Shown: piece after piece, positions 1 to 64,000 of the stretch
Numbering within the stretch: the first letter of the stretch is position 1
Layout: the number at the start of each line of letters is the position of its first letter
Source of the DNA: a bacterium
GTDB taxonomy: Bacteria > Zixibacteria > MSB-5A5 > GN15 > FEB-12
Length of the DNA stretch: 64,000 bases
Reading direction: 5' to 3'
NCBI GenBank assembly: GCA_020444475.1
Contig: JAHLKV010000004.1
Coordinates: forward strand, 6,494 to 70,493
Translations under genes and position numbers: made by a program
Notes under the pieces: model-generated
Database searches by the model: none
Told to the model about the DNA's origin: nothing
Seen by the model: the letters and a program-made list of their open reading frames with translations, nothing else

Positions 1-692
1 ATGCGCCGAGCGAGCTGGTCGGCCAGCACTTGCGTGTCTTGCTGGAACGGTCCTGGCACGAGGAAGTCCGGCCCCGCATTGTCGCCCACGACCATGGTCC
101 GTACGAAGCGATCGCGCTGCATCGGGACGGTTCGGAGAAGGCGGTCCAGATTATCGCTTCGGAAGTGGGAATCGAGGGGCGCCGCTACCGGGTGGCGGCA
201 TTTCGTGATGTCACCGAGCAACGGACGATCGAGGAGCAGCTGCGGACCACCAACAACGCTCTCATGGCCGAGCAGTCGCGCCTGCAGCGGAAGAACGCCG
301 CGTTGGCCGAGTTGCTGGAGAGATTGCAGGCCGAGCGCGACGATCTGGCGGCGGAGATTCACGCCAACCTGGACCGACTCGTCTTTCCGATCATTCACCA
401 GCTTATCTCACGGCTGGAGGGTCCTGATCGCCGTCTGCTGCAGCAGCTGAGTGCTACTCTGAAGGAGATCACGGCGCCGTACATCTATCGACTGGAGTCG
501 GCGTACAGCTCGCTGTCGCCGCGCGAGGTCGAGGTGTGCAGCTACATCAAGGCGGGGCTTTCCTGTAAGGATATCGCGTCGACGTTGAACGTCTCTATCA
601 ATACCGTGCTCAAGCAGCGCCAGCGGATTCGGCAGAAGCTGGGCATCAGCAACGAGCCGATCAATCTGACCACGTATCTCAAAACGATCTGA
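1..692 (+). CDS. PAS / coiled-coil / LuxR-type HTH one-component regulator, 5' end cut by window edge
   Basis: Frame is open from nt 3 to the window edge; the ORF-track start at 30 is only a TTG. PAS-like C-terminal half (HRDGSEKAVQIIASEVGIEGRRYRVAAFRDVTEQ), heptad coiled coil (LMAEQSRLQRKNAALAELLERLQAE), C-terminal LuxR/FixJ HTH (SPREVEVCSYIKAGLSCKDIASTLNVSINTVLKQRQRIRQKLG). Same C-terminal architecture as 3465..4316 and 50027..52132. Confidence 0.8.
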   Translation, partial: APSELVGQHLRVLLERSWHEEVRPRIVAHDHGPYEAIALHRDGSEKAVQIIASEVGIEGRRYRVAAFRDVTEQRTIEEQLRTTNNALMAEQSRLQRKNAALAELLERLQAERDDLAAEIHANLDRLVFPIIHQLISRLEGPDRRLLQQLSATLKEITAPYIYRLESAYSSLSPREVEVCSYIKAGLSCKDIASTLNVSINTVLKQRQRIRQKLGISNEPINLTTYLKTI

Positions 693-744
693 CGGCCCAC
701 TAATGAGGGGTGGGGGGCCTGTTTCGTACCAACCGGCAGCTTCC

Positions 745-785
745 ATCAAGTACGCCGCGTACTTGATAAGTACTTGTTCAAGTAC
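745..785. promoter_or_regulatory. Array of (C)AAGTAC half-sites: perfect 23-bp palindrome ATCAAGTAC-GCCGC-GTACTTGAT, then AAGTACTT, then CAAGTAC
   Basis: Read directly: 745..767 is a perfect inverted repeat (9-nt arms, 5-nt spacer); 768..775 is self-complementary; 779..785 is a further half-site. About 50 nt after the LuxR-type gene stop and 285 nt upstream of the MCP start. Candidate operator; binding protein unknown. Confidence 0.35.
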
Positions 786-874
786 CGTCAACCCGTGGGC
801 TCCGCCGACCGACACTTTTAGTATTCTCGCGTCATGACAGCATGGATCTGACAGCGGAATGACTGACGTGGATG

Positions 875-967
875 AACGGCTGCTGTTTCGGCAGCAGCCG
901 TTGCAAAGTGTTCGGGGAGTGTGCGAGGGGGAGCCGACCGGAGCCGGCCTTTCAGGGGGCCGGCTCC
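875..967 (+). other. Two perfect GC-rich stem-loops in the regulator-MCP spacer
   Basis: 875..885 AACGGCTGCTG pairs with 892..902 CAGCAGCCGTT (11 bp). 940..949 GGAGCCGGCC pairs with 958..967 GGCCGGCTCC (10 bp). Neither is followed by a T-run. Confidence 0.5.
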
Positions 968-1069
968 GATCATCAAATCGCACTGAGGACCGGGCTTTCC
1001 ACCGGCATGGCGGGAAGATCGAAAGTCGATAATGAAACACGTGTTACAGTATAGTGCAGGGGATGGATT

Positions 1070-3151
1070 ATGAGCTGGAAAGATCTGAAAGTAGCGAAAA
1101 AGCTGTACATCGGATTCGGCATCGTCCTGGTGCTGGCCCTGGCGGTTGGGTATGCCGGTTGGAATGGGCTGACGAGTGTAGAACACAAGCATGCCGTGGC
1201 AGGGCATGCGCAGGAACTGGTGGTCCTGGCTAAAGACATGGGTACCAGTCGCGTGTCGTTTCGACACGACGCCAACCCCGATCATTTCGCTCGGCTTAGT
1301 GAGAAAGCCGAAGAGATGTTTGCCACATTCGATACGATGAAGTCGCTCCTGAAACATCAGGACGAAATCGAGATGGTCGACCGGGCACGCAAATACGGTA
1401 CCCTTTATCGCGATGTCTGGGGTGAGTGGGCAAATGTGACTGCCGAGATGGTGAAGGCCATGGAGAACATCACGGCCGACGCCAACGTGGCTCAGCGATC
1501 GTATGAATCTCTCAACACGACGGTCGAACGGCAGTGGGAGCAGGCGCTCAACGGTGGCGCCGACCAGCGGTCTCTGGAACAGACGGCCCGTCTGAGACTG
1601 GCGGTCGAGTCGATGCTTCGGCAGTATGCTGAGATGCGAGTGGCATATCGCAACTACCGGTTGACCGACGATCGGAAATACGCCGAGCAGATGTGGAACA
1701 CGATTGATGGAATCGTCGAGACCGGCAGGTCGGCTAAAACGTATGGCGCAATCGCGGGAGTCAACACCGAGCTTGACGGAATTATAGAAGCCACCCACGG
1801 CATCGGCGAGTCGATGAAGACTGTGGTCGACCGTCGGGAGTCCGCCAACGGTTTGTACGACACGCTGACAGGACACGCGAAAAGTCTGGTGGCGGAGCTC
1901 ACCTCTCTTCAGGAGGATCAGGAATTCGAGGCGCGGAGCGCCGAGAGCTCGGCCATCACCATGACGATCGTGTTTGTCGCAGGAGCGGTTCTTTTCGGGA
2001 TTGCCATAGCGTTCTTCATCGCTCGCGGCATCTCGCGTCCGGTTTCCGACATGGCCCGCATCGCGGAGCAGATTTCCACCGGTGATGTGGATCATCAGAT
2101 TGCCTATGCCGCACGTGACGAAATCGGGACCCTGGCGGACTCCTTCCGTCGCCTGATAGACTACATGCGGTCGCTGTCGGATGTCGCCGAGCGGGTGGCC
2201 GAAAACGACCTGACCGTTTCGGTCCAGCCGAAGTCCGAGAAGGACACGCTGGGGATATCCTTCCAGACGATGATCAAGAATCTGACCACGATCATCCGTC
2301 AGCTGCGGGACAACGCGGGTCAGCTGGTATCGGCGGCCACCGAGATATCATCGTCATCGGAGCAGATGGCCCGGGGGGCGCAGGATCAGTCATTGCAGGT
2401 GACGCAGGTCTCGACGGCGGTCGAAGAGATGACGGCGACGATCGTGGAGTCGTCGCGGAATGCCGGCGATGCTACCGACGCGTCGCGTAACGCCTCGGAG
2501 ACAGCCACCAACGGTGGTCGTATCGTGGGGGATACGATTCAGGGTATGCAGCGTATCGCCGAAGTGGTGCGCGGTTCGGCCGAGTCGATCGGCAAGCTGG
2601 CCCAGTCGGCTGACCAGATCGGGGAAATTATAGGAGTAATCGACGATATCGCCGATCAGACGAATCTGCTGGCGCTTAATGCGGCGATCGAGGCGGCCCG
2701 AGCCGGCGAACAGGGAAGAGGGTTCGCGGTGGTGGCCGACGAGGTCCGGAAGCTGGCGGAGCGGACGGGCAAGGCGACCGGTGAGATCACGGAGATGATC
2801 AAGGGTATTCAGGTGGAGACGAGTGAAGCGGTCCAGTCGATGGAATCGGGTATCAAGGAAGTTGACAGCGGCCGCGAACTGGCGGATCAGGCCGGGACGA
2901 GTCTGAACGAGATCGTGTCGATGACGCAGCGGGTGATGGACATGATCCAGCAGATCGCGACGGCGTCAGAAGAGCAGTCGACCGCCGCGGAGCAGATCTC
3001 GAAGAACATCGAGCAGGTAGCGTCGATCACCAAGGAGACTGCCACCGGAGCGGAGCAGTCGGCAGCAGCGGCTGAAGAGCTGAACCGTCAGGCGGAAGGT
3101 CTGCAGGCGATGGTAGCCCGGTTTACGTTACGTGAGACGGCTGACGTGTAG
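1070..3151 (+). CDS. Methyl-accepting chemotaxis protein (helical periplasmic sensor, HAMP, MA domain)
   Basis: 693 aa. N-terminal TM ([20 protein letters not shown]), ~270-aa helical periplasmic region, second TM ([23 protein letters not shown]), HAMP, and the signalling hairpin motif [40 protein letters not shown]. Confidence 0.95.
2309..3125 (+). repeat. High-identity paralogous segment (copy A) shared with 5817..6633
   Basis: Gap-free alignment at a constant offset of 3508 nt. Includes a perfectly identical run of more than 130 nt (2630..2763 = 6138..6271), one mismatch, then 48 more identical nt. Confidence 0.9.
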
Positions 3152-3226
3152 GAGCGCCGTTGGCCGTGAGTGTTGCCCCAATGCAGACGTAAGCGCATCA
3201 TGCGCCTGAACACTGCATTCGTACAG

Positions 3227-3263
3227 CGCGTGGATCGCCCCCCGTCGATCCACGCGTTTTTTT
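3227..3263 (+). terminator. Rho-independent terminator of MCP gene 1
   Basis: CGCGTGGATCG (3227..3237) / CGATCCACGCG (3246..3256), perfect 11-bp stem, 8-nt loop, followed by T7 (3257..3263). Confidence 0.8.
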
Positions 3264-3464
3264 GGAGATATATACATCACGCTGTTCAGTTATTGCTCAT
3301 TGTGACGATAGTTGTCATAAGAGTTATTCAGTATCGAATCAGTCTGATTTGGGACAGATGTTTCGAACAGTCTCGATGTTGTTGCAGGTATTGTTTCTCA
3401 GAAGTACAAGAGGACATGTCATGTTTTCAGTCATCCGGGTTGGACAACTGGGGAGGCAATTGAC

Positions 3465-4316
3465 ATGAATCGTCGCAGTTCCGACGGGGGAGGACACCTG
3501 TTGAAACTGCGGGGGATTAAGGGAAGCGAACTTGACAAGCTCGCCGACCAGTGCGAGGGGAGACTGGTTCACGATGGTGAGAGCGTGCAGGACATAAATC
3601 GTAGAGGCGCCCAAATGCTCGGCTATGAGCCGGAGGACCTTCGAGGGCGTCTACTTAGAGAACTCGGGAGTTTTCCACTGGACGTCGGGTACTCGTCGGA
3701 AGTCTGTTCCAGTACTACCGTGACTGCCGTTCATAAGGATGGATCTCACGTCAATCTCGAAGTCATGCCGGTTCGCGGCTCGGGAAACTCGGGGGAGTAC
3801 GCAGAACTGGTTTTCCACTTCACGGACTGCTGCAAGGGGTGGTGGGATCGCCTGCAGAGACTATCGGAACGACTGGAAGAACTCAACTCCGAAGTCCATC
3901 GCAAGGAAGAGTCCATTCGCGAAGTGCTGTTGCAGGTGGAGAAGATAAAGCGGTCGGCCTCGGAGGAGTTTTCACAGAGCGTCGATCGGATCTTGATGCC
4001 GATGATTGACTTGTTGAAGCAGGGGGCAAGTGCCCATCAGATTCGGCTTGTCAACCTCATGGAGAGTTACCTGGAATCCTTCGGCGACCGACGTTCTCCC
4101 GATCCGCTCGCTCGTCAATCCAGTTTGACTCCCCGGGAAATGCAGATCTGCCAGATGATCCGGGAAGGGTTGTCCACCGGCGAGATAGCCTCTATTCTGC
4201 GAACTTCGACACATACCGTGGCTACCCAGCGAAAGGTCATCCGCAAGAAGCTGGGACTGATCGGTGGGGAGATCAACCTGGGAGCCTATCTTCAGCACAT
4301 TGGATCGGAGGAATAG
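3465..4316 (+). CDS. PAS / coiled-coil / LuxR-type HTH one-component regulator
   Basis: 283 aa. GGGGAGG 8 nt upstream of the ATG. PAS-like N-terminal half, coiled coil (LERLEELNSEVHRKEESIREVLLQVEKIK), LuxR HTH (TPREMQICQMIREGLSTGEIASILRTSTHTVATQRKVIRKKLG). No receiver or kinase domain. Confidence 0.85.
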   Translation: MNRRSSDGGGHLLKLRGIKGSELDKLADQCEGRLVHDGESVQDINRRGAQMLGYEPEDLRGRLLRELGSFPLDVGYSSEVCSSTTVTAVHKDGSHVNLEVMPVRGSGNSGEYAELVFHFTDCCKGWWDRLQRLSERLEELNSEVHRKEESIREVLLQVEKIKRSASEEFSQSVDRILMPMIDLLKQGASAHQIRLVNLMESYLESFGDRRSPDPLARQSSLTPREMQICQMIREGLSTGEIASILRTSTHTVATQRKVIRKKLGLIGGEINLGAYLQHIGSEE

Positions 4317-4538
4317 CGTCCGCCCCACTATCGGACCGGGTAGCAATGATACCTGATTTATCCCTCGTTTTACCCGCTCCGGTACGTGGACGTCGGGGAC
4401 GATATTCCTAACAAAGCGAAATCCACAGACTCCGCCGCTTGGGGGATATGACCTTCCACGATCAGGCATTCGGGTTGTCAGTTCGGGAAAGCCGGTCCGG
4501 GCGTCTGGTAATTCACGTATCCACAAGGAGGGTGTTCC

Positions 4539-6662
4539 ATGCGGTGGAAAGACCTGAAGGTCGGCAAGAAGCTCAGTATCGGTTTTGGACTGATTCTGGT
4601 GGTCTTCGCACTTGCTGCCATTCTCAATTACTCGAACCTCGGCGATATCGAAGAAGCGTCCGGTGAACTGGAACAGGCGATCGAACACGAGCTTCTGATG
4701 CTCGCCAAGGTGACGGACCATGTCGACTGGGCGAAGAACCTTCAGGCGCTGTTTGCCGATGACAGGGTAACTTCAGTGACCGTTCAGACCGACGACCACA
4801 AGTGCGGTCTCGGTACCTGGATGTACGGCGAAGAGGCCACCGAGCTGGCAGCAAAAGATCCTGAGTTCGCCCGGCTTATGAAGGACCTGGAAGTCTCCCA
4901 CAAGCGTCTTCACCAGAGCGCGATCAAGATCGATGAAGAGTACGTTGCGTTCGATATGGAGATTCGCTCGATGCTCATCGATCGCTGGATCGACCATCTG
5001 AATTGGGTGGAGAAGCTGGCCCACTCAATCGTCTCACGGTCAACATTCGAGGGAATCAGAGACCCACACCAGTGTGCTTTCGGCAAGTGGTATGACGGCT
5101 ATGCGGCCGATAATCCGGAGTTTGCGGCATTGCTGAAGAAATGGGAGCACCCGCATGCGGCACTGCATGAGACAGCCGATCGGATCTACCAGGCCGAGAA
5201 ACGGGGCGACTACCAGACTGCGCAAACGATCTTCTCAAAGGAAACCTCTGTGATCATCGAGGAGCTTCGCTCTGCGTATGCCGGGACGATGGCGTGGGTT
5301 AACGGGGTCGTCGATCATCAACATAAGGCTCAGGAGATCTATGCCACGGAGACAGAGCAGGCGCTGGGTGGGGCCAGAGCGGCCTTAACGAACCTGGTGA
5401 GTCACTTTGGTGCCAAGGCAGAGGCCTCGAAGGCCGAGACGGAGTCGACCATCGCAGGCAGTGTCCGTTCGCTGGCTATCTTTACACTGATCGGCGTTAT
5501 TATCGGTGTGTTGGGTGCTTGGTTGATAACTCGAGGTATCTCCGGGCCGGTTTCGCGCATGTCCTATGTTGCGGACAAGATCGCGGTTGGTGATGTCGAT
5601 CACATCATCGAGGTCGACAGCAAGGACGAGATAGGTCTTTTGGGGCGAGCATTCCAATCGCTTATTGCGTATATGACCGAGTTGTCCACCGCGGCGAAGT
5701 CGATTGCAGACAACGACCTGACGGTTCATGTCGAGCCGAAGTCGGAACAGGATGTGCTGGGTCAATCTTTCAAGACCATGATCTTCAACTTGACCGGCAT
5801 GGTACGGATGCTGAAGGATAATGCGGCGCAACTGGTGTCGGCGGCGACGGAGATATCATCGTCGTCAGAGCAAATGGCCCGGGGTGCGCAGGATCAGTCG
5901 CAGCAGGTGACGCAGGTATCGACCGCGGTCGAAGAGATGACGGCGACGATCGTGGAGTCTTCTCGGAACGCCGGCGACGCAACCGATGCCTCGCGAGGCG
6001 CGGCTGAGACAGCCACAACCGGTGGACAGATCGTTAGTGATACGATTCATGGTATGCAGAAGATCGCCGAGGTCGTGCGTGGTTCGGCCGAGTCGATCGG
6101 CAAGCTGGCCCAGTCGGCCGATCAGATCGGGGAGATCATAGGAGTAATCGACGATATCGCCGATCAGACGAATCTGCTGGCGCTTAATGCGGCGATCGAG
6201 GCGGCCCGAGCCGGCGAACAGGGAAGAGGGTTCGCGGTGGTGGCCGACGAGGTCCGGAAGCTGGCGGAGCGAACGGGCAAGGCGACCGGTGAGATCACGG
6301 AGATGATCAAGGGTATTCAGACGGAGACGAAAGAAGCGGTTCAGTCGATGGAGTCAGGTATTGCCGAGGTCGATAAAGGTCGGGATCTTGCCGACCGAGC
6401 CGGCAGCAGCCTGAGTGAGATAGTCACGATGTCGCAGCGAGTGATGGACATGATCCAGCAGATCGCGACGGCGTCAGAGGAGCAGTCGACGGCCGCCGAG
6501 CAGATCTCGAAGAACATCGAACAGGTTGCTTCGATTACGCGGGAAACCGCCTCTGGCGCCGAGCAGTCGGCGGCAGCCGCTGAAGAGCTGAACCGTCAGG
6601 CTGAAGGAATGCAGACTATGGTGGCCCGATTCCGTTTGGCGACGGTGGAGGATCAGGAGTAA
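4539..6662 (+). CDS. Methyl-accepting chemotaxis protein with two tandem CZB-like (zinc-binding) motifs in the predicted periplasmic domain
   Basis: 707 aa. AAGGAGG RBS. TM1 aa 12-30, TM2 aa ~311-331, HAMP, and an MA domain ~90% identical to MCP 1. Between the TMs there are two full matches to H-x2-W ... C-x-[LF]-G-x-W ... H-x3-H (H61/C89/H121/H125 and H153/C179/H206/H210). Confidence 0.95.
5817..6633 (+). repeat. High-identity paralogous segment (copy B) shared with 2309..3125
   Basis: See copy A; constant offset of 3508 nt with no indels. Confidence 0.9.
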
Positions 6663-6735
6663 ACAGGACTTTTCCGGCTCATTGCATAACAGGCCGATCG
6701 GCCGGTCGAGAGGCTGATCGGCTCGAAGCTGAGGG

Positions 6736-6769
6736 CGCGCGGAGGTTTCTCTCCGCGCGTTTTCTTTTG
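6736..6769 (+). terminator. Rho-independent terminator of MCP gene 2
   Basis: CGCGCGGAG (6736..6744) / CTCCGCGCG (6751..6759), 6-nt loop, then TTTTCTTTTG. Confidence 0.75.
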
Positions 6770-6860
6770 TTGTCCGCCCACATGCTCGGTGTGTATACCC
6801 TGCAATCCTTTCGTTCGGATAAGTATATGCGTGTTGGGCGCTTATGACATCCGACTTTCA

Positions 6861-6889
6861 TTGACAAGAACTCGGAAAGGGTGTATCTA
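6861..6889 (+). promoter_or_regulatory. Sigma70-like promoter candidate for the CBS/DASS gene pair
   Basis: TTGACA (6861..6866), 17-nt spacer, TATCTA (6884..6889); ~100-nt leader before ATG 6997. Confidence 0.35.
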
Positions 6890-6996
6890 AGGGGGTCGGA
6901 TGTGATCCGGACACGGTCGGTCTCCTGTCGATCGCGACGGCGGATGAGAGGCTTTTCCGGCGTCCGCGGCAGGCTCACACGAACGAGGAGTGTTGG

Positions 6997-7527
6997 ATGG
7001 CTACCAAACGGGCCGGGGATATCATGATCCCGCTGGATCAGTATCCACATATCCCCTACTGGTTCACGCTTCGCCAGGCAATCGCCGAGATCGAACTTTC
7101 CACGATTGAATACAAAGGTCGTCAGTCGCTTCCCCGGGCTCTGTTGGTGTTCGATGAGAAGTACGAGTTGGTCGGTGTGCTTCGACGCCGCGACATTCTC
7201 GGTGGTCTCGAGCCGCGCTTTCTCCAGAAGAAAGCGAAGTCGCCTGAGGGGCAGCGTCACTGGTTCGATATCGATCTCGATCCGAATCTCCTAGATCTTT
7301 CCAACGGCGCCAGTACGGAGCAGATGTTGAAGCAGGCCGAGCTTCCGGTAGAGGAGTTCATGAAGCCGATCGTGGAGACGGTCGATGTAGACGATCCGCT
7401 TGCGAAGGTGGTGTACAAAATGCTCCATACCGACGAAGCGCTGGTTCCGGTGCTGGACGACCAGAAGGTAGTGGGAGTGGTACGTTCGGTCGATGTCTTT
7501 CACGAGATAGCCGGGCAGCTGTTGTAG
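6997..7527 (+). CDS. CBS-domain pair protein
   Basis: 176 aa. GAGGAG RBS. Two CBS-like repeats (GDIMIPLDQYPHI...ELVGVLRRRDIL and VEEFMKPIVETVDVDDPLAKVVYKML...ALVPVLDDQKVVGVVRSVDVFHEI). Confidence 0.8.
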   Translation: MATKRAGDIMIPLDQYPHIPYWFTLRQAIAEIELSTIEYKGRQSLPRALLVFDEKYELVGVLRRRDILGGLEPRFLQKKAKSPEGQRHWFDIDLDPNLLDLSNGASTEQMLKQAELPVEEFMKPIVETVDVDDPLAKVVYKMLHTDEALVPVLDDQKVVGVVRSVDVFHEIAGQLL

Positions 7528-7573
7528 AGAACTCACCGACTAAATCATCGTTTGCTTCTTGCTGGGAGTGGTG

Positions 7574-9112
7574 ATGGTCAGACCGTTTAAGAAGAAGGAC
7601 GCGGCACATCCGGGACACGGAGCGGGACTTCCGCCGATGCCCGACGAGGTTCGGGTGGCCCGCGCGAGACGACAGGTAGACTGGAAGCGAATAGGTCTTA
7701 TCCTCCTTGGTCTGGCCTTTTTCTCTGTCATCTATTTCTCGCCGCAGTGGTCGGACGCCGTTGACCCGAAAGGGGAGCATTTCGTCCTGAGCCGGGAAGG
7801 GAAGGCGGCGATCGGCCTGTTTTTCCTCGCGGCGATCTGGTGGGTATTCGAGGTGGTCCCGATCGGGGTGACCTCGATTGCGATCGGTGTTGTGCAGGCC
7901 CTCTTTCTCATTCGTCCCGCCAAGATTGCGTTCACCGATTTCATGGATCCTTCGGTGTGGTTCATTATCGGTTCGGTGGTGATCGGAATGGCGTTCACCC
8001 GATCCGGTCTGACCAAGCGGATGGCGTACAAGATGCTGTTGATCGTGGGGGAGAAGACGTCGATGATTTATCTCGGCAGTTTCGTCATGACGGCCGGGCT
8101 GACGTTGATTATGGCCCACACGGCGGTGGCGGCGGCGGTTTTTCCGCTTCTGATGGCGATCTATGCCCTGTACGAGAAAGACAGCCGGCCGACTCGGTTC
8201 GGGAGGGGCCTGTTTATCGGGATGGCGTTCGTGGCCGGGGCGGGGAGTATCATTACCCTGCTGGGGGCAGCGCGCGGCGCGGTGGCAATCGGCTTTTTCC
8301 GCGACATCCTCGGCAAGGAGATAGGCTTTTTCGAATTGTCGTATTACATGGCGCCGGTGGGCATCGTTATGGTGCTCCTGCTGTGGTTGTTTATGATGGT
8401 GTTCTTCAAGCCGGAAGAGAAGACGATTCCCGGACTTCGCCAGCGCGCCCAGCAGCTTAACGCCGGGCTTGGTCCGATGTCGCGCACGGAGGTGCTGACG
8501 CTGGTGATCGTTGCTTCGACCATTCTGACGATGTCGCTTCGGTCGTTTGTCCCCGGTCTCGACCAACTCGATAAAAGCGCCATTATTTTGTGTTCGACCA
8601 TCTGTTTCTTCCTTCTCAATATCCTGAGCATCAAAGACCTCGAAGAGATCCCGTGGAATATCGTGTTGCTGTTCGGTGGGGCGATGAGTATCGGGTTCTG
8701 TCTCTGGCAGACCGGTGCGGCGAGCTGGATGGCTATTCTCTGGCTGAACCTGCTGGAGAACGCCCACTGGTTCATATTCGTTATGGGGATCTCGATATTC
8801 GTGCTGGTCATGACCAACCTGATTATGAACGTGGCGGCTATTGCAATCACGCTGCCGGTGGCATTGGTGATCGCGCCGTATCTGGGTGTGGCGCCGGAAG
8901 TGGTGTTGTATTCGTCACTGGTGGTGGCCGGGATGCCGTTCCTGCTGTTGGTCGGCGCAGCGCCCAATGCTATCGCGTACGAGAGCAAGCAGTTCACCAG
9001 CGGGCAGTTTCTGACGGCGGGCATTCCGGCCAGCCTGATCCTGCTTGTGGTGCTGGCGGCATTTGTCAGTTTCATTTGGCCGATGATGGGGATGCAGGTG
9101 ACGATTGGATAG
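7574..9112 (+). CDS. DASS/SLC13-type anion:cation symporter (ArsB/NhaD permease superfamily)
   Basis: Polytopic membrane protein. GKAAIGLFFLAAIWWVFEVVPIGVTSIAIGVVQALFLI is typical of the family. ATG 7574 is preceded by GGGAG; the ORF track starts at TTG 7559. Confidence 0.8.
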   Translation: MVRPFKKKDAAHPGHGAGLPPMPDEVRVARARRQVDWKRIGLILLGLAFFSVIYFSPQWSDAVDPKGEHFVLSREGKAAIGLFFLAAIWWVFEVVPIGVTSIAIGVVQALFLIRPAKIAFTDFMDPSVWFIIGSVVIGMAFTRSGLTKRMAYKMLLIVGEKTSMIYLGSFVMTAGLTLIMAHTAVAAAVFPLLMAIYALYEKDSRPTRFGRGLFIGMAFVAGAGSIITLLGAARGAVAIGFFRDILGKEIGFFELSYYMAPVGIVMVLLLWLFMMVFFKPEEKTIPGLRQRAQQLNAGLGPMSRTEVLTLVIVASTILTMSLRSFVPGLDQLDKSAIILCSTICFFLLNILSIKDLEEIPWNIVLLFGGAMSIGFCLWQTGAASWMAILWLNLLENAHWFIFVMGISIFVLVMTNLIMNVAAIAITLPVALVIAPYLGVAPEVVLYSSLVVAGMPFLLLVGAAPNAIAYESKQFTSGQFLTAGIPASLILLVVLAAFVSFIWPMMGMQVTIG

Positions 9113-9157
9113 CGCCCCCCCCGTGGACCATCCCGGTCGCTATGTGAAAAACCGAAA

Positions 9158-9186
9158 GGCGGGCCGATCCATGAGATCGACCCGCC
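9158..9186. terminator. Hairpin between convergent genes (possible bidirectional terminator)
   Basis: GGCGGGCCGATC / GATCGACCCGCC (12-bp stem with one mismatch), 5-nt loop. TCTTCTTG follows on the + strand and a T-rich run follows on the - strand. Confidence 0.5.
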
Positions 9187-9246
9187 TCTTCTTGTGTGAT
9201 GACACACCACCTGAGCGGGTATGTCTTTCCAGGCGCGGAGCAGGAA

Positions 9247-11724
9247 CTACTTCAGTAACAGCATCTTTTTCGATTCGCTGAAAGTTCCGGCCGAGATGCG
9301 ATAGAAGTAGACACCGGTCGGGTTCTGATCGGCGTTCCACTCGATCTGATAATTACCGGCTTCCATCCTGCCATCGACCAGCGTAGCGACCTCCTGCCCG
9401 AGGACGTTGTAGATGCGAAGGGAGACGTCCGACGCACTCGGCAGCGCGAATGAGATCACGGTCGAGGGGTTGAACGGGTTCGGGTAGTTCTGCAGCAGGT
9501 CGTAGTCGTTCGGGAGGAGGCTGTTGCCCTTAGCGGCAGCAAGGGCGTCGTCACCGTCCGCCGGGAACTCAACAACGACACCACTGGGCAGGGCCGCGAA
9601 GAGGCCGAAAGCCGGACCATCGTTGTTGTCAGCCGGGGTCAGGAAACCGGAGGCGAAGACGGCAGCGGCGCCACCACCGAGACCGGACAGGTCAGCGGTG
9701 TAAGATGCCACTACGGCCGAGTTGTCGTCACCCAGAGTAACATCGAGCGTGTACGAACCGGCCGGGACCGTGATGTAATCGGTCATGTCACCGTAGGCGG
9801 CATCGTCGACGAGGGTCGCGACACCACGGGCGATAACGTCGACGGTCGGCGCGTCGGTGGCACCGTGCAGGGCGAAGAAGTCAACATTCGACATGCCATT
9901 CTCACCGGCCTGACGAGCCGGGGCTTTGGTGAACAGGGTGAAGGCGATATCGCGACCGTCCGGGTTCTCTGCGAAGGACGAAGCGACGACGCCGTTGGCG
10001 ATGGCGATGTAGGATACGTCTTTGTCGAGCGTTACCGTGAAGGTGGCAATCGCTTCATCCTGCGACATCGATCCCCTGGGAGCGACACCGATATTCAGTT
10101 CGACCTCGGCCGGCACCTGCACAAACGGGGTGGCGGTCCGGAAGGCAAAGTTCGGGATCAGCTTGCTGCCATTGACCCAGACATCAACCGTATCGGCGGC
10201 CGGATCGGCGGCGTTGTGAATGACCTGCAGGCTGGCGAAGGCCGGCTGCACGATCTTCGGCAGTTCAATAACGGAACCGTCGGGAAGGGCCACGAAGAGG
10301 CCAAACGCGGCGTCGCTGTTGTTCGCCTGGGGGTTCAGGAAGCCCGATGCGAAGACCACGGCGGTGCCGCCGCCCAGGCCGGACAGGTCGGCCTCAAACC
10401 GAGCGACTTCGGTGCGTCGATCATTGCCGGGAGTCACGACGAGTTCGTACTGGTCCGGGCGAAGGACTTTGTTGCGAGAGAATTCGCCGTAGGCCAGATT
10501 GTTAATCAGGGTTCCGTAACCCTTCTTCGATTTTCCCCGCTCGACCAGCACATCCACGTACGGAGCATCAGTGACACCGTGGAAAGCCAGCAGCTTGACG
10601 AGGTTCGGCACGGCGGACTCGCGAACTTTGTCATCGGCAAAGACCGTGAAATCAATAGAGCGACCGGACGGATTCGGTTCGAAGTTGTTGGCGTTGACAA
10701 CGCCGTTGGCGACGGCGATATAGCGCTCGCCCAGTTCAAACTTCGTCGTGAGGCTAAGGATGGTATCATCGACCGTCCAGGAGTTGGCCGGCGCGATCCC
10801 GATGTTGAGATCGACCATAGCCGGCACTTCGACAAAAGCGGTGGCCGTGCGGAAGGCGAAGTTGTCGAGGAAGAGGTCACCGTTGACGTAAATGTCTACG
10901 GTATCAGCAGCCGGGTCGGCAGCGTTGTGAATCAGCTGCAGCTCGGCGGTCTGACCGACTTCGGGCAGTGGAATCACCTGACCATCGGGCAGAGCCGCGA
11001 ACAGACCGAAGGCCGGTCCGCCGTTATTGTTATCGGGGCTCAAGAAGCCTGAGGCGAAGACGACCGCGGCACCACCGCCGAGGGCCGAGAGGTCAGCGAG
11101 ATACGAGGCGACGATAGTCTGGTCGTCACCGGCGGGCGTGATATCGAGCGTGTACTCACGCGGGAGGACCGTGCGATAGCGGGAGAACTCACCGTATTCG
11201 AGATCCCCGAAAAGAGCGCCGTAGGCCCAGCCACGAATGCGGACATCGACAGCCGGAGCGTCGGTGGCACCGTGGAAGGCGACCAGATCAGTAAAGGAGC
11301 GCCAGCGCGCTTCGGTTCTCACGTTGGCCCGAGGATAGACGGAGAAGGCGATCGAGTTACCATCAGGATTGCCGGCGAAGCCTTCGCCGAGTACGCCCGA
11401 GGCCATGGCGACATAGGCGCGGTCTTTTCTGAGTGTGAGCGGAAACTCAGCGATGACATCTTCGGCCGACATGCTTGTGCCGGGTGCGATGCCGACCGTG
11501 AATTCGACGTTCGCCGGGACGGTGATAAACTCGGTAGCCTGGCGGAAAGCGAAATCGTTGAGGAGCAGTTCGCCATCGACATAAATGTCGACTTCGGCGG
11601 CGGCCGGATCAGCCGCATTGTGGATAATCTGAAGTTGAGCGTCTTTCGCCAATCCGGCCTGGGTGAGGCCGATCATCAGAAAGATCGCTGCCAGTGTGCT
11701 CTTTAGTATCGTTGTGTATCTCAT
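9247..11724 (-). CDS. Secreted repeat protein: three tandem double-DUF4397-like units + T9SS C-terminal sorting domain
   Basis: 825 aa. Signal peptide (LAAIFLMIGLTQAGLA). Three ~230-aa units, each starting LQ(I/L/V)IHNAADPAA..VD(I/V)(Y/W)V(D/N)G and containing AFHGATDAP.VDV. C-terminus LLQNYPNPFNPSTVISFALP...GVYFYRISAGTFSESKKMLLLK. Confidence 0.85.
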   Translation of the reverse strand: MRYTTILKSTLAAIFLMIGLTQAGLAKDAQLQIIHNAADPAAAEVDIYVDGELLLNDFAFRQATEFITVPANVEFTVGIAPGTSMSAEDVIAEFPLTLRKDRAYVAMASGVLGEGFAGNPDGNSIAFSVYPRANVRTEARWRSFTDLVAFHGATDAPAVDVRIRGWAYGALFGDLEYGEFSRYRTVLPREYTLDITPAGDDQTIVASYLADLSALGGGAAVVFASGFLSPDNNNGGPAFGLFAALPDGQVIPLPEVGQTAELQLIHNAADPAADTVDIYVNGDLFLDNFAFRTATAFVEVPAMVDLNIGIAPANSWTVDDTILSLTTKFELGERYIAVANGVVNANNFEPNPSGRSIDFTVFADDKVRESAVPNLVKLLAFHGVTDAPYVDVLVERGKSKKGYGTLINNLAYGEFSRNKVLRPDQYELVVTPGNDRRTEVARFEADLSGLGGGTAVVFASGFLNPQANNSDAAFGLFVALPDGSVIELPKIVQPAFASLQVIHNAADPAADTVDVWVNGSKLIPNFAFRTATPFVQVPAEVELNIGVAPRGSMSQDEAIATFTVTLDKDVSYIAIANGVVASSFAENPDGRDIAFTLFTKAPARQAGENGMSNVDFFALHGATDAPTVDVIARGVATLVDDAAYGDMTDYITVPAGSYTLDVTLGDDNSAVVASYTADLSGLGGGAAAVFASGFLTPADNNDGPAFGLFAALPSGVVVEFPADGDDALAAAKGNSLLPNDYDLLQNYPNPFNPSTVISFALPSASDVSLRIYNVLGQEVATLVDGRMEAGNYQIEWNADQNPTGVYFYRISAGTFSESKKMLLLK
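9547..11640 (-). repeat. Intragenic tandem repeat, 3 units (aa 29-259, 260-496, 497-726)
   Basis: Unit boundaries counted from the translated protein; repeats are conserved at protein level and diverged at DNA level. Confidence 0.8.
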
Positions 11725-11849
11725 GTATAGTCCCCTTCTGTGTTCGCGACAGCGGTCTGTTTATGTAGTTCGCAATTCTGCTTTGCCGACTTGAAATCGA
11801 ATCGTCCGTCGGGATGATCAGTGCGCCTGAGTGCCCGTCAAGTCGTGCG

Positions 11850-11888
11850 TTTTTTTTTGTGTCCACCCGGCCCGGATCGGGTGGACAC
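11850..11888 (-). other. T9 tract abutting a perfect 11-bp hairpin between the fasciclin and DUF4397 genes
   Basis: T9 at 11850..11858. GTGTCCACCCG (11859..11869) pairs with CGGGTGGACAC (11878..11888). In the direction of transcription (- strand) the order is hairpin then A9, so this is not a canonical intrinsic terminator. Confidence 0.4.
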
Positions 11889-11928
11889 TGTCACAAGAAC
11901 CCCCATTTTGTTCCGAAGTAGTTTCGAG

Positions 11929-12471
11929 TTACTCTTCGGTGTCAGCGTCCGGAAGAATGACCTCATCGATGACGTGGATGACGCCGTTGGAGGCCTGGAT
12001 GTCGGCTTTGATGACCTTCGCGTTGTCGATCATCACAGAGCCATCCTTCGATGTAATCGTGATGTTCTGGCCGTTGAGAGTCTGCGCCTTGTCAAGCTTG
12101 ACAACATCGGCAGCCATCACCGAGCCGGACACGACGTGATAGGTAAGAATCGCGGTCAGCGCTTCCTTGTCCTTGAGCAGGCCTTCGACAGTGCCTTCAG
12201 GGAGCTTGGCAAAGGCTTCATCGGTCGGAGCGAAAACAGTCAGGGGACCTTCGCCGTTGAGGGCATCAACCAGGCCGGCGGCCTTAACCGCAGCGACGAG
12301 AGTTGTGAAGTTGCCGGCGGCGACAGCCGTCTCAACTATAGTGCTTTTGGTCTCAGCCTTGGCCTGCGATGCTTTCGCCTTGTGATCGGCGCCGCAGTCG
12401 GCGGAAGCGGAAACTGTGAAGCCCAGGGTTAGTACCAGGGCGGCAGCGGTGGTCATACACTTTCTAAGCAT
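11929..12471 (-). CDS. Fasciclin (FAS1) domain protein, secreted
   Basis: 180 aa. Signal peptide. [48 protein letters not shown]...LTYHVV...[15 protein letters not shown] matches FAS1 hallmarks. Confidence 0.9.
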
Positions 12472-12525
12472 TTCTTATTCCTTTCTTAAGTGTCGTATTT
12501 GTTCGTGTTCTATATGTGGTACTGG

Positions 12526-12738
12526 TTACGCCTTCTGAACTCCCCAGCGGCGCTGGATGGACTTCAACGTAAGGACCTGGTACAGGGCAGAGACGCCGAC
12601 CAGCGTGTAGACGACTGTCGCCAGGATACTGGTTCCGAATATGGCGGCTACCAGGTTGAAGTCGAGCAGTCCGACGAGTCCCCAATTGAGTCCTCCCACG
12701 ACGAGGAGGATAGCGACGATGATGTCGAGTGTTTTCAT
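12526..12738 (-). CDS. DUF378 family small membrane protein
   Basis: 70 aa, two TM helices. LLVVGGLNWGLVGLLDFNLVAAIFG is the DUF378 signature as I recall it. Confidence 0.75.
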   Translation of the reverse strand: MKTLDIIVAILLVVGGLNWGLVGLLDFNLVAAIFGTSILATVVYTLVGVSALYQVLTLKSIQRRWGVQKA

Positions 12739-12891
12739 GACAGTTCTCCTTTTGTTTGGTTTGCTTGTGTTCTATCACTGCAACAGCATCGTGTCTATGT
12801 TTTGTTCCACCGGTGAATACGTTTTGTACTGCTTTTGGATAGTTTACGCACTACGGTCGGTCAATCCGTGCTACAATTATCAGCATAAAAC

Positions 12892-12914
12892 ATTGCAGCA
12901 TATGCAATTATAAT
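12892..12914 (+). promoter_or_regulatory. Palindrome ATTGCA-N5-TGCAAT abutting a perfect TATAAT, upstream of the MerR/B12 regulator gene
   Basis: 12892..12908 ATTGCAGCATATGCAAT (6-nt inverted arms); TATAAT at 12909..12914. Lies in an AT-rich divergent spacer, 80 nt before ATG 12995. No good -35 seen. Confidence 0.3.
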
Positions 12915-12994
12915 TTTGTCTCACTTTTGGGGAGCTTTTGGATGGAAATCTCGTTATATTCGTCAGAAATTAGACATTACTATATGGGAGTGGC

Positions 12995-13948
12995 ATGATC
13001 TACAAATACCCTATTAAGGTAGCTGCGGCTCGAAGCGGTCTCACCACCCACCTGATTCGCATTTGGGAGCGGCGGTATGGCGCGGTGGAGCCGTCGCGGA
13101 CCCCGTCAAATCGCCGGATGTATTCCGACGATGACATTCAACGGCTGCAGTTGCTTCGCGAGGTAACTGCGACCGGCATGAGTATTGGTCAGGTAGCCGA
13201 TCTCGGAGATGAGGAGCTGCGAGCGATTCTTAAGTCGAACCGGGCAGCGGGTGGGGGGGCATCCGTGAGCGAGCGACCTGGTCCGGTTCGTCCGCGAGGG
13301 ATGTCGGCGTCGAGCCATCGTGAGAACTGTCTCAGTGCCGTGGTGAACTTCGATGCGACGGCGTTAGAGGAGGCACTTCGATCAGCTTCGGTTGATCTCG
13401 GCCAGATGGCGTTGTTTGAAGAGGTGTTGACGCCGTTCTTTGAACAGATAGGGCGGCTCTGGCGGGATGGCGAGTTAAAAGTGGCGCACGAGCACATGGC
13501 GTCATCGGCGGTACGATCGTTCCTTGGTGCGATGCTTGCCCGAGGCCGTATGTCCGACACGGCCCCCGGTATTGTCGTCACGACACCGTCGGGACATTCG
13601 CACGAAGCCGGGGCGTTGATGGCAGCCATCACCGCTGTATCTCAGGGCTGGCGAGTCGTCTATCTGGGTCCCGATACACCGACGGAGGACGTCGCCGGAG
13701 CAGTGGCTCGATCGGGGGCGTCGGCGGTGGCTATGAGTCTGGTTTACCCTCCCGATGATCCCCATGTGGCGGGCGAGCTGAGCAGGTTGCGGGAAATGAT
13801 CGGTCTGGACACGGCTCTTATCGTGGGCGGTCGTTCTTTTCCGCATTACATGGAGGCGTTGAGAGAATCCGGCGCGGTAGCAATCGGCAGCCTTCGAGAG
13901 TTCGCAGATTACCTTGACACGCTTCGACCCTCCGGGGCGCAAGCCTGA
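12995..13948 (+). CDS. MerR-family regulator with C-terminal B12-binding domain (CarH/LitR-like)
   Basis: 317 aa. MerR HTH (IKVAAARSGLTTHLIRIWERRYGAVEPSRTPSNRRMYSDDDIQRLQLL). C-terminal Rossmann-like domain with H-x-x-G (SHEAG), MSLV and GG (LIVGGRS) cobalamin-binding signatures. Confidence 0.8.
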   Translation: MIYKYPIKVAAARSGLTTHLIRIWERRYGAVEPSRTPSNRRMYSDDDIQRLQLLREVTATGMSIGQVADLGDEELRAILKSNRAAGGGASVSERPGPVRPRGMSASSHRENCLSAVVNFDATALEEALRSASVDLGQMALFEEVLTPFFEQIGRLWRDGELKVAHEHMASSAVRSFLGAMLARGRMSDTAPGIVVTTPSGHSHEAGALMAAITAVSQGWRVVYLGPDTPTEDVAGAVARSGASAVAMSLVYPPDDPHVAGELSRLREMIGLDTALIVGGRSFPHYMEALRESGAVAIGSLREFADYLDTLRPSGAQA

Positions 13949-14004
13949 GGCGCATTCGAGAGGTGAATCAACCCGATGTTCGACCAGTACCGGGAGGCCA
14001 GCTG

Positions 14005-15390
14005 ATGAGTTACAACACGGCAATCGTCGATGAAGGGCGCGTCCACGTAGTGGCGGATCGCGAGTGTGGCGCCGGCCCGATCATTTATTGGATGCGCCGT
14101 GAGCGGCGAGTGCAGGACAACTGGGCGTTCATTTACGCACAGCAACTGGCTCAGCGGCACCGGTCGTCGCTTGTGGTGGTGACCGGCATGGATCCCCAGG
14201 AGTCTCATTTCACGGCCCGGCGAGTTGACTTTCTGGTGCACGGACTGCGGGAAGTGGAACAGGAGTGTCGCGCCCTGGGCATTCCATTTGCGCTGTTGAT
14301 CGGTTCAGCCGAAACGGAGTTCGTTCGATTCGCGACGCGCTACTCGGCCGGCGCCGTCGTAGCCGACTTCAGTCCGCTTCGTGAGCCGCGTCGCCATCTC
14401 GCAGACGTTGCCGAGGGATTGAAGGTACCATTGGTGGAGGTTGATGCTCACAACATCGTGCCCGCCCGATTCGTCTCGCCGAAGCAGGAGTGGGCGGCGT
14501 ATACGATCCGGCCGAAGATTAATCGGGTCCTTGAACGCTTTCTCACGGACTTTCCGACAGTAGTCAGGCATCCATACAGCGACACGGATCAGTTCCCGCC
14601 GGTGGACTGGACCGAGATTTGTTCCTCGCTCACACCGGACAGGACTGTACCTTCGCTTGATTGGGCGATCGGCGGTACCTCGGCCGGTTTGCAGGTGCTC
14701 GATGCATTTCTGTCGACACGACTGCCGCAATATCATGAGGATCGCAATGATCCGACCAAACTCGCGCAGTCGGAGCTGTCGCCGTGGATGAATTTCGGGT
14801 TTATCTCGGCGCAGCGGGTGGCGCTGGAAGTGCGGCGGCGGGACGATGTGATTGCATCGCAGGAAGCGTTCCTCGAAGAGCTCATTGTTCGCCGTGAGTT
14901 GTCGGACAACTACTGTCTGTACAGCAGTGGGTACGACAGTCCCGACGGATACCCCCGGTGGGCGTCGGAGACACTGGCTCGTCACCAGTCGGATCCCCGC
15001 CAGTACGTGTACTCTATCGAAGAGTTCGAGGCGGGGGAGACGCACGATCCGTTGTGGAACGCCGCTCAGTGGGAGCTGGTACATCACGGCAAAATGCACG
15101 GTTACCTTCGGATGTACTGGGCAAAAAAGATTCTGGAGTGGAGTGTTACCGCCAAAGAAGCGCATCGAACGGCGCTGTACTTGAACGATCGCTATTCGCT
15201 CGATGGCTGCGACCCCAACGGTTATGCGGGTGTGGCGTGGAGTATCGGCGGCGTGCACGACCGTCCCTGGTTTGAACGGGACATTTTCGGCAAGGTACGC
15301 TATATGAGCAACGGCGGCTGCCGTCGCAAGTTCGATGTTGATCTCTATGTCGAGACCATGCGTGGTGTTCGGGAGGAGGCGATAGCATGA
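14005..15390 (+). CDS. phr: Deoxyribodipyrimidine photolyase, class II type
   Basis: IYWMRRERRVQDNWAFIYAQQLA is the class II N-terminal motif; the C-terminal FAD-binding region has MHGYLRMYWAKKILEW and NGYAGVAWSIGGVHDRPW. ATG 14005 is preceded by GGGAGG; the ORF track starts at GTG 13963. Confidence 0.9.
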   Translation: MSYNTAIVDEGRVHVVADRECGAGPIIYWMRRERRVQDNWAFIYAQQLAQRHRSSLVVVTGMDPQESHFTARRVDFLVHGLREVEQECRALGIPFALLIGSAETEFVRFATRYSAGAVVADFSPLREPRRHLADVAEGLKVPLVEVDAHNIVPARFVSPKQEWAAYTIRPKINRVLERFLTDFPTVVRHPYSDTDQFPPVDWTEICSSLTPDRTVPSLDWAIGGTSAGLQVLDAFLSTRLPQYHEDRNDPTKLAQSELSPWMNFGFISAQRVALEVRRRDDVIASQEAFLEELIVRRELSDNYCLYSSGYDSPDGYPRWASETLARHQSDPRQYVYSIEEFEAGETHDPLWNAAQWELVHHGKMHGYLRMYWAKKILEWSVTAKEAHRTALYLNDRYSLDGCDPNGYAGVAWSIGGVHDRPWFERDIFGKVRYMSNGGCRRKFDVDLYVETMRGVREEAIA

Positions 15391-15890
15391 GCGTGTTTAC
15401 CTTGATGCGCACGCAGTATATCGAACGCCCGTTGGACGAAGTCTTTCCATTTTTCGAGAATCCCGAAAACCTGGCCCGAATCACACCGGCCTCGGTGGGG
15501 TTCAGGATTCTGACTCCACTGCCCATCGTGATGAAAGCGGGCGCCGTCATCGACTACACGATCAAGGTGTTCGGCATTCGACGGTATTGGACGACGCTCA
15601 TCACCGACTATGAGCCTCCATTCCGCTTCGTCGACGTACAGCTCAAGGGGCCGTACACGTTCTGGCACCATACGCACACGTTCGAGTCAACTCAGCGGGG
15701 TACGTTGATGCAGGACGAGGTTCGGTATGTGTTGCCCTTTGGTCCGGTTGGTCGTTTGGTGCATGGGCTGTTCGTGAAGCGTCAGTTGCAGAAGATATTC
15801 GACCACCGGGCCGACGTCATCGCCGAGCATTTCGGTTCCAAGAGCGAAACGTCCGGTGCGCCGGGTATTTCCGGCGCCTCCCGCCGATAA
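15387..15890 (+). CDS. SRPBCC-superfamily (START/Bet v1-like) protein
   Basis: 167 aa. Start overlaps the photolyase stop (ATGA). PLDEVFPFFENPENLARITP...GPYTFWHHTHTFES is typical of SRPBCC ligand-binding proteins. Confidence 0.7.
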   Translation: MSVFTLMRTQYIERPLDEVFPFFENPENLARITPASVGFRILTPLPIVMKAGAVIDYTIKVFGIRRYWTTLITDYEPPFRFVDVQLKGPYTFWHHTHTFESTQRGTLMQDEVRYVLPFGPVGRLVHGLFVKRQLQKIFDHRADVIAEHFGSKSETSGAPGISGASRR

Positions 15891-15910
15891 ATTCATCCCA
15901 CGAATAATGC

Positions 15911-15936
15911 CCCCTGCGGACCGGAGTCCGCAGGGG
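15911..15936. terminator. Perfect 11-bp hairpin between convergent genes
   Basis: CCCCTGCGGAC-CGGA-GTCCGCAGGGG; weak T-richness on either side. Confidence 0.45.
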
Positions 15937-15978
15937 ATGAACAAATGTGACTGTTGCCGTCTGGGTTCCCGCAGGGTG

Positions 15979-18198
15979 CTACTTCAGCAGCAGCATCTTG
16001 CGTGTCGCGACGTTGTTGCCGGCGACCGCCCGGTAGAGGTAGACACCGGACGAATATCCGGCGGCGTTCCACTCGACCGTGATCACGCCGCTGGCGTCGT
16101 GGCCGGAGAAGCTTTTCACTTCCTGACCGAGGACATTGAAAATGGCGATATGCCAATCGGCCTCTTCAGGGAGACTCAGGCTGATGGTCGTGACCGGGTT
16201 GAAGGGGTTGGGGTAGTTCTGATCGAGGGCGAACTGGATCGGCAGGTTGCCGGGGGGATCGTCGTCGTCGATCCGATCTCGGTCCTCGATGTCAACGTAC
16301 GGACACATGGCGTAGACACACTTGGCGGTTGCCGCACCGACCGACGTCGCTACGTACTGCTGGGATCCGCCGTCGACCACGAGTTGACTGTCGAGGCTGA
16401 CACCGACGTTGACCATGTGGTTGTAGTTGCAGGGGAAGTTCAACTCGTAGGTGAGTTTTGCGATCCTCACCAGCGTATCCGTTGCCGTTCCACTGAAAGA
16501 ACTCGTGGTGCGGAAACGGTAGGACGAGTTGGAGAGCTTTGTCGCCTGGACGCCCGCAGGCACGTTGCCGACCGAAGTTATCCTGGCGGCATTGCAGTTG
16601 AGGACAACACAGAACGAGTCAACATCTTCGATGTTTGTCCGGAAGTAGAGATCCTGCTGGACGCACGGTGCGCTCAAATTGCTGACGGTGTTGGTGGAGA
16701 ACTCACCCATGGCGATCTGGGCACACTCCACAGCGTCGAATCCTTCCACATCCCAGAATATCAGTCGGCCGTTGAGGGAGTCGGCGCGAAGACATTCGGC
16801 CGTGTCGGGGACGACGGTGTTGCCAACCGCGACCGAGTCGTGCACAAACGTCGGGCAGATGAAGCGGTTGTTCCACGAAGGGGCGTAGCCGGAGGAATCC
16901 CAGCCCAGTTCGATAGACAGCAGTTCGCGGAAGTCCGAACTGTCCGGGAAGAAATTGTCTTTGGCGCCATTGTAGGTCTGGTACAGTGATACGTAGCCCT
17001 CAGTTTCGTTGTACGAGAAGTCGAACTCGCCAGCCTCGCTGACGATGCTGTTGAAGATGAGGTCTCCGTCGAGACCGACATTGGCGATGATTCCCGTGTC
17101 ACTGGTGGGATACTCCGCGAGTCCGGCCGGGAAGGAGTTTTTCAGTTGTACCGAGAAGTCTATGTCGTGTGATCCGTAGCGCTGAACGAGAGTGTCCAGG
17201 GCGACCATTTTCAGGAAGGCCGAATCGACGTAGGTGACGGAGCCATCGTAGTAAACCATCTCCTCCCGGAAGTAATGGAAGCAGGTGCCGATGTAGATGA
17301 TACCGAGCGTGTCGTCGAAGACAAAGTCGGCGGCGCCGTCGTACAACTCGCACTTGGGCAGAAACTTCATGGTATAGAGAATGGTGCTGTCCAGCTCGTC
17401 GAAACCATACGAAAAATCCATGAAGGCGATTCTGAAGTAGTCGTCACCGGCTCCCGAGTTTGCCGGATCCAATGCGTAGTGCGATGTCTCGTAGCCGGCG
17501 AACTCGACCTTGCTGGAGTCGAAGTTGACGTAGTTGTAGACGATCCGTGGCCGGAAGTTGGTGTACGCCATCACCGGCACGAAAATCGTATCGTTCAGCT
17601 CGCCGGAAAAATCCAGATCCTCGATCGTGAATTCAGCGTAATAGTCCACACTGGTTACAGACGAAGCCAGTCGGTTCTGTGCCGGAGCACCCCAGGAGTT
17701 GCCGCTGATCGACAAGTAGGTATCAAGCGCCCCGTCGCCGAAAACGACTTCGGTGGTGTCGAAGGACAATTCGCAGCGGGCGCTGAATTTCAGGTAGAAA
17801 TAGACGACTGAGTCCGAGAGAGCGGTAGCGGTTCCCGCATCGAGCAGCACGACGATTTCGCCGGTGGCCGGCAGGTCGTATGTAATGTCACCGGCCCAGT
17901 TGGTACTGTCCTTGTACGCGTCGATGAAGGTGATGAAGTAGGTGTTGTATTCGATCTTGGCGCGGATTGCGGTCAAGGTGCCGGTGAAGGAGGAGTCGTA
18001 CCGGACCTGGAACGGAACTATGAGCAGGGAGTCCTCGGGTCCCGATGTTGCGCTTCTTACGTAGGCATCGTCGTCGAGGAGTCGGAAGGTGAGGTTTTCG
18101 GTTTCCGTGAACAGCTTGGAGTCGGCCAGCACGGAGCTGCCGACGAGAGTGGCGGCCAGACAGCCAACCAGTAGTAACGCACGTACCATTCGTGTCAT
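15979..18198 (-). CDS. Large secreted protein of unknown function with T9SS C-terminal sorting domain (cohesin-like repeat modules suspected)
   Basis: 739 aa. Signal peptide (ALLLVGCLAATLVGSSVLA). C-terminus LDQNYPNPFNPVTTISLSLP...GVYLYRAVAGNNVATRKMLLLK. Body shows repeated beta-rich modules of ~130-150 aa; the cohesin-like assignment is only an impression. Confidence 0.75.
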   Translation of the reverse strand: MTRMVRALLLVGCLAATLVGSSVLADSKLFTETENLTFRLLDDDAYVRSATSGPEDSLLIVPFQVRYDSSFTGTLTAIRAKIEYNTYFITFIDAYKDSTNWAGDITYDLPATGEIVVLLDAGTATALSDSVVYFYLKFSARCELSFDTTEVVFGDGALDTYLSISGNSWGAPAQNRLASSVTSVDYYAEFTIEDLDFSGELNDTIFVPVMAYTNFRPRIVYNYVNFDSSKVEFAGYETSHYALDPANSGAGDDYFRIAFMDFSYGFDELDSTILYTMKFLPKCELYDGAADFVFDDTLGIIYIGTCFHYFREEMVYYDGSVTYVDSAFLKMVALDTLVQRYGSHDIDFSVQLKNSFPAGLAEYPTSDTGIIANVGLDGDLIFNSIVSEAGEFDFSYNETEGYVSLYQTYNGAKDNFFPDSSDFRELLSIELGWDSSGYAPSWNNRFICPTFVHDSVAVGNTVVPDTAECLRADSLNGRLIFWDVEGFDAVECAQIAMGEFSTNTVSNLSAPCVQQDLYFRTNIEDVDSFCVVLNCNAARITSVGNVPAGVQATKLSNSSYRFRTTSSFSGTATDTLVRIAKLTYELNFPCNYNHMVNVGVSLDSQLVVDGGSQQYVATSVGAATAKCVYAMCPYVDIEDRDRIDDDDPPGNLPIQFALDQNYPNPFNPVTTISLSLPEEADWHIAIFNVLGQEVKSFSGHDASGVITVEWNAAGYSSGVYLYRAVAGNNVATRKMLLLK

Positions 18199-18690
18199 AC
18201 GTGACCTCCCAAGGTCTTTTTTGCGGTATTAATGGAATGAGGAACAGATCCGCGGCGCGCGGAGGCAGTAGACCATCGCCTCCCCTTTCTCCCCCAGGAA
18301 ACCTCGGTCAACTCGGGTTGTCGGGCGAGCTCGCCCGAGACAACGAAGATCGCCGACAACGGCCCGAGAAACTTGAGTGGCGGAAGATGCCGGTTGCGTG
18401 TGATGCTGAGAATTCAGGGACGATTTCAGGGCGTACCGGCATGTGAATCTGCTTGTTGCCGACCGCGTCCTGCTCTCGATGGTGCCTGTCGATGATGACT
18501 GAGTTGGAGTCCCTCCCGCTCCCGCACGATACTTTATGGGAGCGGAGGTGTCAAGTCCCGGCGTGTGAGTACTCGGTTAAAGTGAACAGTGCGCGGGACC
18601 GAGGTGGGCAATTTTTTCCTTGTTATCTCGAACGCGATTGCGATACATGCGAAAGTCAGACGGAAACCGCCGCTCACACCGGAGGATAGC

Positions 18691-19983
18691 GTGAATATCA
18701 GCAAGCAGGTCAGTCTCAATCTTGATGTAAGAGGGCTTGAGCAATCGGCGACTATTGCTATCAACGATCGCAGCCGACGACTGCAGAGCGAGGGAGCGAC
18801 GGTGTACCGTCTCGGCCTGGGGCAGTCGCCGTTTCCGGTGCCGCTTCCGGTGGTTGAGTCGCTGAAGCTGCACGCGCATCAGAAAGACTATCTGCCGGCG
18901 TACGGCCATCCGGAACTGCGGGAGGCGGTTGCCGAATTCCACCGTCGCCACGACGGAGTGGACGCTTCGGCGAGTAATGTCCTGGTAGGCCCCGGATCGA
19001 AGGAGCTGATGTTCCTGCTCCAGCTTGTGTACTATGGCGAGTTGATGGTGCCCAGCCCGTGCTGGGTATCGTATATCCCGCAGGCGAAGATTCTGGGTCG
19101 GAAGACCTCGCTGATCCACACCCGCTATGTCGATCAATGGCGTGTGACCGCCGAGCACCTGGAGCGTGAGTGCTCGAAGGAGAAAGACAAGTATCGGCCG
19201 CGCATATTGATTTTGAACTATCCGGGCAATCCCGACGGTGGTACGTACACATCGGATGAACTCAAGGAGATCGCGGAGGTTGCCCGCACGTATCAGTTGA
19301 TTCTCCTGTCGGATGAGATCTACGGGCAGCTGGATCACGAGGGGACGCATGTCTCGGTAGCGCGGTATTATCCCGAGGGGACAATCGTGAGTTCGGGGCT
19401 TTCGAAGTGGTGCGGTGCGGGGGGCTGGCGGTTAGGGACGTTCACCTTTCCTTCGGATTTGGACTGGCTGTTGGAGTCGATGGCAGCCGTTGCCAGTGAA
19501 ACGTACACATCGGTGAGCGCACCGATCCAGTGTGCGGCGATCCGGGCGTTTCGCGGGGGTACGGTGATCGAACGATATCTGTATCATGCACGCCGAATCC
19601 TGAAATCGTTGGGGCAGGAGTGTGCACGGAAACTGAATGCGGCCGATATCAGGGTGCATCCGCCGACCGGTGCGTTCTACCTCTTCCTGGACTTCTCGCC
19701 ATTGACATCCAAGCTGGAGGCCCGTGGTATAACCGACAGTGTGACGTTGTGTGAGCGGCTGCTGGCCGATACCGGGGTGGCGATCCTGCCCGGGGAGTCG
19801 TTCGCGCGGCCGCTGGAAGAGCTGACCGCCCGAATGGCGTACGTCGATTTCGACGGTGCTCGAGCGTTGACGGCGAGTGAAGCCATCCCGGCCGATGAGC
19901 CGCTCCCGGAAGATTTCAATCGTCACTGGTGTTACAATGTCGTGCACGCCATCGACCTGATCACCGAGTGGGCCAATCAGTAG
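18691..19983 (+). CDS. Class I/II PLP-dependent aminotransferase (aspartate-aminotransferase-like)
   Basis: GTG 18691 is preceded by GGAGG. N-terminus VNISKQV..., PLP-lysine motif SGLSKWCGAGGWRLG, NYPGNPDG. The ORF track starts at GTG 18589 in the same frame. Confidence 0.85.
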   Translation: MNISKQVSLNLDVRGLEQSATIAINDRSRRLQSEGATVYRLGLGQSPFPVPLPVVESLKLHAHQKDYLPAYGHPELREAVAEFHRRHDGVDASASNVLVGPGSKELMFLLQLVYYGELMVPSPCWVSYIPQAKILGRKTSLIHTRYVDQWRVTAEHLERECSKEKDKYRPRILILNYPGNPDGGTYTSDELKEIAEVARTYQLILLSDEIYGQLDHEGTHVSVARYYPEGTIVSSGLSKWCGAGGWRLGTFTFPSDLDWLLESMAAVASETYTSVSAPIQCAAIRAFRGGTVIERYLYHARRILKSLGQECARKLNAADIRVHPPTGAFYLFLDFSPLTSKLEARGITDSVTLCERLLADTGVAILPGESFARPLEELTARMAYVDFDGARALTASEAIPADEPLPEDFNRHWCYNVVHAIDLITEWANQ

Positions 19984-21002
19984 CTCCCTTCGGTTATCTT
20001 CACCTTACCCCGGAAGATCCAGTAGATACTGGCAGTATAGGCAATCACCATCGGCATACCACAAACGGCGATGATCAGCATTATCTTCAGCGTCTTCTGC
20101 GACGATGCCGAGTTGTAGATAGTCAGGCTATTGGCAGCCTCGGGCGCCGAATAGATCAGATCCGGAAACATCCCCACACCAAACAACGCCAGCAGGGCCG
20201 CGACTGCCGCGCACGAAGAGAGGAAGGCGCGGAAATTGCGTTTGAGATGGATTTCGCGCGGGATGTTTGCGATCGCCAGCATGTTGGCCAGTGGCAGAAG
20301 GAAGAGGATCGGGTTGTCGCGGATGTTATCCGTCATGTGCGGAACATACAAGAGCGTTACCATGGTGGTGGTCGCATAGCAGACGATGAAGAAGATGATG
20401 GTGTTGTTAATCCAGCCGCGAATCTTGGCCTGCAGTTCCCCTTCGGTTTTCATCACCACGTAGATGGCGCCGTGCATCATGAACAGGGCGACGGTCGTGA
20501 TGCCGACGAGAATCGGATAGGGCGTGAGCAGGCCGAAAAACGTTCCGGCAAACTCACCGTCGGCATCGATTGGAACACCCCAGGCGATATTGCCGAGAGC
20601 GACACCGATCAACAACGATGAGAGAATGCTCGAGACCGAGAAGCTGACATCCCACATCTTCCGCCACCACGCCATCGGTTGCTTACTTCGGAAGTCGATC
20701 GCGACGGCGCGGAAGATCAGCCCCACCAGCAGGAGCATCATGGCGAGATAGAAGCCGGAGAAGGCGGTTGCGTAGACATCGGGGAAAGCCGCAAACAGGG
20801 CGCCGCCGCCGGTGACGAGCCAGACTTCGTTACCGTCCCACACCGGGCCGATGGCGTTGATCATGATGCGTCGTTCGAGGTCCGTTTTCGTGAACAGGTG
20901 AAGGGCGCCGACACCGAGGTCGAAGCCGTCGAGGATGGCATAGCCGGTCAGCAGGACGCCGATCAGCAGGAACCAGATCGTATTGAGATCGAATGTAATC
21001 AT
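19977..21002 (-). CDS. cydB: Cytochrome bd ubiquinol oxidase subunit II
   Basis: 341 aa. LNTIWFLLIGVLLTGYAILDGFDLGVGAL. Start overlaps the cydA stop (ATGA). Confidence 0.95.
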   Translation of the reverse strand: MITFDLNTIWFLLIGVLLTGYAILDGFDLGVGALHLFTKTDLERRIMINAIGPVWDGNEVWLVTGGGALFAAFPDVYATAFSGFYLAMMLLLVGLIFRAVAIDFRSKQPMAWWRKMWDVSFSVSSILSSLLIGVALGNIAWGVPIDADGEFAGTFFGLLTPYPILVGITTVALFMMHGAIYVVMKTEGELQAKIRGWINNTIIFFIVCYATTTMVTLLYVPHMTDNIRDNPILFLLPLANMLAIANIPREIHLKRNFRAFLSSCAAVAALLALFGVGMFPDLIYSAPEAANSLTIYNSASSQKTLKIMLIIAVCGMPMVIAYTASIYWIFRGKVKITEGSY

Positions 21003-22357
21003 GCCAAATGTCCCTCCACCATTTCTGGCTCATCGGGGCCGTGCTGAATCTTCTCGTTCAACAAGTAGATGAACAGCACGAAGAGGAGCAGGTAGATCAA
21101 TCCGAACAGGATCAAAGAGATCAGAACATCGCCGGCGGTTATCGATTTGGACAGGGCGTCTTCGGTTCGAAGCAACCCGTACACAATCCACGGTTGACGA
21201 CCGACCTCGGCGGTGAACCAGCCGAGCTGGTTGGCGGCCTGCGGAAGCAGGACGGAAAAAACGAGCACCCAGAGGAACCATCGCTTCTCCGGCAGGCTGT
21301 TGCGGAGCCAGAAGAGAAGTGACACCAACGACAGTAGAATCAACAGCATGCCGATTCCGACCATGAGGTGGTAGCTTTGGAAAACGGCGTTTACCGGCGG
21401 GCGGTCCTCGGGTGCGAAAGCCTTGAGCCCGGTAACGGGTGCTTCGGTATTGCCGTGTACCAGGAAGCTCAGGAAGCCGGGGATCTCCAGTCCGGACGTT
21501 GTTTCGTTGTTTTCATTGACCCAGCCGAACAGATACATGCCGGCCGGGGCGTGCGCCGGATAATGTCCTTCGAATGCCGCCAGCTTGGCGGGCTGTGTCT
21601 CGGCGACTGTCGAGGCGCTGGAGTGGCCGGTGACCAGTTGCAGCAGAGATGCGACGACGGCGATGACGATCGCGATCTTCATCGAGCCGAAGGCGAAGTC
21701 GCGATACTTCCTCTTGAGCAGGTAGAAGGCGCTCACACTCAGTACGAAAAAGGCGGCGGCCTGCCAGGCGCCCATGTAGGTGTGGCTTATCCGGTCAAGA
21801 AATGATGGATTGAAGACCACCTGCCAGAAGTCGACTATTTCTGCGCGGGCCTGGTCGCCGAGGCCTACGATGTGATGTCCGGTCGGTGTCTGTTGCCAGG
21901 AATTGGCGACGACGATCCAGATGGCCGAGAAGTGGGCGCCGAAGCAGACAAGGATGGTCGCGACGAAGTGCGTGGTCGGCTTCACTTTGTCCCAGCCGAA
22001 AAGCAGGATGGCGAGGAAGCCCGACTCGAGGAAGAAAGCGAACACTCCTTCGGCGGCCAGAGCACTGCCGAAGACATCGCCGACGTATCGTGAGTACGTG
22101 GCCCAGTTGGTACCGAACTGAAACTCCATGACGATGCCAGTGGCGACGCCGAGGGCAAAGATCAGTCCAAATATCTTCACCCAGAAACGGGTCATGCGAT
22201 GATACAGCTCGTTTTTCGTCTTGAGATAGATTCCCTCGGAGATAACCAGGAAGAGGCCCAGTCCGATACTCAGGGGAGGGAAGAGGTAGTGAAAGCCGAT
22301 GGTGAACCCGAATTGGATTCGTGACAGCATCTCGAAGTCCATAGACTCAGTCTCCAC
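20999..22357 (-). CDS. cydA: Cytochrome bd ubiquinol oxidase subunit I
   Basis: 452 aa. [25 protein letters not shown] and the [13 protein letters not shown] signature. Confidence 0.95.
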
Positions 22358-22528
22358 ATGTCTACCGTCCCGTCCCAGGTCGGGGCGATGTATTTTGTGA
22401 GTCTATGGTGCGGCCTAAACCGTGGAGCGTCAAGTGCAAAAGATATCGACGCAGGAGGCGGCTTTCACCGAATGAAATGAATGGTAAGATGAATTGCGAC
22501 GATCAAGAGAGAGAGATGGTCTCCGGTA

Positions 22529-23464
22529 TCATTGCGCCGACGACGTGGTCAACTCGGCGGTCGCGAATCTTAAGTAGTCGGGGCGTTCCGCTATAGTGCC
22601 ATAATCCTGCCGCTTAACAACGCGCCCTTCGCTGATCAGAACCATTCCCGGCATCTGCAGACCGTCACCTTCCAGTTCGCCAACCCCGTGCCCCTCGCCG
22701 AAAATCGCCTGCAGCCCACGCCACCACACCGAGGGGGCGATGAATTGACCGAGCGTTGCACGTCTCAGGTCGAATGCGCGATACAGCCGGCGGGAGGGAT
22801 CGCTGACGTGGTCAACGCCCTGCAATCCGTACGATCGAAGGACCTGTTTCGCTCGTTCATCGGTACTCATGTGAACGACGACCGGTCGCACCCCGGCTGA
22901 CTCGAGTCGGTCGCGAACGTCGGCCAGGTCAGTAAGCGCCTCTCTACAGAAGGAGCATCCGAAGTGGCGGAGAAAAACGAGCAGCACGGGCGCACGATGT
23001 GACAGGTCAGTTAATGAGAGACAGCAGGTGGTGCGAGATCCGCTGAGAGCGGCTTCGGGGGTAGCAAACTGGATCGAGAGATCGGGCTCTGCGATGGTGC
23101 TGCCTCGCGCAGCCTCGGCGAGTATGATGACGAACGGCGCCCACCATATAATGTCATTGGGGATAGTCATGAGTCCCCAGGAGAGAGGTACACTGCCCTG
23201 CCACCAGAACCACAGGAAGCCGAATGGGCTGGCTATCTTGCCGACCAGTCCGATCAGAACGAGGGGCCAGTGGCGCAGAGGATTCGTAGCCGCGATACCG
23301 TAGCCCAGTCCGAAAATACCGATCATCAGGCCGATTCCCTGCCAGAGAAAGAGATCGCGAGGAACCCCCATCCCGAACAGGGTAAATACCTGGGAGGGGA
23401 AGAAAATCGACCAGGCGGCAAAGAGCACATTGTATAGAGCCGCCGCCAGCAATACATGACGCAT
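22529..23464 (-). CDS. Membrane-anchored peroxiredoxin-like (AhpC/TSA_2-type) redox protein
   Basis: N-terminal ~4 TM region, C-terminal thioredoxin fold with LLVFLRHFGCSFCREAL. ATG 23464 (MRHVLLAAALYNV) preferred; the ORF-track start 23686 is a TTG that adds 74 non-descript residues. Confidence 0.7.
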   Translation of the reverse strand: MRHVLLAAALYNVLFAAWSIFFPSQVFTLFGMGVPRDLFLWQGIGLMIGIFGLGYGIAATNPLRHWPLVLIGLVGKIASPFGFLWFWWQGSVPLSWGLMTIPNDIIWWAPFVIILAEAARGSTIAEPDLSIQFATPEAALSGSRTTCCLSLTDLSHRAPVLLVFLRHFGCSFCREALTDLADVRDRLESAGVRPVVVHMSTDERAKQVLRSYGLQGVDHVSDPSRRLYRAFDLRRATLGQFIAPSVWWRGLQAIFGEGHGVGELEGDGLQMPGMVLISEGRVVKRQDYGTIAERPDYLRFATAELTTSSAQ

Positions 23465-23845
23465 CCAGCGGGGGGCGGCTCCTGGGGGTGGGTTTTTTGA
23501 AATCACGAACGCATTTCCTGTCGAGATTGTCCTGATTGGCCGTATTCCGGTTCCGCTTGTAAAACGATCCAATTGGAGTCCGGTTCCCGAAAGAGGCGAG
23601 ATCTCGCCGCCGGAGAGCGTCGCCAGTAGTTGTTCACAAACTGGACAAGCCGGGCGGGAGCGATCGAGCCCGGATCGCCTAAACAACCGACGGGGTGCTT
23701 CCGATACTTCTCTTAAGTACTAACTCCGGGGTTCGTATGCACATCCACGGCCCCCGGGCGGTTGGTTCGGCGGGGATGCTGGTGACCCCGCTCTTTGACG
23801 CCTGCCGGGCATTATGGGACGCGTTAGAACGAGAAAGGCCGAGTC

Positions 23846-26509
23846 ATGTTTACCCCTGGGGGGCACACTACAGACGCAGTCGAGGCGCAGTTTTCGTCCT
23901 GGGATTCGCCGGATCGCTGGCGACTTCTGGTTCAGGATTTCCCCGGCCTGTTGCTGGTTGTCGATCCTGAAGGCCGGATTCTGGTGAGCAACTATCACTC
24001 CCAGGAACTTCCTCACGCACCGGCATCAGGTCGGAGTCTCTGGCCCGCCATTAGCAATCGATTCCGTGATCAGATAGAAGAAGCCGTCGCGGTCGTTCAG
24101 GCGACCGGTGACATACGGCAGCTCGAGTTCCAGCTGTCCGGACCCGAAACGGCGCCGTGGTTCAGCGCGACGCTGGGACCGGTTCGTGAGGATGGCCGGA
24201 TCATGGCGGTTGCACTCGCCTGTTCGGACATAACGAAGTACAAGCGTCAGGAGGCTGAGCGTCAGGCGAATGAGAGCAAGTATCGCCTGCTGGCCGAAAG
24301 TTCAACGGATATCGTGCTCCGGAGCACAATAGATGGGGTCCTGAACTACATCTCCCCCGCGTGCCAGGCGATAGTTGGATACAGCCAGGCCGAACTGGTC
24401 GGCCAGAATGCTTTTGATTACGTACATCCGGACGACGTTGGGGCGGTTCGTGCGTTAGTCGCTGAGCTTCGCGATGCCGGCGATCAGCGACGCCTGGAGT
24501 TCCGGGTTCAGCATCGCACGGATGGTCACCGTTGGGTTGAGACGACGGTCCGCCGGGTGCACACCGATCGCGACAACGCTCCCGAACTCATATGCAGCGT
24601 CCGGGACATTTCCCGACGGCATGCCACGCTGGAGGCGCTGCGGGAGTCGGAAGCGCGCTATCGTTCGGTGATCGAGGGTTCGCCGATGGGGATGCATTTC
24701 TACGAGGTTAACGAACAGGACGAATTGATTTTCGTGGGGGCCAATCGGGCCGCCGATCTGCAACTCGACATCGCGCACAAGAGACTTGTCGGGCAACCCA
24801 TCCTCGAGGCTTTTCCCGGACTGGCCGAGACCGATATCCCGCAGAATTACCTTCGGGTCGCCCTGCACGGCGGCGACTACCATATCGAACAATCCCGGTA
24901 TGAGGATGCGGTGATCAAGGGCATCTACGAGGTTCACGCGTTTCAATCGACACCGCGTCGTTTATCCGTCATGTTTCTTGATGTGACTGACGTGCGCATG
25001 GCCATTGATGCGATCAGAGAGAGCGAAGAGAAGTTCCGTGAGATCGCCGAACTTCTGCCGGTAGGGGTGTACGAGACGGATAGCGACGGCAGAGTTACGT
25101 ATGTCAACAACCAGACGATGGCGTATTTCGGTCTCACCGAAAAGGACCTCAATGAAGGCTACAGCATACTTGATATCTTCAGCGCCGAAGATCGTATTCG
25201 TGCCGGCCGTAATCTTCGCCGTCTCCTGACCGGGGGGCGAACCAGCTGCAACGAATATCTGGTGCTGAGGAAGGACGGGACCAAATTCCCGGCTCGCTTT
25301 CATTCAACCTGTATCGTGCGGGACGGTAATCTGTGTGGCATCAGAGGTGTTTTGCACGACATCTCCGAGGAAAAGCGGCGCGAAGCGGAAGCGATTCGGT
25401 CGCAGAAGCTGGCGTCGGTCGGCGTGCTGGCCGGTGGTATCGCTCATGATTTCAACAATCTGCTCACGGGAATCCTGGGTAACGTGACGCTCGCCGCTCA
25501 CGATCTCCCGGCGGGCGACGAGCGACTCCAGCGCCTCCTGGATGCTGAACGGGCGGTCGATCGTGCCCGGGTGCTTACGTCGCAGTTGCTGACGTTCGCA
25601 GCCGGCGGTGATCCGGTCAAAAAGCAGGCGGACCTTCGCGGTCTGCTCGAGAGCGCCGTGCTGCGAACGGCGCAGGGAATGCATATCGATGTGGATCTGC
25701 ATATCCCGGAGCAGCTCCCGCCGATCGAAGTGGACGCCGAACAGATGGGGCAAGTTATGCATAACCTGCTCAAAAACGCCGGAGAAGCCATGCCCGACGG
25801 AGGCACGGTGGTTGTGTCGATCAGTACCGGCGAGGGCCAGGGCGGCGTTCCGACAGTGGTGATTGCGTTGGAAGATGAGGGGTGTGGAATAGAGGCCGAT
25901 GTCCTCCCGCACATTTTTGATCCGTATTACACGACCAAAGAGGGGCGTCTGGGACTTGGATTGGCCACGGCGTACTCAATCATAGCCAAGCACGGCGGTC
26001 GCATAACGGTAGAGTCGGAGGCGGGAAAAGGCGCCGTGTTCACAGTCGAGATTCCCACGCTGCAGTCTGTCGACAAGCCTCCTCGTCCGGCCGATGTTCC
26101 CCTGCGGGCGGGCTCGGTCAGGAAAATACTCGTGATGGATGATGAGTCATTCATCCGCGACCTGACCACACGTATCCTCAAGCGGCACGGTTGGAAAGTC
26201 GAGTGCGTTGCGGATGGACACGAGGCGATCCGGTTGTATCGCGCCGCTCTTAGGTCGGACGAGCCGTTCGATCTCGTTATACTCGATCTGACTATCCCGA
26301 ATGGACTAGGGGGCAAGGACACGATCGCCGAACTGCGCGCTATAGATCCGGGGGTACGGGCGATAGTCTGCAGCGGGTACTCGAATGATCCGGTGTTGGC
26401 GAACTACCAGAACTACGGTTTCGCCGGAATCGTCGCCAAGCCGTACCGCCCGGACGAGCTGATTCGTGTGGCTCATGACGTCTTGGCTGACAACGCGGTC
26501 GTGGTCTGA
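23846..26509 (+). CDS. Hybrid sensor histidine kinase (multiple PAS, HisKA, HATPase, C-terminal receiver)
   Basis: 887 aa. H-box GGIAHDFNNLLTGILGN; N/G boxes MHNLLKNAGEAM, EDEGCGI, GLGLATAYSII; REC domain ILVMDDE...DLVILDLTIPNGLGG...AKPY. No TM segment. Confidence 0.9.
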   Translation: MFTPGGHTTDAVEAQFSSWDSPDRWRLLVQDFPGLLLVVDPEGRILVSNYHSQELPHAPASGRSLWPAISNRFRDQIEEAVAVVQATGDIRQLEFQLSGPETAPWFSATLGPVREDGRIMAVALACSDITKYKRQEAERQANESKYRLLAESSTDIVLRSTIDGVLNYISPACQAIVGYSQAELVGQNAFDYVHPDDVGAVRALVAELRDAGDQRRLEFRVQHRTDGHRWVETTVRRVHTDRDNAPELICSVRDISRRHATLEALRESEARYRSVIEGSPMGMHFYEVNEQDELIFVGANRAADLQLDIAHKRLVGQPILEAFPGLAETDIPQNYLRVALHGGDYHIEQSRYEDAVIKGIYEVHAFQSTPRRLSVMFLDVTDVRMAIDAIRESEEKFREIAELLPVGVYETDSDGRVTYVNNQTMAYFGLTEKDLNEGYSILDIFSAEDRIRAGRNLRRLLTGGRTSCNEYLVLRKDGTKFPARFHSTCIVRDGNLCGIRGVLHDISEEKRREAEAIRSQKLASVGVLAGGIAHDFNNLLTGILGNVTLAAHDLPAGDERLQRLLDAERAVDRARVLTSQLLTFAAGGDPVKKQADLRGLLESAVLRTAQGMHIDVDLHIPEQLPPIEVDAEQMGQVMHNLLKNAGEAMPDGGTVVVSISTGEGQGGVPTVVIALEDEGCGIEADVLPHIFDPYYTTKEGRLGLGLATAYSIIAKHGGRITVESEAGKGAVFTVEIPTLQSVDKPPRPADVPLRAGSVRKILVMDDESFIRDLTTRILKRHGWKVECVADGHEAIRLYRAALRSDEPFDLVILDLTIPNGLGGKDTIAELRAIDPGVRAIVCSGYSNDPVLANYQNYGFAGIVAKPYRPDELIRVAHDVLADNAVVV

Positions 26510-26606
26510 TCATCGAATCCCGTCAGCACGTTCCGTCATCCCCGTTTTTCCATCTCTTCTCCAATCCTCATGCGTGGCGAAATCCGGACGGACTTTCCCT
26601 CTGAGA

Positions 26607-26620
26607 TTGACTTAAGTCAA
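26607..26620. promoter_or_regulatory. Crp/Fnr-type box TTGAC-TTAA-GTCAA
   Basis: Perfect 14-bp palindrome, 73 nt upstream of the barrel gene start. Same arms as the box at 31609..31622. Confidence 0.6.
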
Positions 26621-26693
26621 GTTCCGGCAACCGTCATACGCCGATCTTTCATACAAAGGTATCAGGCAAACATCAACTACCACCCGGTGGTGT

Positions 26694-27977
26694 GTGAGGG
26701 AGTGTATGATTGGTCGTATAATGTTGGCGTCGGTGGGTTTGTGTCTGTGTCTGGCAGGAGCACCGGGGGTTTCGGCCGAAACCGAGGTGACAGTCAGCGG
26801 GCAGGTTCGAGCGCGTTCCGAAGTGGAACGGCGTTCTTACGAGACCGATGCCAGGACGAATGACTTCTCGGTGCTGCGAACGCGTCTGGCAATCAAAGCC
26901 TCAGCGGACAGTAATGTGGCGGCGTTCATTCAGTTTCAGGACAGTCGGGAGTTGGGAGGAGTAGATCTTCGCGGTAACGCCAATTCCGGTACCCTCAACA
27001 ACGGCGCCAATGTCGACATTCATCAGGCATACCTGCAGGTGGAGCAGCTCTGGGAGAACGGTCCGGGTCTTCGGGCAGGGCGGTTCGAGGTCAACCTCGG
27101 CAATCAGCGCGTGTTCGGATCGGTCGGGTGGAGCAATGTCGGCCGGTCCTGGGAAGGCCTGTGGCTCTGGTGTTCGCTCGACGAGGTGATGTTCGGCGGC
27201 TACTGGTTGAAGAAGATGACCGACACATCGACCGCGATCGATTCGGAGTTCGATGTTCTCGGAGTCACGGCGGATATCAAGAAGGCCGGATTGCAGCTGC
27301 TCGCATTTTACGAAAGCGACGAATCCTCGCAGTATTCGCAGTCTGCAGATTCGGATATCAACGCTCTGGACCGATTCTCAACCGGCGCCTATTTCAATCG
27401 GGTGTGGCGATCGCTCGATATCACGGCCAACGCCGTCTATCAGTTCGGCAACCGACGCGTCGGCGCCGACTCGAGCACGTACGGGGAGGTGGATATCGCG
27501 GCATTTCTGCTTGCCGCCGAGATCGGTTATTCCTTTGAGTGCTCCTCCAAACCGCGTCTGGCTTTCGGGATCGATTACACGTCGGGAGACAGCGACGGTG
27601 ACGACGATACGTGGAAGGCATACGACAATCTCTATTACACCGGTCACGCCTTCCGTGGCTACATGGATTACTTCATCGGATCCGGACCGGCCGGACTGGT
27701 CGATGCGATGCTGCGCGTCAGCTGGCTGCCGCTGGCCGGATGGACGGTTAAGGCTGATGTGCACTATTTCCAGACGGCAGCCGATTATGTGGATTTCCAG
27801 AATCAATCGACGAAGGATGTTGGGACCGAGATCGACCTGACGGTCTCAACGAAGCGAATCGCCGGGGTGACACTTTCCGGCGGGGGATCGCTGTTTGCGC
27901 CCAGTGAGTCGTTCGCCGGGGTGGAGAACCCGAAGACCGGGTTGTGGGGCTTTTTGATGTTGACGGCGGACTTCTGA
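26694..27977 (+). CDS. Outer-membrane beta-barrel, alginate-export (AlgE-like) family
   Basis: Signal peptide (MLASVGLCLCLAGAPGVSA). VSGQVRARSE..., LRTRLAIKA, VDIHQAYLQVE...GRFEVNLGNQRVFGSVGWSNVGRSWEG are family-typical. C-terminal ...GFLMLTADF. The start is ambiguous (GTG 26694 / ATG 26706 / ATG 26721). Confidence 0.75.
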   Translation: MRECMIGRIMLASVGLCLCLAGAPGVSAETEVTVSGQVRARSEVERRSYETDARTNDFSVLRTRLAIKASADSNVAAFIQFQDSRELGGVDLRGNANSGTLNNGANVDIHQAYLQVEQLWENGPGLRAGRFEVNLGNQRVFGSVGWSNVGRSWEGLWLWCSLDEVMFGGYWLKKMTDTSTAIDSEFDVLGVTADIKKAGLQLLAFYESDESSQYSQSADSDINALDRFSTGAYFNRVWRSLDITANAVYQFGNRRVGADSSTYGEVDIAAFLLAAEIGYSFECSSKPRLAFGIDYTSGDSDGDDDTWKAYDNLYYTGHAFRGYMDYFIGSGPAGLVDAMLRVSWLPLAGWTVKADVHYFQTAADYVDFQNQSTKDVGTEIDLTVSTKRIAGVTLSGGGSLFAPSESFAGVENPKTGLWGFLMLTADF

Positions 27978-28028
27978 TCAGCCAATCGTATGTGATGATG
28001 AACGTATGTAGATACAAGGAGAGCTGAG

Positions 28029-29372
28029 ATGCGAGTATTGGTGAAACTGGTGGTCGGGCTGGTGGCGGTGGTTGTGCTTTCTGCTCCGTCGTTCGGTCAA
28101 ACGCAGGCTGAGGTGGCCGGCAAATGCATGACCTGCCACAAAGAGAAATCACCCGGTCTGTACAAGCAGTGGTATATGAGCAAACATGGTGAGCACAAGG
28201 TGACGTGTATCGACTGTCACGGAGCCCAGAAGGGGGACGTTGACGGGTTTATGCATTACGATGGGTTCATCGCCACGCTGGTGACGCCGAAGGACTGTGC
28301 GCGATGCCATGAGAAGGAGGCCACCGAAGTGCAGGCGTCGTACCACGCCAGTGCCGGGCAGATTCTTGAGTCCAATGATGCCTATCTCGCTCACGTGACG
28401 GCCGGATCACCGGTGGCGATCATGGGGTGTGAGAGTTGTCACGGGGGCAAGGTCAGGATCGATCCGAATTCGCCGAACAAACTCGACCAAAAGAGCTGGC
28501 CGAACTCCGGTATCGGCAGGATCAACCCCGATGGCTCGCTTGGCTCCTGCAATGCCTGCCACACGCGGCACAGTTTCGACAAGGCGCAGGCGCGTCAGCC
28601 GGAGGCGTGCTCCAAGTGCCATCTCGGTCCGGATCATCCGCAGAAAGAGGTGTACGAAGAGTCGAAACACGGGAACGCCTACTACACCAATGTCGATGAG
28701 ATGAATCTTCACTCGGATTCGTGGGTGGTGGGGGTTGACTATCATATTGCGCCTACCTGTGCGACCTGTCATATGTCCGCGACGGTGAATCAGAAAGCGA
28801 CGCACGATGTCGGTCAGCGTATCAGCTGGACGCTTCGTCCGGTAGTCTCGATCAAGAAGGAGAACTGGAAAGCGAAGCGGGCCAATATGAAGGATGTCTG
28901 CACGTCGTGTCACGGGCAGGCGTTTGCCGACGGACATTACTACCAGTTTGACGCCGTGGTCGAGCTGTACAACGAGAAATTCGCCAAGCCGGCGAGCGAT
29001 ATCATGAAGCTGGTCTACGACAGCAAGGTGCTGGAAAACCAGGCCAGTTTCGGCAACGATATCGAGTGGACGTACTGGGAGCTGTGGCACCACGAAGGAC
29101 GCCGCGCGCGGCACGGCGCCGCCATGATGGGGCCCGACTATACGTGGTGGCACGGCATGTACGAAGTTGTCCAGCACTTCTATTTCAAGCTCATACCGCA
29201 GGCGCGGGAGTTCGACAATCCGGCGATTAACGCGCATATCGACAGCCTGTTGACGAATGATCCGATGCATGCCTGGATCAACAAGGAAACTTCGGGCCTG
29301 AAGAAGTCGATCCGCGACGGCCAGATGCAGAAGATGTACGAGGTCTTTTTTGAGAACAGGCAGGGGAACTAG
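28029..29372 (+). CDS. Periplasmic octahaem cytochrome c, hydroxylamine-oxidoreductase (HAO) family
   Basis: 447 aa. AAGGAG RBS and signal peptide. Exactly eight CXXCH (CMTCH, CIDCH, CARCH, CESCH, CNACH, CSKCH, CATCH, CTSCH). HAO-like landmarks CNACHTRHSF, CSKCHLGPDHPQKEVYEESKHG, CTSCHGQAFADGHYYQFD. Confidence 0.75.
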   Translation: MRVLVKLVVGLVAVVVLSAPSFGQTQAEVAGKCMTCHKEKSPGLYKQWYMSKHGEHKVTCIDCHGAQKGDVDGFMHYDGFIATLVTPKDCARCHEKEATEVQASYHASAGQILESNDAYLAHVTAGSPVAIMGCESCHGGKVRIDPNSPNKLDQKSWPNSGIGRINPDGSLGSCNACHTRHSFDKAQARQPEACSKCHLGPDHPQKEVYEESKHGNAYYTNVDEMNLHSDSWVVGVDYHIAPTCATCHMSATVNQKATHDVGQRISWTLRPVVSIKKENWKAKRANMKDVCTSCHGQAFADGHYYQFDAVVELYNEKFAKPASDIMKLVYDSKVLENQASFGNDIEWTYWELWHHEGRRARHGAAMMGPDYTWWHGMYEVVQHFYFKLIPQAREFDNPAINAHIDSLLTNDPMHAWINKETSGLKKSIRDGQMQKMYEVFFENRQGN

Positions 29373-30883
29373 TGTTTCAACGGTATCTGAGGTTCATTCG
29401 CGGGGTCGCGGTCAATCGCGTGGGAATGATCGGGGTCGTCCTGACGACCTCGTCGTTCATCACGTTCGTGATTCTCGAATTGGCGCGCCTGGCGGGGTTG
29501 CTGACCAATGCCTATATCGGGCTGGTGACGTACCTGCTGTTTCCGAGCTTGTTTGTGATCGGCCTGGTGCTGATTCCGATCGGCTGGCGTCTTCGCAAGA
29601 AACAAACCGGCCGCACGACGCGGGAACTGTTGTCCGATCAGTTTGCACCGGATGATACAAAGGGCGGGCTGTTCGGATCGCGGGTCTTCATGATAGTCGG
29701 TATGTTCACCCTGGCCAACGTGATCTTCCTTGGCGCCGCGAGCACTCGGATGCTCGGCTTCATGGATGAGGCGGAGTTCTGCGGAACGGCCTGTCACAGC
29801 GTCATGAATCCGGAATGGGTGACCTATCAGGATTCGCCGCACGCGCGAGTGAAGTGCGTGGAGTGTCATGTCGGCGAAGGAGTCGGCGCCCTGGTGGACA
29901 GCAAGCTGAATGGGACGTGGCAGATGATATCGGTGACGTTTGATCTGCTCGAGCGACCGATTCCCACGCCGGTGCACCAGCTTCGCCCGGCCCGCGAAAC
30001 GTGCGAGAAATGCCACTGGCCGGACAAGTTCTACGGCAGCCGCCTGAAGACGCTGGTGCACTATCAGCGGGATAGTCTGTCAACGCCGCAGTATACGACG
30101 TTGAATCTGAAGGTCGATGCCGGTCGGGCCGGCAACAAAAGCGGGATTCACTGGCATGTGGCGGCTGAGAACGAAGTGCGATATGTGTCGGTCGATGACG
30201 AACGGGAGGAGATGGTTTTGGTGGAGGTCCGGCAGCCGGACGGTTCGTTTAAGCGGTATCGCAACAGCGCATTGATAGATCCGGAGACCGCTGCGACGGC
30301 GACCGAGGCGCGATCGCTGGACTGCATCGACTGCCACAACCGCGCGACGCATATCTATGAGCAGCCCGGTCCTGCGCTGGACAAGCGGATGGAACTGGGA
30401 TTACTGCCACGCACGCTGCCGTATCTCAAGCGCGAGGCGCTGGCGGCGCTCACGACGAACTACCCGGACTCGGTCGCGGCGCGCGACGGAATCGCGAACC
30501 ATCTGTACGGGTTCTACCAGCGGCAGTTTCCTAAGGTTGCGACCCAGCAGTCGGCCGCCATCGACAGTGCCATTTCGGTTTTGCAGGCGGTCTATTTCCG
30601 CAACGTTCATCACGGCATGAACATCACCTGGGGCGCATACGAAAGCCATATCGGACATCGTGGCAATAAGGACGGCTGCTTCCGCTGCCATAACCCGAAT
30701 ATGATTGCGGAGGATGGGGAGGCGATTCGGAGCGACTGCACCATGTGTCACTCGATTCTGGCGTTTGATGAAACGCGACCGTTCGCCTACCTGAATGCGC
30801 TCGATACAACCGATGCAGAGTACCGGATGCACGAGTCCCTTCGGCAGGAGTTCCTTCGCTTTATGGAAGAGCAGGCAGAGTGA
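29372..30883 (+). CDS. Membrane-anchored multihaem cytochrome c (3 TM + NapC/NirT-like region; ImcH-like architecture)
   Basis: 503 aa. GTG start shares one nt with the upstream stop (TAGTG). Three N-terminal TM helices. Five CXXCH (CVECH, CEKCH, CIDCH, CFRCH, CTMCH) plus one CX3CH (CGTACH). Confidence 0.75.
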   Translation: MFQRYLRFIRGVAVNRVGMIGVVLTTSSFITFVILELARLAGLLTNAYIGLVTYLLFPSLFVIGLVLIPIGWRLRKKQTGRTTRELLSDQFAPDDTKGGLFGSRVFMIVGMFTLANVIFLGAASTRMLGFMDEAEFCGTACHSVMNPEWVTYQDSPHARVKCVECHVGEGVGALVDSKLNGTWQMISVTFDLLERPIPTPVHQLRPARETCEKCHWPDKFYGSRLKTLVHYQRDSLSTPQYTTLNLKVDAGRAGNKSGIHWHVAAENEVRYVSVDDEREEMVLVEVRQPDGSFKRYRNSALIDPETAATATEARSLDCIDCHNRATHIYEQPGPALDKRMELGLLPRTLPYLKREALAALTTNYPDSVAARDGIANHLYGFYQRQFPKVATQQSAAIDSAISVLQAVYFRNVHHGMNITWGAYESHIGHRGNKDGCFRCHNPNMIAEDGEAIRSDCTMCHSILAFDETRPFAYLNALDTTDAEYRMHESLRQEFLRFMEEQAE

Positions 30884-30895
30884 AGATTCCTTGTC

Positions 30896-31603
30896 ATGGC
30901 GGTCGGTTTTGTGTATCCATGCCTCATGAATGCCGCCGACCGACTCAAATCGGGACCACTCTTTTCTGAACTGGACGTCGACGAGATCGCCGCGCTGTCG
31001 TCGATCGTCAGCTACAAGTCGATTTCTCGTGGCGGGGTGCTGTTTCTCGAAGGTGACCCCGCCACCGGATTTTTCGTGCTGCTCAGCGGCAGTGTCCGGA
31101 TTTACAAAGCGTCCCCCGACGGCAAGGAGTACACGCTGCACCGAATTCGTCCCGGGCAGATGTTCGCCGAGGCGGCGATTTTCCGCGGTCGCGGTTTCCC
31201 GGCGAATTGCATGGCGCTCGAAGACTCGGAGGTGGCGTTTTTCCCGAAGGTCGGATTTGTCGATTTGCTGGCGAACTCGCCTCAGATCGCGCTGAAAATT
31301 ATCGGCAGTCTCTCCAACTGGCTTCGGGAGTTCACCCGGAAGCTGGAAGAGCTGTCGCTGAAGGAGGTTCCGGCGCGGGTGGCGTTTTACCTGCTTCGAC
31401 GACTCGATGCCGCCAACTCCGAGACATTTCAACTCGACACCAGTAAGACCGAACTGGCCGCCCAGCTCGGGACGATCATAGAAACCCTCTCCAGAACCTT
31501 CCGGAAACTTCGCGACGCAGGTATTATCTCTATGAATGGTAGAGAGATAACAGTGTTAGACCGGGAGCGGCTTGAGGCCGTCGCCGACGGCGAAAAAATC
31601 TGA
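30896..31603 (+). CDS. Crp/Fnr-family transcriptional regulator (no FNR-type Cys cluster; HcpR/Dnr-like)
   Basis: cNMP-binding-like beta-roll (GGVLFLEGDPATGFFVLLSGSVRIYKASPDGKEYTLHRIRPGQMFAE). HTH with recognition helix ETLSR (E--SR motif). Alternative start at ATG 30926. Confidence 0.85.
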   Translation: MAVGFVYPCLMNAADRLKSGPLFSELDVDEIAALSSIVSYKSISRGGVLFLEGDPATGFFVLLSGSVRIYKASPDGKEYTLHRIRPGQMFAEAAIFRGRGFPANCMALEDSEVAFFPKVGFVDLLANSPQIALKIIGSLSNWLREFTRKLEELSLKEVPARVAFYLLRRLDAANSETFQLDTSKTELAAQLGTIIETLSRTFRKLRDAGIISMNGREITVLDRERLEAVADGEKI

Positions 31604-31608
31604 ACCGG

Positions 31609-31622
31609 TTGACCTAAGTCAA
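31609..31622. promoter_or_regulatory. Crp/Fnr-type box TTGAC-CTAA-GTCAA
   Basis: 14-bp element with perfect inverted TTGAC/GTCAA arms, 5 nt after the crp-like stop and 71 nt upstream of ATG 31694. Nearly the same spacing as box 1 has to its gene. Confidence 0.6.
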
Positions 31623-31693
31623 GGGATAATATAGACCGGTTTCCGACATTATCGACAGGAAGCGCAATCACTGCCGAGATGAAGGAGGCCGCT

Positions 31694-32461
31694 ATGCCGG
31701 TGAGAGATATTATCAGGATCGACGAAAATAAGTGCGATGGCTGTGGGGACTGTGTCACCGCCTGCGCCGAAGGGGCGTTGCAGATTATCGACGGCAAAGC
31801 GAAACTGGTCAGCGACATCTACTGCGACGGTCTTGGGATGTGTATCGGCAACTGTCCGCAGGGGGCGATAACGATCGAGAAGCGAGAGGCCGACGAGTAC
31901 GACGAGGAAGCGGTCGAGGCGCATCTGGCGGGTCAGGGTCAACCGCAGCCGGAGCCGATTTCATTGCAGGTTCCCCATGCCTGTCCGGGATCAATGGCGC
32001 GCAGTTTCGGAACCGCAGCCGAGCCGAACTCGACGCCGGCGGCTCTCAGCGGAGTGCCTTCGCAGTTAAGGCAATGGCCGGTGCAGTTAATGCTGGTACC
32101 GCCGCATGCTCCGTATCTGAGAGACGCCGATATCCTCATCTGTGCCGACTGTGTGCCGTTTGCGGTCCCCGATTTCCACAGCCGGTTCCTGGCGGGGCGG
32201 GCATTGCTGGTTGGATGTCCCAAGCTCGATGACGTGCAGTTCTATCTCCAGAAACTGACTCAGATTTTCGCTGAGGCGAAACCACGCCGGATCACCGTGC
32301 TCAAGATGGAGGTACCGTGCTGTAACGGAATCGCTCAGGTGACAAAGATGGCGAGAGATCAGGCGGCGCCGGAAGTTCCGATCGACGTCCACACGGTGGG
32401 TGTGCGCGGCGATATCAGCACGCATCATGCGCCGGGTGGCATGCGCAGGGAAGCGATGTAG
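31694..32461 (+). CDS. Soluble 4Fe-4S dicluster domain protein
   Basis: CDGCGDCVTAC and CDGLGMCIGNCP ferredoxin motifs at the N-terminus, plus a Cys-containing C-terminal domain (CADCVPF, GCPKLD, VPCCNG). ATG 31694 is preceded by AAGGAGG; the ORF track starts at 31679. Confidence 0.75.
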   Translation: MPVRDIIRIDENKCDGCGDCVTACAEGALQIIDGKAKLVSDIYCDGLGMCIGNCPQGAITIEKREADEYDEEAVEAHLAGQGQPQPEPISLQVPHACPGSMARSFGTAAEPNSTPAALSGVPSQLRQWPVQLMLVPPHAPYLRDADILICADCVPFAVPDFHSRFLAGRALLVGCPKLDDVQFYLQKLTQIFAEAKPRRITVLKMEVPCCNGIAQVTKMARDQAAPEVPIDVHTVGVRGDISTHHAPGGMRREAM

Positions 32462-32475
32462 CCGAAGCGGGTTGG

Positions 32476-33609
32476 ATGATGAACGTTATGACTGAGACGA
32501 AGCGGCAGGTGGCTGAGCGGCCGAAACCAATTCGCAACCGGGAGAAGCCGATTCAGAAGGTCCGCTTCTGGGTACAGACGGCCTTCGCGGCGTTATGCGT
32601 CTGGATCGGTCTGGAGATGTTTTTGTTCGTTCGCTATCTCGAGTCGAACGGCCAGACGACGTTTATAGAGCGGCCGCCGGGAGTCGACGGGTTTCTTCCG
32701 ATTAGCTCACTCATGAACCTCTACTACTGGGTGCACACGGGGGAGATACACCCGTATCATCCGGCCGGCCTGTTCATTCTGCTGGCGATCATCCTCATGT
32801 CGCTGGTGTTCGGCAAGTCGTTCTGTTCCTGGCTTTGTCCGGCGGGGTTTATCTCCGAGGTGGTTGGTGATCTGGGTAAGAAGCTGTTTGGGAAAAACTT
32901 CCGCGTGCCTCGCTGGTTGGACTGGCCGCTTCGCAGCCTGAAGTACCTTCTGCTGGGCTTCTTCGCCTACTCGATCTTTTTTCTGATGAATGAAACGGCC
33001 CTTCGCCTGTTTCTCGACAGTCCGTATAATCTCGTGTCCGATATCAAGATGTACTATTTCTTCGCCGACATCTCCCGGTTTGCGCTTATCGTGATTGGAG
33101 GGCTGCTGCTGGCCTCGCTGTTCGTGCGCAACTTCTGGTGTCGGTATCTCTGTCCGTACGGCGCTTTGCTGGGTGTTGTCTCGCTTCTCAGTCCGCACAA
33201 GATCAGGCGCAATCCGATCTCCTGTATTGACTGCGCGAAGTGTGCGAAGGTCTGCCCGTCGTCGATCAAGGTCGACAAAGTCAGGACGGTGGTCTCCGAT
33301 GAATGCACGGCCTGCATGAGTTGTGTCGATGTCTGTCCGATCGCAGACACGCTGCATCTGCAGTCGCTGGTTACACGAAAGCGGGTCAACAAGCGGAGTG
33401 TGGCTATCGGCGTGGTAGCGATCTTCATGCTGGTAACGGGGTTCGGGATGCTGACCGGTCATTGGCAGAACGATGTTCCCCGCGAGGAATACCTTCGGCA
33501 CCAGGAGTATCTTGACAGCTATGGACACCCGACCCGAACGCAGGACATCTCCCGTCTCCGCGACGAAGATGGCGCGGAGGGTGCGTTTCAAACCCGGGAC
33601 GGGCGCTGA
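32476..33609 (+). CDS. Membrane polyferredoxin, NapH/MauN/YccM-like 4Fe-4S binding protein
   Basis: TM helices with CSWLCPAG and CRYLCPYG motifs, then CIDCAKCAKVCP and CTACMSCVDVCP ferredoxin motifs. Confidence 0.8.
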   Translation: MMNVMTETKRQVAERPKPIRNREKPIQKVRFWVQTAFAALCVWIGLEMFLFVRYLESNGQTTFIERPPGVDGFLPISSLMNLYYWVHTGEIHPYHPAGLFILLAIILMSLVFGKSFCSWLCPAGFISEVVGDLGKKLFGKNFRVPRWLDWPLRSLKYLLLGFFAYSIFFLMNETALRLFLDSPYNLVSDIKMYYFFADISRFALIVIGGLLLASLFVRNFWCRYLCPYGALLGVVSLLSPHKIRRNPISCIDCAKCAKVCPSSIKVDKVRTVVSDECTACMSCVDVCPIADTLHLQSLVTRKRVNKRSVAIGVVAIFMLVTGFGMLTGHWQNDVPREEYLRHQEYLDSYGHPTRTQDISRLRDEDGAEGAFQTRDGR

Positions 33610-33646
33610 CAGCACAGTGTAACAACCGACTTTTTCAGGATTATGG

Positions 33647-33674
33647 TTGACATGGCCGGAATAATGGATATCAT
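33647..33674 (+). promoter_or_regulatory. Sigma70-like promoter candidate upstream of carAB
   Basis: TTGACA (33647..33652), 16-nt spacer, TATCAT (33669..33674). Implies a ~225-nt leader before ATG 33906. Confidence 0.4.
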
Positions 33675-33905
33675 GTAACCATGTTAGCGCGTCGTCGCAC
33701 AGTACCGGATCCACATTTCCACGCACACCTGCCCCCATTCCACCGGTTTTTGGACCGACGCGTCCCCGGTTCCCGCTATTTCCACGATGGTAAGGGAGAT
33801 GGTCGATAGGCCATCGTCGCTCCGGCCGCTTCGGCGGTTATCTACTCGTTATTCTATTTCACGTGTCAATTTGGAGTTGCCCGTCAATATGTTTGAGGAA
33901 AGCAC

Positions 33906-35042
33906 ATGCCCTCGCACAGCACATTAATTCTAGAGAATGGTACCAGCATCCGTGGTGAGTCGTTCGGCGCTTACAAAGAGACCGCCGGCGAGGTTGTATT
34001 CAACACCGGGATGGTCGGATACCCGGAAACACTCACCGATCCGTCTTATCGCGGCCAGATTCTCGTGATGACCTATCCGCTGGTCGGGAACTATGGTGTA
34101 CCGGAGCCGAAGAGGGATCGATTCGGTCTGCCGCTCGGGTTCGAGTCTGAACGGATTCAGATTGCCGGTTTGGTCGTATCGGAGCACTCGATGCGCTACA
34201 GCCACCACACGGCGGTGCGCAGTTTGTCCGACTGGATGGAGCGCGAAGGGATTCCCGGTCTGTGTGGGGTGGACACCCGTTCCCTGACCCGCCTGCTTCG
34301 CGACAAGGGCAGCATGCTCGGAAAGCTCGAGACCGACAGTGCCACCTGCGAGTTTTTCGATCCCAACGCCGGTGACCTGGCATCGCAGGTGAGCGTATCG
34401 GAGGTCACACGGTTGGAATCGGGGGTTGAGTCGGCGCCGACGGTGGTGCTGGTCGATTGCGGATGCAAAGCGAATATCGCGCGGAGTCTGCTCAGTCGCG
34501 GATTGAATGTCGTCCGCGTTCCGCACAATCATTACTTCCTCAACATGGATTTCGACGGTCTGGTGATCTCCAACGGTCCGGGGGATCCGAAGATGTTCTC
34601 CGAGACGACGCGCAATGTTGAACGGGCTCTCGCGGTCGGCAAGCCGATCCTGGGGATTTGTCTGGGCAATCAGATTCTGGCCCGGGCGGTCGGCGCCGAG
34701 ACGTACAAGCTGAAATTCGGTCACCGTTCTCACAATCAACCGTGTATTGAGATGAAGGTCAACGGCAACGGAAATGGCAACGGGCATAGCTTGGAGTCAT
34801 TGCGTACACCGGTCACCGGCCGGTGTGTGATCACCTCGCAGAATCACGGCTACGCGGTCCGTCGCGAAGGGCTCCCGCCGGACTGGCGGGTCTGGTTCAC
34901 CAATGCCAATGACGGAACAGTAGAGGGGATTCGGCACGTCAGCCGACCGTTTGCATCGGTGCAGTTTCATCCGGAGGCGAAACCGGGACCGGTCGACACG
35001 GCCTGGATATTCGACGACTTCGCGAAAGAGGTGAAGAAATGA
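33906..35042 (+). CDS. carA: Carbamoyl-phosphate synthase small (glutaminase) subunit
   Basis: 378 aa. GEVVFNTGMVGYPETLTDPSYRGQILVMTYPLVGNYG, catalytic Cys in GICLGNQILA, SQNHGYAV, SVQFHPE. Contains an extra loop VNGNGNGNGHSLESLRTPVT. Confidence 0.95.
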   Translation: MPSHSTLILENGTSIRGESFGAYKETAGEVVFNTGMVGYPETLTDPSYRGQILVMTYPLVGNYGVPEPKRDRFGLPLGFESERIQIAGLVVSEHSMRYSHHTAVRSLSDWMEREGIPGLCGVDTRSLTRLLRDKGSMLGKLETDSATCEFFDPNAGDLASQVSVSEVTRLESGVESAPTVVLVDCGCKANIARSLLSRGLNVVRVPHNHYFLNMDFDGLVISNGPGDPKMFSETTRNVERALAVGKPILGICLGNQILARAVGAETYKLKFGHRSHNQPCIEMKVNGNGNGNGHSLESLRTPVTGRCVITSQNHGYAVRREGLPPDWRVWFTNANDGTVEGIRHVSRPFASVQFHPEAKPGPVDTAWIFDDFAKEVKK

Positions 35043-38000
35043 GCGGTACCCACGGCAACGGTCATTCACTTCCCGATACCGTCCTCGTGCTCGGCAGTTC
35101 CGCATTGAAGATTGGTGAAGCCGGGGAGTTCGACTACTCCGGCAGCCAGGCGATTAAGGCGTTGAAAGAGGAGGGGATCCGGACGATCCTGATCAATCCG
35201 AATGTCGCCACTATTCAGACGTCGGAGAATTTTGCAGACGAGGTCTATTTCACGCCGGTCACACCGTATTTCGTCGAGAAAGTGATCGAAGAAGAAAAGC
35301 CCGATGCGGTTTTGCTCGGGTTTGGCGGGCAGACCGCGCTCAACTGCGGCGTCGAGTTGTACCGCCAGGGCGTGTTCGAGAGGCACGGTGTGAAGGTCCT
35401 GGGGGCGCCGATCGAGTCGATCCTTGACACCGAGGACCGTGAGCGATTTGTCGGCCGGTTGAGCGAGATCAATGTTGCGACGGCGCGCAGTGTACCGACG
35501 AAATCGGTCGACGAAGCCCTGGCGGCGGCCTCGAAGATCGGCTATCCGGTCATGGCGCGGGTGGCGTACGCGCTGGGCGGACTCGGCTCCGGGATATGTC
35601 GCGATGAAGCTGCCCTGCGAGAGCTGGCGCGACGCGCCTTTGCGCATACCGAGCAGGTTCTGATTGAAGAATACCTCGAGGGTTGGAAAGAGATCGAGTA
35701 CGAAGTAGTCCGCGACAGCAGCGACAACTGCATCACCGTCTGCAATATGGAAAACCTCGATCCCATGGGGATCCACACCGGTGAGAGCATTGTCGTAGCG
35801 CCGAGTCAGACGTTGACCGACGACGAGTACCAGATGCTCCGCGAGATTGCTATCCGGGTGGTTCGGCATCTGGGGATTGTCGGCGAGTGCAACATCCAGT
35901 ATGCCCTGTCGCCGCACGAGCGGGAATATCGCGTCATCGAGATCAACGCCCGACTCTCGCGCAGTTCCGCGCTGGCCTCGAAGGCGACCGGGTATCCGCT
36001 GGCGTTCGTCGCGGCCAAGCTGGCGCTGGGCAGACCGCTGACCGAGATCAGCAACTCGGTCACGCAGGTGACACGTGCCTGTTTTGAACCGGCGCTGGAC
36101 TATATCGTGGTCAAGGCGCCGCGCTGGGACTTGAAGAAGTTCGAGGGTGTGTCGGAGCGGATAGGGTCGGCCATGAAGTCGGTGGGCGAGGTGATGGCGA
36201 TCGGACGCAAATTCGAAGAAGCCCTTCAGAAAGCCCTGCGCATGCTTGAGACCGGTGCCCGCGGGGTGGTGCTCAACGACGGAATCACGTTCAACGACTT
36301 GCGTACGTCGCTGGCGGAGCCGACCGAGTGGCGTATCTTCGCGGTTGCTGAAGCGCTCAAGACCGGCATGTCGGTCGATGAGATTCACGAGATAACCCAC
36401 ATTAATACATGGTTTCTCGACAAGATTGCGGCGATCGTCGAAATAGAGCAGCAGCTTCGCGAGGTCGGAGCCGGTGAGCTTGACCGTGAGTTGCTGCTCA
36501 AAGCCAAGCGTCACGGTTTCTCCGATGCCCAGGTCGGTGTCGCGATCGATCGTAATGAAGACTTCGTGCGGGGCAAGCGTCGCGAGATGGACCTTCGTCC
36601 GGTCGTAAAGCAAATCGACACCCTCGCCGCCGAGTACCCCGCTCAAACGAACTATCTGTACCTGACATACAACGGCAGTGACGACGATGTCTCGTTCGGT
36701 CAGGAAGGCAGCGTGATGATTCTCGGTCCGGGGGCGTACCGGATCGGCAGCTCTGTCGAGTTTGACTGGTGCTGTGTGAACGCAGCCCGGACGCTTCGCG
36801 AACTGGGTTATCGCACGTTGATGGTGAACTACAATCCGGAGACGGTGAGCACCGACTACGACGAGTGCGATCGGCTGTATTTCGATGAGCTGTCGTTTGA
36901 GACGGTGGCGGATATCTACGAGATGGAGCGCCCGATGGGGATGCTCCTGTCGGTCGGTGGACAGATTCCGAACAGTCTGGCGATGCGCTGCTACCGGGCC
37001 GGCATGCGGGTGCTGGGAACATCGCCGCGCGATATCGACCGCGCCGAGAACCGTCACACTTTCTCGAGTTTGCTGGAGGAGTTGAAGCTGCCGCAGCCCG
37101 ACTGGCGCGAGCTGACATCGATGGATGACATTTATTCCTTCGCGAAAGATGTCGGTTATCCGGTAATCATACGACCGTCGTATGTGCTGTCGGGCGCCGC
37201 GATGGCGGTCGCCGGGACCGACGAGGAGCTGAAAACCTACCTGGACAAAGCAGCGGAGATCTCGCGCGACCAGCCGGTTGTGGTCAGTAAGTTCGTCGAG
37301 GACGCCAAAGAGATAGACGTCGATGCGGTCGCCCGCGACGGTGAGCTGGTGTGCTGGGCAGTGTCCGAGCATGTCGAAAACGCCGGCGTGCATTCCGGTG
37401 ATGCGACTCTGGTGCTGCCGCCTCAGCGTACGTATCTGGAGACGATGCGCCGTATTCGTCGGGTGACAAACCAGGTGGCCGAGTCGCTCTCGATCAACGG
37501 GCCGTTCAATATCCAGTTTCTGGCCAAGCTCAACCAGGTGATGGTGATAGAATGCAATCTGAGAGCTTCGCGCTCTTTCCCTTTCGTATCGAAAGTTCTC
37601 AAACGGAACTTCATCGATACCGCGACGCGCGTGATCATGGGTCGTCCGGTAGACCCGTCTGATCAGTCGTTTCTCGACCTCGATTATGTCGGGGTCAAGG
37701 CGCCGCATTTCTCGTTCAGTCGACTGGAGGGGGCCGATCCGACACTGGGTGTGGAGATGGCGTCGACCGGCGAGGTTGCCTGCCTGGGGTGGGATTTCGA
37801 CGAGGCCTTCTTGAAGGCGCTTATTTCGGTAGGGTTCCGTCTGCCGCTCAAGCGGGTGCTGTTGTCGACCGGTCCTATCGAAAGTAAAGCCGCCTTCATG
37901 CGCGGGGCGCGCAATCTCGAGGAAATGGGCGTGCAATTCTATGCGACACAGGGCACGGCGGACTTCATGCGCACGGCCGGACTCGAACCGGAAGTGCTTC

Positions 38001-38254
38001 GGTGGCCGCTCGAAGGGGGAGAACCAAATGCTCTGGACTATATACGGGATCGAAAGGTCGACCTGGTCATTAATATCCCGAAAGACTACCGCAAGGAAGA
38101 GCTGACCAACGATTATATGATTCGACGGGCCGCAGTTGATTACGGCGTACCCCTGATCACGAACCTTCAACTCGCACAGCGTTTCGCTGAAGCCGTCTAC
38201 CGGGTGCCGATCGAGGGCCTGGTCGCGAGGAGCTGGTCTCACTACGGCGCGTGA
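35039..38254 (+). CDS. carB: Carbamoyl-phosphate synthase large subunit
   Basis: 1071 aa. ATGA overlap with carA. Duplicated ATP-grasp halves (EFDYSGSQA..., RLSRSSALASKATGYPLA, second half SVEFDWCCV...) and a C-terminal MGS-like domain. Confidence 0.97.
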   Translation: MSGTHGNGHSLPDTVLVLGSSALKIGEAGEFDYSGSQAIKALKEEGIRTILINPNVATIQTSENFADEVYFTPVTPYFVEKVIEEEKPDAVLLGFGGQTALNCGVELYRQGVFERHGVKVLGAPIESILDTEDRERFVGRLSEINVATARSVPTKSVDEALAAASKIGYPVMARVAYALGGLGSGICRDEAALRELARRAFAHTEQVLIEEYLEGWKEIEYEVVRDSSDNCITVCNMENLDPMGIHTGESIVVAPSQTLTDDEYQMLREIAIRVVRHLGIVGECNIQYALSPHEREYRVIEINARLSRSSALASKATGYPLAFVAAKLALGRPLTEISNSVTQVTRACFEPALDYIVVKAPRWDLKKFEGVSERIGSAMKSVGEVMAIGRKFEEALQKALRMLETGARGVVLNDGITFNDLRTSLAEPTEWRIFAVAEALKTGMSVDEIHEITHINTWFLDKIAAIVEIEQQLREVGAGELDRELLLKAKRHGFSDAQVGVAIDRNEDFVRGKRREMDLRPVVKQIDTLAAEYPAQTNYLYLTYNGSDDDVSFGQEGSVMILGPGAYRIGSSVEFDWCCVNAARTLRELGYRTLMVNYNPETVSTDYDECDRLYFDELSFETVADIYEMERPMGMLLSVGGQIPNSLAMRCYRAGMRVLGTSPRDIDRAENRHTFSSLLEELKLPQPDWRELTSMDDIYSFAKDVGYPVIIRPSYVLSGAAMAVAGTDEELKTYLDKAAEISRDQPVVVSKFVEDAKEIDVDAVARDGELVCWAVSEHVENAGVHSGDATLVLPPQRTYLETMRRIRRVTNQVAESLSINGPFNIQFLAKLNQVMVIECNLRASRSFPFVSKVLKRNFIDTATRVIMGRPVDPSDQSFLDLDYVGVKAPHFSFSRLEGADPTLGVEMASTGEVACLGWDFDEAFLKALISVGFRLPLKRVLLSTGPIESKAAFMRGARNLEEMGVQFYATQGTADFMRTAGLEPEVLRWPLEGGEPNALDYIRDRKVDLVINIPKDYRKEELTNDYMIRRAAVDYGVPLITNLQLAQRFAEAVYRVPIEGLVARSWSHYGA

Positions 38255-38428
38255 CCGCACCTGTGAGTCCGATCGGTTCTCGACCGTATATCGCACGCAG
38301 TTCTCCCGATGGATGCTTCGTTTCCGTGTGAGACCTGACTCGGAGTCCGATGAAACGGGACGAAGAGACTCCCTAATCGAACGACACCGTTGTTTGTGAC
38401 TCCGATCGAGAGTCGGCAGGCACACTGA

Positions 38429-38740
38429 ATGACTAAGGACTTTGCGCGTATGGTCCGATCACTTCACTATGCGGCCGTATGCGACGGTGAAGTCACATGC
38501 GGCGGCTTTCGGAGGGATCGGCCTCAGTCGGGGGAGGTTGGGCCGCAGTCACGGTATGGGGGCGGGGTATTCCGGCGGGCTTATCTTGTGGCAGCTGGAG
38601 AGGTTGGGTTCTTTCAGACGAATCAAGCGGAACTCAAGGGGCAGTTTCAGACGTTTCTGTGGATGTACGCCGTGCAAGAACTCGGCAATGAATTGCATTC
38701 TCGCCCGAATTGGGCGATTGTTCCTTTAGATGGGATATGA
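38429..38740 (+). pseudogene. Remnant of a maltokinase (Mak/Pep2)-like C-terminal region
   Basis: 103-aa ORF. DFARMVRSLHYAA resembles the Mak motif DVAGMLRSFxYAA, and the C-terminus [24 protein letters not shown] resembles the Mak/TreS-Mak end (YE..YE...RP.W..IPL.G). There is an in-frame TGA immediately upstream, and the preceding 170 nt carry stops in the frames checked. Assignment is from memory of the family. Confidence 0.35.
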
Positions 38741-38790
38741 TATATAGCGGGGAGCACACTGTAGATGATGCGAATGTTCGGAGGATAAAC

Positions 38791-40776
38791 GTGCCACATC
38801 AGGCTCATCATAAGGCGGACAAAGCGCCGCGACGGACCCAGACGACAACCACCAAGAGTCCGAGTGTCATCTACGGCAAGGGCTCCTTGTCAGACTATGA
38901 CGTACACCTGTTCCGTGAAGGGAACTACTACAGGATATACGAGAAGCTCGGTGCTCATATGGCGACGGTCGATGGTGTCGCCGGTGTACATTTCGCTGTC
39001 TGGGCGCCGAATGCCGAGAAGGTATCGGTAGTCGGGGATTTTAACGGTTGGGATCCCCGGGCGCATCCACTGGCCGTGCGGTGGGACGGATCCGGCATCT
39101 GGGAGGGGTTCGTGCCGGGGATCGGCAAGGGAGAGATTTACAAATACCATGTTGTCTCGCGACATAACGGCTACCGGGCCGACAAGGGTGATCCGTTCGC
39201 GCACTACTGGGAGATATCTCCCCGGACCGCGTCACGCGTGTGGGATCTGGAGTATACATGGAACGACGGCGACTGGATGGCGAACCGGTATCGGCACAGT
39301 GATCTGGCCGCGCCCCAGTCAATCTACGAAGTTCATCTCGGGTCGTGGCGCCGGAATGCCGAAGAAGGCAATCGTTATCTGACCTACCGGGAGATGGCGC
39401 CGCAGTTGGCCGAGTATGTGAATGAGATGGGCTTCACCCATGTCGAGTTTTTACCGGTCATGGAGCACCCGTTTTACGGATCGTGGGGTTACCAGACCGG
39501 TGGGTATTTCGCCCCGACCAGTCGTTTTGGCACGCCGCAGGATTTTATGTATCTGGTGGATTATCTCCATCAGCATGGTATCGGCGTCATTCTGGACTGG
39601 GTGCCGTCGCACTTCCCGTCCGATTTGCACGGATTGAGCTATTTCGACGGTACGCACCTGTTCGAGCATGCTGATCCGCGGCAGGGCTTTCATCCTGACT
39701 GGAAAAGCTACATCTTCAATTTCGGCCGTAATGAGATCCGCAATTTCCTGATCGGCAACGCCTTGTTCTGGCTGGAGAAGTACCATATCGACGGCCTTCG
39801 GGTCGACGCAGTGGCTTCGATGCTCTACCTCGACTACTCTCGCCAGGACGGTGAGTGGATCCCCAACCGTTATGGGGGACGCGAGAATATCGATGCGATA
39901 GAATTCCTTAAGCGCTTCAATGAGGTCGTTTACAAGGAGTATCCCGATGTGCAGACGATGGCTGAGGAATCAACGGCGTGGCCGATGGTGTCGCGGCCGA
40001 TCTATCTCGGCGGACTGGGATTCGGGCAGAAATGGAATATGGGCTGGATGCATGACACACTGTCCTATTTCGCGCACGACCCGGTGCATCGGAGCTTTCA
40101 CCACAATGAGCTGACGTTCAGCATCTGGTATGCTTTTTTCGAGAATTTCGTCCTGCCGTTATCACACGATGAAGTGGTACACGGCAAAGGCTCGCTCATG
40201 AACAAGATGCCGGGTGATGAATGGCAGCAGGCGGCGAATCTTCGCCTGCTTTTCGGCTACATGTTTACCCACCCCGGCAAGAAGCTGCTGTTTATGGGAT
40301 GCGAATTCGGTCAGCGGTCGGAATGGTCGCACGACCATTCGCTTGACTGGCATGTCTTGCAGTATCCGGTGCACCAGGGAGTGAAGGACTTCGTCCGCGA
40401 TGTCAACCGGCTCTATCGTACGGAGCCGGCGCTGCACCAGCGAGATTACGAACAGAGCGGCTTCCAGTGGGTGGACTGCAACGACTGGCAGCAAAGTGTG
40501 ATCTCATACTTGCGTCGTGGACATCGCGACGGCGATGTTCTGCTGGTCGTCTGTAATTTGACCCCGGTGCCGCGCCTGGACTACCGGATCGGTGTGCCGC
40601 ACGGCGGATTCTGGCAGGAGGTACTCAACTCCGACGCCGAGGCGTACTGGGGCTCCGGACAGGGGAATATGGGTGGTGTTGAAGCCTCACCGGTCGCACT
40701 GCACGGCTTCTCTCACTCGCTCTCGCTGGTTCTGCCGCCGCTGGGGGTGGTCGTGCTAAAGCCGAAAGTGGACTGA
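38791..40776 (+). CDS. glgB: 1,4-alpha-glucan branching enzyme (GH13_9)
   Basis: [54 protein letters not shown] 38791 has GGAGG 6 nt upstream; alternatives are ATG 38737 and TTG 38710 (ORF track). Confidence 0.93.
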
Positions 40777-40922
40777 TACAGGATGTATTGAGTGGCACAA
40801 AGGGTGGACATCGTTGACGTCTGCCGATAAGAGAAGTAGAGATAACTTGACATCAAAGCAGGCTGTACGCGCCGGTCGCGGGGAGCCTGTATGGAACCTA
40901 CGGTAACAAAGAGCAGGATGCT

Positions 40923-41126
40923 ATGAAAGAGATGATCGGAATGGCCGCCGGGAAGATCTGGGAGGCCCTTTCGCAGAAGGATTCAGCGACACTCTCGCAG
41001 ATTCCCAAGCTAATCGGTGAAAAAGACTCACTGGCCTATCAGGCGCTCGGCTGGCTTGCCCGCGAAGGCAAGATCGAATACCTGACGCAGGGCAACAAGA
41101 CGTTGGTGTCGATCAACAAAGAGTAG
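40923..41126 (+). CDS. Small winged-helix protein (DUF2582-like)
   Basis: 67 aa. AAGKIWEALSQKDSATLSQIPKLIGEKDSLAYQALGWLAREGKIEY matches my recollection of DUF2582. Confidence 0.65.
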   Translation: MKEMIGMAAGKIWEALSQKDSATLSQIPKLIGEKDSLAYQALGWLAREGKIEYLTQGNKTLVSINKE

Positions 41127-41161
41127 GCGCTCTGAACTCGCCAGGGGACAGCATCGCGCAC

Positions 41162-43003
41162 TTGCGGGGACAGGACAGGCCAATCGGCGCCCGTGTTTCG
41201 GGCGAAGGGGTGGAGTTTGTCGTCTGGGCGCCCACACGTGACACGGTGGAGCTGAACCTTCGCACACCGCGCGAGGAGATGGTGTCGATGGAGCGCGACC
41301 AGTCGGGGTATTGGTCGGCGAGGGTGGACGGTATCGGCGCGGGCGCCACATATCTCTATCGGCTCGATGGCTCAGAGAGTCGCCCCGATCCGGCTTCGGC
41401 GTTCCAGCCCGAGGGCGTCCACGGGGTCTCGCAGGTGGTGGACCACCAGTCGTTCGAGTGGCGCGACTCGGATTGGCAGGGGATGCCGTTGTCGGAGATG
41501 ATCCAGTATGAACTTCATGTCGGCACGTTTTCTCCCACACAAACCTTTGACGGTGTAGCTCAGCGTATACACAATCTCAAGCAGCTCGGCGTTACGGCAT
41601 TGGCGATCATGCCGGTGGCGCAGTTTCCCGGTTCTCGCAACTGGGGCTACGACGGCACATATCCCTTTGCAGTACAAGATTCTTACGGCGGCCCCGAGGG
41701 ACTGAAACGCCTGGTGAATGCCTGCCATGAAGCGGGTATGGCGGTCGTACTCGATGTGGTATACAACCATCTCGGTCCCGAAGGAAACTACCTGGGCAGA
41801 TTCGCGCCGTACTTCACCAACAAGTATCGCACGCCGTGGGGGGAAGCGGTCAATTTCGATGATGCCTTTTCGTTCGGCGTACGAAACTACTTCGTGCAAA
41901 ATGCCCGGCACTGGTTCGAGCACTACCATATCGATGCCCTTCGCCTGGATGCTATCCACGGCATTTATGACTTCTCCGCGAAGCACATCCTTGAAGAACT
42001 GGTCGAGGCCGCGAGTGTATCATCGCAGATGACCGGTCGTGAGTGTTTACTTATCGCGGAAAGCGACTTGAACAACGCCCGGATCATTCTCGATCGGAAC
42101 TCAGGAGGATTCGGCGTGCACGCGCAGTGGTCCGATGACTTTCACCACAGCGTTCACACTCTCCTGACCGGTGAACAGGACGGCTACTACGCCGATTTCG
42201 GCAGGATGGACGACCTGGTGAAAGCGATCCGCGAAGGATTCGTTTATGACTGGCGATTCTCGAACTACCGTCGGAGGATCCACGGCAGTTCCTCGAAAGA
42301 CATCCCGGCCGAGCGCTTGGTCATCTCCCTGCAGACGCACGATCAGGTCGGTAATCGCATGAAAGGGGAGCGGCTCTCGCACCTGGTCTCGTTCGAGGCT
42401 GTCAAGGCGGCTGCAGCGGTGATGATCCTGTCGCCGTATGTGCCGATGCTTTTCATGGGGGAGGAGTACGCGGAGTCGAATCCATTCTACTACTTCGTCA
42501 GCCACAGCGACAAGGATCTGATCGAGGCGGTGCGCAGAGGGCGCCGGGAAGAGTTCGAGTCGTTCGGATGGGACGAAGAACTGCCCGACGCACAGGCTGA
42601 AGAGACGTTTACATCGTCGTGTCTGTCATGGGAATCTCAGGAGAACGGCACGCACAAGACCATGCGGGACTTTTATCGCCAGCTGATCATCTATCGGAAG
42701 ACCCTGCCATCACTGCGAACACCTGACAAACGACAGTGTGAGGTGTGGGGCGAAGACTCCGGTGTGCTCGGGATGCATCGGTGGTCCGACGGTCATGCGG
42801 TGCTGTGTCTGTTCAATCTGAGCGGCGAACGACAAAGATATACGAACAAGACTTGCCGTACGAGCGCACGAAAACTGCTCGACTCATCTATGGAATTCTG
42901 GAGCGGTCCCGGCGGATGTGCACTTGATCGATTGGAACCGGATTCCGTGATCACGCTCCCGCCGTATGGCTGTGTCATCTATGAATGGAAGAAACACCAA
43001 TGA
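41162..43003 (+). CDS. treZ: Malto-oligosyltrehalose trehalohydrolase (GH13_10)
   Basis: 613 aa with a TTG start. VEFVVWAP, YELHVGTFSP, AVVLDVVYNHLGPEGN, IDALRLDAIH, LIAESDLN, LQTHDQVGNR. Confidence 0.9.
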   Translation: MRGQDRPIGARVSGEGVEFVVWAPTRDTVELNLRTPREEMVSMERDQSGYWSARVDGIGAGATYLYRLDGSESRPDPASAFQPEGVHGVSQVVDHQSFEWRDSDWQGMPLSEMIQYELHVGTFSPTQTFDGVAQRIHNLKQLGVTALAIMPVAQFPGSRNWGYDGTYPFAVQDSYGGPEGLKRLVNACHEAGMAVVLDVVYNHLGPEGNYLGRFAPYFTNKYRTPWGEAVNFDDAFSFGVRNYFVQNARHWFEHYHIDALRLDAIHGIYDFSAKHILEELVEAASVSSQMTGRECLLIAESDLNNARIILDRNSGGFGVHAQWSDDFHHSVHTLLTGEQDGYYADFGRMDDLVKAIREGFVYDWRFSNYRRRIHGSSSKDIPAERLVISLQTHDQVGNRMKGERLSHLVSFEAVKAAAAVMILSPYVPMLFMGEEYAESNPFYYFVSHSDKDLIEAVRRGRREEFESFGWDEELPDAQAEETFTSSCLSWESQENGTHKTMRDFYRQLIIYRKTLPSLRTPDKRQCEVWGEDSGVLGMHRWSDGHAVLCLFNLSGERQRYTNKTCRTSARKLLDSSMEFWSGPGGCALDRLEPDSVITLPPYGCVIYEWKKHQ

Positions 43004-45426
43004 ACCGTCACATCACCATACACGGTCACTTCTATCAGCCGCCGCGCGAGAATCCGTGGCTCGAAGAAGTCGAACTGCAGGACTCGGCCCATCCGTATCA
43101 CGACTGGAACAGCCGGATCACCGCCGAGTGCTACGAGCCGAACACCGCCTCGCGGATACTCGACAACGAGCGGCGGATTATCGATATCGTAAACAACTAC
43201 TCGAAGATCAGTTTCAATTTCGGCCCGACGCTGCTGTCGTGGATGCAGCGACACGATCCCGAGACATACGGCGCCATACTCGAAGCGGACCGGGAGAGTC
43301 GGGACCGTTTCTCCGGACACGGCTCCGCCATCGCGCAGAGCTACAACCACATAATCATGCCGCTCGCCAACAGCCGGGACAAACGGACGCAGGTGATCTG
43401 GGGTATTCGCGATTTCGAGCATCGCTTCGGGCGCAAGCCGGAAGGGATGTGGCTATCCGAGACGGCGGTCGATCTCGAGACACTCGATCTCCTTGCCGAG
43501 TACGGCGTGTTGTTTACCATACTGGCGCCGCATCAGGCCGGCAAGATCAGAAAGATCGGTGACAAAGAATGGATCGATGTGGCCGGGGGGAAAGTCGATC
43601 CCAAAATGCCTTATCGGTGTACGCTGCCTTCGGGTCGGACCATTGCGCTGTTTTTCTATGACGGCCCGATTTCGCAGGATATCGCTTTTCAGGGACTGCT
43701 CTCCAGTGGTGAACATCTGGCCAACCGTCTGGTGTCCGCGTTCGTCGACAACGGCAACGGCGACCAGTTGGTGCATATCGCGACCGATGGCGAGACGTAC
43801 GGTCATCATCACCGCTACGGTGACATGGCGCTGGCCTTCTGTCTTTATCATCTCGAGGCGGCCGATCTGGCGCACATCACGGTGTACGGCGAGCATCTGG
43901 AAGAGCATCCGCCGGAATATGAGGCGACAATCATCGAAGACTCTTCCTGGAGTTGTGCGCATGGAGTGGAGCGATGGCGCAACGATTGCGGCTGCTGCAC
44001 CGGCGGGCATCCCGGTTGGCGCCAGCACTGGCGGGCGCCGCTTCGCGGCGCGCTGGACTGGCTTCGTGACAATCTGGCTCAGGTATACGAAGAGAACATG
44101 GCGGGGCTCGCGGACGATCCGTGGCGGGCGCGCGACGACTATATCGACGTCATCCTGAACCGTTCCGACAAGGCTATCGACTCATTCCTTGCGACCCACG
44201 CCGGCAGGACGTTGTCCGACGGTGATGCGCGTAGGGCGCTCGAACTTCTGGAAATGCAGCGCCACGCGATGTTGATGTACACCAGCTGCGGTTGGTTTTT
44301 CGACGAGTTGTCGGGAATCGAAACCGTCCAGATCATTCAGTACGCAGCTCGCGCCATGCAGTTGGCCCAGGCCGTGAGCGGAATCGATCTCGAAGAGGCT
44401 TTTATCGGTCTGCTCGAGCGCGCGCCGGGCAATGTCCCGGCCTATAAGAACGGGGCGGAGATCTACCGCCTGTTCGTCAAACCGACAATCCTGGACCTTC
44501 GTCGTGTGGCCGTCCACTATGCGGTTTCATCGCTCTTCAAGGAGCATGAGGAAGACGATCATCTGTACACGTATACGCTCGAAGGGAAAACGTACGACCG
44601 TCAGGAGGTCGGCCGTCAGAAACTGGCCGTTGGCCGGGTGAGTGTACGGTCCGATATCACCCGTGAAGAAGAGACGATCAGTTTTGCGGCGTTGCACCTG
44701 GGAGACCACAACATTGTCGGCGGCGCCAAGGCTTACACCGATGAGGCTTCGCACGAGGCAATGCGGGCGGAGATATCCGACGCTTTCGGCCGAAGCGCGA
44801 TCTCGGAGACGATTCGTCTGATCGACAAGCACTTTACCGATCATTCGTATTCGCTCTGGCATCTCTTTCGCGATGAACAGCGGGCGATTCTCGACCTGCT
44901 GCTCGACGAGAGCCTTCGAGAGGTGGAAACGTCGATTACGCAGATTTATGAGCGCCAATACCCGGTGATGAAGGCGATCGAAGGAATGCGCATGACGCTC
45001 CCGCGGTATTTCTCCATGGTGCTGGAGTTTGTCCTGAACAAAGACATCCGTACGGCGCTGGAGCGTGAGGAGATCGACGTGGACGAGTTGAACGAACTGG
45101 TCGTGAAAGCGCGTCGCTGGCCGGTGCAGATCGATAAGCCAACCCTGAATTTCATCGCGTCGCGGCGCCTCAACGATCTGACCCGGATGTGGTCTGAGTA
45201 CAAAAACGATACCGAGCCGCTGGAAACGCTGACCGGCGCGCTCAAAGCATTTTCGGGATTGTCCCTGGAGCCGGATATCTGGAAGGCGCAGATAGTCTAC
45301 TTCCGGATAGGCAAGCAGCTGATTGCCGAGAGACGAGCCGAAGCCGAGTCCGGAGACGACTCCGCCCGGCGGTGGGTCAGGCTGTTCGAAGAGGTAGGGG
45401 ACTTCCTTCGTGTCAGGGTAGACTGA
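43000..45426 (+). CDS. Glycoside hydrolase family 57 protein with long C-terminal extension (DUF3536-like)
   Basis: ITIHGHFYQPPRENPW and ATDGETYGHHH are GH57 hallmarks. ATG 43000 overlaps the treZ stop (ATGA); ATG 42985 is an alternative. Confidence 0.85.
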   Translation: MNRHITIHGHFYQPPRENPWLEEVELQDSAHPYHDWNSRITAECYEPNTASRILDNERRIIDIVNNYSKISFNFGPTLLSWMQRHDPETYGAILEADRESRDRFSGHGSAIAQSYNHIIMPLANSRDKRTQVIWGIRDFEHRFGRKPEGMWLSETAVDLETLDLLAEYGVLFTILAPHQAGKIRKIGDKEWIDVAGGKVDPKMPYRCTLPSGRTIALFFYDGPISQDIAFQGLLSSGEHLANRLVSAFVDNGNGDQLVHIATDGETYGHHHRYGDMALAFCLYHLEAADLAHITVYGEHLEEHPPEYEATIIEDSSWSCAHGVERWRNDCGCCTGGHPGWRQHWRAPLRGALDWLRDNLAQVYEENMAGLADDPWRARDDYIDVILNRSDKAIDSFLATHAGRTLSDGDARRALELLEMQRHAMLMYTSCGWFFDELSGIETVQIIQYAARAMQLAQAVSGIDLEEAFIGLLERAPGNVPAYKNGAEIYRLFVKPTILDLRRVAVHYAVSSLFKEHEEDDHLYTYTLEGKTYDRQEVGRQKLAVGRVSVRSDITREEETISFAALHLGDHNIVGGAKAYTDEASHEAMRAEISDAFGRSAISETIRLIDKHFTDHSYSLWHLFRDEQRAILDLLLDESLREVETSITQIYERQYPVMKAIEGMRMTLPRYFSMVLEFVLNKDIRTALEREEIDVDELNELVVKARRWPVQIDKPTLNFIASRRLNDLTRMWSEYKNDTEPLETLTGALKAFSGLSLEPDIWKAQIVYFRIGKQLIAERRAEAESGDDSARRWVRLFEEVGDFLRVRVD

Positions 45427-48227
45427 TGCGCATTCCGGTCGCAACATACCGGCTTCAATTCGGTCCGCAGTTCGGGTTCCGTGATGCCGCCGCAGTCGTG
45501 CCGTATCTGGCGCGGTTGGGAGTGACGGATATCTATGCATCGCCGGTCTTCAAGGCCCGTTCGGGAAGCGCGCATGGATACGACGTCGTCGACCCCCGCG
45601 AACTAAACCCGGAGTTGGGCAGCACCGACGATTTCGAGCAGCTCCACGCTGTTCTCAAGCGCGAAGGGATTGGGTGGGTGCAGGATATCGTGCCCAACCA
45701 TATGGCGATCGACTCCGAGAACGCCATGCTGACCGATGTACTCGAATTGGGAAAGGCATCGCGATACTTCAACTTCTTCGACATCGACTGGGATCACCCC
45801 TTCGAGAATATGCGCGGTCGGCTCCTGGTGCCGCTGCTGGGCAGATTTTACTCGGAATGTCTGGCGGCTCGCGAGATACGACTGTCGTACGGCGAGAGCG
45901 GCCTCTCGGTTTCGTACTACCAGCTTCGTTTGCCGATCAGGATCGGGTCCTACCTGAAGGTACTGGAACATGATATCGAATCGCTGGAGCTTGCCCTCGG
46001 CGGCGCCAGCCCGGAGTTCATCAAGTACCTCGGCTGTTTGCAGTTCATCAAGGCACTGTCCGACGGCAGCGGTAGCGGCTCCGTCTACAAACAGATGAGA
46101 CACGCCAAGCGGTCGCTGTGGCAGGTATACCAGGAGTCACCCGACGTTCGCACGCATCTCGACGGAGTCGTGTCGTACCTCAACGGCGATACCGGCGATA
46201 AGTCAGGGCTGGACAAGCTCGACTCGCTGCTGTCGGAGCAGCTCTTTCGACTGGCTTTTTGGCGGGTGGCCAACGAAGAGATCAACTATCGGCGGTTCTT
46301 TACCGTAAACGACCTGATCTCTCTCCGCATGGAGCGCGAGGAAGTCTTCGAGGAGACGCACGCGCTGGTATTCGACCTGGTTGCGAGGGGCATCTTCAGC
46401 GGTCTTCGAGTCGATCATATCGACGGCTTGTATGACCCGACCGCCTATCTGGGACGGCTTCGTGACAGAATCGGTGACGCCTACGTCGTCGTTGAGAAGA
46501 TTCTCGAAGGGGATGAGGAGTTGCCTCCGTTCTGGCCAGTCCAGGGCACGACCGGTTACGACGCGCTCAACGTCATCAACGGTGTTTTCTGCGATGAGCG
46601 CAACCGTGATGCCTTCAGCAAGCTGTACTACCGATTCGCCAAACTGGATCAGCCGTATGATGAGCTGCTGTACGACAAGATCAGCCTTATCATCAACAAG
46701 CATGTTTCCGGAAATATCGAGAACCTCGCACAATTTCTGAAGGCGATCTCCGGTCAGGACCGGTACGGACAGGACATCACGATGAACGGTCTTCGGCGGG
46801 CGCTGGTGAAAGTGATGGCCCACTTTCCGGTGTACCGGACCTACATGAGCGAAGGACGCTGCTCCGAGGCTGACCGTCGCTATGTGCGGGAAGCTATCGG
46901 CAAGGCGAGGGAGCGGTTTCCCGAACTGCTGCACGAACTGAACTTCATCGAGAAATTCCTCCTCCTTGAATTCGAGTCCAACACGTCCGAGGAAACGCGT
47001 CGGCAATGGCTCCATTTCGTCATGGGGTTCCAGCAGTATACGGGGCCGCTCATGGCGAAGGGATTCGAAGACACGGTGATGTACATCTACAATCGGTTGG
47101 TGTCTCTCAATGAAGTGGGAGGGAATCCCAATCGATTTGGTGGTTCGGTGCAGCAGTTTCACGGGTTCTTTCGGAAACAGTTGGATACCCTGCCGCACAG
47201 CATGTCGACCACCGCCACCCACGACACCAAGCGGGGTGAAGACACCCGGGCGCGAATAAACGTGCTGTCGGAAATCCCCGATGAGTGGGAGCGATCGCTC
47301 AAGCAGTTCGCGAAACTCAACCGGACACGCAAACGCCGTGTTCGCGGCCAGCCCGTTCCAGACCGCAACGATGAGTACTTTCTCTATCAGACGCTGCTCG
47401 GAGTCTGGCCAGCGGGTGATATCGATGCTTCTTTCGTGCAACGGATCAAAGAGTACAGCATCAAGGCAGTGCGTGAGGCGAAAGTGCACACGGCATGGAT
47501 CAAGCCGGACAGCGCGTACGAGGACGCGTTTCTCACCTTCATCGACAAGGTGCTTTCGATTGAACCGGGGAACGCCTTCGTGGAGGCTTTTCAGCCTCTG
47601 GCCCGTAAGGTTGCAGTCCTGGGAAAGTGGAACTCGCTCTCCCAGGTCGTGCTGAAAGCCACGCTGCCCGGCGTGCCCGATTTCTACCAGGGAACGGAGT
47701 TCCCCGATCTTACGCTGGTCGATCCGGACAATCGTCGTCCGGTGGATTATAACACCCGGAGGGCGGCGCTGGACAGCATCGCAACGCGATATGCGTCAGA
47801 CCGTTCGGGGTTCCTGGACGAGTTGTTGTCGAGTCAATCCGTCGACGCACTCAAGTTATTCGTCACCTGGCGGGCACTGCAGATCAGGCGCTCTCTCTCC
47901 GATCTCTATCAATATGGTGACTATGAGCCGCTGGAGATTCGCGGGGAACACGCCGAACGGGTGATCGCGTTCGCCCGGGAACACAACGGCACGTGGGGGG
48001 TGACGATCGCGGCGCGGTTGATGGCGCCGTTCGCGGATGAAGGTCGTGTACCGACGGGCAGTGAGGTCTGGAGCGATACGCAGGTTGTTCTTCCCGCCGG
48101 GGCGGGTGAGCGTTGGTACAGCGGAATCGACGGATCGCAATTGAACAGTGACAACGCGAGTCTGCCGCTTGGCCGGGTGTTCGCCACCCTGCCGGCAGCT
48201 ATCCTGACGAATGTGGAGGCGCAATGA
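45426..48227 (+). CDS. treY: Malto-oligosyltrehalose synthase (GH13_26)
   Basis: ATG 45426 shares one nt with the GH57 stop (TGATG). ATYRLQFGPQFGF...GVTDIYASPVFKARSGSAHGYDVVD, GLRVDHIDGL, TTATHDTKRGEDTRARI. Confidence 0.92.
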   Translation: MRIPVATYRLQFGPQFGFRDAAAVVPYLARLGVTDIYASPVFKARSGSAHGYDVVDPRELNPELGSTDDFEQLHAVLKREGIGWVQDIVPNHMAIDSENAMLTDVLELGKASRYFNFFDIDWDHPFENMRGRLLVPLLGRFYSECLAAREIRLSYGESGLSVSYYQLRLPIRIGSYLKVLEHDIESLELALGGASPEFIKYLGCLQFIKALSDGSGSGSVYKQMRHAKRSLWQVYQESPDVRTHLDGVVSYLNGDTGDKSGLDKLDSLLSEQLFRLAFWRVANEEINYRRFFTVNDLISLRMEREEVFEETHALVFDLVARGIFSGLRVDHIDGLYDPTAYLGRLRDRIGDAYVVVEKILEGDEELPPFWPVQGTTGYDALNVINGVFCDERNRDAFSKLYYRFAKLDQPYDELLYDKISLIINKHVSGNIENLAQFLKAISGQDRYGQDITMNGLRRALVKVMAHFPVYRTYMSEGRCSEADRRYVREAIGKARERFPELLHELNFIEKFLLLEFESNTSEETRRQWLHFVMGFQQYTGPLMAKGFEDTVMYIYNRLVSLNEVGGNPNRFGGSVQQFHGFFRKQLDTLPHSMSTTATHDTKRGEDTRARINVLSEIPDEWERSLKQFAKLNRTRKRRVRGQPVPDRNDEYFLYQTLLGVWPAGDIDASFVQRIKEYSIKAVREAKVHTAWIKPDSAYEDAFLTFIDKVLSIEPGNAFVEAFQPLARKVAVLGKWNSLSQVVLKATLPGVPDFYQGTEFPDLTLVDPDNRRPVDYNTRRAALDSIATRYASDRSGFLDELLSSQSVDALKLFVTWRALQIRRSLSDLYQYGDYEPLEIRGEHAERVIAFAREHNGTWGVTIAARLMAPFADEGRVPTGSEVWSDTQVVLPAGAGERWYSGIDGSQLNSDNASLPLGRVFATLPAAILTNVEAQ

Positions 48228-49723
48228 GCGAACAGCGAACCAGCGGAATTCTTCTTCATGTCACGTCCCTGCCCTCGGCGTACGGTATCGGCGATCTCGG
48301 TCCGTCGGCTTATCGCTTCGTCGACCTGCTGGTGGACGCGCATCAGACGTACTGGCAGGTTCTTCCGCTTAATCCCACCAACCTCGCTCACGGCAATTCT
48401 CCCTACAGCAGCGTATCGGCGTTTGCAATCGAGCCGATGATAATCAGCCCGGAGCTGCTCGTCGAGTACGGGTATCTCGACCCCGAGGACATCGCCGACC
48501 ATCCCCCGTTCCCAGACGACAAGGTAGACTACGAAACGGTATTCGCGTACAAACGATCGCTGCTGGACAGGGCCTGGGAGCGGTTCAGGCGAGGAAGTGA
48601 TCGGCGCAGTTTCGATGCCTTCTGCTTGGAGCACGCAGCGTGGCTTGACCCGTTCGTCTTGTTTCTGGCGCTGAAAGACGAAGCGGGAGGGAAGGTGTGG
48701 AGTGACTGGCCGGGTGAGCTTCGCAATCGGGACACCGGTTCTATCGAAGCAGCGTGGAAGAGACACGCGAACGCCTGCGAGCGGCAGAAATTCTTCCAGT
48801 ATCTCGTTTTCGAACAATGGTTCAACCTGAAGAATCATGCCGCCGGGAGAGGGGTACGGATCATCGGGGATATCCCCATCTACGTCAACTACGACAGTGT
48901 CGATGTCTGGTCGAATCCGGGTATCTTCAAACTCGACGACAACCTGCAGCCAACCGGTGTGGCCGGTGTCCCTCCCGACTACTTCAGCGAGACCGGACAG
49001 CTGTGGGGTAACCCGGTGTATGACTGGCAGGCGCTCCGCAGTTCCGGCTTCGAGTGGTGGCTTCGACGACTCGGTCACACGCTGCACCTTTTTGACAAGG
49101 TGCGGATCGATCATTTCCGAGGACTGGCTTCGTTCTGGGAAGTTCCGTTCGGCGAGAAGACCGCGGTCAACGGCGAGTGGCAGGAAGTGCCGTCGGACGA
49201 GTTCTTCGGCGCGGTGCGGGAGCGGTTTCCGGATCTGCCCATTATCGCCGAAGATTTGGGATTTATCACTGAAGATGTAATCGAGCTTCGTGATCGGTTT
49301 GGCTTTGCGGGAATGAAGCTGGTGATCTTTGCTTTTGGCGAAGACAACCCGGGCCATCCGTACCTGCCGCACAACTATATCGCAAATGCGGTCGCTTATA
49401 CCGGCACCCACGACAACAACACGGTTCGAGGTTGGCTGGAAGAAGAAGCCGATGAGGAGGCGGTGCTGCGATTGAGCAAGTATGTGGGGCACGCAGTCAC
49501 GACCAGCAGCGTGCATGCGGATATGATCCGGCTGATCATGGTGTCGGTTGCCGAGACGGTAATCGTGCCGATGCAGGATTTGCTGGGACTGGGCGCCGAG
49601 GCCCGGATGAATGTCCCGTCGACTGCCAACGGCAACTGGACCTGGCGAGTCGTTCCGGAACAACTGGTCGCGGAAACGTTGATGTGGCTCGCGGACCAGA
49701 CGGTTCGATTCGGACGCGCCTGA
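48224..49723 (+). CDS. malQ: 4-alpha-glucanotransferase (amylomaltase, GH77)
   Basis: 499 aa. ATGA overlap with treY. SGILLHVTSLPSAYGIGDLG, IGDIPIYV, RIDHFRG, IAEDLG, YTGTHDN. Confidence 0.95.
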   Translation: MSEQRTSGILLHVTSLPSAYGIGDLGPSAYRFVDLLVDAHQTYWQVLPLNPTNLAHGNSPYSSVSAFAIEPMIISPELLVEYGYLDPEDIADHPPFPDDKVDYETVFAYKRSLLDRAWERFRRGSDRRSFDAFCLEHAAWLDPFVLFLALKDEAGGKVWSDWPGELRNRDTGSIEAAWKRHANACERQKFFQYLVFEQWFNLKNHAAGRGVRIIGDIPIYVNYDSVDVWSNPGIFKLDDNLQPTGVAGVPPDYFSETGQLWGNPVYDWQALRSSGFEWWLRRLGHTLHLFDKVRIDHFRGLASFWEVPFGEKTAVNGEWQEVPSDEFFGAVRERFPDLPIIAEDLGFITEDVIELRDRFGFAGMKLVIFAFGEDNPGHPYLPHNYIANAVAYTGTHDNNTVRGWLEEEADEEAVLRLSKYVGHAVTTSSVHADMIRLIMVSVAETVIVPMQDLLGLGAEARMNVPSTANGNWTWRVVPEQLVAETLMWLADQTVRFGRA

Positions 49724-49749
49724 TACCGGCGGAACCGGCGGCTTAACCG

Positions 49750-49836
49750 AAAAAAAAGTGTGCCTGTCCGGTAAGGGGCTTCGACGGACTCAGGGGGCAA
49801 CTAGCCGTCAACGGGGGCAACGCCGGAACAGGCACA
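49750..49836 (-). terminator. Long imperfect hairpin followed (on the - strand) by T8; possible terminator in a convergent spacer
   Basis: TGTGCCTGTCCGG (49759..49771) pairs with CCGGAACAGGCACA (49823..49836), one bulge. The ~50-nt interior contains three GGGGC motifs and an inner GACGG/CCGTC pair. A8 at 49750..49757 reads as T8 after the hairpin on the - strand. Confidence 0.4.
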
Positions 49837-50026
49837 AAGAAGACTTCTTTGGCGATTCTTTACTCTGAATATCGAGCTTCAACGGCACATATCAATATGG
49901 TATTACTCTCCATGAAATAGGTACGAGTAATACCTATCTTATAATCGGGTCTCTAATCCTCTAAAATTGTCGCCACGGAATGTTAAGTACTTTCTGTACA
50001 ATTCCTTGGTTGGGGACTGATGCTCA

Positions 50027-52132
50027 CTACCGCGAGGAGTTCTCTTCCAGTTTCTGAAGATAGGTGACCAGGTTGACCTTCTGATTGGCTATACCCAGCT
50101 TTCGACGAATCTGGTTGCGCTGTTTGTTGACGGTCAGCAGCGAGGTATTCAACGAAGAGGCTATCTGTTTCGAAGAGAGCCCGGAGCGGATCATGTTGCA
50201 GATTTGGAGTTCCCTTGGAGAGAGGTTGACTGGTCGGGTGTCGAGCCGGCTGATGAAGGGTGCGGCGATGTCGGTCAGGCACTCTCGGAGCAGCTTGACG
50301 ACGTGTTCGGAGCTGTGTACCGATCGGCGCTCCATCGACTCAAGGATCGGCATGGCGATTCGGTCGATGTTGGCCTGAATCTGAGCGGCCATGGCTCGTT
50401 TCCCGTCCTCGATCTGCCCCAGCACTTCCTGTAAAGCGATATTTTTCTGGTGCAGTGTTTCCTGTTCGAGACGGAGTTCTTCGTTCGCTTCGGCCAGCTG
50501 TTCCGTCCGTTCGGCTACGCGACGTTCGAGATCGTCGCGCGACGCCCGCAGTTCCTGTTCGGCTTTCTTCCGGTCATCGATATCCACAGTAATCACCATA
50601 GCCGCCTTCACCGTGCCGTCGCTGTCGCGGAAAGGCTGGACGCTGACCCAGTACCATCGCCAGTCACCCGAGACGGGAGTGCAAATCTCATGCGTGAACG
50701 GTTGACGGGTGTCAATCACTTGTCGGATGTTCTTCATCTGGAGATCGGCCATCTCCTGCGGGAACAGGTCCCACATCGTCTGACCGGTCGCCTCCTCAAC
50801 CGTCTTGCTGTGGGCGCGGGCTGCCGCTTCGTTGAGGAACACGAACACGCCTTCGTAGGTAACTAGCACGATGGCTGCTCGAACATTGTTCAGCAGCAGC
50901 CGGTTCATTTCTTCGCTCCTTCGCAGGGCCTCCCCGGCCTGGCGTTGAGCGGTGATATCCTCGGTGAGGATGACGACTCTTTCAACCACATCGGAGTCGT
51001 CCATGATGGCGTAGAAGTGCTGGGAAAGCCAGAGGGGGCGGCCTTTTCGATTCTTGCGCAGATCGAGTTCCGGGACGTGGAGGTAGCCGCCCCGTTCGTA
51101 GATGGCTTTGACTTTGTTTTTCCAGTCGCCGAGGTAGTCGTCACGCTTATCGAATTCGAGTGTGTCGCGTTCACGGGTAGTGTAGTCAATCAGGTCTTCG
51201 GGCCAGATGTTCCAGATCTTCAGCCAGGCATCATTGTGGAAGAGCAGCTTCCCAAATCGATCCCGGACCGAGATGCCCAGCGGCGAATGTTCGACAACTG
51301 CCCGCGTCAGCCGCTCGCTTTCTCGCAGGCTCTCTTCGGCTTTCTTGCGGGCGGTGATGTCCTGATCGATGCCTTCAAAAAAGAGCACGCTCCCCTGATC
51401 ATCGGTAACGGCGTACGTGTTGGACAGCACCCAGATCTCCTGTCCATCGGGTCGCAGGTGCTTGCTTTCGAATCCGGTGACGGTGCCTTCTTCGGCCAGC
51501 CGTTTCATCAGGAGTTCTCTTCGGGCCGGATCGCAGTAGGTGGCGCCGGCCCCCGCTTTTTTCATCTGTTCTTCCGAATCAAATCCATAGATGCGCACCA
51601 TCGCCGAATTGGCCGAGATGAGCTCGCCGCCGGGTGTCGAACGAAAGATGCCTATGGGGGCATTGTCGACAAGATCATGGTAACGCTGCTGCGACTGCCG
51701 CAGGGCGGACTCGATGTGGCGATAGCGCGTTATGTCCCTGATGAAGACGAGGACGAAAAGGATCTCGTCGCCGCTTTTGATGGGGTGCTTTCTCGACTCT
51801 ATCCACAGTTCCTTATCGCCACGAAGAACCCGTCGCCGTTCGATCGTTTCGCCCGATGCGAGCGCTCCGCGGTACTCCGCAGCGATTTCATCGGTGAGGG
51901 CGGGATAGATATCGTCGAGCTTTCGGCCCAGGACATTCTTAGGCCGGATGCCGATGGCTTCGCCAAGTCGTTCGAGCGCGGAATTGTAGAGGACCACCCG
52001 CAGGTCGCGATCGACGACCAACACCGCATCTTCGCACGCCTCTGTCAATCCGGCGAGCATCTCCGCGAAGTGGTCGTGGAGTTCGGGACTGATACGATTC
52101 GAGTTGTTGCTTTTGTTCGTGCTATCTTTCAT
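50027..52132 (-). CDS. Multi-PAS / coiled-coil / LuxR-type HTH one-component regulator
   Basis: 701 aa. About four PAS repeats, coiled coil (LAEANEELRLEQETLHQKNIALQEVLGQIEDGK), LuxR HTH (SPRELQICNMIRSGLSSKQIASSLNTSLLTVNKQRNQIRRKLG). Confidence 0.88.
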   Translation of the reverse strand: MKDSTNKSNNSNRISPELHDHFAEMLAGLTEACEDAVLVVDRDLRVVLYNSALERLGEAIGIRPKNVLGRKLDDIYPALTDEIAAEYRGALASGETIERRRVLRGDKELWIESRKHPIKSGDEILFVLVFIRDITRYRHIESALRQSQQRYHDLVDNAPIGIFRSTPGGELISANSAMVRIYGFDSEEQMKKAGAGATYCDPARRELLMKRLAEEGTVTGFESKHLRPDGQEIWVLSNTYAVTDDQGSVLFFEGIDQDITARKKAEESLRESERLTRAVVEHSPLGISVRDRFGKLLFHNDAWLKIWNIWPEDLIDYTTRERDTLEFDKRDDYLGDWKNKVKAIYERGGYLHVPELDLRKNRKGRPLWLSQHFYAIMDDSDVVERVVILTEDITAQRQAGEALRRSEEMNRLLLNNVRAAIVLVTYEGVFVFLNEAAARAHSKTVEEATGQTMWDLFPQEMADLQMKNIRQVIDTRQPFTHEICTPVSGDWRWYWVSVQPFRDSDGTVKAAMVITVDIDDRKKAEQELRASRDDLERRVAERTEQLAEANEELRLEQETLHQKNIALQEVLGQIEDGKRAMAAQIQANIDRIAMPILESMERRSVHSSEHVVKLLRECLTDIAAPFISRLDTRPVNLSPRELQICNMIRSGLSSKQIASSLNTSLLTVNKQRNQIRRKLGIANQKVNLVTYLQKLEENSSR

Positions 52133-52342
52133 ACTGCTATTGGGGGCTGGTTGGCCACCAGCTGCAATATGGCAGACGGACGCCGGTCGGTCAACTACCA
52201 GAACCGGCCGACGTTTGGTCGCGGGGGGGAGTGCCGACGGAACCGCCTCGAAGGCGAACTGTTAAAAGGTCAAAGGCGTGCCAGCCATCTCGGACCCGAC
52301 ACCTGCCGAGGCGCGTTTACGAGCGAAGGGAAGGAGTATTTC

Positions 52343-52813
52343 ATGAAGTCAATCGTAGTGGTTCTGATTGCGGTCGGTCTGCTGATTGTGGCGGTGCCGG
52401 TTGTCGCACAGACGGACGAAGCTGTTGCGCCGGACTCGTCCGGCAAAGACGTGATGGCAACATCTCTTGCCGTGACCGCCGTGGTTGCCTCCGGAGTGGA
52501 GGAGCGCGAACCGATCGGCGAAGCCGCATCGTTTCCGGCAACGACCAGTCGGGTGTATTGCTGGACGGTTGTCACCGGCGCCGCCGACAGCACGAACATT
52601 ACCCATACCTGGTATCTCGATACGGCGATGGTTCAGCAGATTGTGCTGCCGGTGAAAGCCAGTCCGTGGCGAACCTGGAGCTACAAGACGATCGATGAGA
52701 GCATGGTCGGCGCCTGGCGGGTGGAGATCCACGGTCCGAATGGCGAACCGCTCGCCGAAAAAAGCTTCACGATCGAAGCGGCAGCCGTTCAGGACAGCGC
52801 TTTCGGCCAGTAA
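52343..52813 (+). CDS. DUF2914-like secreted/membrane-anchored protein
   Basis: ATG 52343 is preceded by AAGGAG. N-terminal hydrophobic segment. VEEREPIG...RVYCWTVV...ITHTWYLD...WRTWSYKTI...GAWRVEIHGPNGEPL fits DUF2914. The 622-aa ORF in the track (50945..52813) is real only in this last part. Confidence 0.75.
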   Translation: MKSIVVVLIAVGLLIVAVPVVAQTDEAVAPDSSGKDVMATSLAVTAVVASGVEEREPIGEAASFPATTSRVYCWTVVTGAADSTNITHTWYLDTAMVQQIVLPVKASPWRTWSYKTIDESMVGAWRVEIHGPNGEPLAEKSFTIEAAAVQDSAFGQ

Positions 52814-52895
52814 TCGAAGTACGTCTGCCTAATTTCGGCAGGTAGTGCCTCTCTGTAATTACACACTGATCAGCAGGAGGAGACAAGGAGTGTCC

Positions 52896-54371
52896 ATGAG
52901 AAGGGATCGCGCTCGGCGCGGCTTCAGGTTCCCCGGAGTTGCGCGTGTCATCGCGCTGTGTATGGCGCTGGCGGCCACCGCGTTGATGGTGTACGGCTGT
53001 TATGTCAATCCGGCCACCGGCAAAGAGCAGCTGAGCCTGTACAGCGAATCACAGGAGATTTCCATGGGTCGGGAAGCGGACCCGCAAATAGTCGCTTCCA
53101 TGGGCGTCTATCAGGATTCCGCGATTGCCGCTTATGTCGACCGACTGGGCCGTGAGTTGGCGGCGGTCTCGGAGCGGCCGGATCTCCCCTGGACATTTCG
53201 CGTCATTGATGATCCCGTGGTCAATGCGTTCGCCGTGCCGGGCGGGTTCATCTATATTACGCGGGGGATTATGGCGCATCTCAACAGCGAGGCGCAGCTG
53301 GCCGGGGTGGTCGGCCATGAGATCGGCCATGTCACGGCCCGTCATTCCGTTACCCAAATGACCAAGCAGCAGCTCCTGCAGATTGGAGTCGGTGTCGGGG
53401 TGATGATCGAACCCGACCTCCAGAAGTACTCGAGTCTCATCAACAGCGGATTGCAGTTGATGTTTCTCAAGTTCAGTCGTGATGACGAGAAGCAGGCCGA
53501 CGATCTCGGACTTCGGTATATGGTGCGCGACGGCAAGGATCCCCGGGAAATGCCCGGGATCTTCGCGATGTTGAAGCGGGTGAGTGAAAACGCGGGAGGC
53601 GGCTCCATTCCGGAGTGGATGTCGACCCACCCCGATCCGGAGAACCGGGTCGGTCGACTCGAGCGGGCTATCGATACGCTCCCTATCGACTTCGCCAGAA
53701 CGAGCGTCGGCCGCAACAGCTATCTTCGACTGCTCGACGGTATGACCTACGGAACCGATCCTCGGGAGGGGTATTTCGAAGGGGCGACATTTTACCATCC
53801 CGACATGGCCTTCCAGTTCGTTTTCCCCGACGGGTGGCAGACCTATAATGACAAGCAGGGGGTGATTGCGGCCGGACCAAATCAGGACGTGCTCATTCAG
53901 TTGACCCTGGCGCAGGGGAGTACACCGCAGGCGGCCGCGGAGTCGTTCTTTTCACAACAGGGGATTACCTCGACAGCCCGGCAAACCGGCAATATCAACG
54001 GACTGGCGGCGGTGAGTGCCGATTTTCAGGCCACCACCGACAACGGAGTGCTGGCCGGGCATGCGGCATTCGTCTCTCACAACGGTATCGTGTTCCAGAT
54101 ACTCGGATACAGCACACTGCAGGGCTGGACAGGCTATGAGACGGCTGTGCGGTCGTCGATTCGCAGTTTCGCCCGGCTGACCGACCAGAGCAAGTTGACG
54201 GTGCGTCCGATGCGGCTGAAGATCGAGACCGTGTCGCAGGCCATGACAGTTGAGGAGTTCAATCGGCGGTATCCGTCGGAAGTGCCGTTGGATGAGATCG
54301 CGCTTATCAACCAGCTGCAGCCGTCCACGCAGTTGCCGAGCGGAACGCTCGTGAAGCGGGTCGTTCGATAA
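52896..54371 (+). CDS. M48-family zinc metalloprotease, probable lipoprotein
   Basis: ATG 52896 is preceded by AAGGAG. Lipobox-like ALMVYGC and an HEXXH motif in VVGHEIGHVTARH. The ORF track starts at 52845. Confidence 0.85.
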   Translation: MRRDRARRGFRFPGVARVIALCMALAATALMVYGCYVNPATGKEQLSLYSESQEISMGREADPQIVASMGVYQDSAIAAYVDRLGRELAAVSERPDLPWTFRVIDDPVVNAFAVPGGFIYITRGIMAHLNSEAQLAGVVGHEIGHVTARHSVTQMTKQQLLQIGVGVGVMIEPDLQKYSSLINSGLQLMFLKFSRDDEKQADDLGLRYMVRDGKDPREMPGIFAMLKRVSENAGGGSIPEWMSTHPDPENRVGRLERAIDTLPIDFARTSVGRNSYLRLLDGMTYGTDPREGYFEGATFYHPDMAFQFVFPDGWQTYNDKQGVIAAGPNQDVLIQLTLAQGSTPQAAAESFFSQQGITSTARQTGNINGLAAVSADFQATTDNGVLAGHAAFVSHNGIVFQILGYSTLQGWTGYETAVRSSIRSFARLTDQSKLTVRPMRLKIETVSQAMTVEEFNRRYPSEVPLDEIALINQLQPSTQLPSGTLVKRVVR

Positions 54372-54461
54372 GTAATCGCAGCGCGGGCGCGTCGACACCG
54401 GCGCGTCCGCGCGACTTCAATACGTCCAAACCGCATCCCCTGCGTATAATGTATCAACCGG

Positions 54462-54932
54462 ATGAGGGTGTGTGGTATGCGTGTGGCGTGGCTGGCCGCC
54501 TTTCTCTTTGTAGCCATAACTGCCTCGGCAGTCGCTCAATCCGCAGTGCCTGCGGATTCTGTAATTGACTCGTTGCCACGAGATATCCTATCCGACCCCT
54601 CCGTTCGTTCCTTCTCCATGGACACCGTCCGATTCGGTTTCGACTGGACTACCATGATAGATCGATCACTGAATATTGCCTGGAGCGTGCCGCCGAGCCA
54701 CCTGGTCCGGCTTGGGGATTTCCGGCCGATTGATCTCGACAGCGCGGTCAGTGATGAACCGACCGATTCGGTCCGCCATTCCATCTACCTGGCGGTTCGA
54801 TGGCAGCACTACTGGCGGGAGCTATGCACGGAAATCCGGTTCACCCCGGACGGCCGGGAGTACTATGAGCAATTCCGACGAACCAAACCGACCTACGTGA
54901 AAGGCTCGATCTCCTTCAACGCGCTTCAATGA
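54462..54932 (+). CDS. Hypothetical secreted protein
   Basis: 156 aa. Signal peptide (VAWLAAFLFVAITASAVAQS). No recognisable motifs. Alternative start at ATG 54477. Confidence 0.5.
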   Translation: MRVCGMRVAWLAAFLFVAITASAVAQSAVPADSVIDSLPRDILSDPSVRSFSMDTVRFGFDWTTMIDRSLNIAWSVPPSHLVRLGDFRPIDLDSAVSDEPTDSVRHSIYLAVRWQHYWRELCTEIRFTPDGREYYEQFRRTKPTYVKGSISFNALQ

Positions 54933-54939
54933 AACGGAA

Positions 54940-55194
54940 CTAGCGATATCGGATCTTGAGGGCGACAATGAACAAGGCGAGAAGAAGCGTGACGGCGTTG
55001 GCGAGGATAACGGGAAGCGAGTTCAGGAAGATGCCATAGGCGAGCCACAGGGAGACGCCGATTACAAAGACGACATACATCACGAGCGAGATATCACCGG
55101 TCGATTTCGTTCGCCACGCTTTGATTAGCTGTGGCAGGAAAGAGACGGTGGTCAGTATGCCGGCCAGAAGGCCTATTATCGTGGGTGTTTCCAT
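54940..55194 (-). CDS. SemiSWEET / PQ-loop family transporter
   Basis: 84 aa from METPTIIG, three TM helices, PQ motif in TTVSFLPQLIKAWRTKSTGDISL. The ORF track starts 36 nt upstream. Confidence 0.8.
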   Translation of the reverse strand: METPTIIGLLAGILTTVSFLPQLIKAWRTKSTGDISLVMYVVFVIGVSLWLAYGIFLNSLPVILANAVTLLLALFIVALKIRYR

Positions 55195-55383
55195 CGGCGG
55201 GGGATGATAGCACAGTCTGGGGAACGGCACAAGCCGGAAATTTCTCGCCGGTTAAAGACGTGCAGCTTTATTGCTCTCTGCCCCAGCAGCCCAACCCGTT
55301 TCAAAGCCGCTTGTCTCGTGATGGTTTCTTGTGTATCATCAATCCGGCTGTGCACTAACAGCATTTGTTGAGAGGAGAAGTGT

Positions 55384-55881
55384 ATGCACGAGAAAAGTCA
55401 GGCCCTGCTGAATCAGGCGGTCGGCGATGAACTGTCGGCTGTCCACCAGTATATGTATTTTCACTTTCAGTGCGACGATCAGGGGTACGACCTGCTGGCG
55501 AATCTGTTTCGCATGACGGCGATCGAAGAGATGCGTCATATCGAAACGCTGGCGGAGCGTATCCTGTTTCTTGGCGGCGATGTCGAACTAAAGGCGACGC
55601 ATGAGGTCAGGAAGCTGAGCGATGTCAGGGAGATGCTCGAGACCGCCCGCGGCATGGAGGAGAGCAGCGTTACCGACTACAACAAGTTCGCCAACCAGTG
55701 CTCGGCCAACGCCGACTCCGCTACCAAGCAGATTTTCGAAAGTCTGGTGCTCGACGAGGAACGCCACTACGACCAGTACGACAACGAACTGGTGGCGATG
55801 AAGAAGTTCGGCGACAATTATCTTGCCCTGCAGTCGATCGAGCGAAGCAAGAACCGCTCATCGGGTCAGACGGCGGAGTAA
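55384..55881 (+). CDS. bfr: Bacterioferritin
   Basis: 165 aa. AGGAGAAG RBS. LNQAVGDELSAVHQYMYFH...AIEEMRHIETLAERILFLGG...LDEERHYD aligns with Bfr di-iron ligands and the haem-ligand Met. Confidence 0.88.
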   Translation: MHEKSQALLNQAVGDELSAVHQYMYFHFQCDDQGYDLLANLFRMTAIEEMRHIETLAERILFLGGDVELKATHEVRKLSDVREMLETARGMEESSVTDYNKFANQCSANADSATKQIFESLVLDEERHYDQYDNELVAMKKFGDNYLALQSIERSKNRSSGQTAE

Positions 55882-55942
55882 GAGACTTCAGCGACGAGGT
55901 ATCGACGGGGTGGTATACCCGGCCTGAAGATGTTCTGGAATT

Positions 55943-56019
<77 letters not shown>

Positions 56020-56030
56020 ATCAGATTGAG

Positions 56031-56060
56031 ATAATAAGGTCAATGTGAGCACCCTGTCAA
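56031..56060 (-). promoter_or_regulatory. Sigma70-type promoter of the initiator tRNA
   Basis: On the - strand: TTGACA (56060..56055), 18-nt spacer, TATTAT (56036..56031), 11 nt before the mature tRNA 5' end. Confidence 0.6.
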
Positions 56061-56065
56061 GCTCC

Positions 56066-56096
56066 CTGCCGAAGAAAAGCGATATTTCTTCGGCAG
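56066..56096 (-). terminator. Perfect 12-bp hairpin after the antiporter gene (no U-tract)
   Basis: CTGCCGAAGAAA-AGCGATA-TTTCTTCGGCAG, 29 nt downstream of the stop at 56125. Confidence 0.35.
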
Positions 56097-56124
56097 AGAA
56101 CTCAACTCCCCGGGTTTGGGACGC

Positions 56125-57486
56125 CTATTGCGGCGACTGAACCGGCGCGTGTCCCCGTTTCATCGACCACACCAGCAGCGGCGGTGTGACCAGGGTGGTG
56201 ACAATCACCATAATGACTACCGCCGAATAGGTGGTCGACGTGATCACCGCCTCACCCTCCAACATCAATTTGGCGCCGATTCCCGCGAAAATAAGCCCCA
56301 CTTCGCCTCGCGGAATCATCCCCAGCCCGACCGATAGCCGGTTGGTGTCTCGATCCCATATCGCCAGTGAACAGGCCTGTTTGCCTATAATGGCCGCAAT
56401 TGTGAGCACGGCCGCAAATCCGAGGATTTCGACCTGCGCGAAAGTCGACAGGTCAACCAGCATGCCCATGCGAACGAAAAAGATAGGAACGAGGAACGTT
56501 GCGATCGGGGCGATGAGTTCCTCGATAGTGTGTTCACCCCGTTCGGTAAAGCCCTTGTAGTGGATCTCATCGAGGATCAATCCGGCCGCAAATGCACCGA
56601 CGATCGGCGCCAGCCCGACTTTGCCGGCCAGGTAGGCCAGCGAGAAACAGACCAGCAGGGCGAACGATAGAAACACACCCTTGCCCTTGAGGACGATCGC
56701 AAATTTGAAGAAGTAGGGCAGGACCAGCGATCCGACAACGATGGCGCCGACCACGAATAACACCGACTTACCGATTATCCAGAGCACTTGGAGGGAGCTG
56801 ACACCATCGCCACTGCCGGTTGCGGCGGCGGTTATGATGCCTGTTACGACTGCCAGAATCACCAGGCCGAGGATATCATCGATAACCGCCGCCCCGAGAA
56901 TGACCTTGGCCTCCCTGGTGTTGATCTTGCCGGTGTCCTTCAGGACTCGCGCCGTAATACCTACCGACGTTGCAGTCAGCGTGGCGCCGATGAAGACATG
57001 GACCAGCGTGCCGTGATCCGGGATAAACCAGGCGGCCACGCCCCAGCCGAGAAAGAACGGTGCAACCACACCAAAAACGGCCACCATGAAGGCGGTTCCG
57101 CCGACCTGCATCATCTCCTTCACAGTCGATTCCAGGCCCACTTCGAACAGCAGGATAATGACGCCGATTTCGGCCAAAATCTCCAGCACCAGCTGGGTCT
57201 TAAACGGCTCGAAAACATCAACGCCGATCAGGTGCAGGTTGCCGAGCACCATACCGACAATCAACTCACCCAGCACGGCCGGAGATTTGAAGCGCTCGAA
57301 CAGGTCACCGCCCAGTTTGGCGGCTAGCAAAATCACGATCAGCTCGAGCAGGGTGCTCAGCACCTCGCCGCCTCCATGCCCTCCTTCACCGTCTTCGGAA
57401 CCGAAAGCAAGGGAGTGACCGATGTAAACAGTTATGACAGCGATAAATAACCACCAGCGGCGGCCGGTCAATAAGCGCACGAGCAT
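56125..57486 (-). CDS. Cation:proton antiporter, CPA2 family (Kef/NapA-like)
   Basis: 453 aa, ~12 TM helices. LLAAKLGGDLFERFKSPAVLGELIVGMVLG and GLESTVKEM... are typical of the Na_H_Exchanger family. Confidence 0.85.
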   Translation of the reverse strand: MLVRLLTGRRWWLFIAVITVYIGHSLAFGSEDGEGGHGGGEVLSTLLELIVILLAAKLGGDLFERFKSPAVLGELIVGMVLGNLHLIGVDVFEPFKTQLVLEILAEIGVIILLFEVGLESTVKEMMQVGGTAFMVAVFGVVAPFFLGWGVAAWFIPDHGTLVHVFIGATLTATSVGITARVLKDTGKINTREAKVILGAAVIDDILGLVILAVVTGIITAAATGSGDGVSSLQVLWIIGKSVLFVVGAIVVGSLVLPYFFKFAIVLKGKGVFLSFALLVCFSLAYLAGKVGLAPIVGAFAAGLILDEIHYKGFTERGEHTIEELIAPIATFLVPIFFVRMGMLVDLSTFAQVEILGFAAVLTIAAIIGKQACSLAIWDRDTNRLSVGLGMIPRGEVGLIFAGIGAKLMLEGEAVITSTTYSAVVIMVIVTTLVTPPLLVWSMKRGHAPVQSPQ

Positions 57487-57704
57487 CCTCCTTCCATCAG
57501 CGTCATTTTGAGGCGGAATCTAGTGGCTATGTCAATCGGTAACAAGTCTTTTCCCGCCCAAACGGTCTGCTCATTTCCTGAACCGCCGGATAGAAGAAGA
57601 TCCGCCAACCCCCTTGTTTCCTTCAGGTTTTACCTCGCGATGACGAAAACCTAACTAATGGACTATCGGGGACAAACCACTGCTGGAGAGGCGTAAAGGC
57701 ACCT

Positions 57705-58565
57705 ATGCTGTTCTTTGTTGGCGCAATTGTAGTTCTGGGGAGCGTGCTTGGCGGTTTCATGTGGCATGGCGGACATCCGCTGGCTCTGAATCAGCCGAAC
57801 GAGGTCCTTATTATCGGCGGCGCCGCTCTTGGCTCCCTGATCATTGCCACGCCGATGCCGGTCATCAAGGCGATAATCGGCCAATTGCTGGGTGTTCTCA
57901 CGGGCGGCGGCTACAAGAAGCAGGACTATCTGGACCTGCTGGTTATGATGTATGAGATTTTCAACGTGGCTCGTCGGGATGGTCTGGTCGGCCTCGAAAA
58001 CCATATCGAGCATCCCCACGAGAGTGAGATTCTCAAGCGATATCCCAAGTTCCTCAAAAACCACCACGCCGTGGCGTTTTTCGCCGACACCATGCGCGTC
58101 ATCATCTCCGGGTCGGTTCAGCCGCATGATCTGGAAGATCTCATGGATTCTGATCTCGAAGTGCTTCACGATGACGAAGGGCGTCCCGGAGATGCTGTCG
58201 GTGCGGTCGCCGATGCGCTCCCCGGCCTGGGTATTGTCGCGGCGGTACTTGGTATCGTTATCACGATGGCGAAACTCGACGGTGGTCCGGAGGTGATCGG
58301 CCATTCCGTCGCGGCCGCACTCGTCGGCACGTTTATGGGTGTGTTGGCCTGCTACGGTTTCGTGGGGCCGATTGCCCAGAGCATGAAGCACAAAGTGAGG
58401 GAAAACGGGCAGTACCTCGTGTGCATGAAGCAGGCGCTGCTGTCGTTCCACAAGGGCGTGGCCGGTGTAATCGCCGTGGAGTTCGCCCGGCGCTCACTGT
58501 TCGCCGATGTTCGCCCCGATTTCCTCGAACTCGAGGAGGCCTGCAACCAGGCTAAACGCAGGTAA
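57705..58565 (+). CDS. motA: Flagellar stator protein MotA
   Basis: 286 aa. FVGAIVVLGSVLGGFMWHGGHPLALNQPNEVLIIGG..., ALPGLGIVAAVLGIVITM, LVGTFMGVLACYGFVGP. Confidence 0.9.
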   Translation: MLFFVGAIVVLGSVLGGFMWHGGHPLALNQPNEVLIIGGAALGSLIIATPMPVIKAIIGQLLGVLTGGGYKKQDYLDLLVMMYEIFNVARRDGLVGLENHIEHPHESEILKRYPKFLKNHHAVAFFADTMRVIISGSVQPHDLEDLMDSDLEVLHDDEGRPGDAVGAVADALPGLGIVAAVLGIVITMAKLDGGPEVIGHSVAAALVGTFMGVLACYGFVGPIAQSMKHKVRENGQYLVCMKQALLSFHKGVAGVIAVEFARRSLFADVRPDFLELEEACNQAKRR

Positions 58566-58570
58566 TCGCC

Positions 58571-59425
58571 ATGGCTGAAAACGAACAGCCAATCATCATA
58601 AAACGTGTCAAGAAGCATGGCCACGGCCATCACGGCGGTTCGTGGAAGGTGGCGTTTGCCGACTTCATGACGGCCATGATGGCCTTTTTCCTCGTGATGT
58701 GGCTGGTCGGCCAGTCCGACCAGGTCAAGAAAAACGTCAGTGAGTACTTCCGCGATCCCGGCAAGTATCAAACAAAAGGTTCTTCGGGCGTGCTCAAGGG
58801 AAGCACCTCCGTCTTGAAGCGTGATGGTGACGCCGCCAGTACGGTAGTCAAACAGATCGTGAAGAAAGAGCACCTGCCCAGCGCCGAAGAGCAGAAGAAG
58901 ATGGCCGTCGCCGCGCAGGGCATCCTGAACGAACTGGAGAAGCAGTCCGCGTTTCAACGCCTCAAGAAAAACGTCAAACTGCAGATGACCTCCGAGGGCC
59001 TTCGGATCATCTTGAACGAGTCCGAAAACGCCCCGGCGTTTTTCGAGCCCGGCAGTTCCAAGTTGCTCCAGAAGAGCGCCATTATCCTCGTGACTATCGC
59101 CCGCCAATTGGGTCAACTCCAGAACAGCCTCGTCGTTGAGGGTCATACCGACCAATCGAGGACAGGTGATGCCGGCTATTCAAACTGGGAGCTGTCGGCT
59201 GATCGCGCCAATTCCGCGCGCCAGTTGATGGAAGTTTCCGGCCTGCGCAAGGGTCAGGTGCGGGAGGTACGAGGTTATGCGGATAAGATTCCGATGATCG
59301 CGCATTCACCGGAGGATCCCCGCAACCGTCGGGTGAGCATCCTCGTGCTCTACCAGGCACGGGAACTGGCGTACGATCAGATGGAAGTCGGCTCGGATCT
59401 GATGGCCGAGATAGGCGACCAGTAG
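58571..59425 (+). CDS. motB: Flagellar stator protein MotB (OmpA-like C-terminus)
   Basis: 284 aa. GGSWKVAFADFMTAMMAFFLVMWL contains the conserved TM Asp. OmpA-like end: GHTD...NWELSADRANSARQ...RRVSILV. Confidence 0.9.
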   Translation: MAENEQPIIIKRVKKHGHGHHGGSWKVAFADFMTAMMAFFLVMWLVGQSDQVKKNVSEYFRDPGKYQTKGSSGVLKGSTSVLKRDGDAASTVVKQIVKKEHLPSAEEQKKMAVAAQGILNELEKQSAFQRLKKNVKLQMTSEGLRIILNESENAPAFFEPGSSKLLQKSAIILVTIARQLGQLQNSLVVEGHTDQSRTGDAGYSNWELSADRANSARQLMEVSGLRKGQVREVRGYADKIPMIAHSPEDPRNRRVSILVLYQARELAYDQMEVGSDLMAEIGDQ

Positions 59426-59434
59426 CGCCCGGCC

Positions 59435-59929
59435 TCAGGGCAGATAGTGGCCCGGCAACGGAACGGTCGGGGTCTCATCCTCCCAGAAAACCGTCACCAC
59501 CCACCAGCGATTCCGATGATACACGAGCTGGATGCTGTTGATACCCCGTGTGAACGGCTCCCCGCCGTCGGCGAAGGTCGATTGGTAGGTGCTCCAGACA
59601 TGGACAATGCCGCCGAACTGCTCCACTCGTCGGGCAATCTCCTTCTCAATGAAGCCTCGTCGGAGGAATTGGCCGGCTCGAAGTACGGGACCGGATCGGG
59701 TAATGAACCCTTCGGTAGTCATGGTCTGCACTTCGGGCATGGCGCCCGGGCGTCGGGGAATCAAACGACCTGAGTCGAGGAAGAGCGAGCGAAGTCGATT
59801 CCAGTTCGGCTCAGAGCCCGGTTCGAAGGAAATCGATTCGTACAAGGCTGCGATTATACCATCGACCGATCCGATGTCGTTCGGATCCGCCACGAACCGT
59901 TCTACCGGACTGCCCGCACTACCGGTCAT
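59435..59929 (-). CDS. Hypothetical protein, NTF2-like fold suspected
   Basis: 164 aa, no signal peptide. The pattern GIIAALYESISF...SIQLVYHRNRWWVVTVFWE resembles DUF4440/SnoaL-like proteins (weak). Confidence 0.5.
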   Translation of the reverse strand: MTGSAGSPVERFVADPNDIGSVDGIIAALYESISFEPGSEPNWNRLRSLFLDSGRLIPRRPGAMPEVQTMTTEGFITRSGPVLRAGQFLRRGFIEKEIARRVEQFGGIVHVWSTYQSTFADGGEPFTRGINSIQLVYHRNRWWVVTVFWEDETPTVPLPGHYLP

Positions 59930-60055
59930 GCCTGTAACTCCCTTCCGATGAATTGGTGATAAGGTGATCTGGGACTAATCATATGAATATGATCGGCGGA
60001 GGCAAGCCTTTTGGCGAGGAATCGACATCGGCAGGGAGCCGCGGGCGAGGGCAGG

Positions 60056-61600
60056 CTAATACTGCCGGCTGAGTTCGACAGCCTTCTCGATGTCCAGCAC
60101 GCGGAACGACTCTCCGGAAAAGCGGCGGTCGTCGGCGGTTTTCAGCAGGATGTCTTTGATCGTTTCGTGGGTCAGGCTGTTGTCACCATCCCGGGCCACC
60201 ATGAGCGCGATTGTTCCGGCCACGCGCGGGGCCGCTTCGCTCGTACCGTAGCCGACACCGTAAAGGTCGGTCACGGGGAGGCCTTCACGCTCGTACGACT
60301 GACGCAGCGTTTTTGTGAGGGCGCGCGACAGGGCAACTTCGACCAGACCGCCCTCGGCGTAGATCTCCGGTTTCATCACTTCGAGTTCCGGCCGTTCGGC
60401 GCGGGTCGGTCCGCGGCTTGAAAAATGGGAAATGCCGCCGACGGGAAAACGCGAAGCGTAGACCTGTCGGGTCGAACTCGACATCAGGCGCGCCGCCTGT
60501 GAGTTCACCGAACCTACCGTCAACGCCTGCCTGACGTTGCCGCCGGTCAGGACTTTGTAGTAGTTGTCATGGTCGTCTTCGACCACCGCTTTCCCCAGCG
60601 TCTCCGGCCAGACGAAAGTGACGTACGCGTCCCAGATACCGCCCAGGTCGTTCAGGTCCTCGATTTTCACCCGCCAGCGTCCCTGCGCCAAAAGGCCGCA
60701 GTCTTCGTCGGTTCGCGGCTTCTCCGGCGGGTCCACCATCCGAATCTTCACAGCTCCCCAGCGAAGGGTATCGACGCGGTCGTTCTCTATAAACACGACC
60801 CCTTCGGGACTCGTCCTCACCACCGACTCTCCATTGGGCTCGGCCGGACCGAATACAGAACCCTCGGGCGAGACTACCGAGACCTGGTACTGTGACGAGG
60901 TCGGGTACCACAGTTCGAGATAGCAGCGATCATCGCCGGCGACGTCGGGAGTGGTGTTGATGTCGAGGCGGAACTCTCTGGTGCCGATCCCCCGAGCGTG
61001 CAGCTTGTTGTTGCCGAACCGCACCGGATAGTCCGGGTCAAAGTTGTCGTTCCCGGCGGCCACCACGACGCCTTTCAACAGGTTGCCGCCGTTCTTGTCA
61101 TTGAGCAATCGACTGAGGGCTCCTTCGAGCGGATCCGACTCGCCATCACGCGCGCCGCTTCGGTACCCATGACAGAGGCACAAGACATAGGGCAGGTTGA
61201 GTGAGTCGGCCGCGTAGCGAATGAACTGAATGCCCCAGTTGAGTTCGATATCGCTGGCGCCATCGTTGACCTTGACGACAACCAACTCAGCGTCGGGAGC
61301 AACACCGAACTTCGACCCGACCGCTACCGATGCTATTCGCGTTCCGTGTCCAAGGGTGTCGACCTGGGGACACTGGCCGGCATCGATATCGCCGCGGGTA
61401 TAGACCGAGCCGAAGCCGAGATAGGAGTTATCCCCCGTCGTATCGTTCTGGTCCCAGAGCAGCAACACTTTGCTGCTGCCGTCGCCACGGATGAAGTCAG
61501 GATGGGAGAGGTCGATACCGGAATCGACAAAGCCAATCAGGACGCGCGATTGTTCTGTTGTGGAAGGTGCAGTCTCAGTTAGTTGCGAGTCTTTTTTTTT
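60056..61600 (-). CDS. S8 (subtilisin-family) serine peptidase, catalytic portion; -1 frame relative to 61579..62064
   Basis: Catalytic Asp in VLIGFVDSGIDLSHPDF (upstream of the first possible start codon in this frame, GTG 61468), His in GHGTRIASVAVG, Ser in GTSEAAPRVAGTIALM. The frame is open back through the A9 tract. Confidence 0.85.
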   Translation of the reverse strand, partial: KKKDSQLTETAPSTTEQSRVLIGFVDSGIDLSHPDFIRGDGSSKVLLLWDQNDTTGDNSYLGFGSVYTRGDIDAGQCPQVDTLGHGTRIASVAVGSKFGVAPDAELVVVKVNDGASDIELNWGIQFIRYAADSLNLPYVLCLCHGYRSGARDGESDPLEGALSRLLNDKNGGNLLKGVVVAAGNDNFDPDYPVRFGNNKLHARGIGTREFRLDINTTPDVAGDDRCYLELWYPTSSQYQVSVVSPEGSVFGPAEPNGESVVRTSPEGVVFIENDRVDTLRWGAVKIRMVDPPEKPRTDEDCGLLAQGRWRVKIEDLNDLGGIWDAYVTFVWPETLGKAVVEDDHDNYYKVLTGGNVRQALTVGSVNSQAARLMSSSTRQVYASRFPVGGISHFSSRGPTRAERPELEVMKPEIYAEGGLVEVALSRALTKTLRQSYEREGLPVTDLYGVGYGTSEAAPRVAGTIALMVARDGDNSLTHETIKDILLKTADDRRFSGESFRVLDIEKAVELSRQY

Positions 61601-62064
61601 GAAGCCGTATGATCGCCGGCGTCGGCAGGAAAAGCCTGCCAGTCGGAACGACTCGCATGGTAGCCGCGCGGGGAAGCCGGAGCGATGGTTTCGACAAAAT
61701 CCAGATCGTCGATAGCAGGAAGTTGCTCCAGACGAACCTTCGCCGAAAAGAGATTGTCGATCTGAACCAGCGTGCGGAGATTCATCTGCTCAAACGTCGA
61801 CCGGGCGGCGGCGGTATCCGATGGCGAGGTCGTGATGAAGACTCCCACGAATGTGGTGTCACCAATCCGATCGCACATGACGGCATCACGGAGCACATCC
61901 AGCATCGCCGGATTACCGCTGATGGCCGCATAGTAGAAGTCGTCAAGTTCGTACAGGGCTTTGTCGAGCTTGCGATCTTCGCTCAGCACGGCGCCGGGCG
62001 CCAGAACCAGGCCCAGGGCGAGTACGAAAAAGACGAATATGACAATGGATGATTTCATGTTCAC
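61579..62064 (-). CDS. S8 peptidase N-terminal portion (signal peptide + pro-domain-like region), ends 3 codons after the A9 tract
   Basis: 161 aa. Signal peptide (IVIFVFFVLALGLVLAPGAVLS), I9/pro-domain-like segment (TFVGVFITTS...LFSAKVRLEQLPAIDDLDFVETIAPA). Ends ..HTASKKKTRN*. Confidence 0.75.
   Translation of the reverse strand: MNMKSSIVIFVFFVLALGLVLAPGAVLSEDRKLDKALYELDDFYYAAISGNPAMLDVLRDAVMCDRIGDTTFVGVFITTSPSDTAAARSTFEQMNLRTLVQIDNLFSAKVRLEQLPAIDDLDFVETIAPASPRGYHASRSDWQAFPADAGDHTASKKKTRN
61591..61600 (-). other. A9G homopolymer / A_AAA_AAG slippery heptamer at the frame junction of the S8 peptidase
   Basis: The mRNA sense strand reads GCU UCA AAA AAA AAG ACU CGC AAC UAA. The -1 frame continues AAA AAA AAA GAC UCG CAA CUA (KKKDSQL...) into the catalytic domain. 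Confidence 0.9.
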
Positions 62065-62310
62065 GGCCTATAATGATAGAGAACAGACCATGCGTCAACA
62101 GGATTCGGAGTCGTTAACAATCAAATAACATACCACTAACAAAATCCTAACACAACGATGACGATACTGAGCATGCCGCCTAAGCGATTGCATCAAAGCA
62201 GCTTATGCGAATAAGGCGCCGCCGCCGCGGTTTTCGGACATGGATAAGATAAGTCCATTATACGAGCTGTCGCATTCTGCCGACCGGCGCTTGAACCGGA
62301 CGCAAAAAAC

Positions 62311-62339
62311 TTGGCGGGACGTTCACATTCCCGTATACT
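62311..62339 (+). promoter_or_regulatory. Sigma70-like promoter candidate
   Basis: TTGGCG (62311..62316), 17-nt spacer, TATACT (62334..62339). Confidence 0.45.
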
Positions 62340-62364
62340 GTGCCGTCAAAGAAATAGCAAGCTA

Positions 62365-62395
62365 CCCCGGTAAGACCCTTGCCGGGGGTTTTTGT
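62365..62395 (+). terminator. Rho-independent terminator-like hairpin 40 nt upstream of mfd
   Basis: CCCCGGTAAG (62365..62374) pairs with CTTGCCGGGG (62378..62387), one G-U pair, 3-nt loop, followed by GTTTTTGTGTT. Confidence 0.6.
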
Positions 62396-62432
62396 GTTGG
62401 CTTTAGATACGCCGGAGTACATTGGACACCGC

Positions 62433-64000
62433 ATGGAAACTCGCACCGCAAAAGAAAAAAGCCTTCTGGCACAGGTTGGTCAGCGATTTGTCACCGGCCG
62501 CGCCTTCACACGTCTGACGGAATATCTGGATCAGGCCTTGCCGGGTTCGCCCTGTATGGTAGCGGGCCTGGCCGGGTCGTCATCGGCACTCCTCATTCAG
62601 TCGCTGGTGTCGACGGGCCGACGTCCGGTGATCGCCATTACGCAGCGTTCCGAAGAAGCCAATGATCTTTATGACGATCTGATGTTCCTGCTCGGTCCCG
62701 ACCGGGTGGGGCATTATCCTTCGCGGCAGATTCTTCCGTATGATTTTCGCGCTCCGGTCGGTGAGATCATGGGCAAGCGTATTTCCACCCTGGCTGGTCT
62801 CAAGACACACTCACTGGATGTGGTCGTCGCGCCCATCCGGGCCCTGATGGAGCCGACGCTTCCGGCGCACCGACTCGGGTCGACCATGATCGATCTCACC
62901 GTCGGCGATGAGCAGGACATCGACGAACTGGTAGACAAGTTAGTGGCGCTCGGTTTCCATCGCGTGCCGCTGGTGGAAGAGGTTGGCGATTTCGCCCGGC
63001 GGGGCGGACTGGTGGACTTTTTTACTCCCGGCGCCGATGCCCCGGTGCGCGTGGAGTTTTTCGGCGATGAGATCGACACCATCCGGCATTTCGATGTCGG
63101 CAGCCAGCGCACGATAGACTCACAGCAACGCGTGACGCTGCTTCCGCGGCGAGAGATTCCCATCACCCAGGAGACTCTGGAGCAGTATCTCACCGAACTC
63201 CCCGAGGACGATTCGGACTATATCCGCCGACGGTATGTCAACGATCCCGAACTTCCCGGTCTCGAGTGGCTGGCATTGCTGTTTGGTATCGAACAAGGGC
63301 GTCTGACGGATTACTTCCCCGACGAAAGCCTGCTCTTTTTCGATGGTCGCGGGACGATCGCGGGAGAGGCCGATGCGGTTTTCGACGAAGCGGTCACGCT
63401 TCGCGAGCGTCTCTCCGGCCGACTCGCGCGGTTGCCTGAGCCGAGCGAGTACTATCTGACGCGTGAAGACCTGATGGCCGTATTGGATCGATTCAAGGCG
63501 GTCGACAAGGTGCCTTTTAAGGGCGGGCGGGGTGAGACGATCAGTTTCGACTGCCGCGAGCATCCGGCGCTTGGCTCGCGCCTGGATCTGCTGGGGGAGA
63601 CGATTAGGGAGTACGAAGCGGCCGGCATGGTCTATTTTATCGCTACTGACTCTTCGGGACAGGCGGCCCGACTGGACGAGTTGATCGCGGAGAAAGCGAA
63701 GCTGGATTCGCGACCACCGATCGAGGTTGCCGACCTCAAGGGCGGGTTTGTTTGTCCGTCCGACGGCTTAGCTATCCTGACCGACCATCAGATTTTCAGC
63801 CGCTACCATCGCCGCATCCGCCGCAAGAAGTTCAAAGAGGGTGTGGCGATCGCCGACTATTCTTCGTTGAACCACGGTGACTATGTCGTTCACACCGATC
63901 ACGGTATCGCCCGGTATATCAAGCTGGAAACACTCACCGTCGATGGGCGCAATCGCGACTGCCTGCTCTTGCAGTACGCGGAAAAAGACAAGCTCTATGT
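62433..64000 (+). CDS. mfd: Transcription-repair coupling factor, 3' end beyond window
   Basis: Open frame from ATG 62433 to the window edge (not listed in the ORF track). UvrB-homology N-terminal region (VAGLAGSSSALLIQSL..., GDFARRGGLVDFFTPGADAPVRVEFFGDEIDTIRHFDVGSQRT) and the start of the RNAP-interacting domain (DYVVHTDHGIARYIKLETLTVDGRNRDCLLLQYAEKDKLY). Confidence 0.92.
   Translation, partial: METRTAKEKSLLAQVGQRFVTGRAFTRLTEYLDQALPGSPCMVAGLAGSSSALLIQSLVSTGRRPVIAITQRSEEANDLYDDLMFLLGPDRVGHYPSRQILPYDFRAPVGEIMGKRISTLAGLKTHSLDVVVAPIRALMEPTLPAHRLGSTMIDLTVGDEQDIDELVDKLVALGFHRVPLVEEVGDFARRGGLVDFFTPGADAPVRVEFFGDEIDTIRHFDVGSQRTIDSQQRVTLLPRREIPITQETLEQYLTELPEDDSDYIRRRYVNDPELPGLEWLALLFGIEQGRLTDYFPDESLLFFDGRGTIAGEADAVFDEAVTLRERLSGRLARLPEPSEYYLTREDLMAVLDRFKAVDKVPFKGGRGETISFDCREHPALGSRLDLLGETIREYEAAGMVYFIATDSSGQAARLDELIAEKAKLDSRPPIEVADLKGGFVCPSDGLAILTDHQIFSRYHRRIRRKKFKEGVAIADYSSLNHGDYVVHTDHGIARYIKLETLTVDGRNRDCLLLQYAEKDKLY

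Follow-up and report, generated by a model that had tools for sequence, protein, structure and literature searches.

An HAO-family octahaem cytochrome paired with an ImcH-type quinol dehydrogenase in a Zixibacteria locus, a candidate N-oxide reductase system

The locus described here lies on contig JAHLKV010000004.1 of a Zixibacteria bacterium, and the whole stretch of DNA analysed, 64,000 nucleotides long, is referred to as the window. A sequence-only reading had described six co-directional genes, and an ORF check of the window located all six on the + strand where they were expected. The features are as follows.

23846..26509, + strand: g0, PAS-rich hybrid histidine kinase (PAS x3, HisKA, HATPase_c, REC), directly upstream of the module
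26607..26620: operator-like palindrome TTGACTTAAGTCAA, exact TTGAC-N4-GTCAA, ~90 bp upstream of the barrel gene g1
26694..27977, + strand: g1, outer-membrane AlgE-type channel with signal peptide (PF13372 Alginate_exp, E 4.7e-29)
28029..29372, + strand: g2, periplasmic HAO-family octahaem cytochrome c with signal peptide and eight CXXCH (PF13447, E 2e-30)
29372..30883, + strand: g3, ImcH-family inner-membrane hexahaem quinol dehydrogenase (three TM, one CX3CH, five CXXCH)
30896..31603, + strand: g4, Crp/Fnr-family regulator (PF00027 cNMP_binding and PF13545 HTH_Crp_2)
31609..31622: second palindrome TTGACCTAAGTCAA, ~60 bp upstream of g5
31679..32461, + strand: g5, cytoplasmic Fe-S protein (N-terminal ferredoxin domain and Cys-rich C-terminal domain)
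32476..33609, + strand: g6, NapH/MauN-like membrane polyferredoxin (Fer4_5 x2, E 1.2e-22)

The families anticipated for g1 (PF13372) and g2 (PF13447) were both recovered by profile search. An orthologue of g0, 49% identical, occupies the same position in one related locus (L001), and this position is not kept in most other loci; membership of g0 in the module is possible and weakly supported.

The protein encoded by g2 has the predicted signal peptide and exactly eight CXXCH motifs (residues 33, 60, 90, 134, 174, 194, 244 and 291). Its best match in the PDB is IhOCC (4QO5), with an E value of 1.4e-45, or 4.6e-85 when a profile is used. Otr and MccA were ruled out as its family, as the PDB and profile matches favour the HAO family, and the HAO assignment made earlier stands. 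Within the HAO family, g2 is of the IhOCC/epsilon-Hao-like kind. IhOCC, which is the best solved relative of g2 and has been described as an octaheme nitrite reductase (PMC9250108), shares with g2 an insertion, WPNxGIGRxNPDGSxGxC, located between haem motifs 4 and 5, but is ~70 residues longer with large insertions and has Asp-Val where g2 has the Asp-His pair of HAO. Like g2, the epsilon-Hao proteins of Campylobacterota (HaoA) and of Caldithrix abyssi are periplasmic HAO-family octahaems of ~450 residues. Epsilon-Hao enzymes are reported to have nitrite and hydroxylamine reductase activity in vitro (PMC8042395) and to be without the cross-link Tyr; their likeness to g2 is taken from published descriptions. 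In C. abyssi, a nitrate-ammonifier without nrfA, the proposed nitrite reductase is homologous to g2 (PMC5317091).

Alignment indicates that the catalytic Asp-His pair of HAO is kept in g2: D202-H203 aligns with D267-H268 of NeHAO and is invariant in 120/120 close homologues. This pair is also present in oxidative HAOs. A P460-type enzyme was considered as an alternative, in which Tyr372 would cross-link haem 4 of the neighbouring subunit, hydroxylamine or hydrazine would be oxidised, and g3 would deliver the electrons to the quinone pool as in a forward HURM without c554. In AOB, HAO electrons do go to a NapC/NirT-family cytochrome. Tyr372 had been singled out as the candidate cross-link residue, and it is indeed invariant in all 120 close homologues and, like Tyr467 of NeHAO, belongs to the helix-2/helix-3 loop. 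It is, however, two residues off: in both MAFFT and hhalign alignments, which have low posterior support near this position, Tyr372 is opposite Trp465 and it is Trp374 that stands opposite Tyr467. The Trp374-Tyr467 register gives a gap-free alignment with an AOB-type HAO whose loop (YTYTVGW) is equally long. In more distant relatives the Tyr372 position is taken by Phe, Trp, Ile or Val, with Trp in IhOCC and Val in kustc0458, and the latter is reported to lack the cross-link (PMC8042395). At the position of Tyr467, the reductase kustc0458 has Trp, as does g2. That Trp374 is found opposite the cross-link Tyr points to a reductase. Moreover, no amo or hzs genes accompany the locus and its control appears to be of the Fnr type, and we consider an oxidative g2 highly improbable.

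As noted before, the GTG start of g3 and the TAG stop of g2 overlap by one base (TAGTG). Also in agreement with the sequence-only reading, g3 has three TM helices, one CX3CH at residue 137 (C137GTACH) and five CXXCH at residues 162, 211, 318, 436 and 456, and all of these haem motifs are invariant in 17 homologues. A stretch of g3 (residues 103-173) is NrfH-like. That g3 is ImcH-like rather than an NrfH/CycB tetrahaem is supported by the published hallmarks of ImcH and by the motif spacing. Like ImcH of Geobacter sulfurreducens (GSU3259), g3 has three TM helices, an atypical CX3CH beside TM3, haem motifs spaced 24/49/~107/~118/20, and Gln, Lys and acidic residues at equal offsets from the haem 1 His; the spacing is that of GSU3259 minus the seventh, C-terminal haem. 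The described partners of epsilon-Hao are NapC/NrfH-type tetrahaems, and NapM/ACIII has been proposed for C. abyssi, whereas the partner of g2 is this three-TM hexahaem and the g2 locus is not beside nap.

ImcH has been studied as a component of extracellular electron transfer with PpcA as its partner, whereas g3 is operonic with an HAO-family enzyme. In Geobacter, ImcH is needed for the reduction of high-potential extracellular acceptors (PMC6295460; ImcH preprint), and the ImcH homologues of Zixibacteria RBG-1, Ignavibacteria and Acidobacteria have been catalogued as candidate quinol oxidases of extracellular electron transfer. Given the ImcH architecture of g3, it is conceivable that the locus serves extracellular or metal electron transfer, with g3 acting as Geobacter ImcH, g2 as a periplasmic carrier or metal reductase, and g1 as the access or exit at the outer membrane. 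We regard this as quite improbable. No outer-membrane or extracellular multihaem gene is recurrent near the g2-g3 pair among 80 loci, g2 keeps its enzyme-type Asp-His pair, and the accessory genes belong to N-oxide metabolism (nrfHA swap, qNOR and Rrf2; see below).

The properties of g1 also argue against an electron exit. The match of g1 to PF13372 extends over positions 4-377 of the 395-position profile. Translation probably begins at the ATG at 26706, and the nearest homologue has 423 residues. The AF2 model (pLDDT 76) has 18 strands, and its best Foldseek matches are to AlgE (TM ~0.63); the barrel resembles the substrate channels AlgE, MOMP and Occ. Porin-cytochrome conduits have much larger barrels. 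A porin-cytochrome-like electron exit, one of two roles suggested earlier for g1, is unlikely because an 18-strand AlgE-type barrel is too small. Although g1 shares the Pfam family and the 18-strand fold with the alginate export channel, it is only 12-15% identical to AlgE, and its locus has no alginate biosynthesis genes; g1 is associated instead with periplasmic multihaem reductases.

To what extent the module is conserved was assessed in related loci, which include those of Zixibacteria, GN15, Ignavibacteria, Calditrichia, Eisenbacteria, Acidobacteriota, KSB1 and Marinimicrobia. The octahaem gene is followed directly by g3 in 67/77 loci, and the gap between the two is estimated at close to zero; this tight spacing fits the quinol-to-octahaem chain proposed earlier. 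Loci with the g2-g3 pair come from more than ten phyla, and the Hao-ImcH enzyme pair occurs in hundreds of species. The barrel is directly upstream of the octahaem in 20/70 loci, and is kept without hao in some genomes (L161, L164 and L166). The conserved core is thus two genes, g2 and g3, and not the three that had been supposed, and the barrel is an optional accessory outside it. No description of an octahaem-ImcH pairing was found in the literature searched.

Palindromes with identical arms had been noted before g1 and g5, and both are exact TTGAC-N4-GTCAA sites. The sequence TTGACNNNNGTCAA has three copies in the window (26607, 31609 and 50702) against 0.07 expected, and three copies were reached in 0/100 shuffles. 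A PAS-LuxR gene contains the copy at 50702, which went unremarked in the earlier reading. Exact sites in the 1.29 Mb of related loci number 27, and 22 of them precede either the first module gene or the ferredoxin gene by no more than 300 bp; the equivalent of TTGACCTAAGTCAA precedes the ferredoxin gene in L001, L015, L017, L023, L028, L035 and L046. The site upstream of the module is kept across many phyla, in line with the suggested Crp/Fnr regulation. The regulator g4 has the domains of this family and only two Cys (Cys9 and Cys105), and it lacks the FNR Cys cluster, as had been stated. Its recognition helix, TIIETLSRTF, contains E--SR, which we take to be typical of FNR-box binders.

The identification of g6 as a NapH-like membrane polyferredoxin is upheld by its two Fer4_5 domains, four TM segments, two CX3CP and two CX2CX2CX3C 4Fe-4S motifs; against TIGR02163, the NapH equivalog, it scores 87.8 bits, under the cut-off of 213. 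For g5, 'soluble 2x[4Fe-4S] protein' is only roughly right. A ferredoxin domain is present, with matches to Fer4 families and PDB entries confined to residues 11-68, but the second cluster motif, CX5CX3C, departs from the usual pattern, and an extra Cys-rich C-terminal domain of ~190 residues had no family match in profile and PDB searches.

That the module is related to nitrogen oxides is suggested by neighbouring genes in other genomes. An outer-membrane barrel had been noted as unfamiliar in described hao or nrf loci, yet the barrel family of g1 precedes nrfHA in L163, where the gene set is Rrf2, a barrel 48% identical to g1, nrfH, nrfA and a NapH-like gene 56% identical to g6. A qNOR gene is directly upstream of hao in L042. 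Six hao loci contain Rrf2 regulators, which immediately precede hao in L067 and L071, and three to four contain DUF438-hemerythrin and DUF1858 genes. Like g2-g3, NrfHA combines genes for a membrane NapC/NirT-type quinol dehydrogenase and a periplasmic multihaem N-oxide reductase, and in L163 it is surrounded by the barrel and NapH-like genes that it has in common with the module. NrfA, however, is a pentahaem whose active haem has CXXCK, whereas the active haem of the octahaem g2 has CXXCH; the NrfH anchor has one TM helix and four haems whereas g3 has three and six; and the g2-g3 order puts the enzyme first. HURM (HAO-c554-cM552) and the anammox HAOr kustc0458/0457 also combine an HAO-family octahaem with a dedicated electron-transfer partner, and kustc0458 shares with g2 the xxWWxG loop without the cross-link Tyr. 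Unlike these, the module has no c554 or dihaem partner, belongs to an Fnr-regulated anaerobe and probably runs in the reductive direction. The Hao-ImcH module is best read as a variant of the NrfHA or reverse-HURM theme, built from different parts.

Alternatively, the substrate of g2, taken up through the barrel, might be a sulfur compound or some other oxyanion (sulfite, tetrathionate, polysulfide or selenite). Sulfite or tetrathionate is the substrate of relatives in the wider multihaem fold family, HAO-family clades other than those of nitrifiers and anammox bacteria, and clade I proteins, have been proposed to act on sulfur compounds (PMC9213671), and no nitrate or nitrite gene is fixed beside the g2-g3 pair. 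The closest characterised relatives of g2, on the other hand, act on N-oxides, the g1-type barrel and NapH-like protein accompany NrfHA, and qNOR and NsrR-like Rrf2 genes neighbour hao in other loci. We find this alternative unlikely.

We argue that the locus is probably a quinol-dependent periplasmic N-oxide reductase system, similar to NrfHA or to a HURM run in reverse. Several observations count against this reading. None of nrfA, nir, nap, nar, nor and hcp is present among the scanned window ORFs of at least 100 residues, as the earlier reading had stated for hcp, nrfA and nir, and nap, nar, nir, nor and hcp are not recurrent across the 80 hao loci examined. The alignment at the cross-link has low posterior support, with an invariant Tyr only two residues away; ImcH is known for extracellular electron transfer and not for N-oxide reduction; the sulfur role proposed for other HAO-family clades has to be considered; and the barrel is missing from most loci and persists without hao in some genomes.

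In the proposed N-oxide reductase system, g3 would oxidise menaquinol at the periplasmic face, with haem 1 on the CX3CH beside TM3, and pass electrons along its six haems to g2, with which it may form a physical complex. The soluble octahaem, presumably a trimer, would reduce nitrite at the five-coordinate haem 4, where hydroxylamine and NO are probably substrates as well, and the product would most likely be ammonium. The g1 channel could let the anionic substrate pass the outer membrane. Under anoxia or exposure to N-oxides, g4 would bind the boxes before g1 and g5 and turn on two units, g1-g2-g3-g4 and g5-g6, and the cytoplasm-facing Fe-S pair g5-g6 could supply electrons to the system or maintain its redox state. 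The Hao-ImcH pair, whose substrate is most likely nitrite or a related nitrogen oxide, would represent a route that is uncounted in ordinary gene surveys.

We show that the module is built of six co-directional genes, and the sequence-only reading had described all six open reading frames as they were found:

g1, 26694-27977 (more likely ATG start at 26706), + strand: Alginate_exp barrel (PF13372, E 4.7e-29) with a signal peptide
g2, 28029-29372, + strand: octahaem cytochrome with a signal peptide and exactly eight CXXCH (PF13447)
g3, 29372-30883, + strand: three hydrophobic helices, one CX3CH and five CXXCH
g4, + strand: Crp/Fnr-family regulator, with Cys9 and Cys105 only
g5, 31679-32461, + strand: N-terminal ferredoxin domain and C-terminal Cys-rich domain
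g6, + strand: NapH-type layout, scoring under the NapH cut-offs

The features given by that reading for the octahaem hold, as does the overlap by which the GTG start of g3 and the stop of g2 have one base in common. The ferredoxin domain expected in g5 was found, but the proposed soluble 2x[4Fe-4S] protein describes g5 only roughly, as it carries an extra domain. The C-terminal ~190 aa (residues about 70-260) have no match in Pfam, NCBIfam or PDB and contain six conserved-looking Cys at 102, 155, 158, 180, 214 and 215; g5 lacks a signal peptide and does not resemble NapG. The NapH-like architecture proposed for g6 is present, though its scores with the NapH models TIGR02163 (87.8, cut-off 213) and NF007013 (82.4, cut-off 234) do not place it in NapH itself.

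No nitrogen-cycle gene beyond the module was found in the scanned ORFs of the window, in agreement with the absence of hcp, nrfA and nir claimed earlier. Divergent from the kinase/hao module and 5' of it, the minus strand (19977-23686) carries the cytochrome bd oxidase genes cydAB and an AhpC/TSA-like protein with a membrane anchor, the latter a fusion; a PAS hybrid kinase gene also lies upstream of the module. Elsewhere in the window are carAB, glycogen genes, chemoreceptors and T9SS-sorted proteins. An ORF of 1119 aa at 35066-38425 (minus strand), antisense to carB (35039-38254, plus strand), is almost certainly a shadow ORF of the 58% GC sequence and not a gene. At 12995-15390, a MerR + B12-binding regulator (CarH-like) adjoins a DNA photolyase, a pairing suggestive of a response to light.

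Homologues of g2 number in the thousands at about 65-76% identity, and come from Zixibacteria, GN15, Calditrichia, Ignavibacteria, Eisenbacteria, Acidobacteriota, KSB1 and others; a member of the 90%-identity cluster of g2 carries the label Zixibacteria. A scan of species-representative genomes gave 480 loci, the best 80 of which were analysed, these being the closest relatives and not a random sample. Among these best 80 of 480, g3 lies directly after g2 in 67 of the 77 loci with room for it, with an estimated g2-g3 gap whose median is near zero. The barrel is directly before g2 in 20 of 70 loci and anywhere in the locus in 26 of 80, and two or more of crp, fer and napH-like are present in 11 of 80, with varying positions and orientations. 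Unbiased clustering of all neighbouring ORFs in the same best 80 loci yielded no other frequent neighbour. These adjacency counts, together with the lack of another frequent neighbour, define the g2-g3 pair as the conserved core, with barrel and crp-fer-napH trio as accessories. The three-gene core suggested from the sequence alone thus stands for the octahaem and the 3-TM cytochrome, but not for the barrel. The same complete seven-gene order, kinase included, is found in one GN15 locus (L001); as the hybrid kinase g0 is syntenic in this locus only, it is at best a doubtful module member.

That g3 is an ImcH-family protein came from published criteria, from motif spacing and from residue positions, that is, from published descriptions of ImcH (and, for g2, of epsilon-Hao) rather than direct sequence alignment. 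ImcH homologues have three N-terminal TM helices, an atypical CX3CH by the TM domain, 5-9 CX2CH and a length of about 450-520 aa (PMC6295460). In g3 (503 aa), TM helices at 16-41, 47-75 and 100-126 are combined with one CX3CH and five CXXCH. The haem motifs of GSU3259 at 132, 156, 205, 311, 428, 448 and 486 (PMC6295460) have their counterparts in g3 at 137-138, 162, 211, 318, 436 and 456, so that the intervals are 24/49/107/118/20 in g3 and 24/49/106/117/20 in GSU3259. The seventh motif is missing from g3, and it is also absent in the tabulated ImcH homologues of Zixibacteria RBG-1 (six-motif), Geothrix and Anaeromyxobacter (PMC6295460). Haem 1 of ImcH is surrounded by the proximal His137, the distal Gln179, Lys173 and Glu127 (ImcH preprint); the g3 equivalents, matched by position only at a constant offset of +5, are H142, Q184, K178 and D132, none of which varies among 17 homologues. 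The AF2 model of g3 (mean pLDDT 61, pTM 0.35, haem regions <50) was relied on for the three TM helices only. The likeness to NrfH is confined to residues 103-173, comprising TM3 and the first haems (match to 2J7A_C), and within this stretch insertions turn CXXCHxM into CX3CHxxM. The NrfH model TIGR03153 gives 49.5 bits against a cut-off of 134.2, and only PF03264, at superfamily level, passes (27.0 vs 24.1). With three TM helices and six haems, in place of the one TM and four haems of the NrfH/NapC-NirT tetrahaems, g3 is the ImcH-like quinol dehydrogenase that had been preferred to an NrfH tetrahaem from the sequence alone.

The octahaem g2 belongs to the HAO family, with 106.4 bits for PF13447 (cut-off 21.9) and its eight CXXCH in family order. 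Profile searches matched 4QO5, 1FGJ, 6H5L, 4N4J and 6HIF with E-values from 4.6e-85 to 2.7e-31. The best solved relative is IhOCC, the Ignicoccus hospitalis octahaem (4QO5; E 1.4e-45, or 4.6e-85 with the family profile), followed by N. europaea HAO (NeHAO), the anammox HAOr kustc0458, KsHOX and HDH. Membership of the Otr/MccA/ONR class, by which the sequence-only reading would have fallen, was rejected: ONR, NrfA and MccA reach E ~1e-8 or worse, against 1e-31 to 1e-85 for the HAO-family structures. Besides being its closest relative, IhOCC has in common with g2 an insertion between the haem 4 and haem 5 motifs, and the insertion motif is found in 115 of 120 close g2 homologues. After the haem 6 motif, CSKCHLGPD202H203 of g2 aligns with CATCHSGVD267H268 of NeHAO, of which D267/H268 is the active-site Asp-His pair. 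The D202/H203 pair is invariant in all 120 close homologues, whereas IhOCC lacks it. The best 150 matches of g2 in the representative library end at E ~1e-40, short of the nitrifier HAOs; hao genes of ammonia-oxidising bacteria (AOB) were taken for comparison from metagenome contigs, with a NeHAO fragment as query.

An oxidative P460 enzyme would require a Tyr that, like Tyr467 of NeHAO, cross-links to haem 4 of the adjacent subunit, and Tyr372 of g2, invariant in close homologues, had been put forward for this role. MAFFT and hhalign place Trp374 of the g2 loop (GAAMMGPDY372TW374WHG) opposite Tyr467 of the NeHAO loop (GLAHVNPGGWTY467TEGWG), and Tyr372, two residues off, opposite Trp465 (a Tyr in the second AOB type), with low posterior support. 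The loop of the second AOB-type HAO (SLAHQHWGYTYTVGW) equals that of g2 in length and gives a gap-free alignment in the same Trp374/Tyr467 register. An alignment made by hand, with the W-G behind the loop as anchor, had Tyr372 on Tyr467; it was dropped in view of MAFFT, hhalign and the equal-length AOB loop YTYTVGW. In kustc0458 the corresponding loop is VSWWWG, and its structure was reported without a cross-link (PMC8042395). More distant homologues of g2 have Phe, Trp, Ile or Val in place of Tyr372, a variation that suits packing better than a covalent role. As local alignment confidence is low, the absence of a cross-link Tyr from g2 is likely rather than proven. We regard an oxidative P460 enzyme using Tyr372 as very improbable.

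The AF2 model of g1 has 18 strands (pLDDT 76), as in an Alginate_exp barrel, and its sequence finds no match in PDB. The model resembles AlgE best (TM about 0.63), then MOMP, chitoporin and Occ channels, all of which are monomeric substrate channels. AlgE belongs in an alginate biosynthesis/export operon but g1 does not, and no alginate biosynthesis or export genes are present in the window or in related loci. Ten Arg are invariant among 19 g1 homologues, among them R39/R41 and R62/R64, which are i/i+2 pairs of the first two strands. These Arg are compatible with an anion path, but invariant acidic residues are just as numerous, and anion selectivity can only be suggested. In L065 (Aminicenantes), at 2565-3812, and also in L030, L048 and L067, a more distant Alginate_exp barrel is found downstream, not upstream, of hao or imcH. 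The sequence-only reading had also considered a porin-cytochrome-like electron exit. The 18-strand AlgE-like fold speaks against it; a porin-cytochrome conduit (MtrAB/PCC-type), in which a large barrel encloses a periplasmic multihaem and is joined by an extracellular cytochrome, was rejected on barrel size, and no further multihaem genes recur nearby. A published survey took ImcH homologues, including one from Zixibacteria, as components of extracellular electron transfer (EET) (PMC6295460); for the present module we consider EET through ImcH to be rather unlikely.

The palindrome TTGAC-N4-GTCAA occurs at 26607, 31609 and 50702 of the window, three sites against 0.07 expected. The third (50702-50715, TTGACGGGTGTCAA) lies inside a PAS-PAS-PAS-LuxR regulator gene (50027-52132, minus strand), and could be a chance or an internal regulatory site. 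In the 80 loci (1.29 Mb) there are 27 exact sites, 22 of them no more than 300 bp upstream of the ferredoxin gene or of the first module gene (the barrel if present, otherwise g2). Palindromes with one mismatch occupy equivalent places in additional loci, and the upstream palindrome is kept also in loci without an adjacent crp gene and across several phyla. Just such a distribution would be expected of a genuine, conserved operator. As there is a site before the barrel and none between the barrel and g2, the simplest reading is that barrel and g2 are co-transcribed. A sigma-70 promoter/terminator scan gave no convincing plus-strand promoter near either palindrome of the module, with a consensus that may not suit this phylum. 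The E--SR recognition helix of g4 is of the type expected for FNR-type boxes. With two Cys only, g4 lacks the N-terminal Cys cluster and central Cys by which FNR proper holds its [4Fe-4S], as had been noticed before, and therefore does not take its signal through an FNR-type cluster; g4 could possibly sense by haem, in the manner of Dnr/NnrR/HcpR, or by another ligand. None of the Crp/Fnr equivalog models reaches its cut-off with g4 (best FtrB, 102.5 vs 211).

Accessory genes in related loci point, by association only, to nitrite, NO or hydroxylamine and not to metals or sulfur. At 192-3894 of L042 (Holophagae FeB_10), a qNOR gene (758 aa, NorB cytochrome-c-like domain and COX1) is directly upstream of hao on the same strand, with no ImcH-like gene after hao. 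An Rrf2 regulator with three Cys (C-x6-C-x5-C) is found in six hao loci and, directly upstream of hao in L067 (9546-9962) and L071 (9546-9968), replaces the Crp/Fnr arrangement; DUF438-hemerythrin-PAS, DUF1858/DUF2249 and cupin genes are found in a few. With such neighbours, another oxyanion or a sulfur substrate is a reading that we consider unlikely. In L163 (5201-10405; GCA_028289585.1, JANQPI010000026.1) the order is Rrf2, AlgE-type barrel, nrfH, nrfA (PF02335, E 2e-125) and NapH-like, the barrel being 48% identical to g1 and the NapH-like protein 56% identical to g6. Barrel and NapH-like protein thus go with a canonical ammonifying nitrite reductase in L163 and with the hao-imcH pair in the window. 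In L162, L164, L166 and L167 (around 4800-9600), ornithine carbamoyltransferase, barrel and LiaF-like genes are in common synteny; between barrel and LiaF-like gene, a second hao type (468-469 aa, 47-52% identical, without imcH) is present in L162 and L167, and L164 and L166 have no hao. It looks like an enzyme was gained or lost beside a retained channel.

We argue that the module is probably a quinol-dependent N-oxide reductase. Menaquinol would be oxidised at haem 1 of g3, whose six haems would carry the electrons on to a g2 trimer, where haem 4 would be the site of nitrite, hydroxylamine or NO reduction. The substrate would enter through the outer membrane via g1. The regulator g4 could switch on two units from the two boxes, g5-g6 being a co-regulated Fe-S pair that would face the cytoplasm, and energy conservation would hinge on the electron-donor side. 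All parts of the module are from families already described, and they are put together in the manner of NrfHA or of a reverse HURM. Different electron donors were proposed for the epsilon-Hao of Caldithrix in its genome paper (PMC5317091). In the literature searched, papers containing ImcH together with hydroxylamine oxidoreductase, or together with octaheme and nitrite, gave no sign, by title, abstract and one text search, that the two had been taken for an operon, and we found no description in the accessible literature of a dedicated outer-membrane substrate route for periplasmic nitrite reductases.

It is conceivable, although we put this forward tentatively and with some doubt, that in addition to NrfA and ONR there is a third widespread system for respiratory nitrite ammonification, Hao-ImcH, with an outer-membrane anion channel of its own and an Fnr-type operator that is conserved. 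Less certain than N-oxide reduction itself is ammonium as its product, since kustc0458 makes NO (PMC8042395). If true, Hao-ImcH ammonification would extend to at least several hundred species (about 480 Hao-type locus hits at species level) of FCB-related phyla and Acidobacteriota, and would be missed by nrfA-based DNRA surveys, while hao-based surveys would score it as nitrification and imcH-based ones as metal reduction. As a corollary, the ImcH family would primarily partner periplasmic HAO-type enzymes, and its EET role in Geobacter would be derived.

In metagenomes, hao is usually taken for a marker of nitrification, nrfA for one of ammonification and imcH for one of extracellular electron transfer. 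In the present case, a hao-family and an imcH-family gene belong to a single conserved and co-regulated operon of anaerobic heterotroph lineages, and the recurrence of an AlgE-type barrel by both hao and nrfHA points to a dedicated outer-membrane entry for the substrate. Should the pair be a quinol:nitrite (or hydroxylamine or NO) reductase, current counts understate how much nitrogen these phyla retain, some of the 'EET potential' deduced from imcH is wrongly assigned, and a defined membrane partner, directly testable, is added to the HAO family.

Follow-up and report, generated by a model that had tools for sequence, protein, structure and literature searches.

Conserved recoding is rare in chromosomal, non-mobile genes of bacteria, and well-supported examples (dnaX, prfB, copA and mxiE) have each been instructive about the setting of product ratios. 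In the subtilase superfamily, pro-domains serve as folding chaperones and tight inhibitors. Runs of nine A or T residues promote efficient slippage by bacterial RNA polymerase, in which the hybrid spans 9-10 bp, and the slippage run of Thermus dnaX is exactly A9 (PMC5009743, PMC1088944). E. coli reporters carrying an A9 cassette changed frame at 40%, versus 10% for A7 (PMC3711429). Among the clostridial Csp proteases, the pro-domain of CspB remains bound and occludes the active site, and a jellyroll insert is the hallmark of the group (PMC3567191).

The window, by which we mean the whole 64-kb stretch of DNA that was analyzed, contains a subtilase gene that is split at a nine-A run. The minus strand reads GCT TCA AAA AAA AAG ACT CGC AAC TAA across the junction, and the gene is made up of the following features, given from 5' to 3':

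62070..62098, minus strand: sigma-70-like promoter match, TTGACG-17-CATTAT, just 5' of the N-ORF; a consensus match only and not evidence of function.
61579..62058, minus strand: zero-frame N-ORF of 159 aa from the ATG at 62058, comprising signal peptide, subtilase pro-domain and part of the linker.
61592..61600, minus strand: A9 run, the proposed recoding site; T9 on the plus strand, read from the sequence.
61591..61597, minus strand: A_AAA_AAG heptamer in the zero-frame phase, a possible -1 ribosomal slip site.
61579..61581, minus strand: zero-frame stop TAA, three codons 3' of the A9 run.
60056..61594, minus strand: catalytic ORF in the -1 frame, comprising the rest of the linker and a Csp-like S8 catalytic domain; stop TAG at 60058-60056.
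61523..61525, minus strand: catalytic Asp codon (D181, motif FVDSGID), invariant in the alignment and 5' of the first possible start in its frame.
61346..61348, minus strand: catalytic His codon (H240, GHGTRIAS), from motif and alignment.
60239..60241, minus strand: catalytic Ser codon (S609, GTSEAAP), from motif and alignment.

The N-ORF, for which GTG 62064 is an alternative start, ends in ...HTASKKKTRN before its stop. The base directly 3' of the run is G, at 61591, and the resulting A9G holds two overlapping in-phase heptamers, A_AAA_AAA and A_AAA_AAG. No stop interrupts the -1 frame between 61789 and 60056, where it terminates; it encodes VLIGFVDSGIDLSHPDF, GHGTRIAS and GTSEAAP, and its earliest ATG, GTG or TTG is GTG 61468, which lies 3' of the catalytic Asp codon. 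Judged from the sequence alone, access to the catalytic half would require either an mRNA with one additional A or a ribosome slipping by -1. Adding one A creates a single ORF of 669 aa from the GTG (667 aa from the ATG), close to the approximately 665 aa that had been anticipated. The original prediction had described the split, the A9 tract, the heptamer, the stop and the catalytic motifs, and had identified GTG 61468 as the first possible start of a catalytic ORF unable to include its Asp; each of these sequence statements was checked and is correct. The 64-kb window has just two runs of nine A or T, the second of them intergenic, and what decides against a chance occurrence is that the run is conserved in 13 lineages. 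Long homopolymers other than the A9 run (C8 at 9115, T9 at 11850 and A8 at 49750) are all intergenic, and no ORF is broken by them.

Three further features define the halves of the protein:

61981..62058, minus strand: probable Sec signal peptide MKSSIVIFVFFVLALGLVLAPGAVLS, inferred by reading from a basic N-terminus, a hydrophobic core and a small-residue c-region.
61678..61875, minus strand: pro-domain core, residues 64-129 of the fused protein, with beta-beta-alpha-beta-beta-alpha-beta topology.
60614..61000, minus strand: beta-rich insertion in the subtilase domain, residues about 356-484, all-beta in the AF2 model and jellyroll-like as in Csp proteases.

The signal-peptide region is modelled by AF2 as a low-confidence helix at residues 4-20, and the pro-domain core reaches a pLDDT of about 90 in the model of the fused protein. 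A Pfam search with the N-ORF returned nothing significant. When the N-ORF was modelled alone, its best Foldseek matches were subtilase pro-domains, including the Tk-subtilisin propeptide (TMt 0.73), the furin/PC1 pro-domain and EpiP, all with weak E-values (0.04 or more), and in sequence profiles the pro-domain region aligns with the N-terminal pro-domains of the CspC and CspA chains. The fused ORF matches Pfam Peptidase_S8 (PF00082) at 1.5e-32 and satisfies the S8 family criteria, namely the Asp-His-Ser order, the family motifs, the Pfam match and the subtilase fold. D181, H240 and S609, as well as the oxyanion Asn N339, are invariant in the alignment. The best PDB fold match of the catalytic half is CspB (4i0w; TMt 0.81, E 1.4e-30), which a profile-versus-PDB search also recovers at 3e-96. 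NCBIfam Csp models, however, match only below threshold (59 and 57 bits, where the cut-offs are 1250 and 675). Because its fold and domain order are Csp-like but these scores fall below the cut-offs, the protease is a structural relative of the Csp germination proteases and not a member of their family.

The split was compared across 13 related lineages in three clades. Clade I, to which the window belongs, contributes eight loci, and the other five lineages were found through an HMM search with the N-ORF. Protein identity is 59-96% among clade I loci and 29-41% between clades. The A run occupies the equivalent position in the linker in 13/13 lineages, all of which need one additional nucleotide or a -1 slip to join the halves. 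Twelve of the 13 have A9 in one codon phase, [NNA][AAA][AAA][AAN]; the remaining lineage has A10, through a 5' substitution. In clade I, [NNA][AAA][AAA][AAG] is found in identical phase at 8/8 loci within a linker that otherwise cannot be aligned. Within 18 nt on either side, only the A run is conserved, plus a 3' G in nine of 11 non-redundant lineages; the other two, L052/L053 and L054, have C and hence A_AAA_AAC. A -1 heptamer stands in the zero-frame phase in all lineages. The zero-frame stop follows the run after 0-3 codons in all of them, with tails that are not conserved, and one added A gives an ORF of 662-681 aa at every complete locus. Two criteria of programmed transcriptional realignment are thereby satisfied: a coding-strand run of at least 8-9 A or T at the frame junction, and its conservation in nucleotide sequence among diverged orthologues whose frames are rejoined when a base is added to it. 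The label of a dnaX-type heptamer, which the original prediction had attached to the site, holds insofar as A_AAA_AAG is present in phase in the window, but it is weakened by the variable base that follows the run: two lineages have AAC, which points to the A run itself. A single sequence could also not reveal that the signal is ancient and common to the whole family.

The codon preceding the run varies (TCA, CTA, GCA, ACA, GTA) and always ends in A. Only 10% of third codon positions in the window are A; AAA accounts for 34% of Lys codons, and TCA, CTA, GCA and ACA make up 7%, 1%, 10% and 12% of their own families. AAA and A-ended preceding codons are thus minority choices in the window, and the run is conserved at the nucleotide level. 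The joint probability of these codon choices over four deep clade I lineages is about 1e-9 to 1e-10.

Protein databases give a consistent picture of the N-terminal half. The HMM search returned 10 protein clusters, including one that clade I had already supplied. All 10 are stand-alone proteins with C-terminal ends KKK, KKN or KKNNSR, and in the DNA of five clusters an S8 ORF lies in the -1 frame 3' of an A9 run or, in one case, of A10. Overall, 15/15 N-ORF homologues are stand-alone and measure 155-182 aa, save one of 325 aa that is read through from an upstream ORF; one database protein (P0054, 159 aa) is identical to the window N-ORF. No in-frame homologue of the pro-domain family was found among the 5.8 and 1.8 billion proteins of two protein databases. 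In remoter S8 homologues (27% identity), one ORF encodes the entire protein, and its N-terminal end can be aligned to the N-ORF. A genome collection searched for orthologues yielded nothing beyond a GN15 MAG already found, and JGI metagenome contigs yielded only distant S8 homologues with 30% identity or less over most of the protein. The closest named relative comes from a 'candidate division GN15' genome assembly and not from a clostridial spore-former. Between lineages, dN/dS is 0.04-0.19 per half and 0.06-0.18 in the catalytic half, with pS about 0.7 between deep lineages, where synonymous sites are near saturation. The low dN/dS, together with the invariant catalytic triad and oxyanion Asn, indicates that both halves are functional and under purifying selection.

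Since every relative found shares the break, even at about 30% protein identity, the comparative evidence identifies it as a programmed recoding signal and not an error. The reading toward which we lean, with some reserve, is that a single gene for a secreted Csp-like subtilase pre-pro-enzyme is purposely kept out of frame and that RNA polymerase slippage is the main route around the break. Decoded in the standard way, the A9 template would yield only a 159-aa product consisting of signal peptide, pro-domain and short tail. Some RNA polymerases would slip on the nine-A run and generate A10 transcripts, on which the pro-domain would be fused in frame with the catalytic domain as a 667-669-aa zymogen (...HTASKKKDSQLTE...); the trans-frame peptide expected across the fused junction is ...HTASKKKDSQLTETAP... 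(...SKKKDSQLTE...). The same protein would result from a -1 ribosomal slip on A_AAA_AAG, which may raise the yield further. Free pro-domain is probably the main product in the cell, with the full enzyme made only occasionally, and the outcome would be a fixed surplus of free pro-domain over full-length enzyme or merely a throttled protease. No RNA data cover the site; a slip mainly at transcription, its efficiency, and a trans-acting role of the free pro-domain as inhibitor or chaperone are all inferred. A broader proposal falls somewhat short of an even chance and is offered tentatively: that the site is an ancient, family-wide, obligatory switch in which A9 slippage, by polymerase or ribosome, fixes the ratio of free pro-domain to zymogen, with the pro-domain as a secreted, trans-acting inhibitor or chaperone.

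Expression through slippage was one of three options left undecided in the original prediction and is the one that the comparative data single out, although the level at which the shift occurs is unproven. RNA polymerase slippage is favored, with -1 ribosomal slippage as a rival or contributor, because the run itself is invariant, the base 3' of it can be G or C, clade I lacks an SD-like or hairpin stimulator, and there is no Rfam match, the dnaX frameshift element included. All nine A's are kept though a heptamer needs only six A's and one further base, and one lineage has A10. Against the polymerase route stands the G that follows the run in 9/11 lineages, although the fused-frame residue that it begins varies (D, V or A). 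Purely ribosomal slippage could also explain the nine kept A's, since A9G contains two overlapping in-phase heptamers.

Programmed -1 ribosomal frameshifting as the main route, with tandem tRNA-Lys slippage on A_AAA_AAG and the overlapping A_AAA_AAA as in E. coli dnaX, is on balance unlikely, but several observations keep it in contention. The heptamer is correctly phased in all lineages, the 3' G recurs despite variable amino acids, and the nearby zero-frame stop may help. Three clade II lineages also have a strong conserved hairpin 9-15 nt 3' of the AAG-stop (z -2.1 to -4.3), a structure that, lying downstream, could influence ribosomes but not polymerase at the run. In E. coli, A_AAA_AAG is among the most shift-prone heptamers, yet heptamers without stimulators reach only a few-fold over background (PMC4066793). 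Frameshifting of the dnaX type calls for an SD-like sequence about 10 nt 5' of the heptamer and a stable stem-loop or pseudoknot 5-9 nt 3' of it, and such stimulators are what clade I lacks. No SD-like sequence 5' of the run and no hairpin 3' of it is conserved in the seven clade I lineages tested, the 18 nt 5' of the run hold no conserved purine-rich motif, and an Rfam search of 59000-63000 gave no relevant match. Mean folding-energy z-scores in clade I are -0.1 to -0.6 upstream and +0.6 to +1.1 downstream (+0.56 and +1.12 for the two segments folded), where the RNA folds worse than shuffled sequence; for the 64-kb window's own locus, the downstream MFE is -0.9 to -5.9 kcal/mol. The original prediction had likewise seen no strong hairpin or SD-like stimulator and had taken this to argue against efficient ribosomal frameshifting, an argument that the folding z-scores bear out for clade I. 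Ribosomal slippage as the main route is also hard to square with A_AAA_AAC in two lineages and with three conserved 5' A's that one heptamer does not need. Its efficiency hinges on a single tRNA-Lys (PMC5009743), one with a UUU anticodon that decodes both AAA and AAG, and the tRNA-Lys set of the organism is undetermined; the window contains only a tRNA-Met gene and the relatives' loci contain no tRNA gene. In the window and in its 96% relative, a small stem ends 0-2 nt 5' of the run. A nascent-RNA hairpin of this kind, abutting the run as a terminator-like stimulator of slippage, was considered and rejected, since it is not conserved and does not outperform shuffled sequence (mean z -0.1).

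Phase variation, in which slipped-strand mispairing during replication would toggle the locus between A9 (off) and A10 (on), is improbable. Homopolymer runs are hypermutable, and secreted products are a typical class for such control (PMC3711429). Moreover, two low-depth contigs (2-4x) of a related soil strain have A10, whereas a third run of the same study has A9, and DNA-level length variants may exist; the A10 contigs, at depth 2.3-4, may however stem from one or two fragments. Tract lengths in DNA were read from contigs and not raw reads, and the site is missing from runs X11-X16. A9 is found in Logan contigs of four runs (367-647x), in those of a strain with roughly 95% identity (two runs, 104-132x) and in assemblies from seven or more independent samples and pipelines. 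In three metatranscriptome runs from the same samples, no contig spans the protease, and only the downstream 164-aa gene is represented. A contingency locus requires both alleles, and this fails here: one and the same off frame is found in 13/13 lineages, in over 25 contigs and in the six high-depth runs, 12 lineages have equal length, and the on allele is absent from both protein databases. Nor would a gene that is off in every sampled population hold a dN/dS of about 0.1 downstream of the break. The shared off frame and the purifying selection thus tell against the suggestion, made at the outset, of an inactivating or phase-variable mutation.

Still less probable is that the halves are two separate genes, with the catalytic domain translated from its own start by coupled re-initiation and the A run incidental. 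Gene callers do annotate two ORFs everywhere, subtilase pro-domains are able to act in trans (PMC10580911), and the second frame of three clade II lineages contains a GTG or TTG 5' of the catalytic Asp. However, none of ATG, GTG and TTG precedes it in L052, L054 or any of the eight clade I loci, all split at A9G, so that the outcome foreseen as a refutation, orthologs encoding separate proteins with an independent start, does not materialize in clade I. The second ORF would, moreover, be without a signal peptide, which the first has; the invariant A9 at rare codons would be left unexplained; and the distant homologues are single ORFs. Finally, the break could reflect an indel error of sequencing or assembly, for which homopolymers are classic sites and which was among the options first raised, or a gene recently inactivated into a pseudogene. 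The comparative data already refute both. The contigs of six high-depth runs (104-650x) have A9, so that the other outcome foreseen as a refutation, uniform support for A10 in the reads, does not materialize either; A9 recurs in independent assemblies and samples at up to 647x; lineages with as little as about 30% identity have the break in common; both halves are under purifying selection; and other long homopolymers in the window break no genes.

Current pipelines call a 'hypothetical protein' and a truncated 'S8 peptidase' that lacks the catalytic Asp or the signal peptide, so the family is mis-annotated wherever it is found. If both products are made, enzyme and inhibitor would come from one gene in a ratio set by slippage efficiency. 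Should the switch reading be true, protease latency would be programmed at decoding, stoichiometry control of a protease and its own inhibitor would be a new use of recoding, and the family would be among the most deeply conserved cases of A-run slippage in non-mobile bacterial genes. The lineages also form a natural series for telling polymerase from ribosome slippage, with A9G, A9C and A10G each present with or without a downstream hairpin.

This kind of recoding is known, whereas the gene family has not previously been reported in the searchable literature as recoded; no prior report of a recoded subtilase was found there. The two-ORF dnaX of Chlorobi and the Mg-chelatase poly-A clusters (Antonov et al. 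2013) likewise consist of two adjacent ORFs joined at a conserved poly-A of 7-11 nt in non-mobile genes, and the main text of that study mentions no protease, peptidase or subtilisin cluster (PMC3711429). The subtilase differs in protein family and in a break placed exactly in the linker between pro-domain and catalytic domain. E. coli dnaX, with A_AAA_AAG, an SD sequence and a stem-loop, shares the heptamer, its phase and the making of two N-terminally identical products per gene. The clade of the window, in contrast, has no SD-like element, stem-loop or Rfam match, the heptamer ends in AAC in two relatives, and the subtilase frameshift lengthens the product instead of truncating it.

Thermus thermophilus dnaX and Shigella flexneri mxiE likewise have nine A (or T) in a chromosomal, non-mobile gene and need no flanking stimulators; the subtilase resembles mxiE in that its two ORFs yield the longer product only if slippage joins them (PMC1088944, PMC5009743). 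Thermus dnaX works the other way round, with the long product encoded by the templated mRNA and the short one arising from slippage. The subtilase also belongs to another, secreted gene family, its site is kept across clades of about 30-40% identity, and mRNA heterogeneity has not been shown for it. The clostridial CspB, CspC and CspA are the best structure and profile matches and share the jellyroll-type insertion and the N-terminal pro-domain, but identity is only about 20% and the subtilase has a (probable) signal peptide. To our knowledge, Csp genes are not recoded. Stand-alone pro-domain-like inhibitors of the MEROPS I9 type, such as the Plasmodium SUB1 propeptide-like protein, suggest by analogy that a free pro-domain could inhibit or chaperone its cognate subtilase in trans (PMC6993865). 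In contrast to these inhibitors, the pro-domain in the window, whose inhibitory action is putative, would be supplied together with its enzyme from one gene through recoding and not from separate genes.

The original prediction's description of the split subtilase gene was confirmed in every element in the window sequence. The two frames meet at GCT TCA AAA AAA AAG ACT CGC AAC TAA, and the following features were read from the sequence:

61592-61600, minus strand: run of nine A's (A9)
61591, minus strand: G after the run
61581-61579, minus strand: zero-frame stop
62058 (ATG) or 62064 (GTG) to 61579, minus strand: N-ORF, the zero-frame ORF
61789 to 60056, minus strand: open -1 frame
61525-61523, minus strand: catalytic Asp codon

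The N-ORF has a signal-peptide-like N-terminus and ends in ...HTASKKKTRN*. Its zero-frame product corresponds to the signal peptide, the entire pro-domain and a portion of the linker. The three catalytic motifs of subtilases all lie within the -1 frame, where the earliest ATG, GTG or TTG is GTG 61468, 19 codons past the catalytic Asp codon. One additional A yields an ORF of 669 aa (counted from the N-ORF's GTG), with a Pfam Peptidase_S8 match of 1.5e-32.

The AlphaFold2 model of this fused protein (mean pLDDT 80.6) contains the following predicted parts:

Residues 64-129: beta-beta-alpha-beta-beta-alpha-beta domain
Residues 134-171: disordered linker with KKK (156-158)
From residue 176: subtilase domain
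Residues about 356-484: beta-rich insert

The top PDB matches are clostridial Csp proteases, including CspB (4i0w, TMt 0.81); CspC and CspA match over about 650 columns, pro-domains included, and the sequence profile matches CspB at 3e-96. A low-confidence model of the N-ORF alone has subtilase pro-domains as its best matches, with weak E-values. Because scores against the NCBIfam Csp models fall far under the cut-offs, the likeness is structural and does not indicate orthology: the protein is a Csp-like subtilase by fold and domain order, and no Csp orthologue. A distant homologue that is encoded by a single ORF (27% identity) can be aligned over the whole span from signal peptide to C-terminus, from which the ancestral state is inferred to have been a single polypeptide.

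With the fused protein as query, four sequences closely related to the catalytic part were identified (97, 68, 69 and 62% identity; the 62% sequence is annotated in a MAG labelled 'candidate division GN15'), and their alignments are confined to the C-terminal two thirds of the fused protein. Their contigs share the layout and synteny of the window (mfd, small ORF, -1-frame S8 ORF, 164-aa ORF, motB, motA), and the junction [NNA][AAA][AAA][AAG] occurs in 4/4. Searching with the N-ORF added three further sequences of the window's clade (clade I), each a stand-alone ORF (156-159 aa) that has this junction too; one of the three, L048, is 98% identical to L004. No canonical start codon was found in the second frame ahead of the catalytic Asp in any of the eight clade I loci. 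The proposed ortholog comparison therefore supports a split at the A run without an independent start for the catalytic part (8/8).

The 164-aa ORF that immediately follows the protease (59435-59929, minus strand) has no match in Pfam or NCBIfam. All clade I loci that extend far enough contain it, and it is the only part of the region assembled in same-sample metatranscriptome contigs (depth 2-7). It may be functionally linked to the protease. A motA/motB-like pair (286 and 284 aa; 57705-59425, plus strand) converges on the protease operon and has conserved synteny in every clade I locus, with Pfam assignments taken from orthologous genes of related loci.

When 1.84 billion representative proteins were searched exhaustively with an HMM of the N-ORF, 10 clusters matched, all stand-alone and one already known from clade I. 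The nine new clusters end in ...KKK (7/9), KKN (1/9) or KKNNSR (1/9). DNA was examined for five of them, and at each locus an S8 ORF follows the junction in the -1 frame.

Junctions at the more distant loci
L049: CAA AAA AAA AAG TAA (A10 via 5' substitution)
L050: GTA AAA AAA AAG TAG
L051: TCA AAA AAA AAG TAA
L052/L053: GTA AAA AAA AAC TAA
L054: CTA AAA AAA AAC AAC TCC CGC TAA

The fused proteins form three clades, with 35-41% identity between I and II and 29-37% between III (L054) and either. In a run-anchored alignment (+/-18 nt), only the nine A's are conserved, plus the next G in 9 of 11 non-redundant lineages. In clade II, a gene for a large TPR plus CHAT-domain protein lies directly upstream of the split subtilase (L050 1-2912, L052/L053 1-2857), and the database protein P0059 (325 aa) joins the end of such an upstream ORF to that of the pro-domain by read-through.

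Among the deep lineages of clade I, synonymous sites are almost saturated (pS about 0.7). With each part in its own frame, the pro-domain part has a dN/dS of 0.04-0.19 and the catalytic part one of 0.06-0.18. There is no variation in the catalytic Asp, His and Ser or in the oxyanion Asn, and KKK is embedded in a linker that is unalignable elsewhere. In the window, AAA accounts for 34% of Lys codons and A for 10% of third positions. The codons preceding the run are rare within their families by window usage (TCA 7%, CTA 1%, GCA 10%, ACA 12%), which makes an A9G shared by four deep lineages improbable by codon choice alone (~1e-9 to 1e-10).

Programmed recoding is the sole reading that accounts jointly for a long-kept out-of-frame junction, selection on both halves, the missing independent start and the nucleotide-level conservation of a slippery run. 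Recoding of either kind, by polymerase or ribosome, is very likely, and of the options first offered, the comparative data favour expression through slippage or frameshifting. Both routes give an identical protein, and which machine slips is not settled. We lean toward RNA-polymerase (transcriptional) slippage as the main route. The invariant feature of the junctions is the nine-A run, which fits the 9-10-bp RNA-DNA hybrid; at this run length, efficient slippage is documented for Thermus dnaX and mxiE (PMC5009743, PMC1088944), and an A9 reporter gave 40% vs 10% for A7 (PMC3711429). The three 5' A's retained at rare wobble positions, C as the 3' base in two lineages and the absence of a matching Rfam element also favour the polymerase. 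The original prediction had seen no hairpin or SD-like stimulator, and this holds in clade I, where no SD-like element was found and the downstream region is less structured than shuffled sequence.

Ribosomal -1 frameshifting, the less likely main route, has in its favour the two overlapping in-phase heptamers inside A9G, the preference for G 3' of the run, a zero-frame stop 0-3 codons off in every case, and a strong conserved hairpin 9-15 nt past the AAG-stop in three clade II lineages. This subgroup is less clear-cut, since GTG or TTG precedes the Asp in the same lineages. Their common hairpin, CCGACAC-N10-GTGTCGG (L049 490-520, L050 3498-3526, L051 622-650; -20 to -30 kcal/mol, z -2.1 to -4.3), codes for a conserved peptide, DTxGAVS, and contains a GTG with GGGGG before it. 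Its role may be to stimulate frameshifting or to provide an alternative start, with no covariation to test by.

Phase variation predicts mixed on/off alleles and tract lengths across lineages, but no such mix was found apart from two shallow A10 contigs. These come from a soil study in which a ~97% strain is present at depth 2-5; there, one run's contig has A9 (X5) and two have A10 (X6 and X7, 2.3x and 4.0x). The latter carry one extra T at 61591/61592, equivalent to coding-strand A10, with the gene in frame. The extra base could reflect true length variation in the DNA or stutter in one or two fragments, and the depth of these contigs is too low for interpretation; what they do show is that reads carrying A10 are assembled as A10. 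Logan contigs from four freshwater-sediment-study runs, at word depth 367-647, are identical to the window over this region, and a ~95%-identical strain in two microbial-mat runs (depth 104-132) also has A9. Sequencing error, pseudogene and coincidence are all excluded by comparative, selection and codon-choice data, the suggested indel failing on the A9 of high-depth runs and relatives and the suggested inactivation on selection in both halves and a break common to relatives.

The remaining long homopolymers of the window are intergenic and disrupt no gene. The only other 9-nt run (T9 on the plus strand, A9 on the minus) directly adjoins, within 11850-11890, a GC-rich inverted repeat, GTGTCCACCCGG...CGGGTGGACAC, between a minus-strand 180-aa ORF (11929-12471) and an 825-aa repeat protein (9247-11724), and is not in a coding frame. 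Because A's instead of U's follow the stem in the minus-strand transcript, this hairpin is not a canonical terminator for the flanking minus-strand genes.

Public annotation (e.g., GCA_014727815.1 WJMS01000174.1) divides the gene into a hypothetical protein of ~155 aa and a 409-493-aa 'S8 family serine peptidase'. The annotated S8 peptidase of clade I starts only after its catalytic Asp. The gene calls of the split-subtilase family are systematic mis-annotations.

Recoding would let one gene yield free, exported pro-domain as its main product and full-length zymogen as the lesser one. By inference, the pro-domain excess may hold the protease latent, or the protease level may simply be low. Subtilase pro-domains act as folding chaperones and tight inhibitors of their own enzymes (PMC10580911), the CspB pro-domain remains bound and blocks the active site (PMC3567191), and free pro-domain-like proteins are known as inhibitors (PMC6993865). 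No report of a recoded subtilase was found in the searchable literature. The mechanism class is already known; the present case is notable for its depth of conservation, a non-mobile gene and a break exactly between pro-domain and enzyme.
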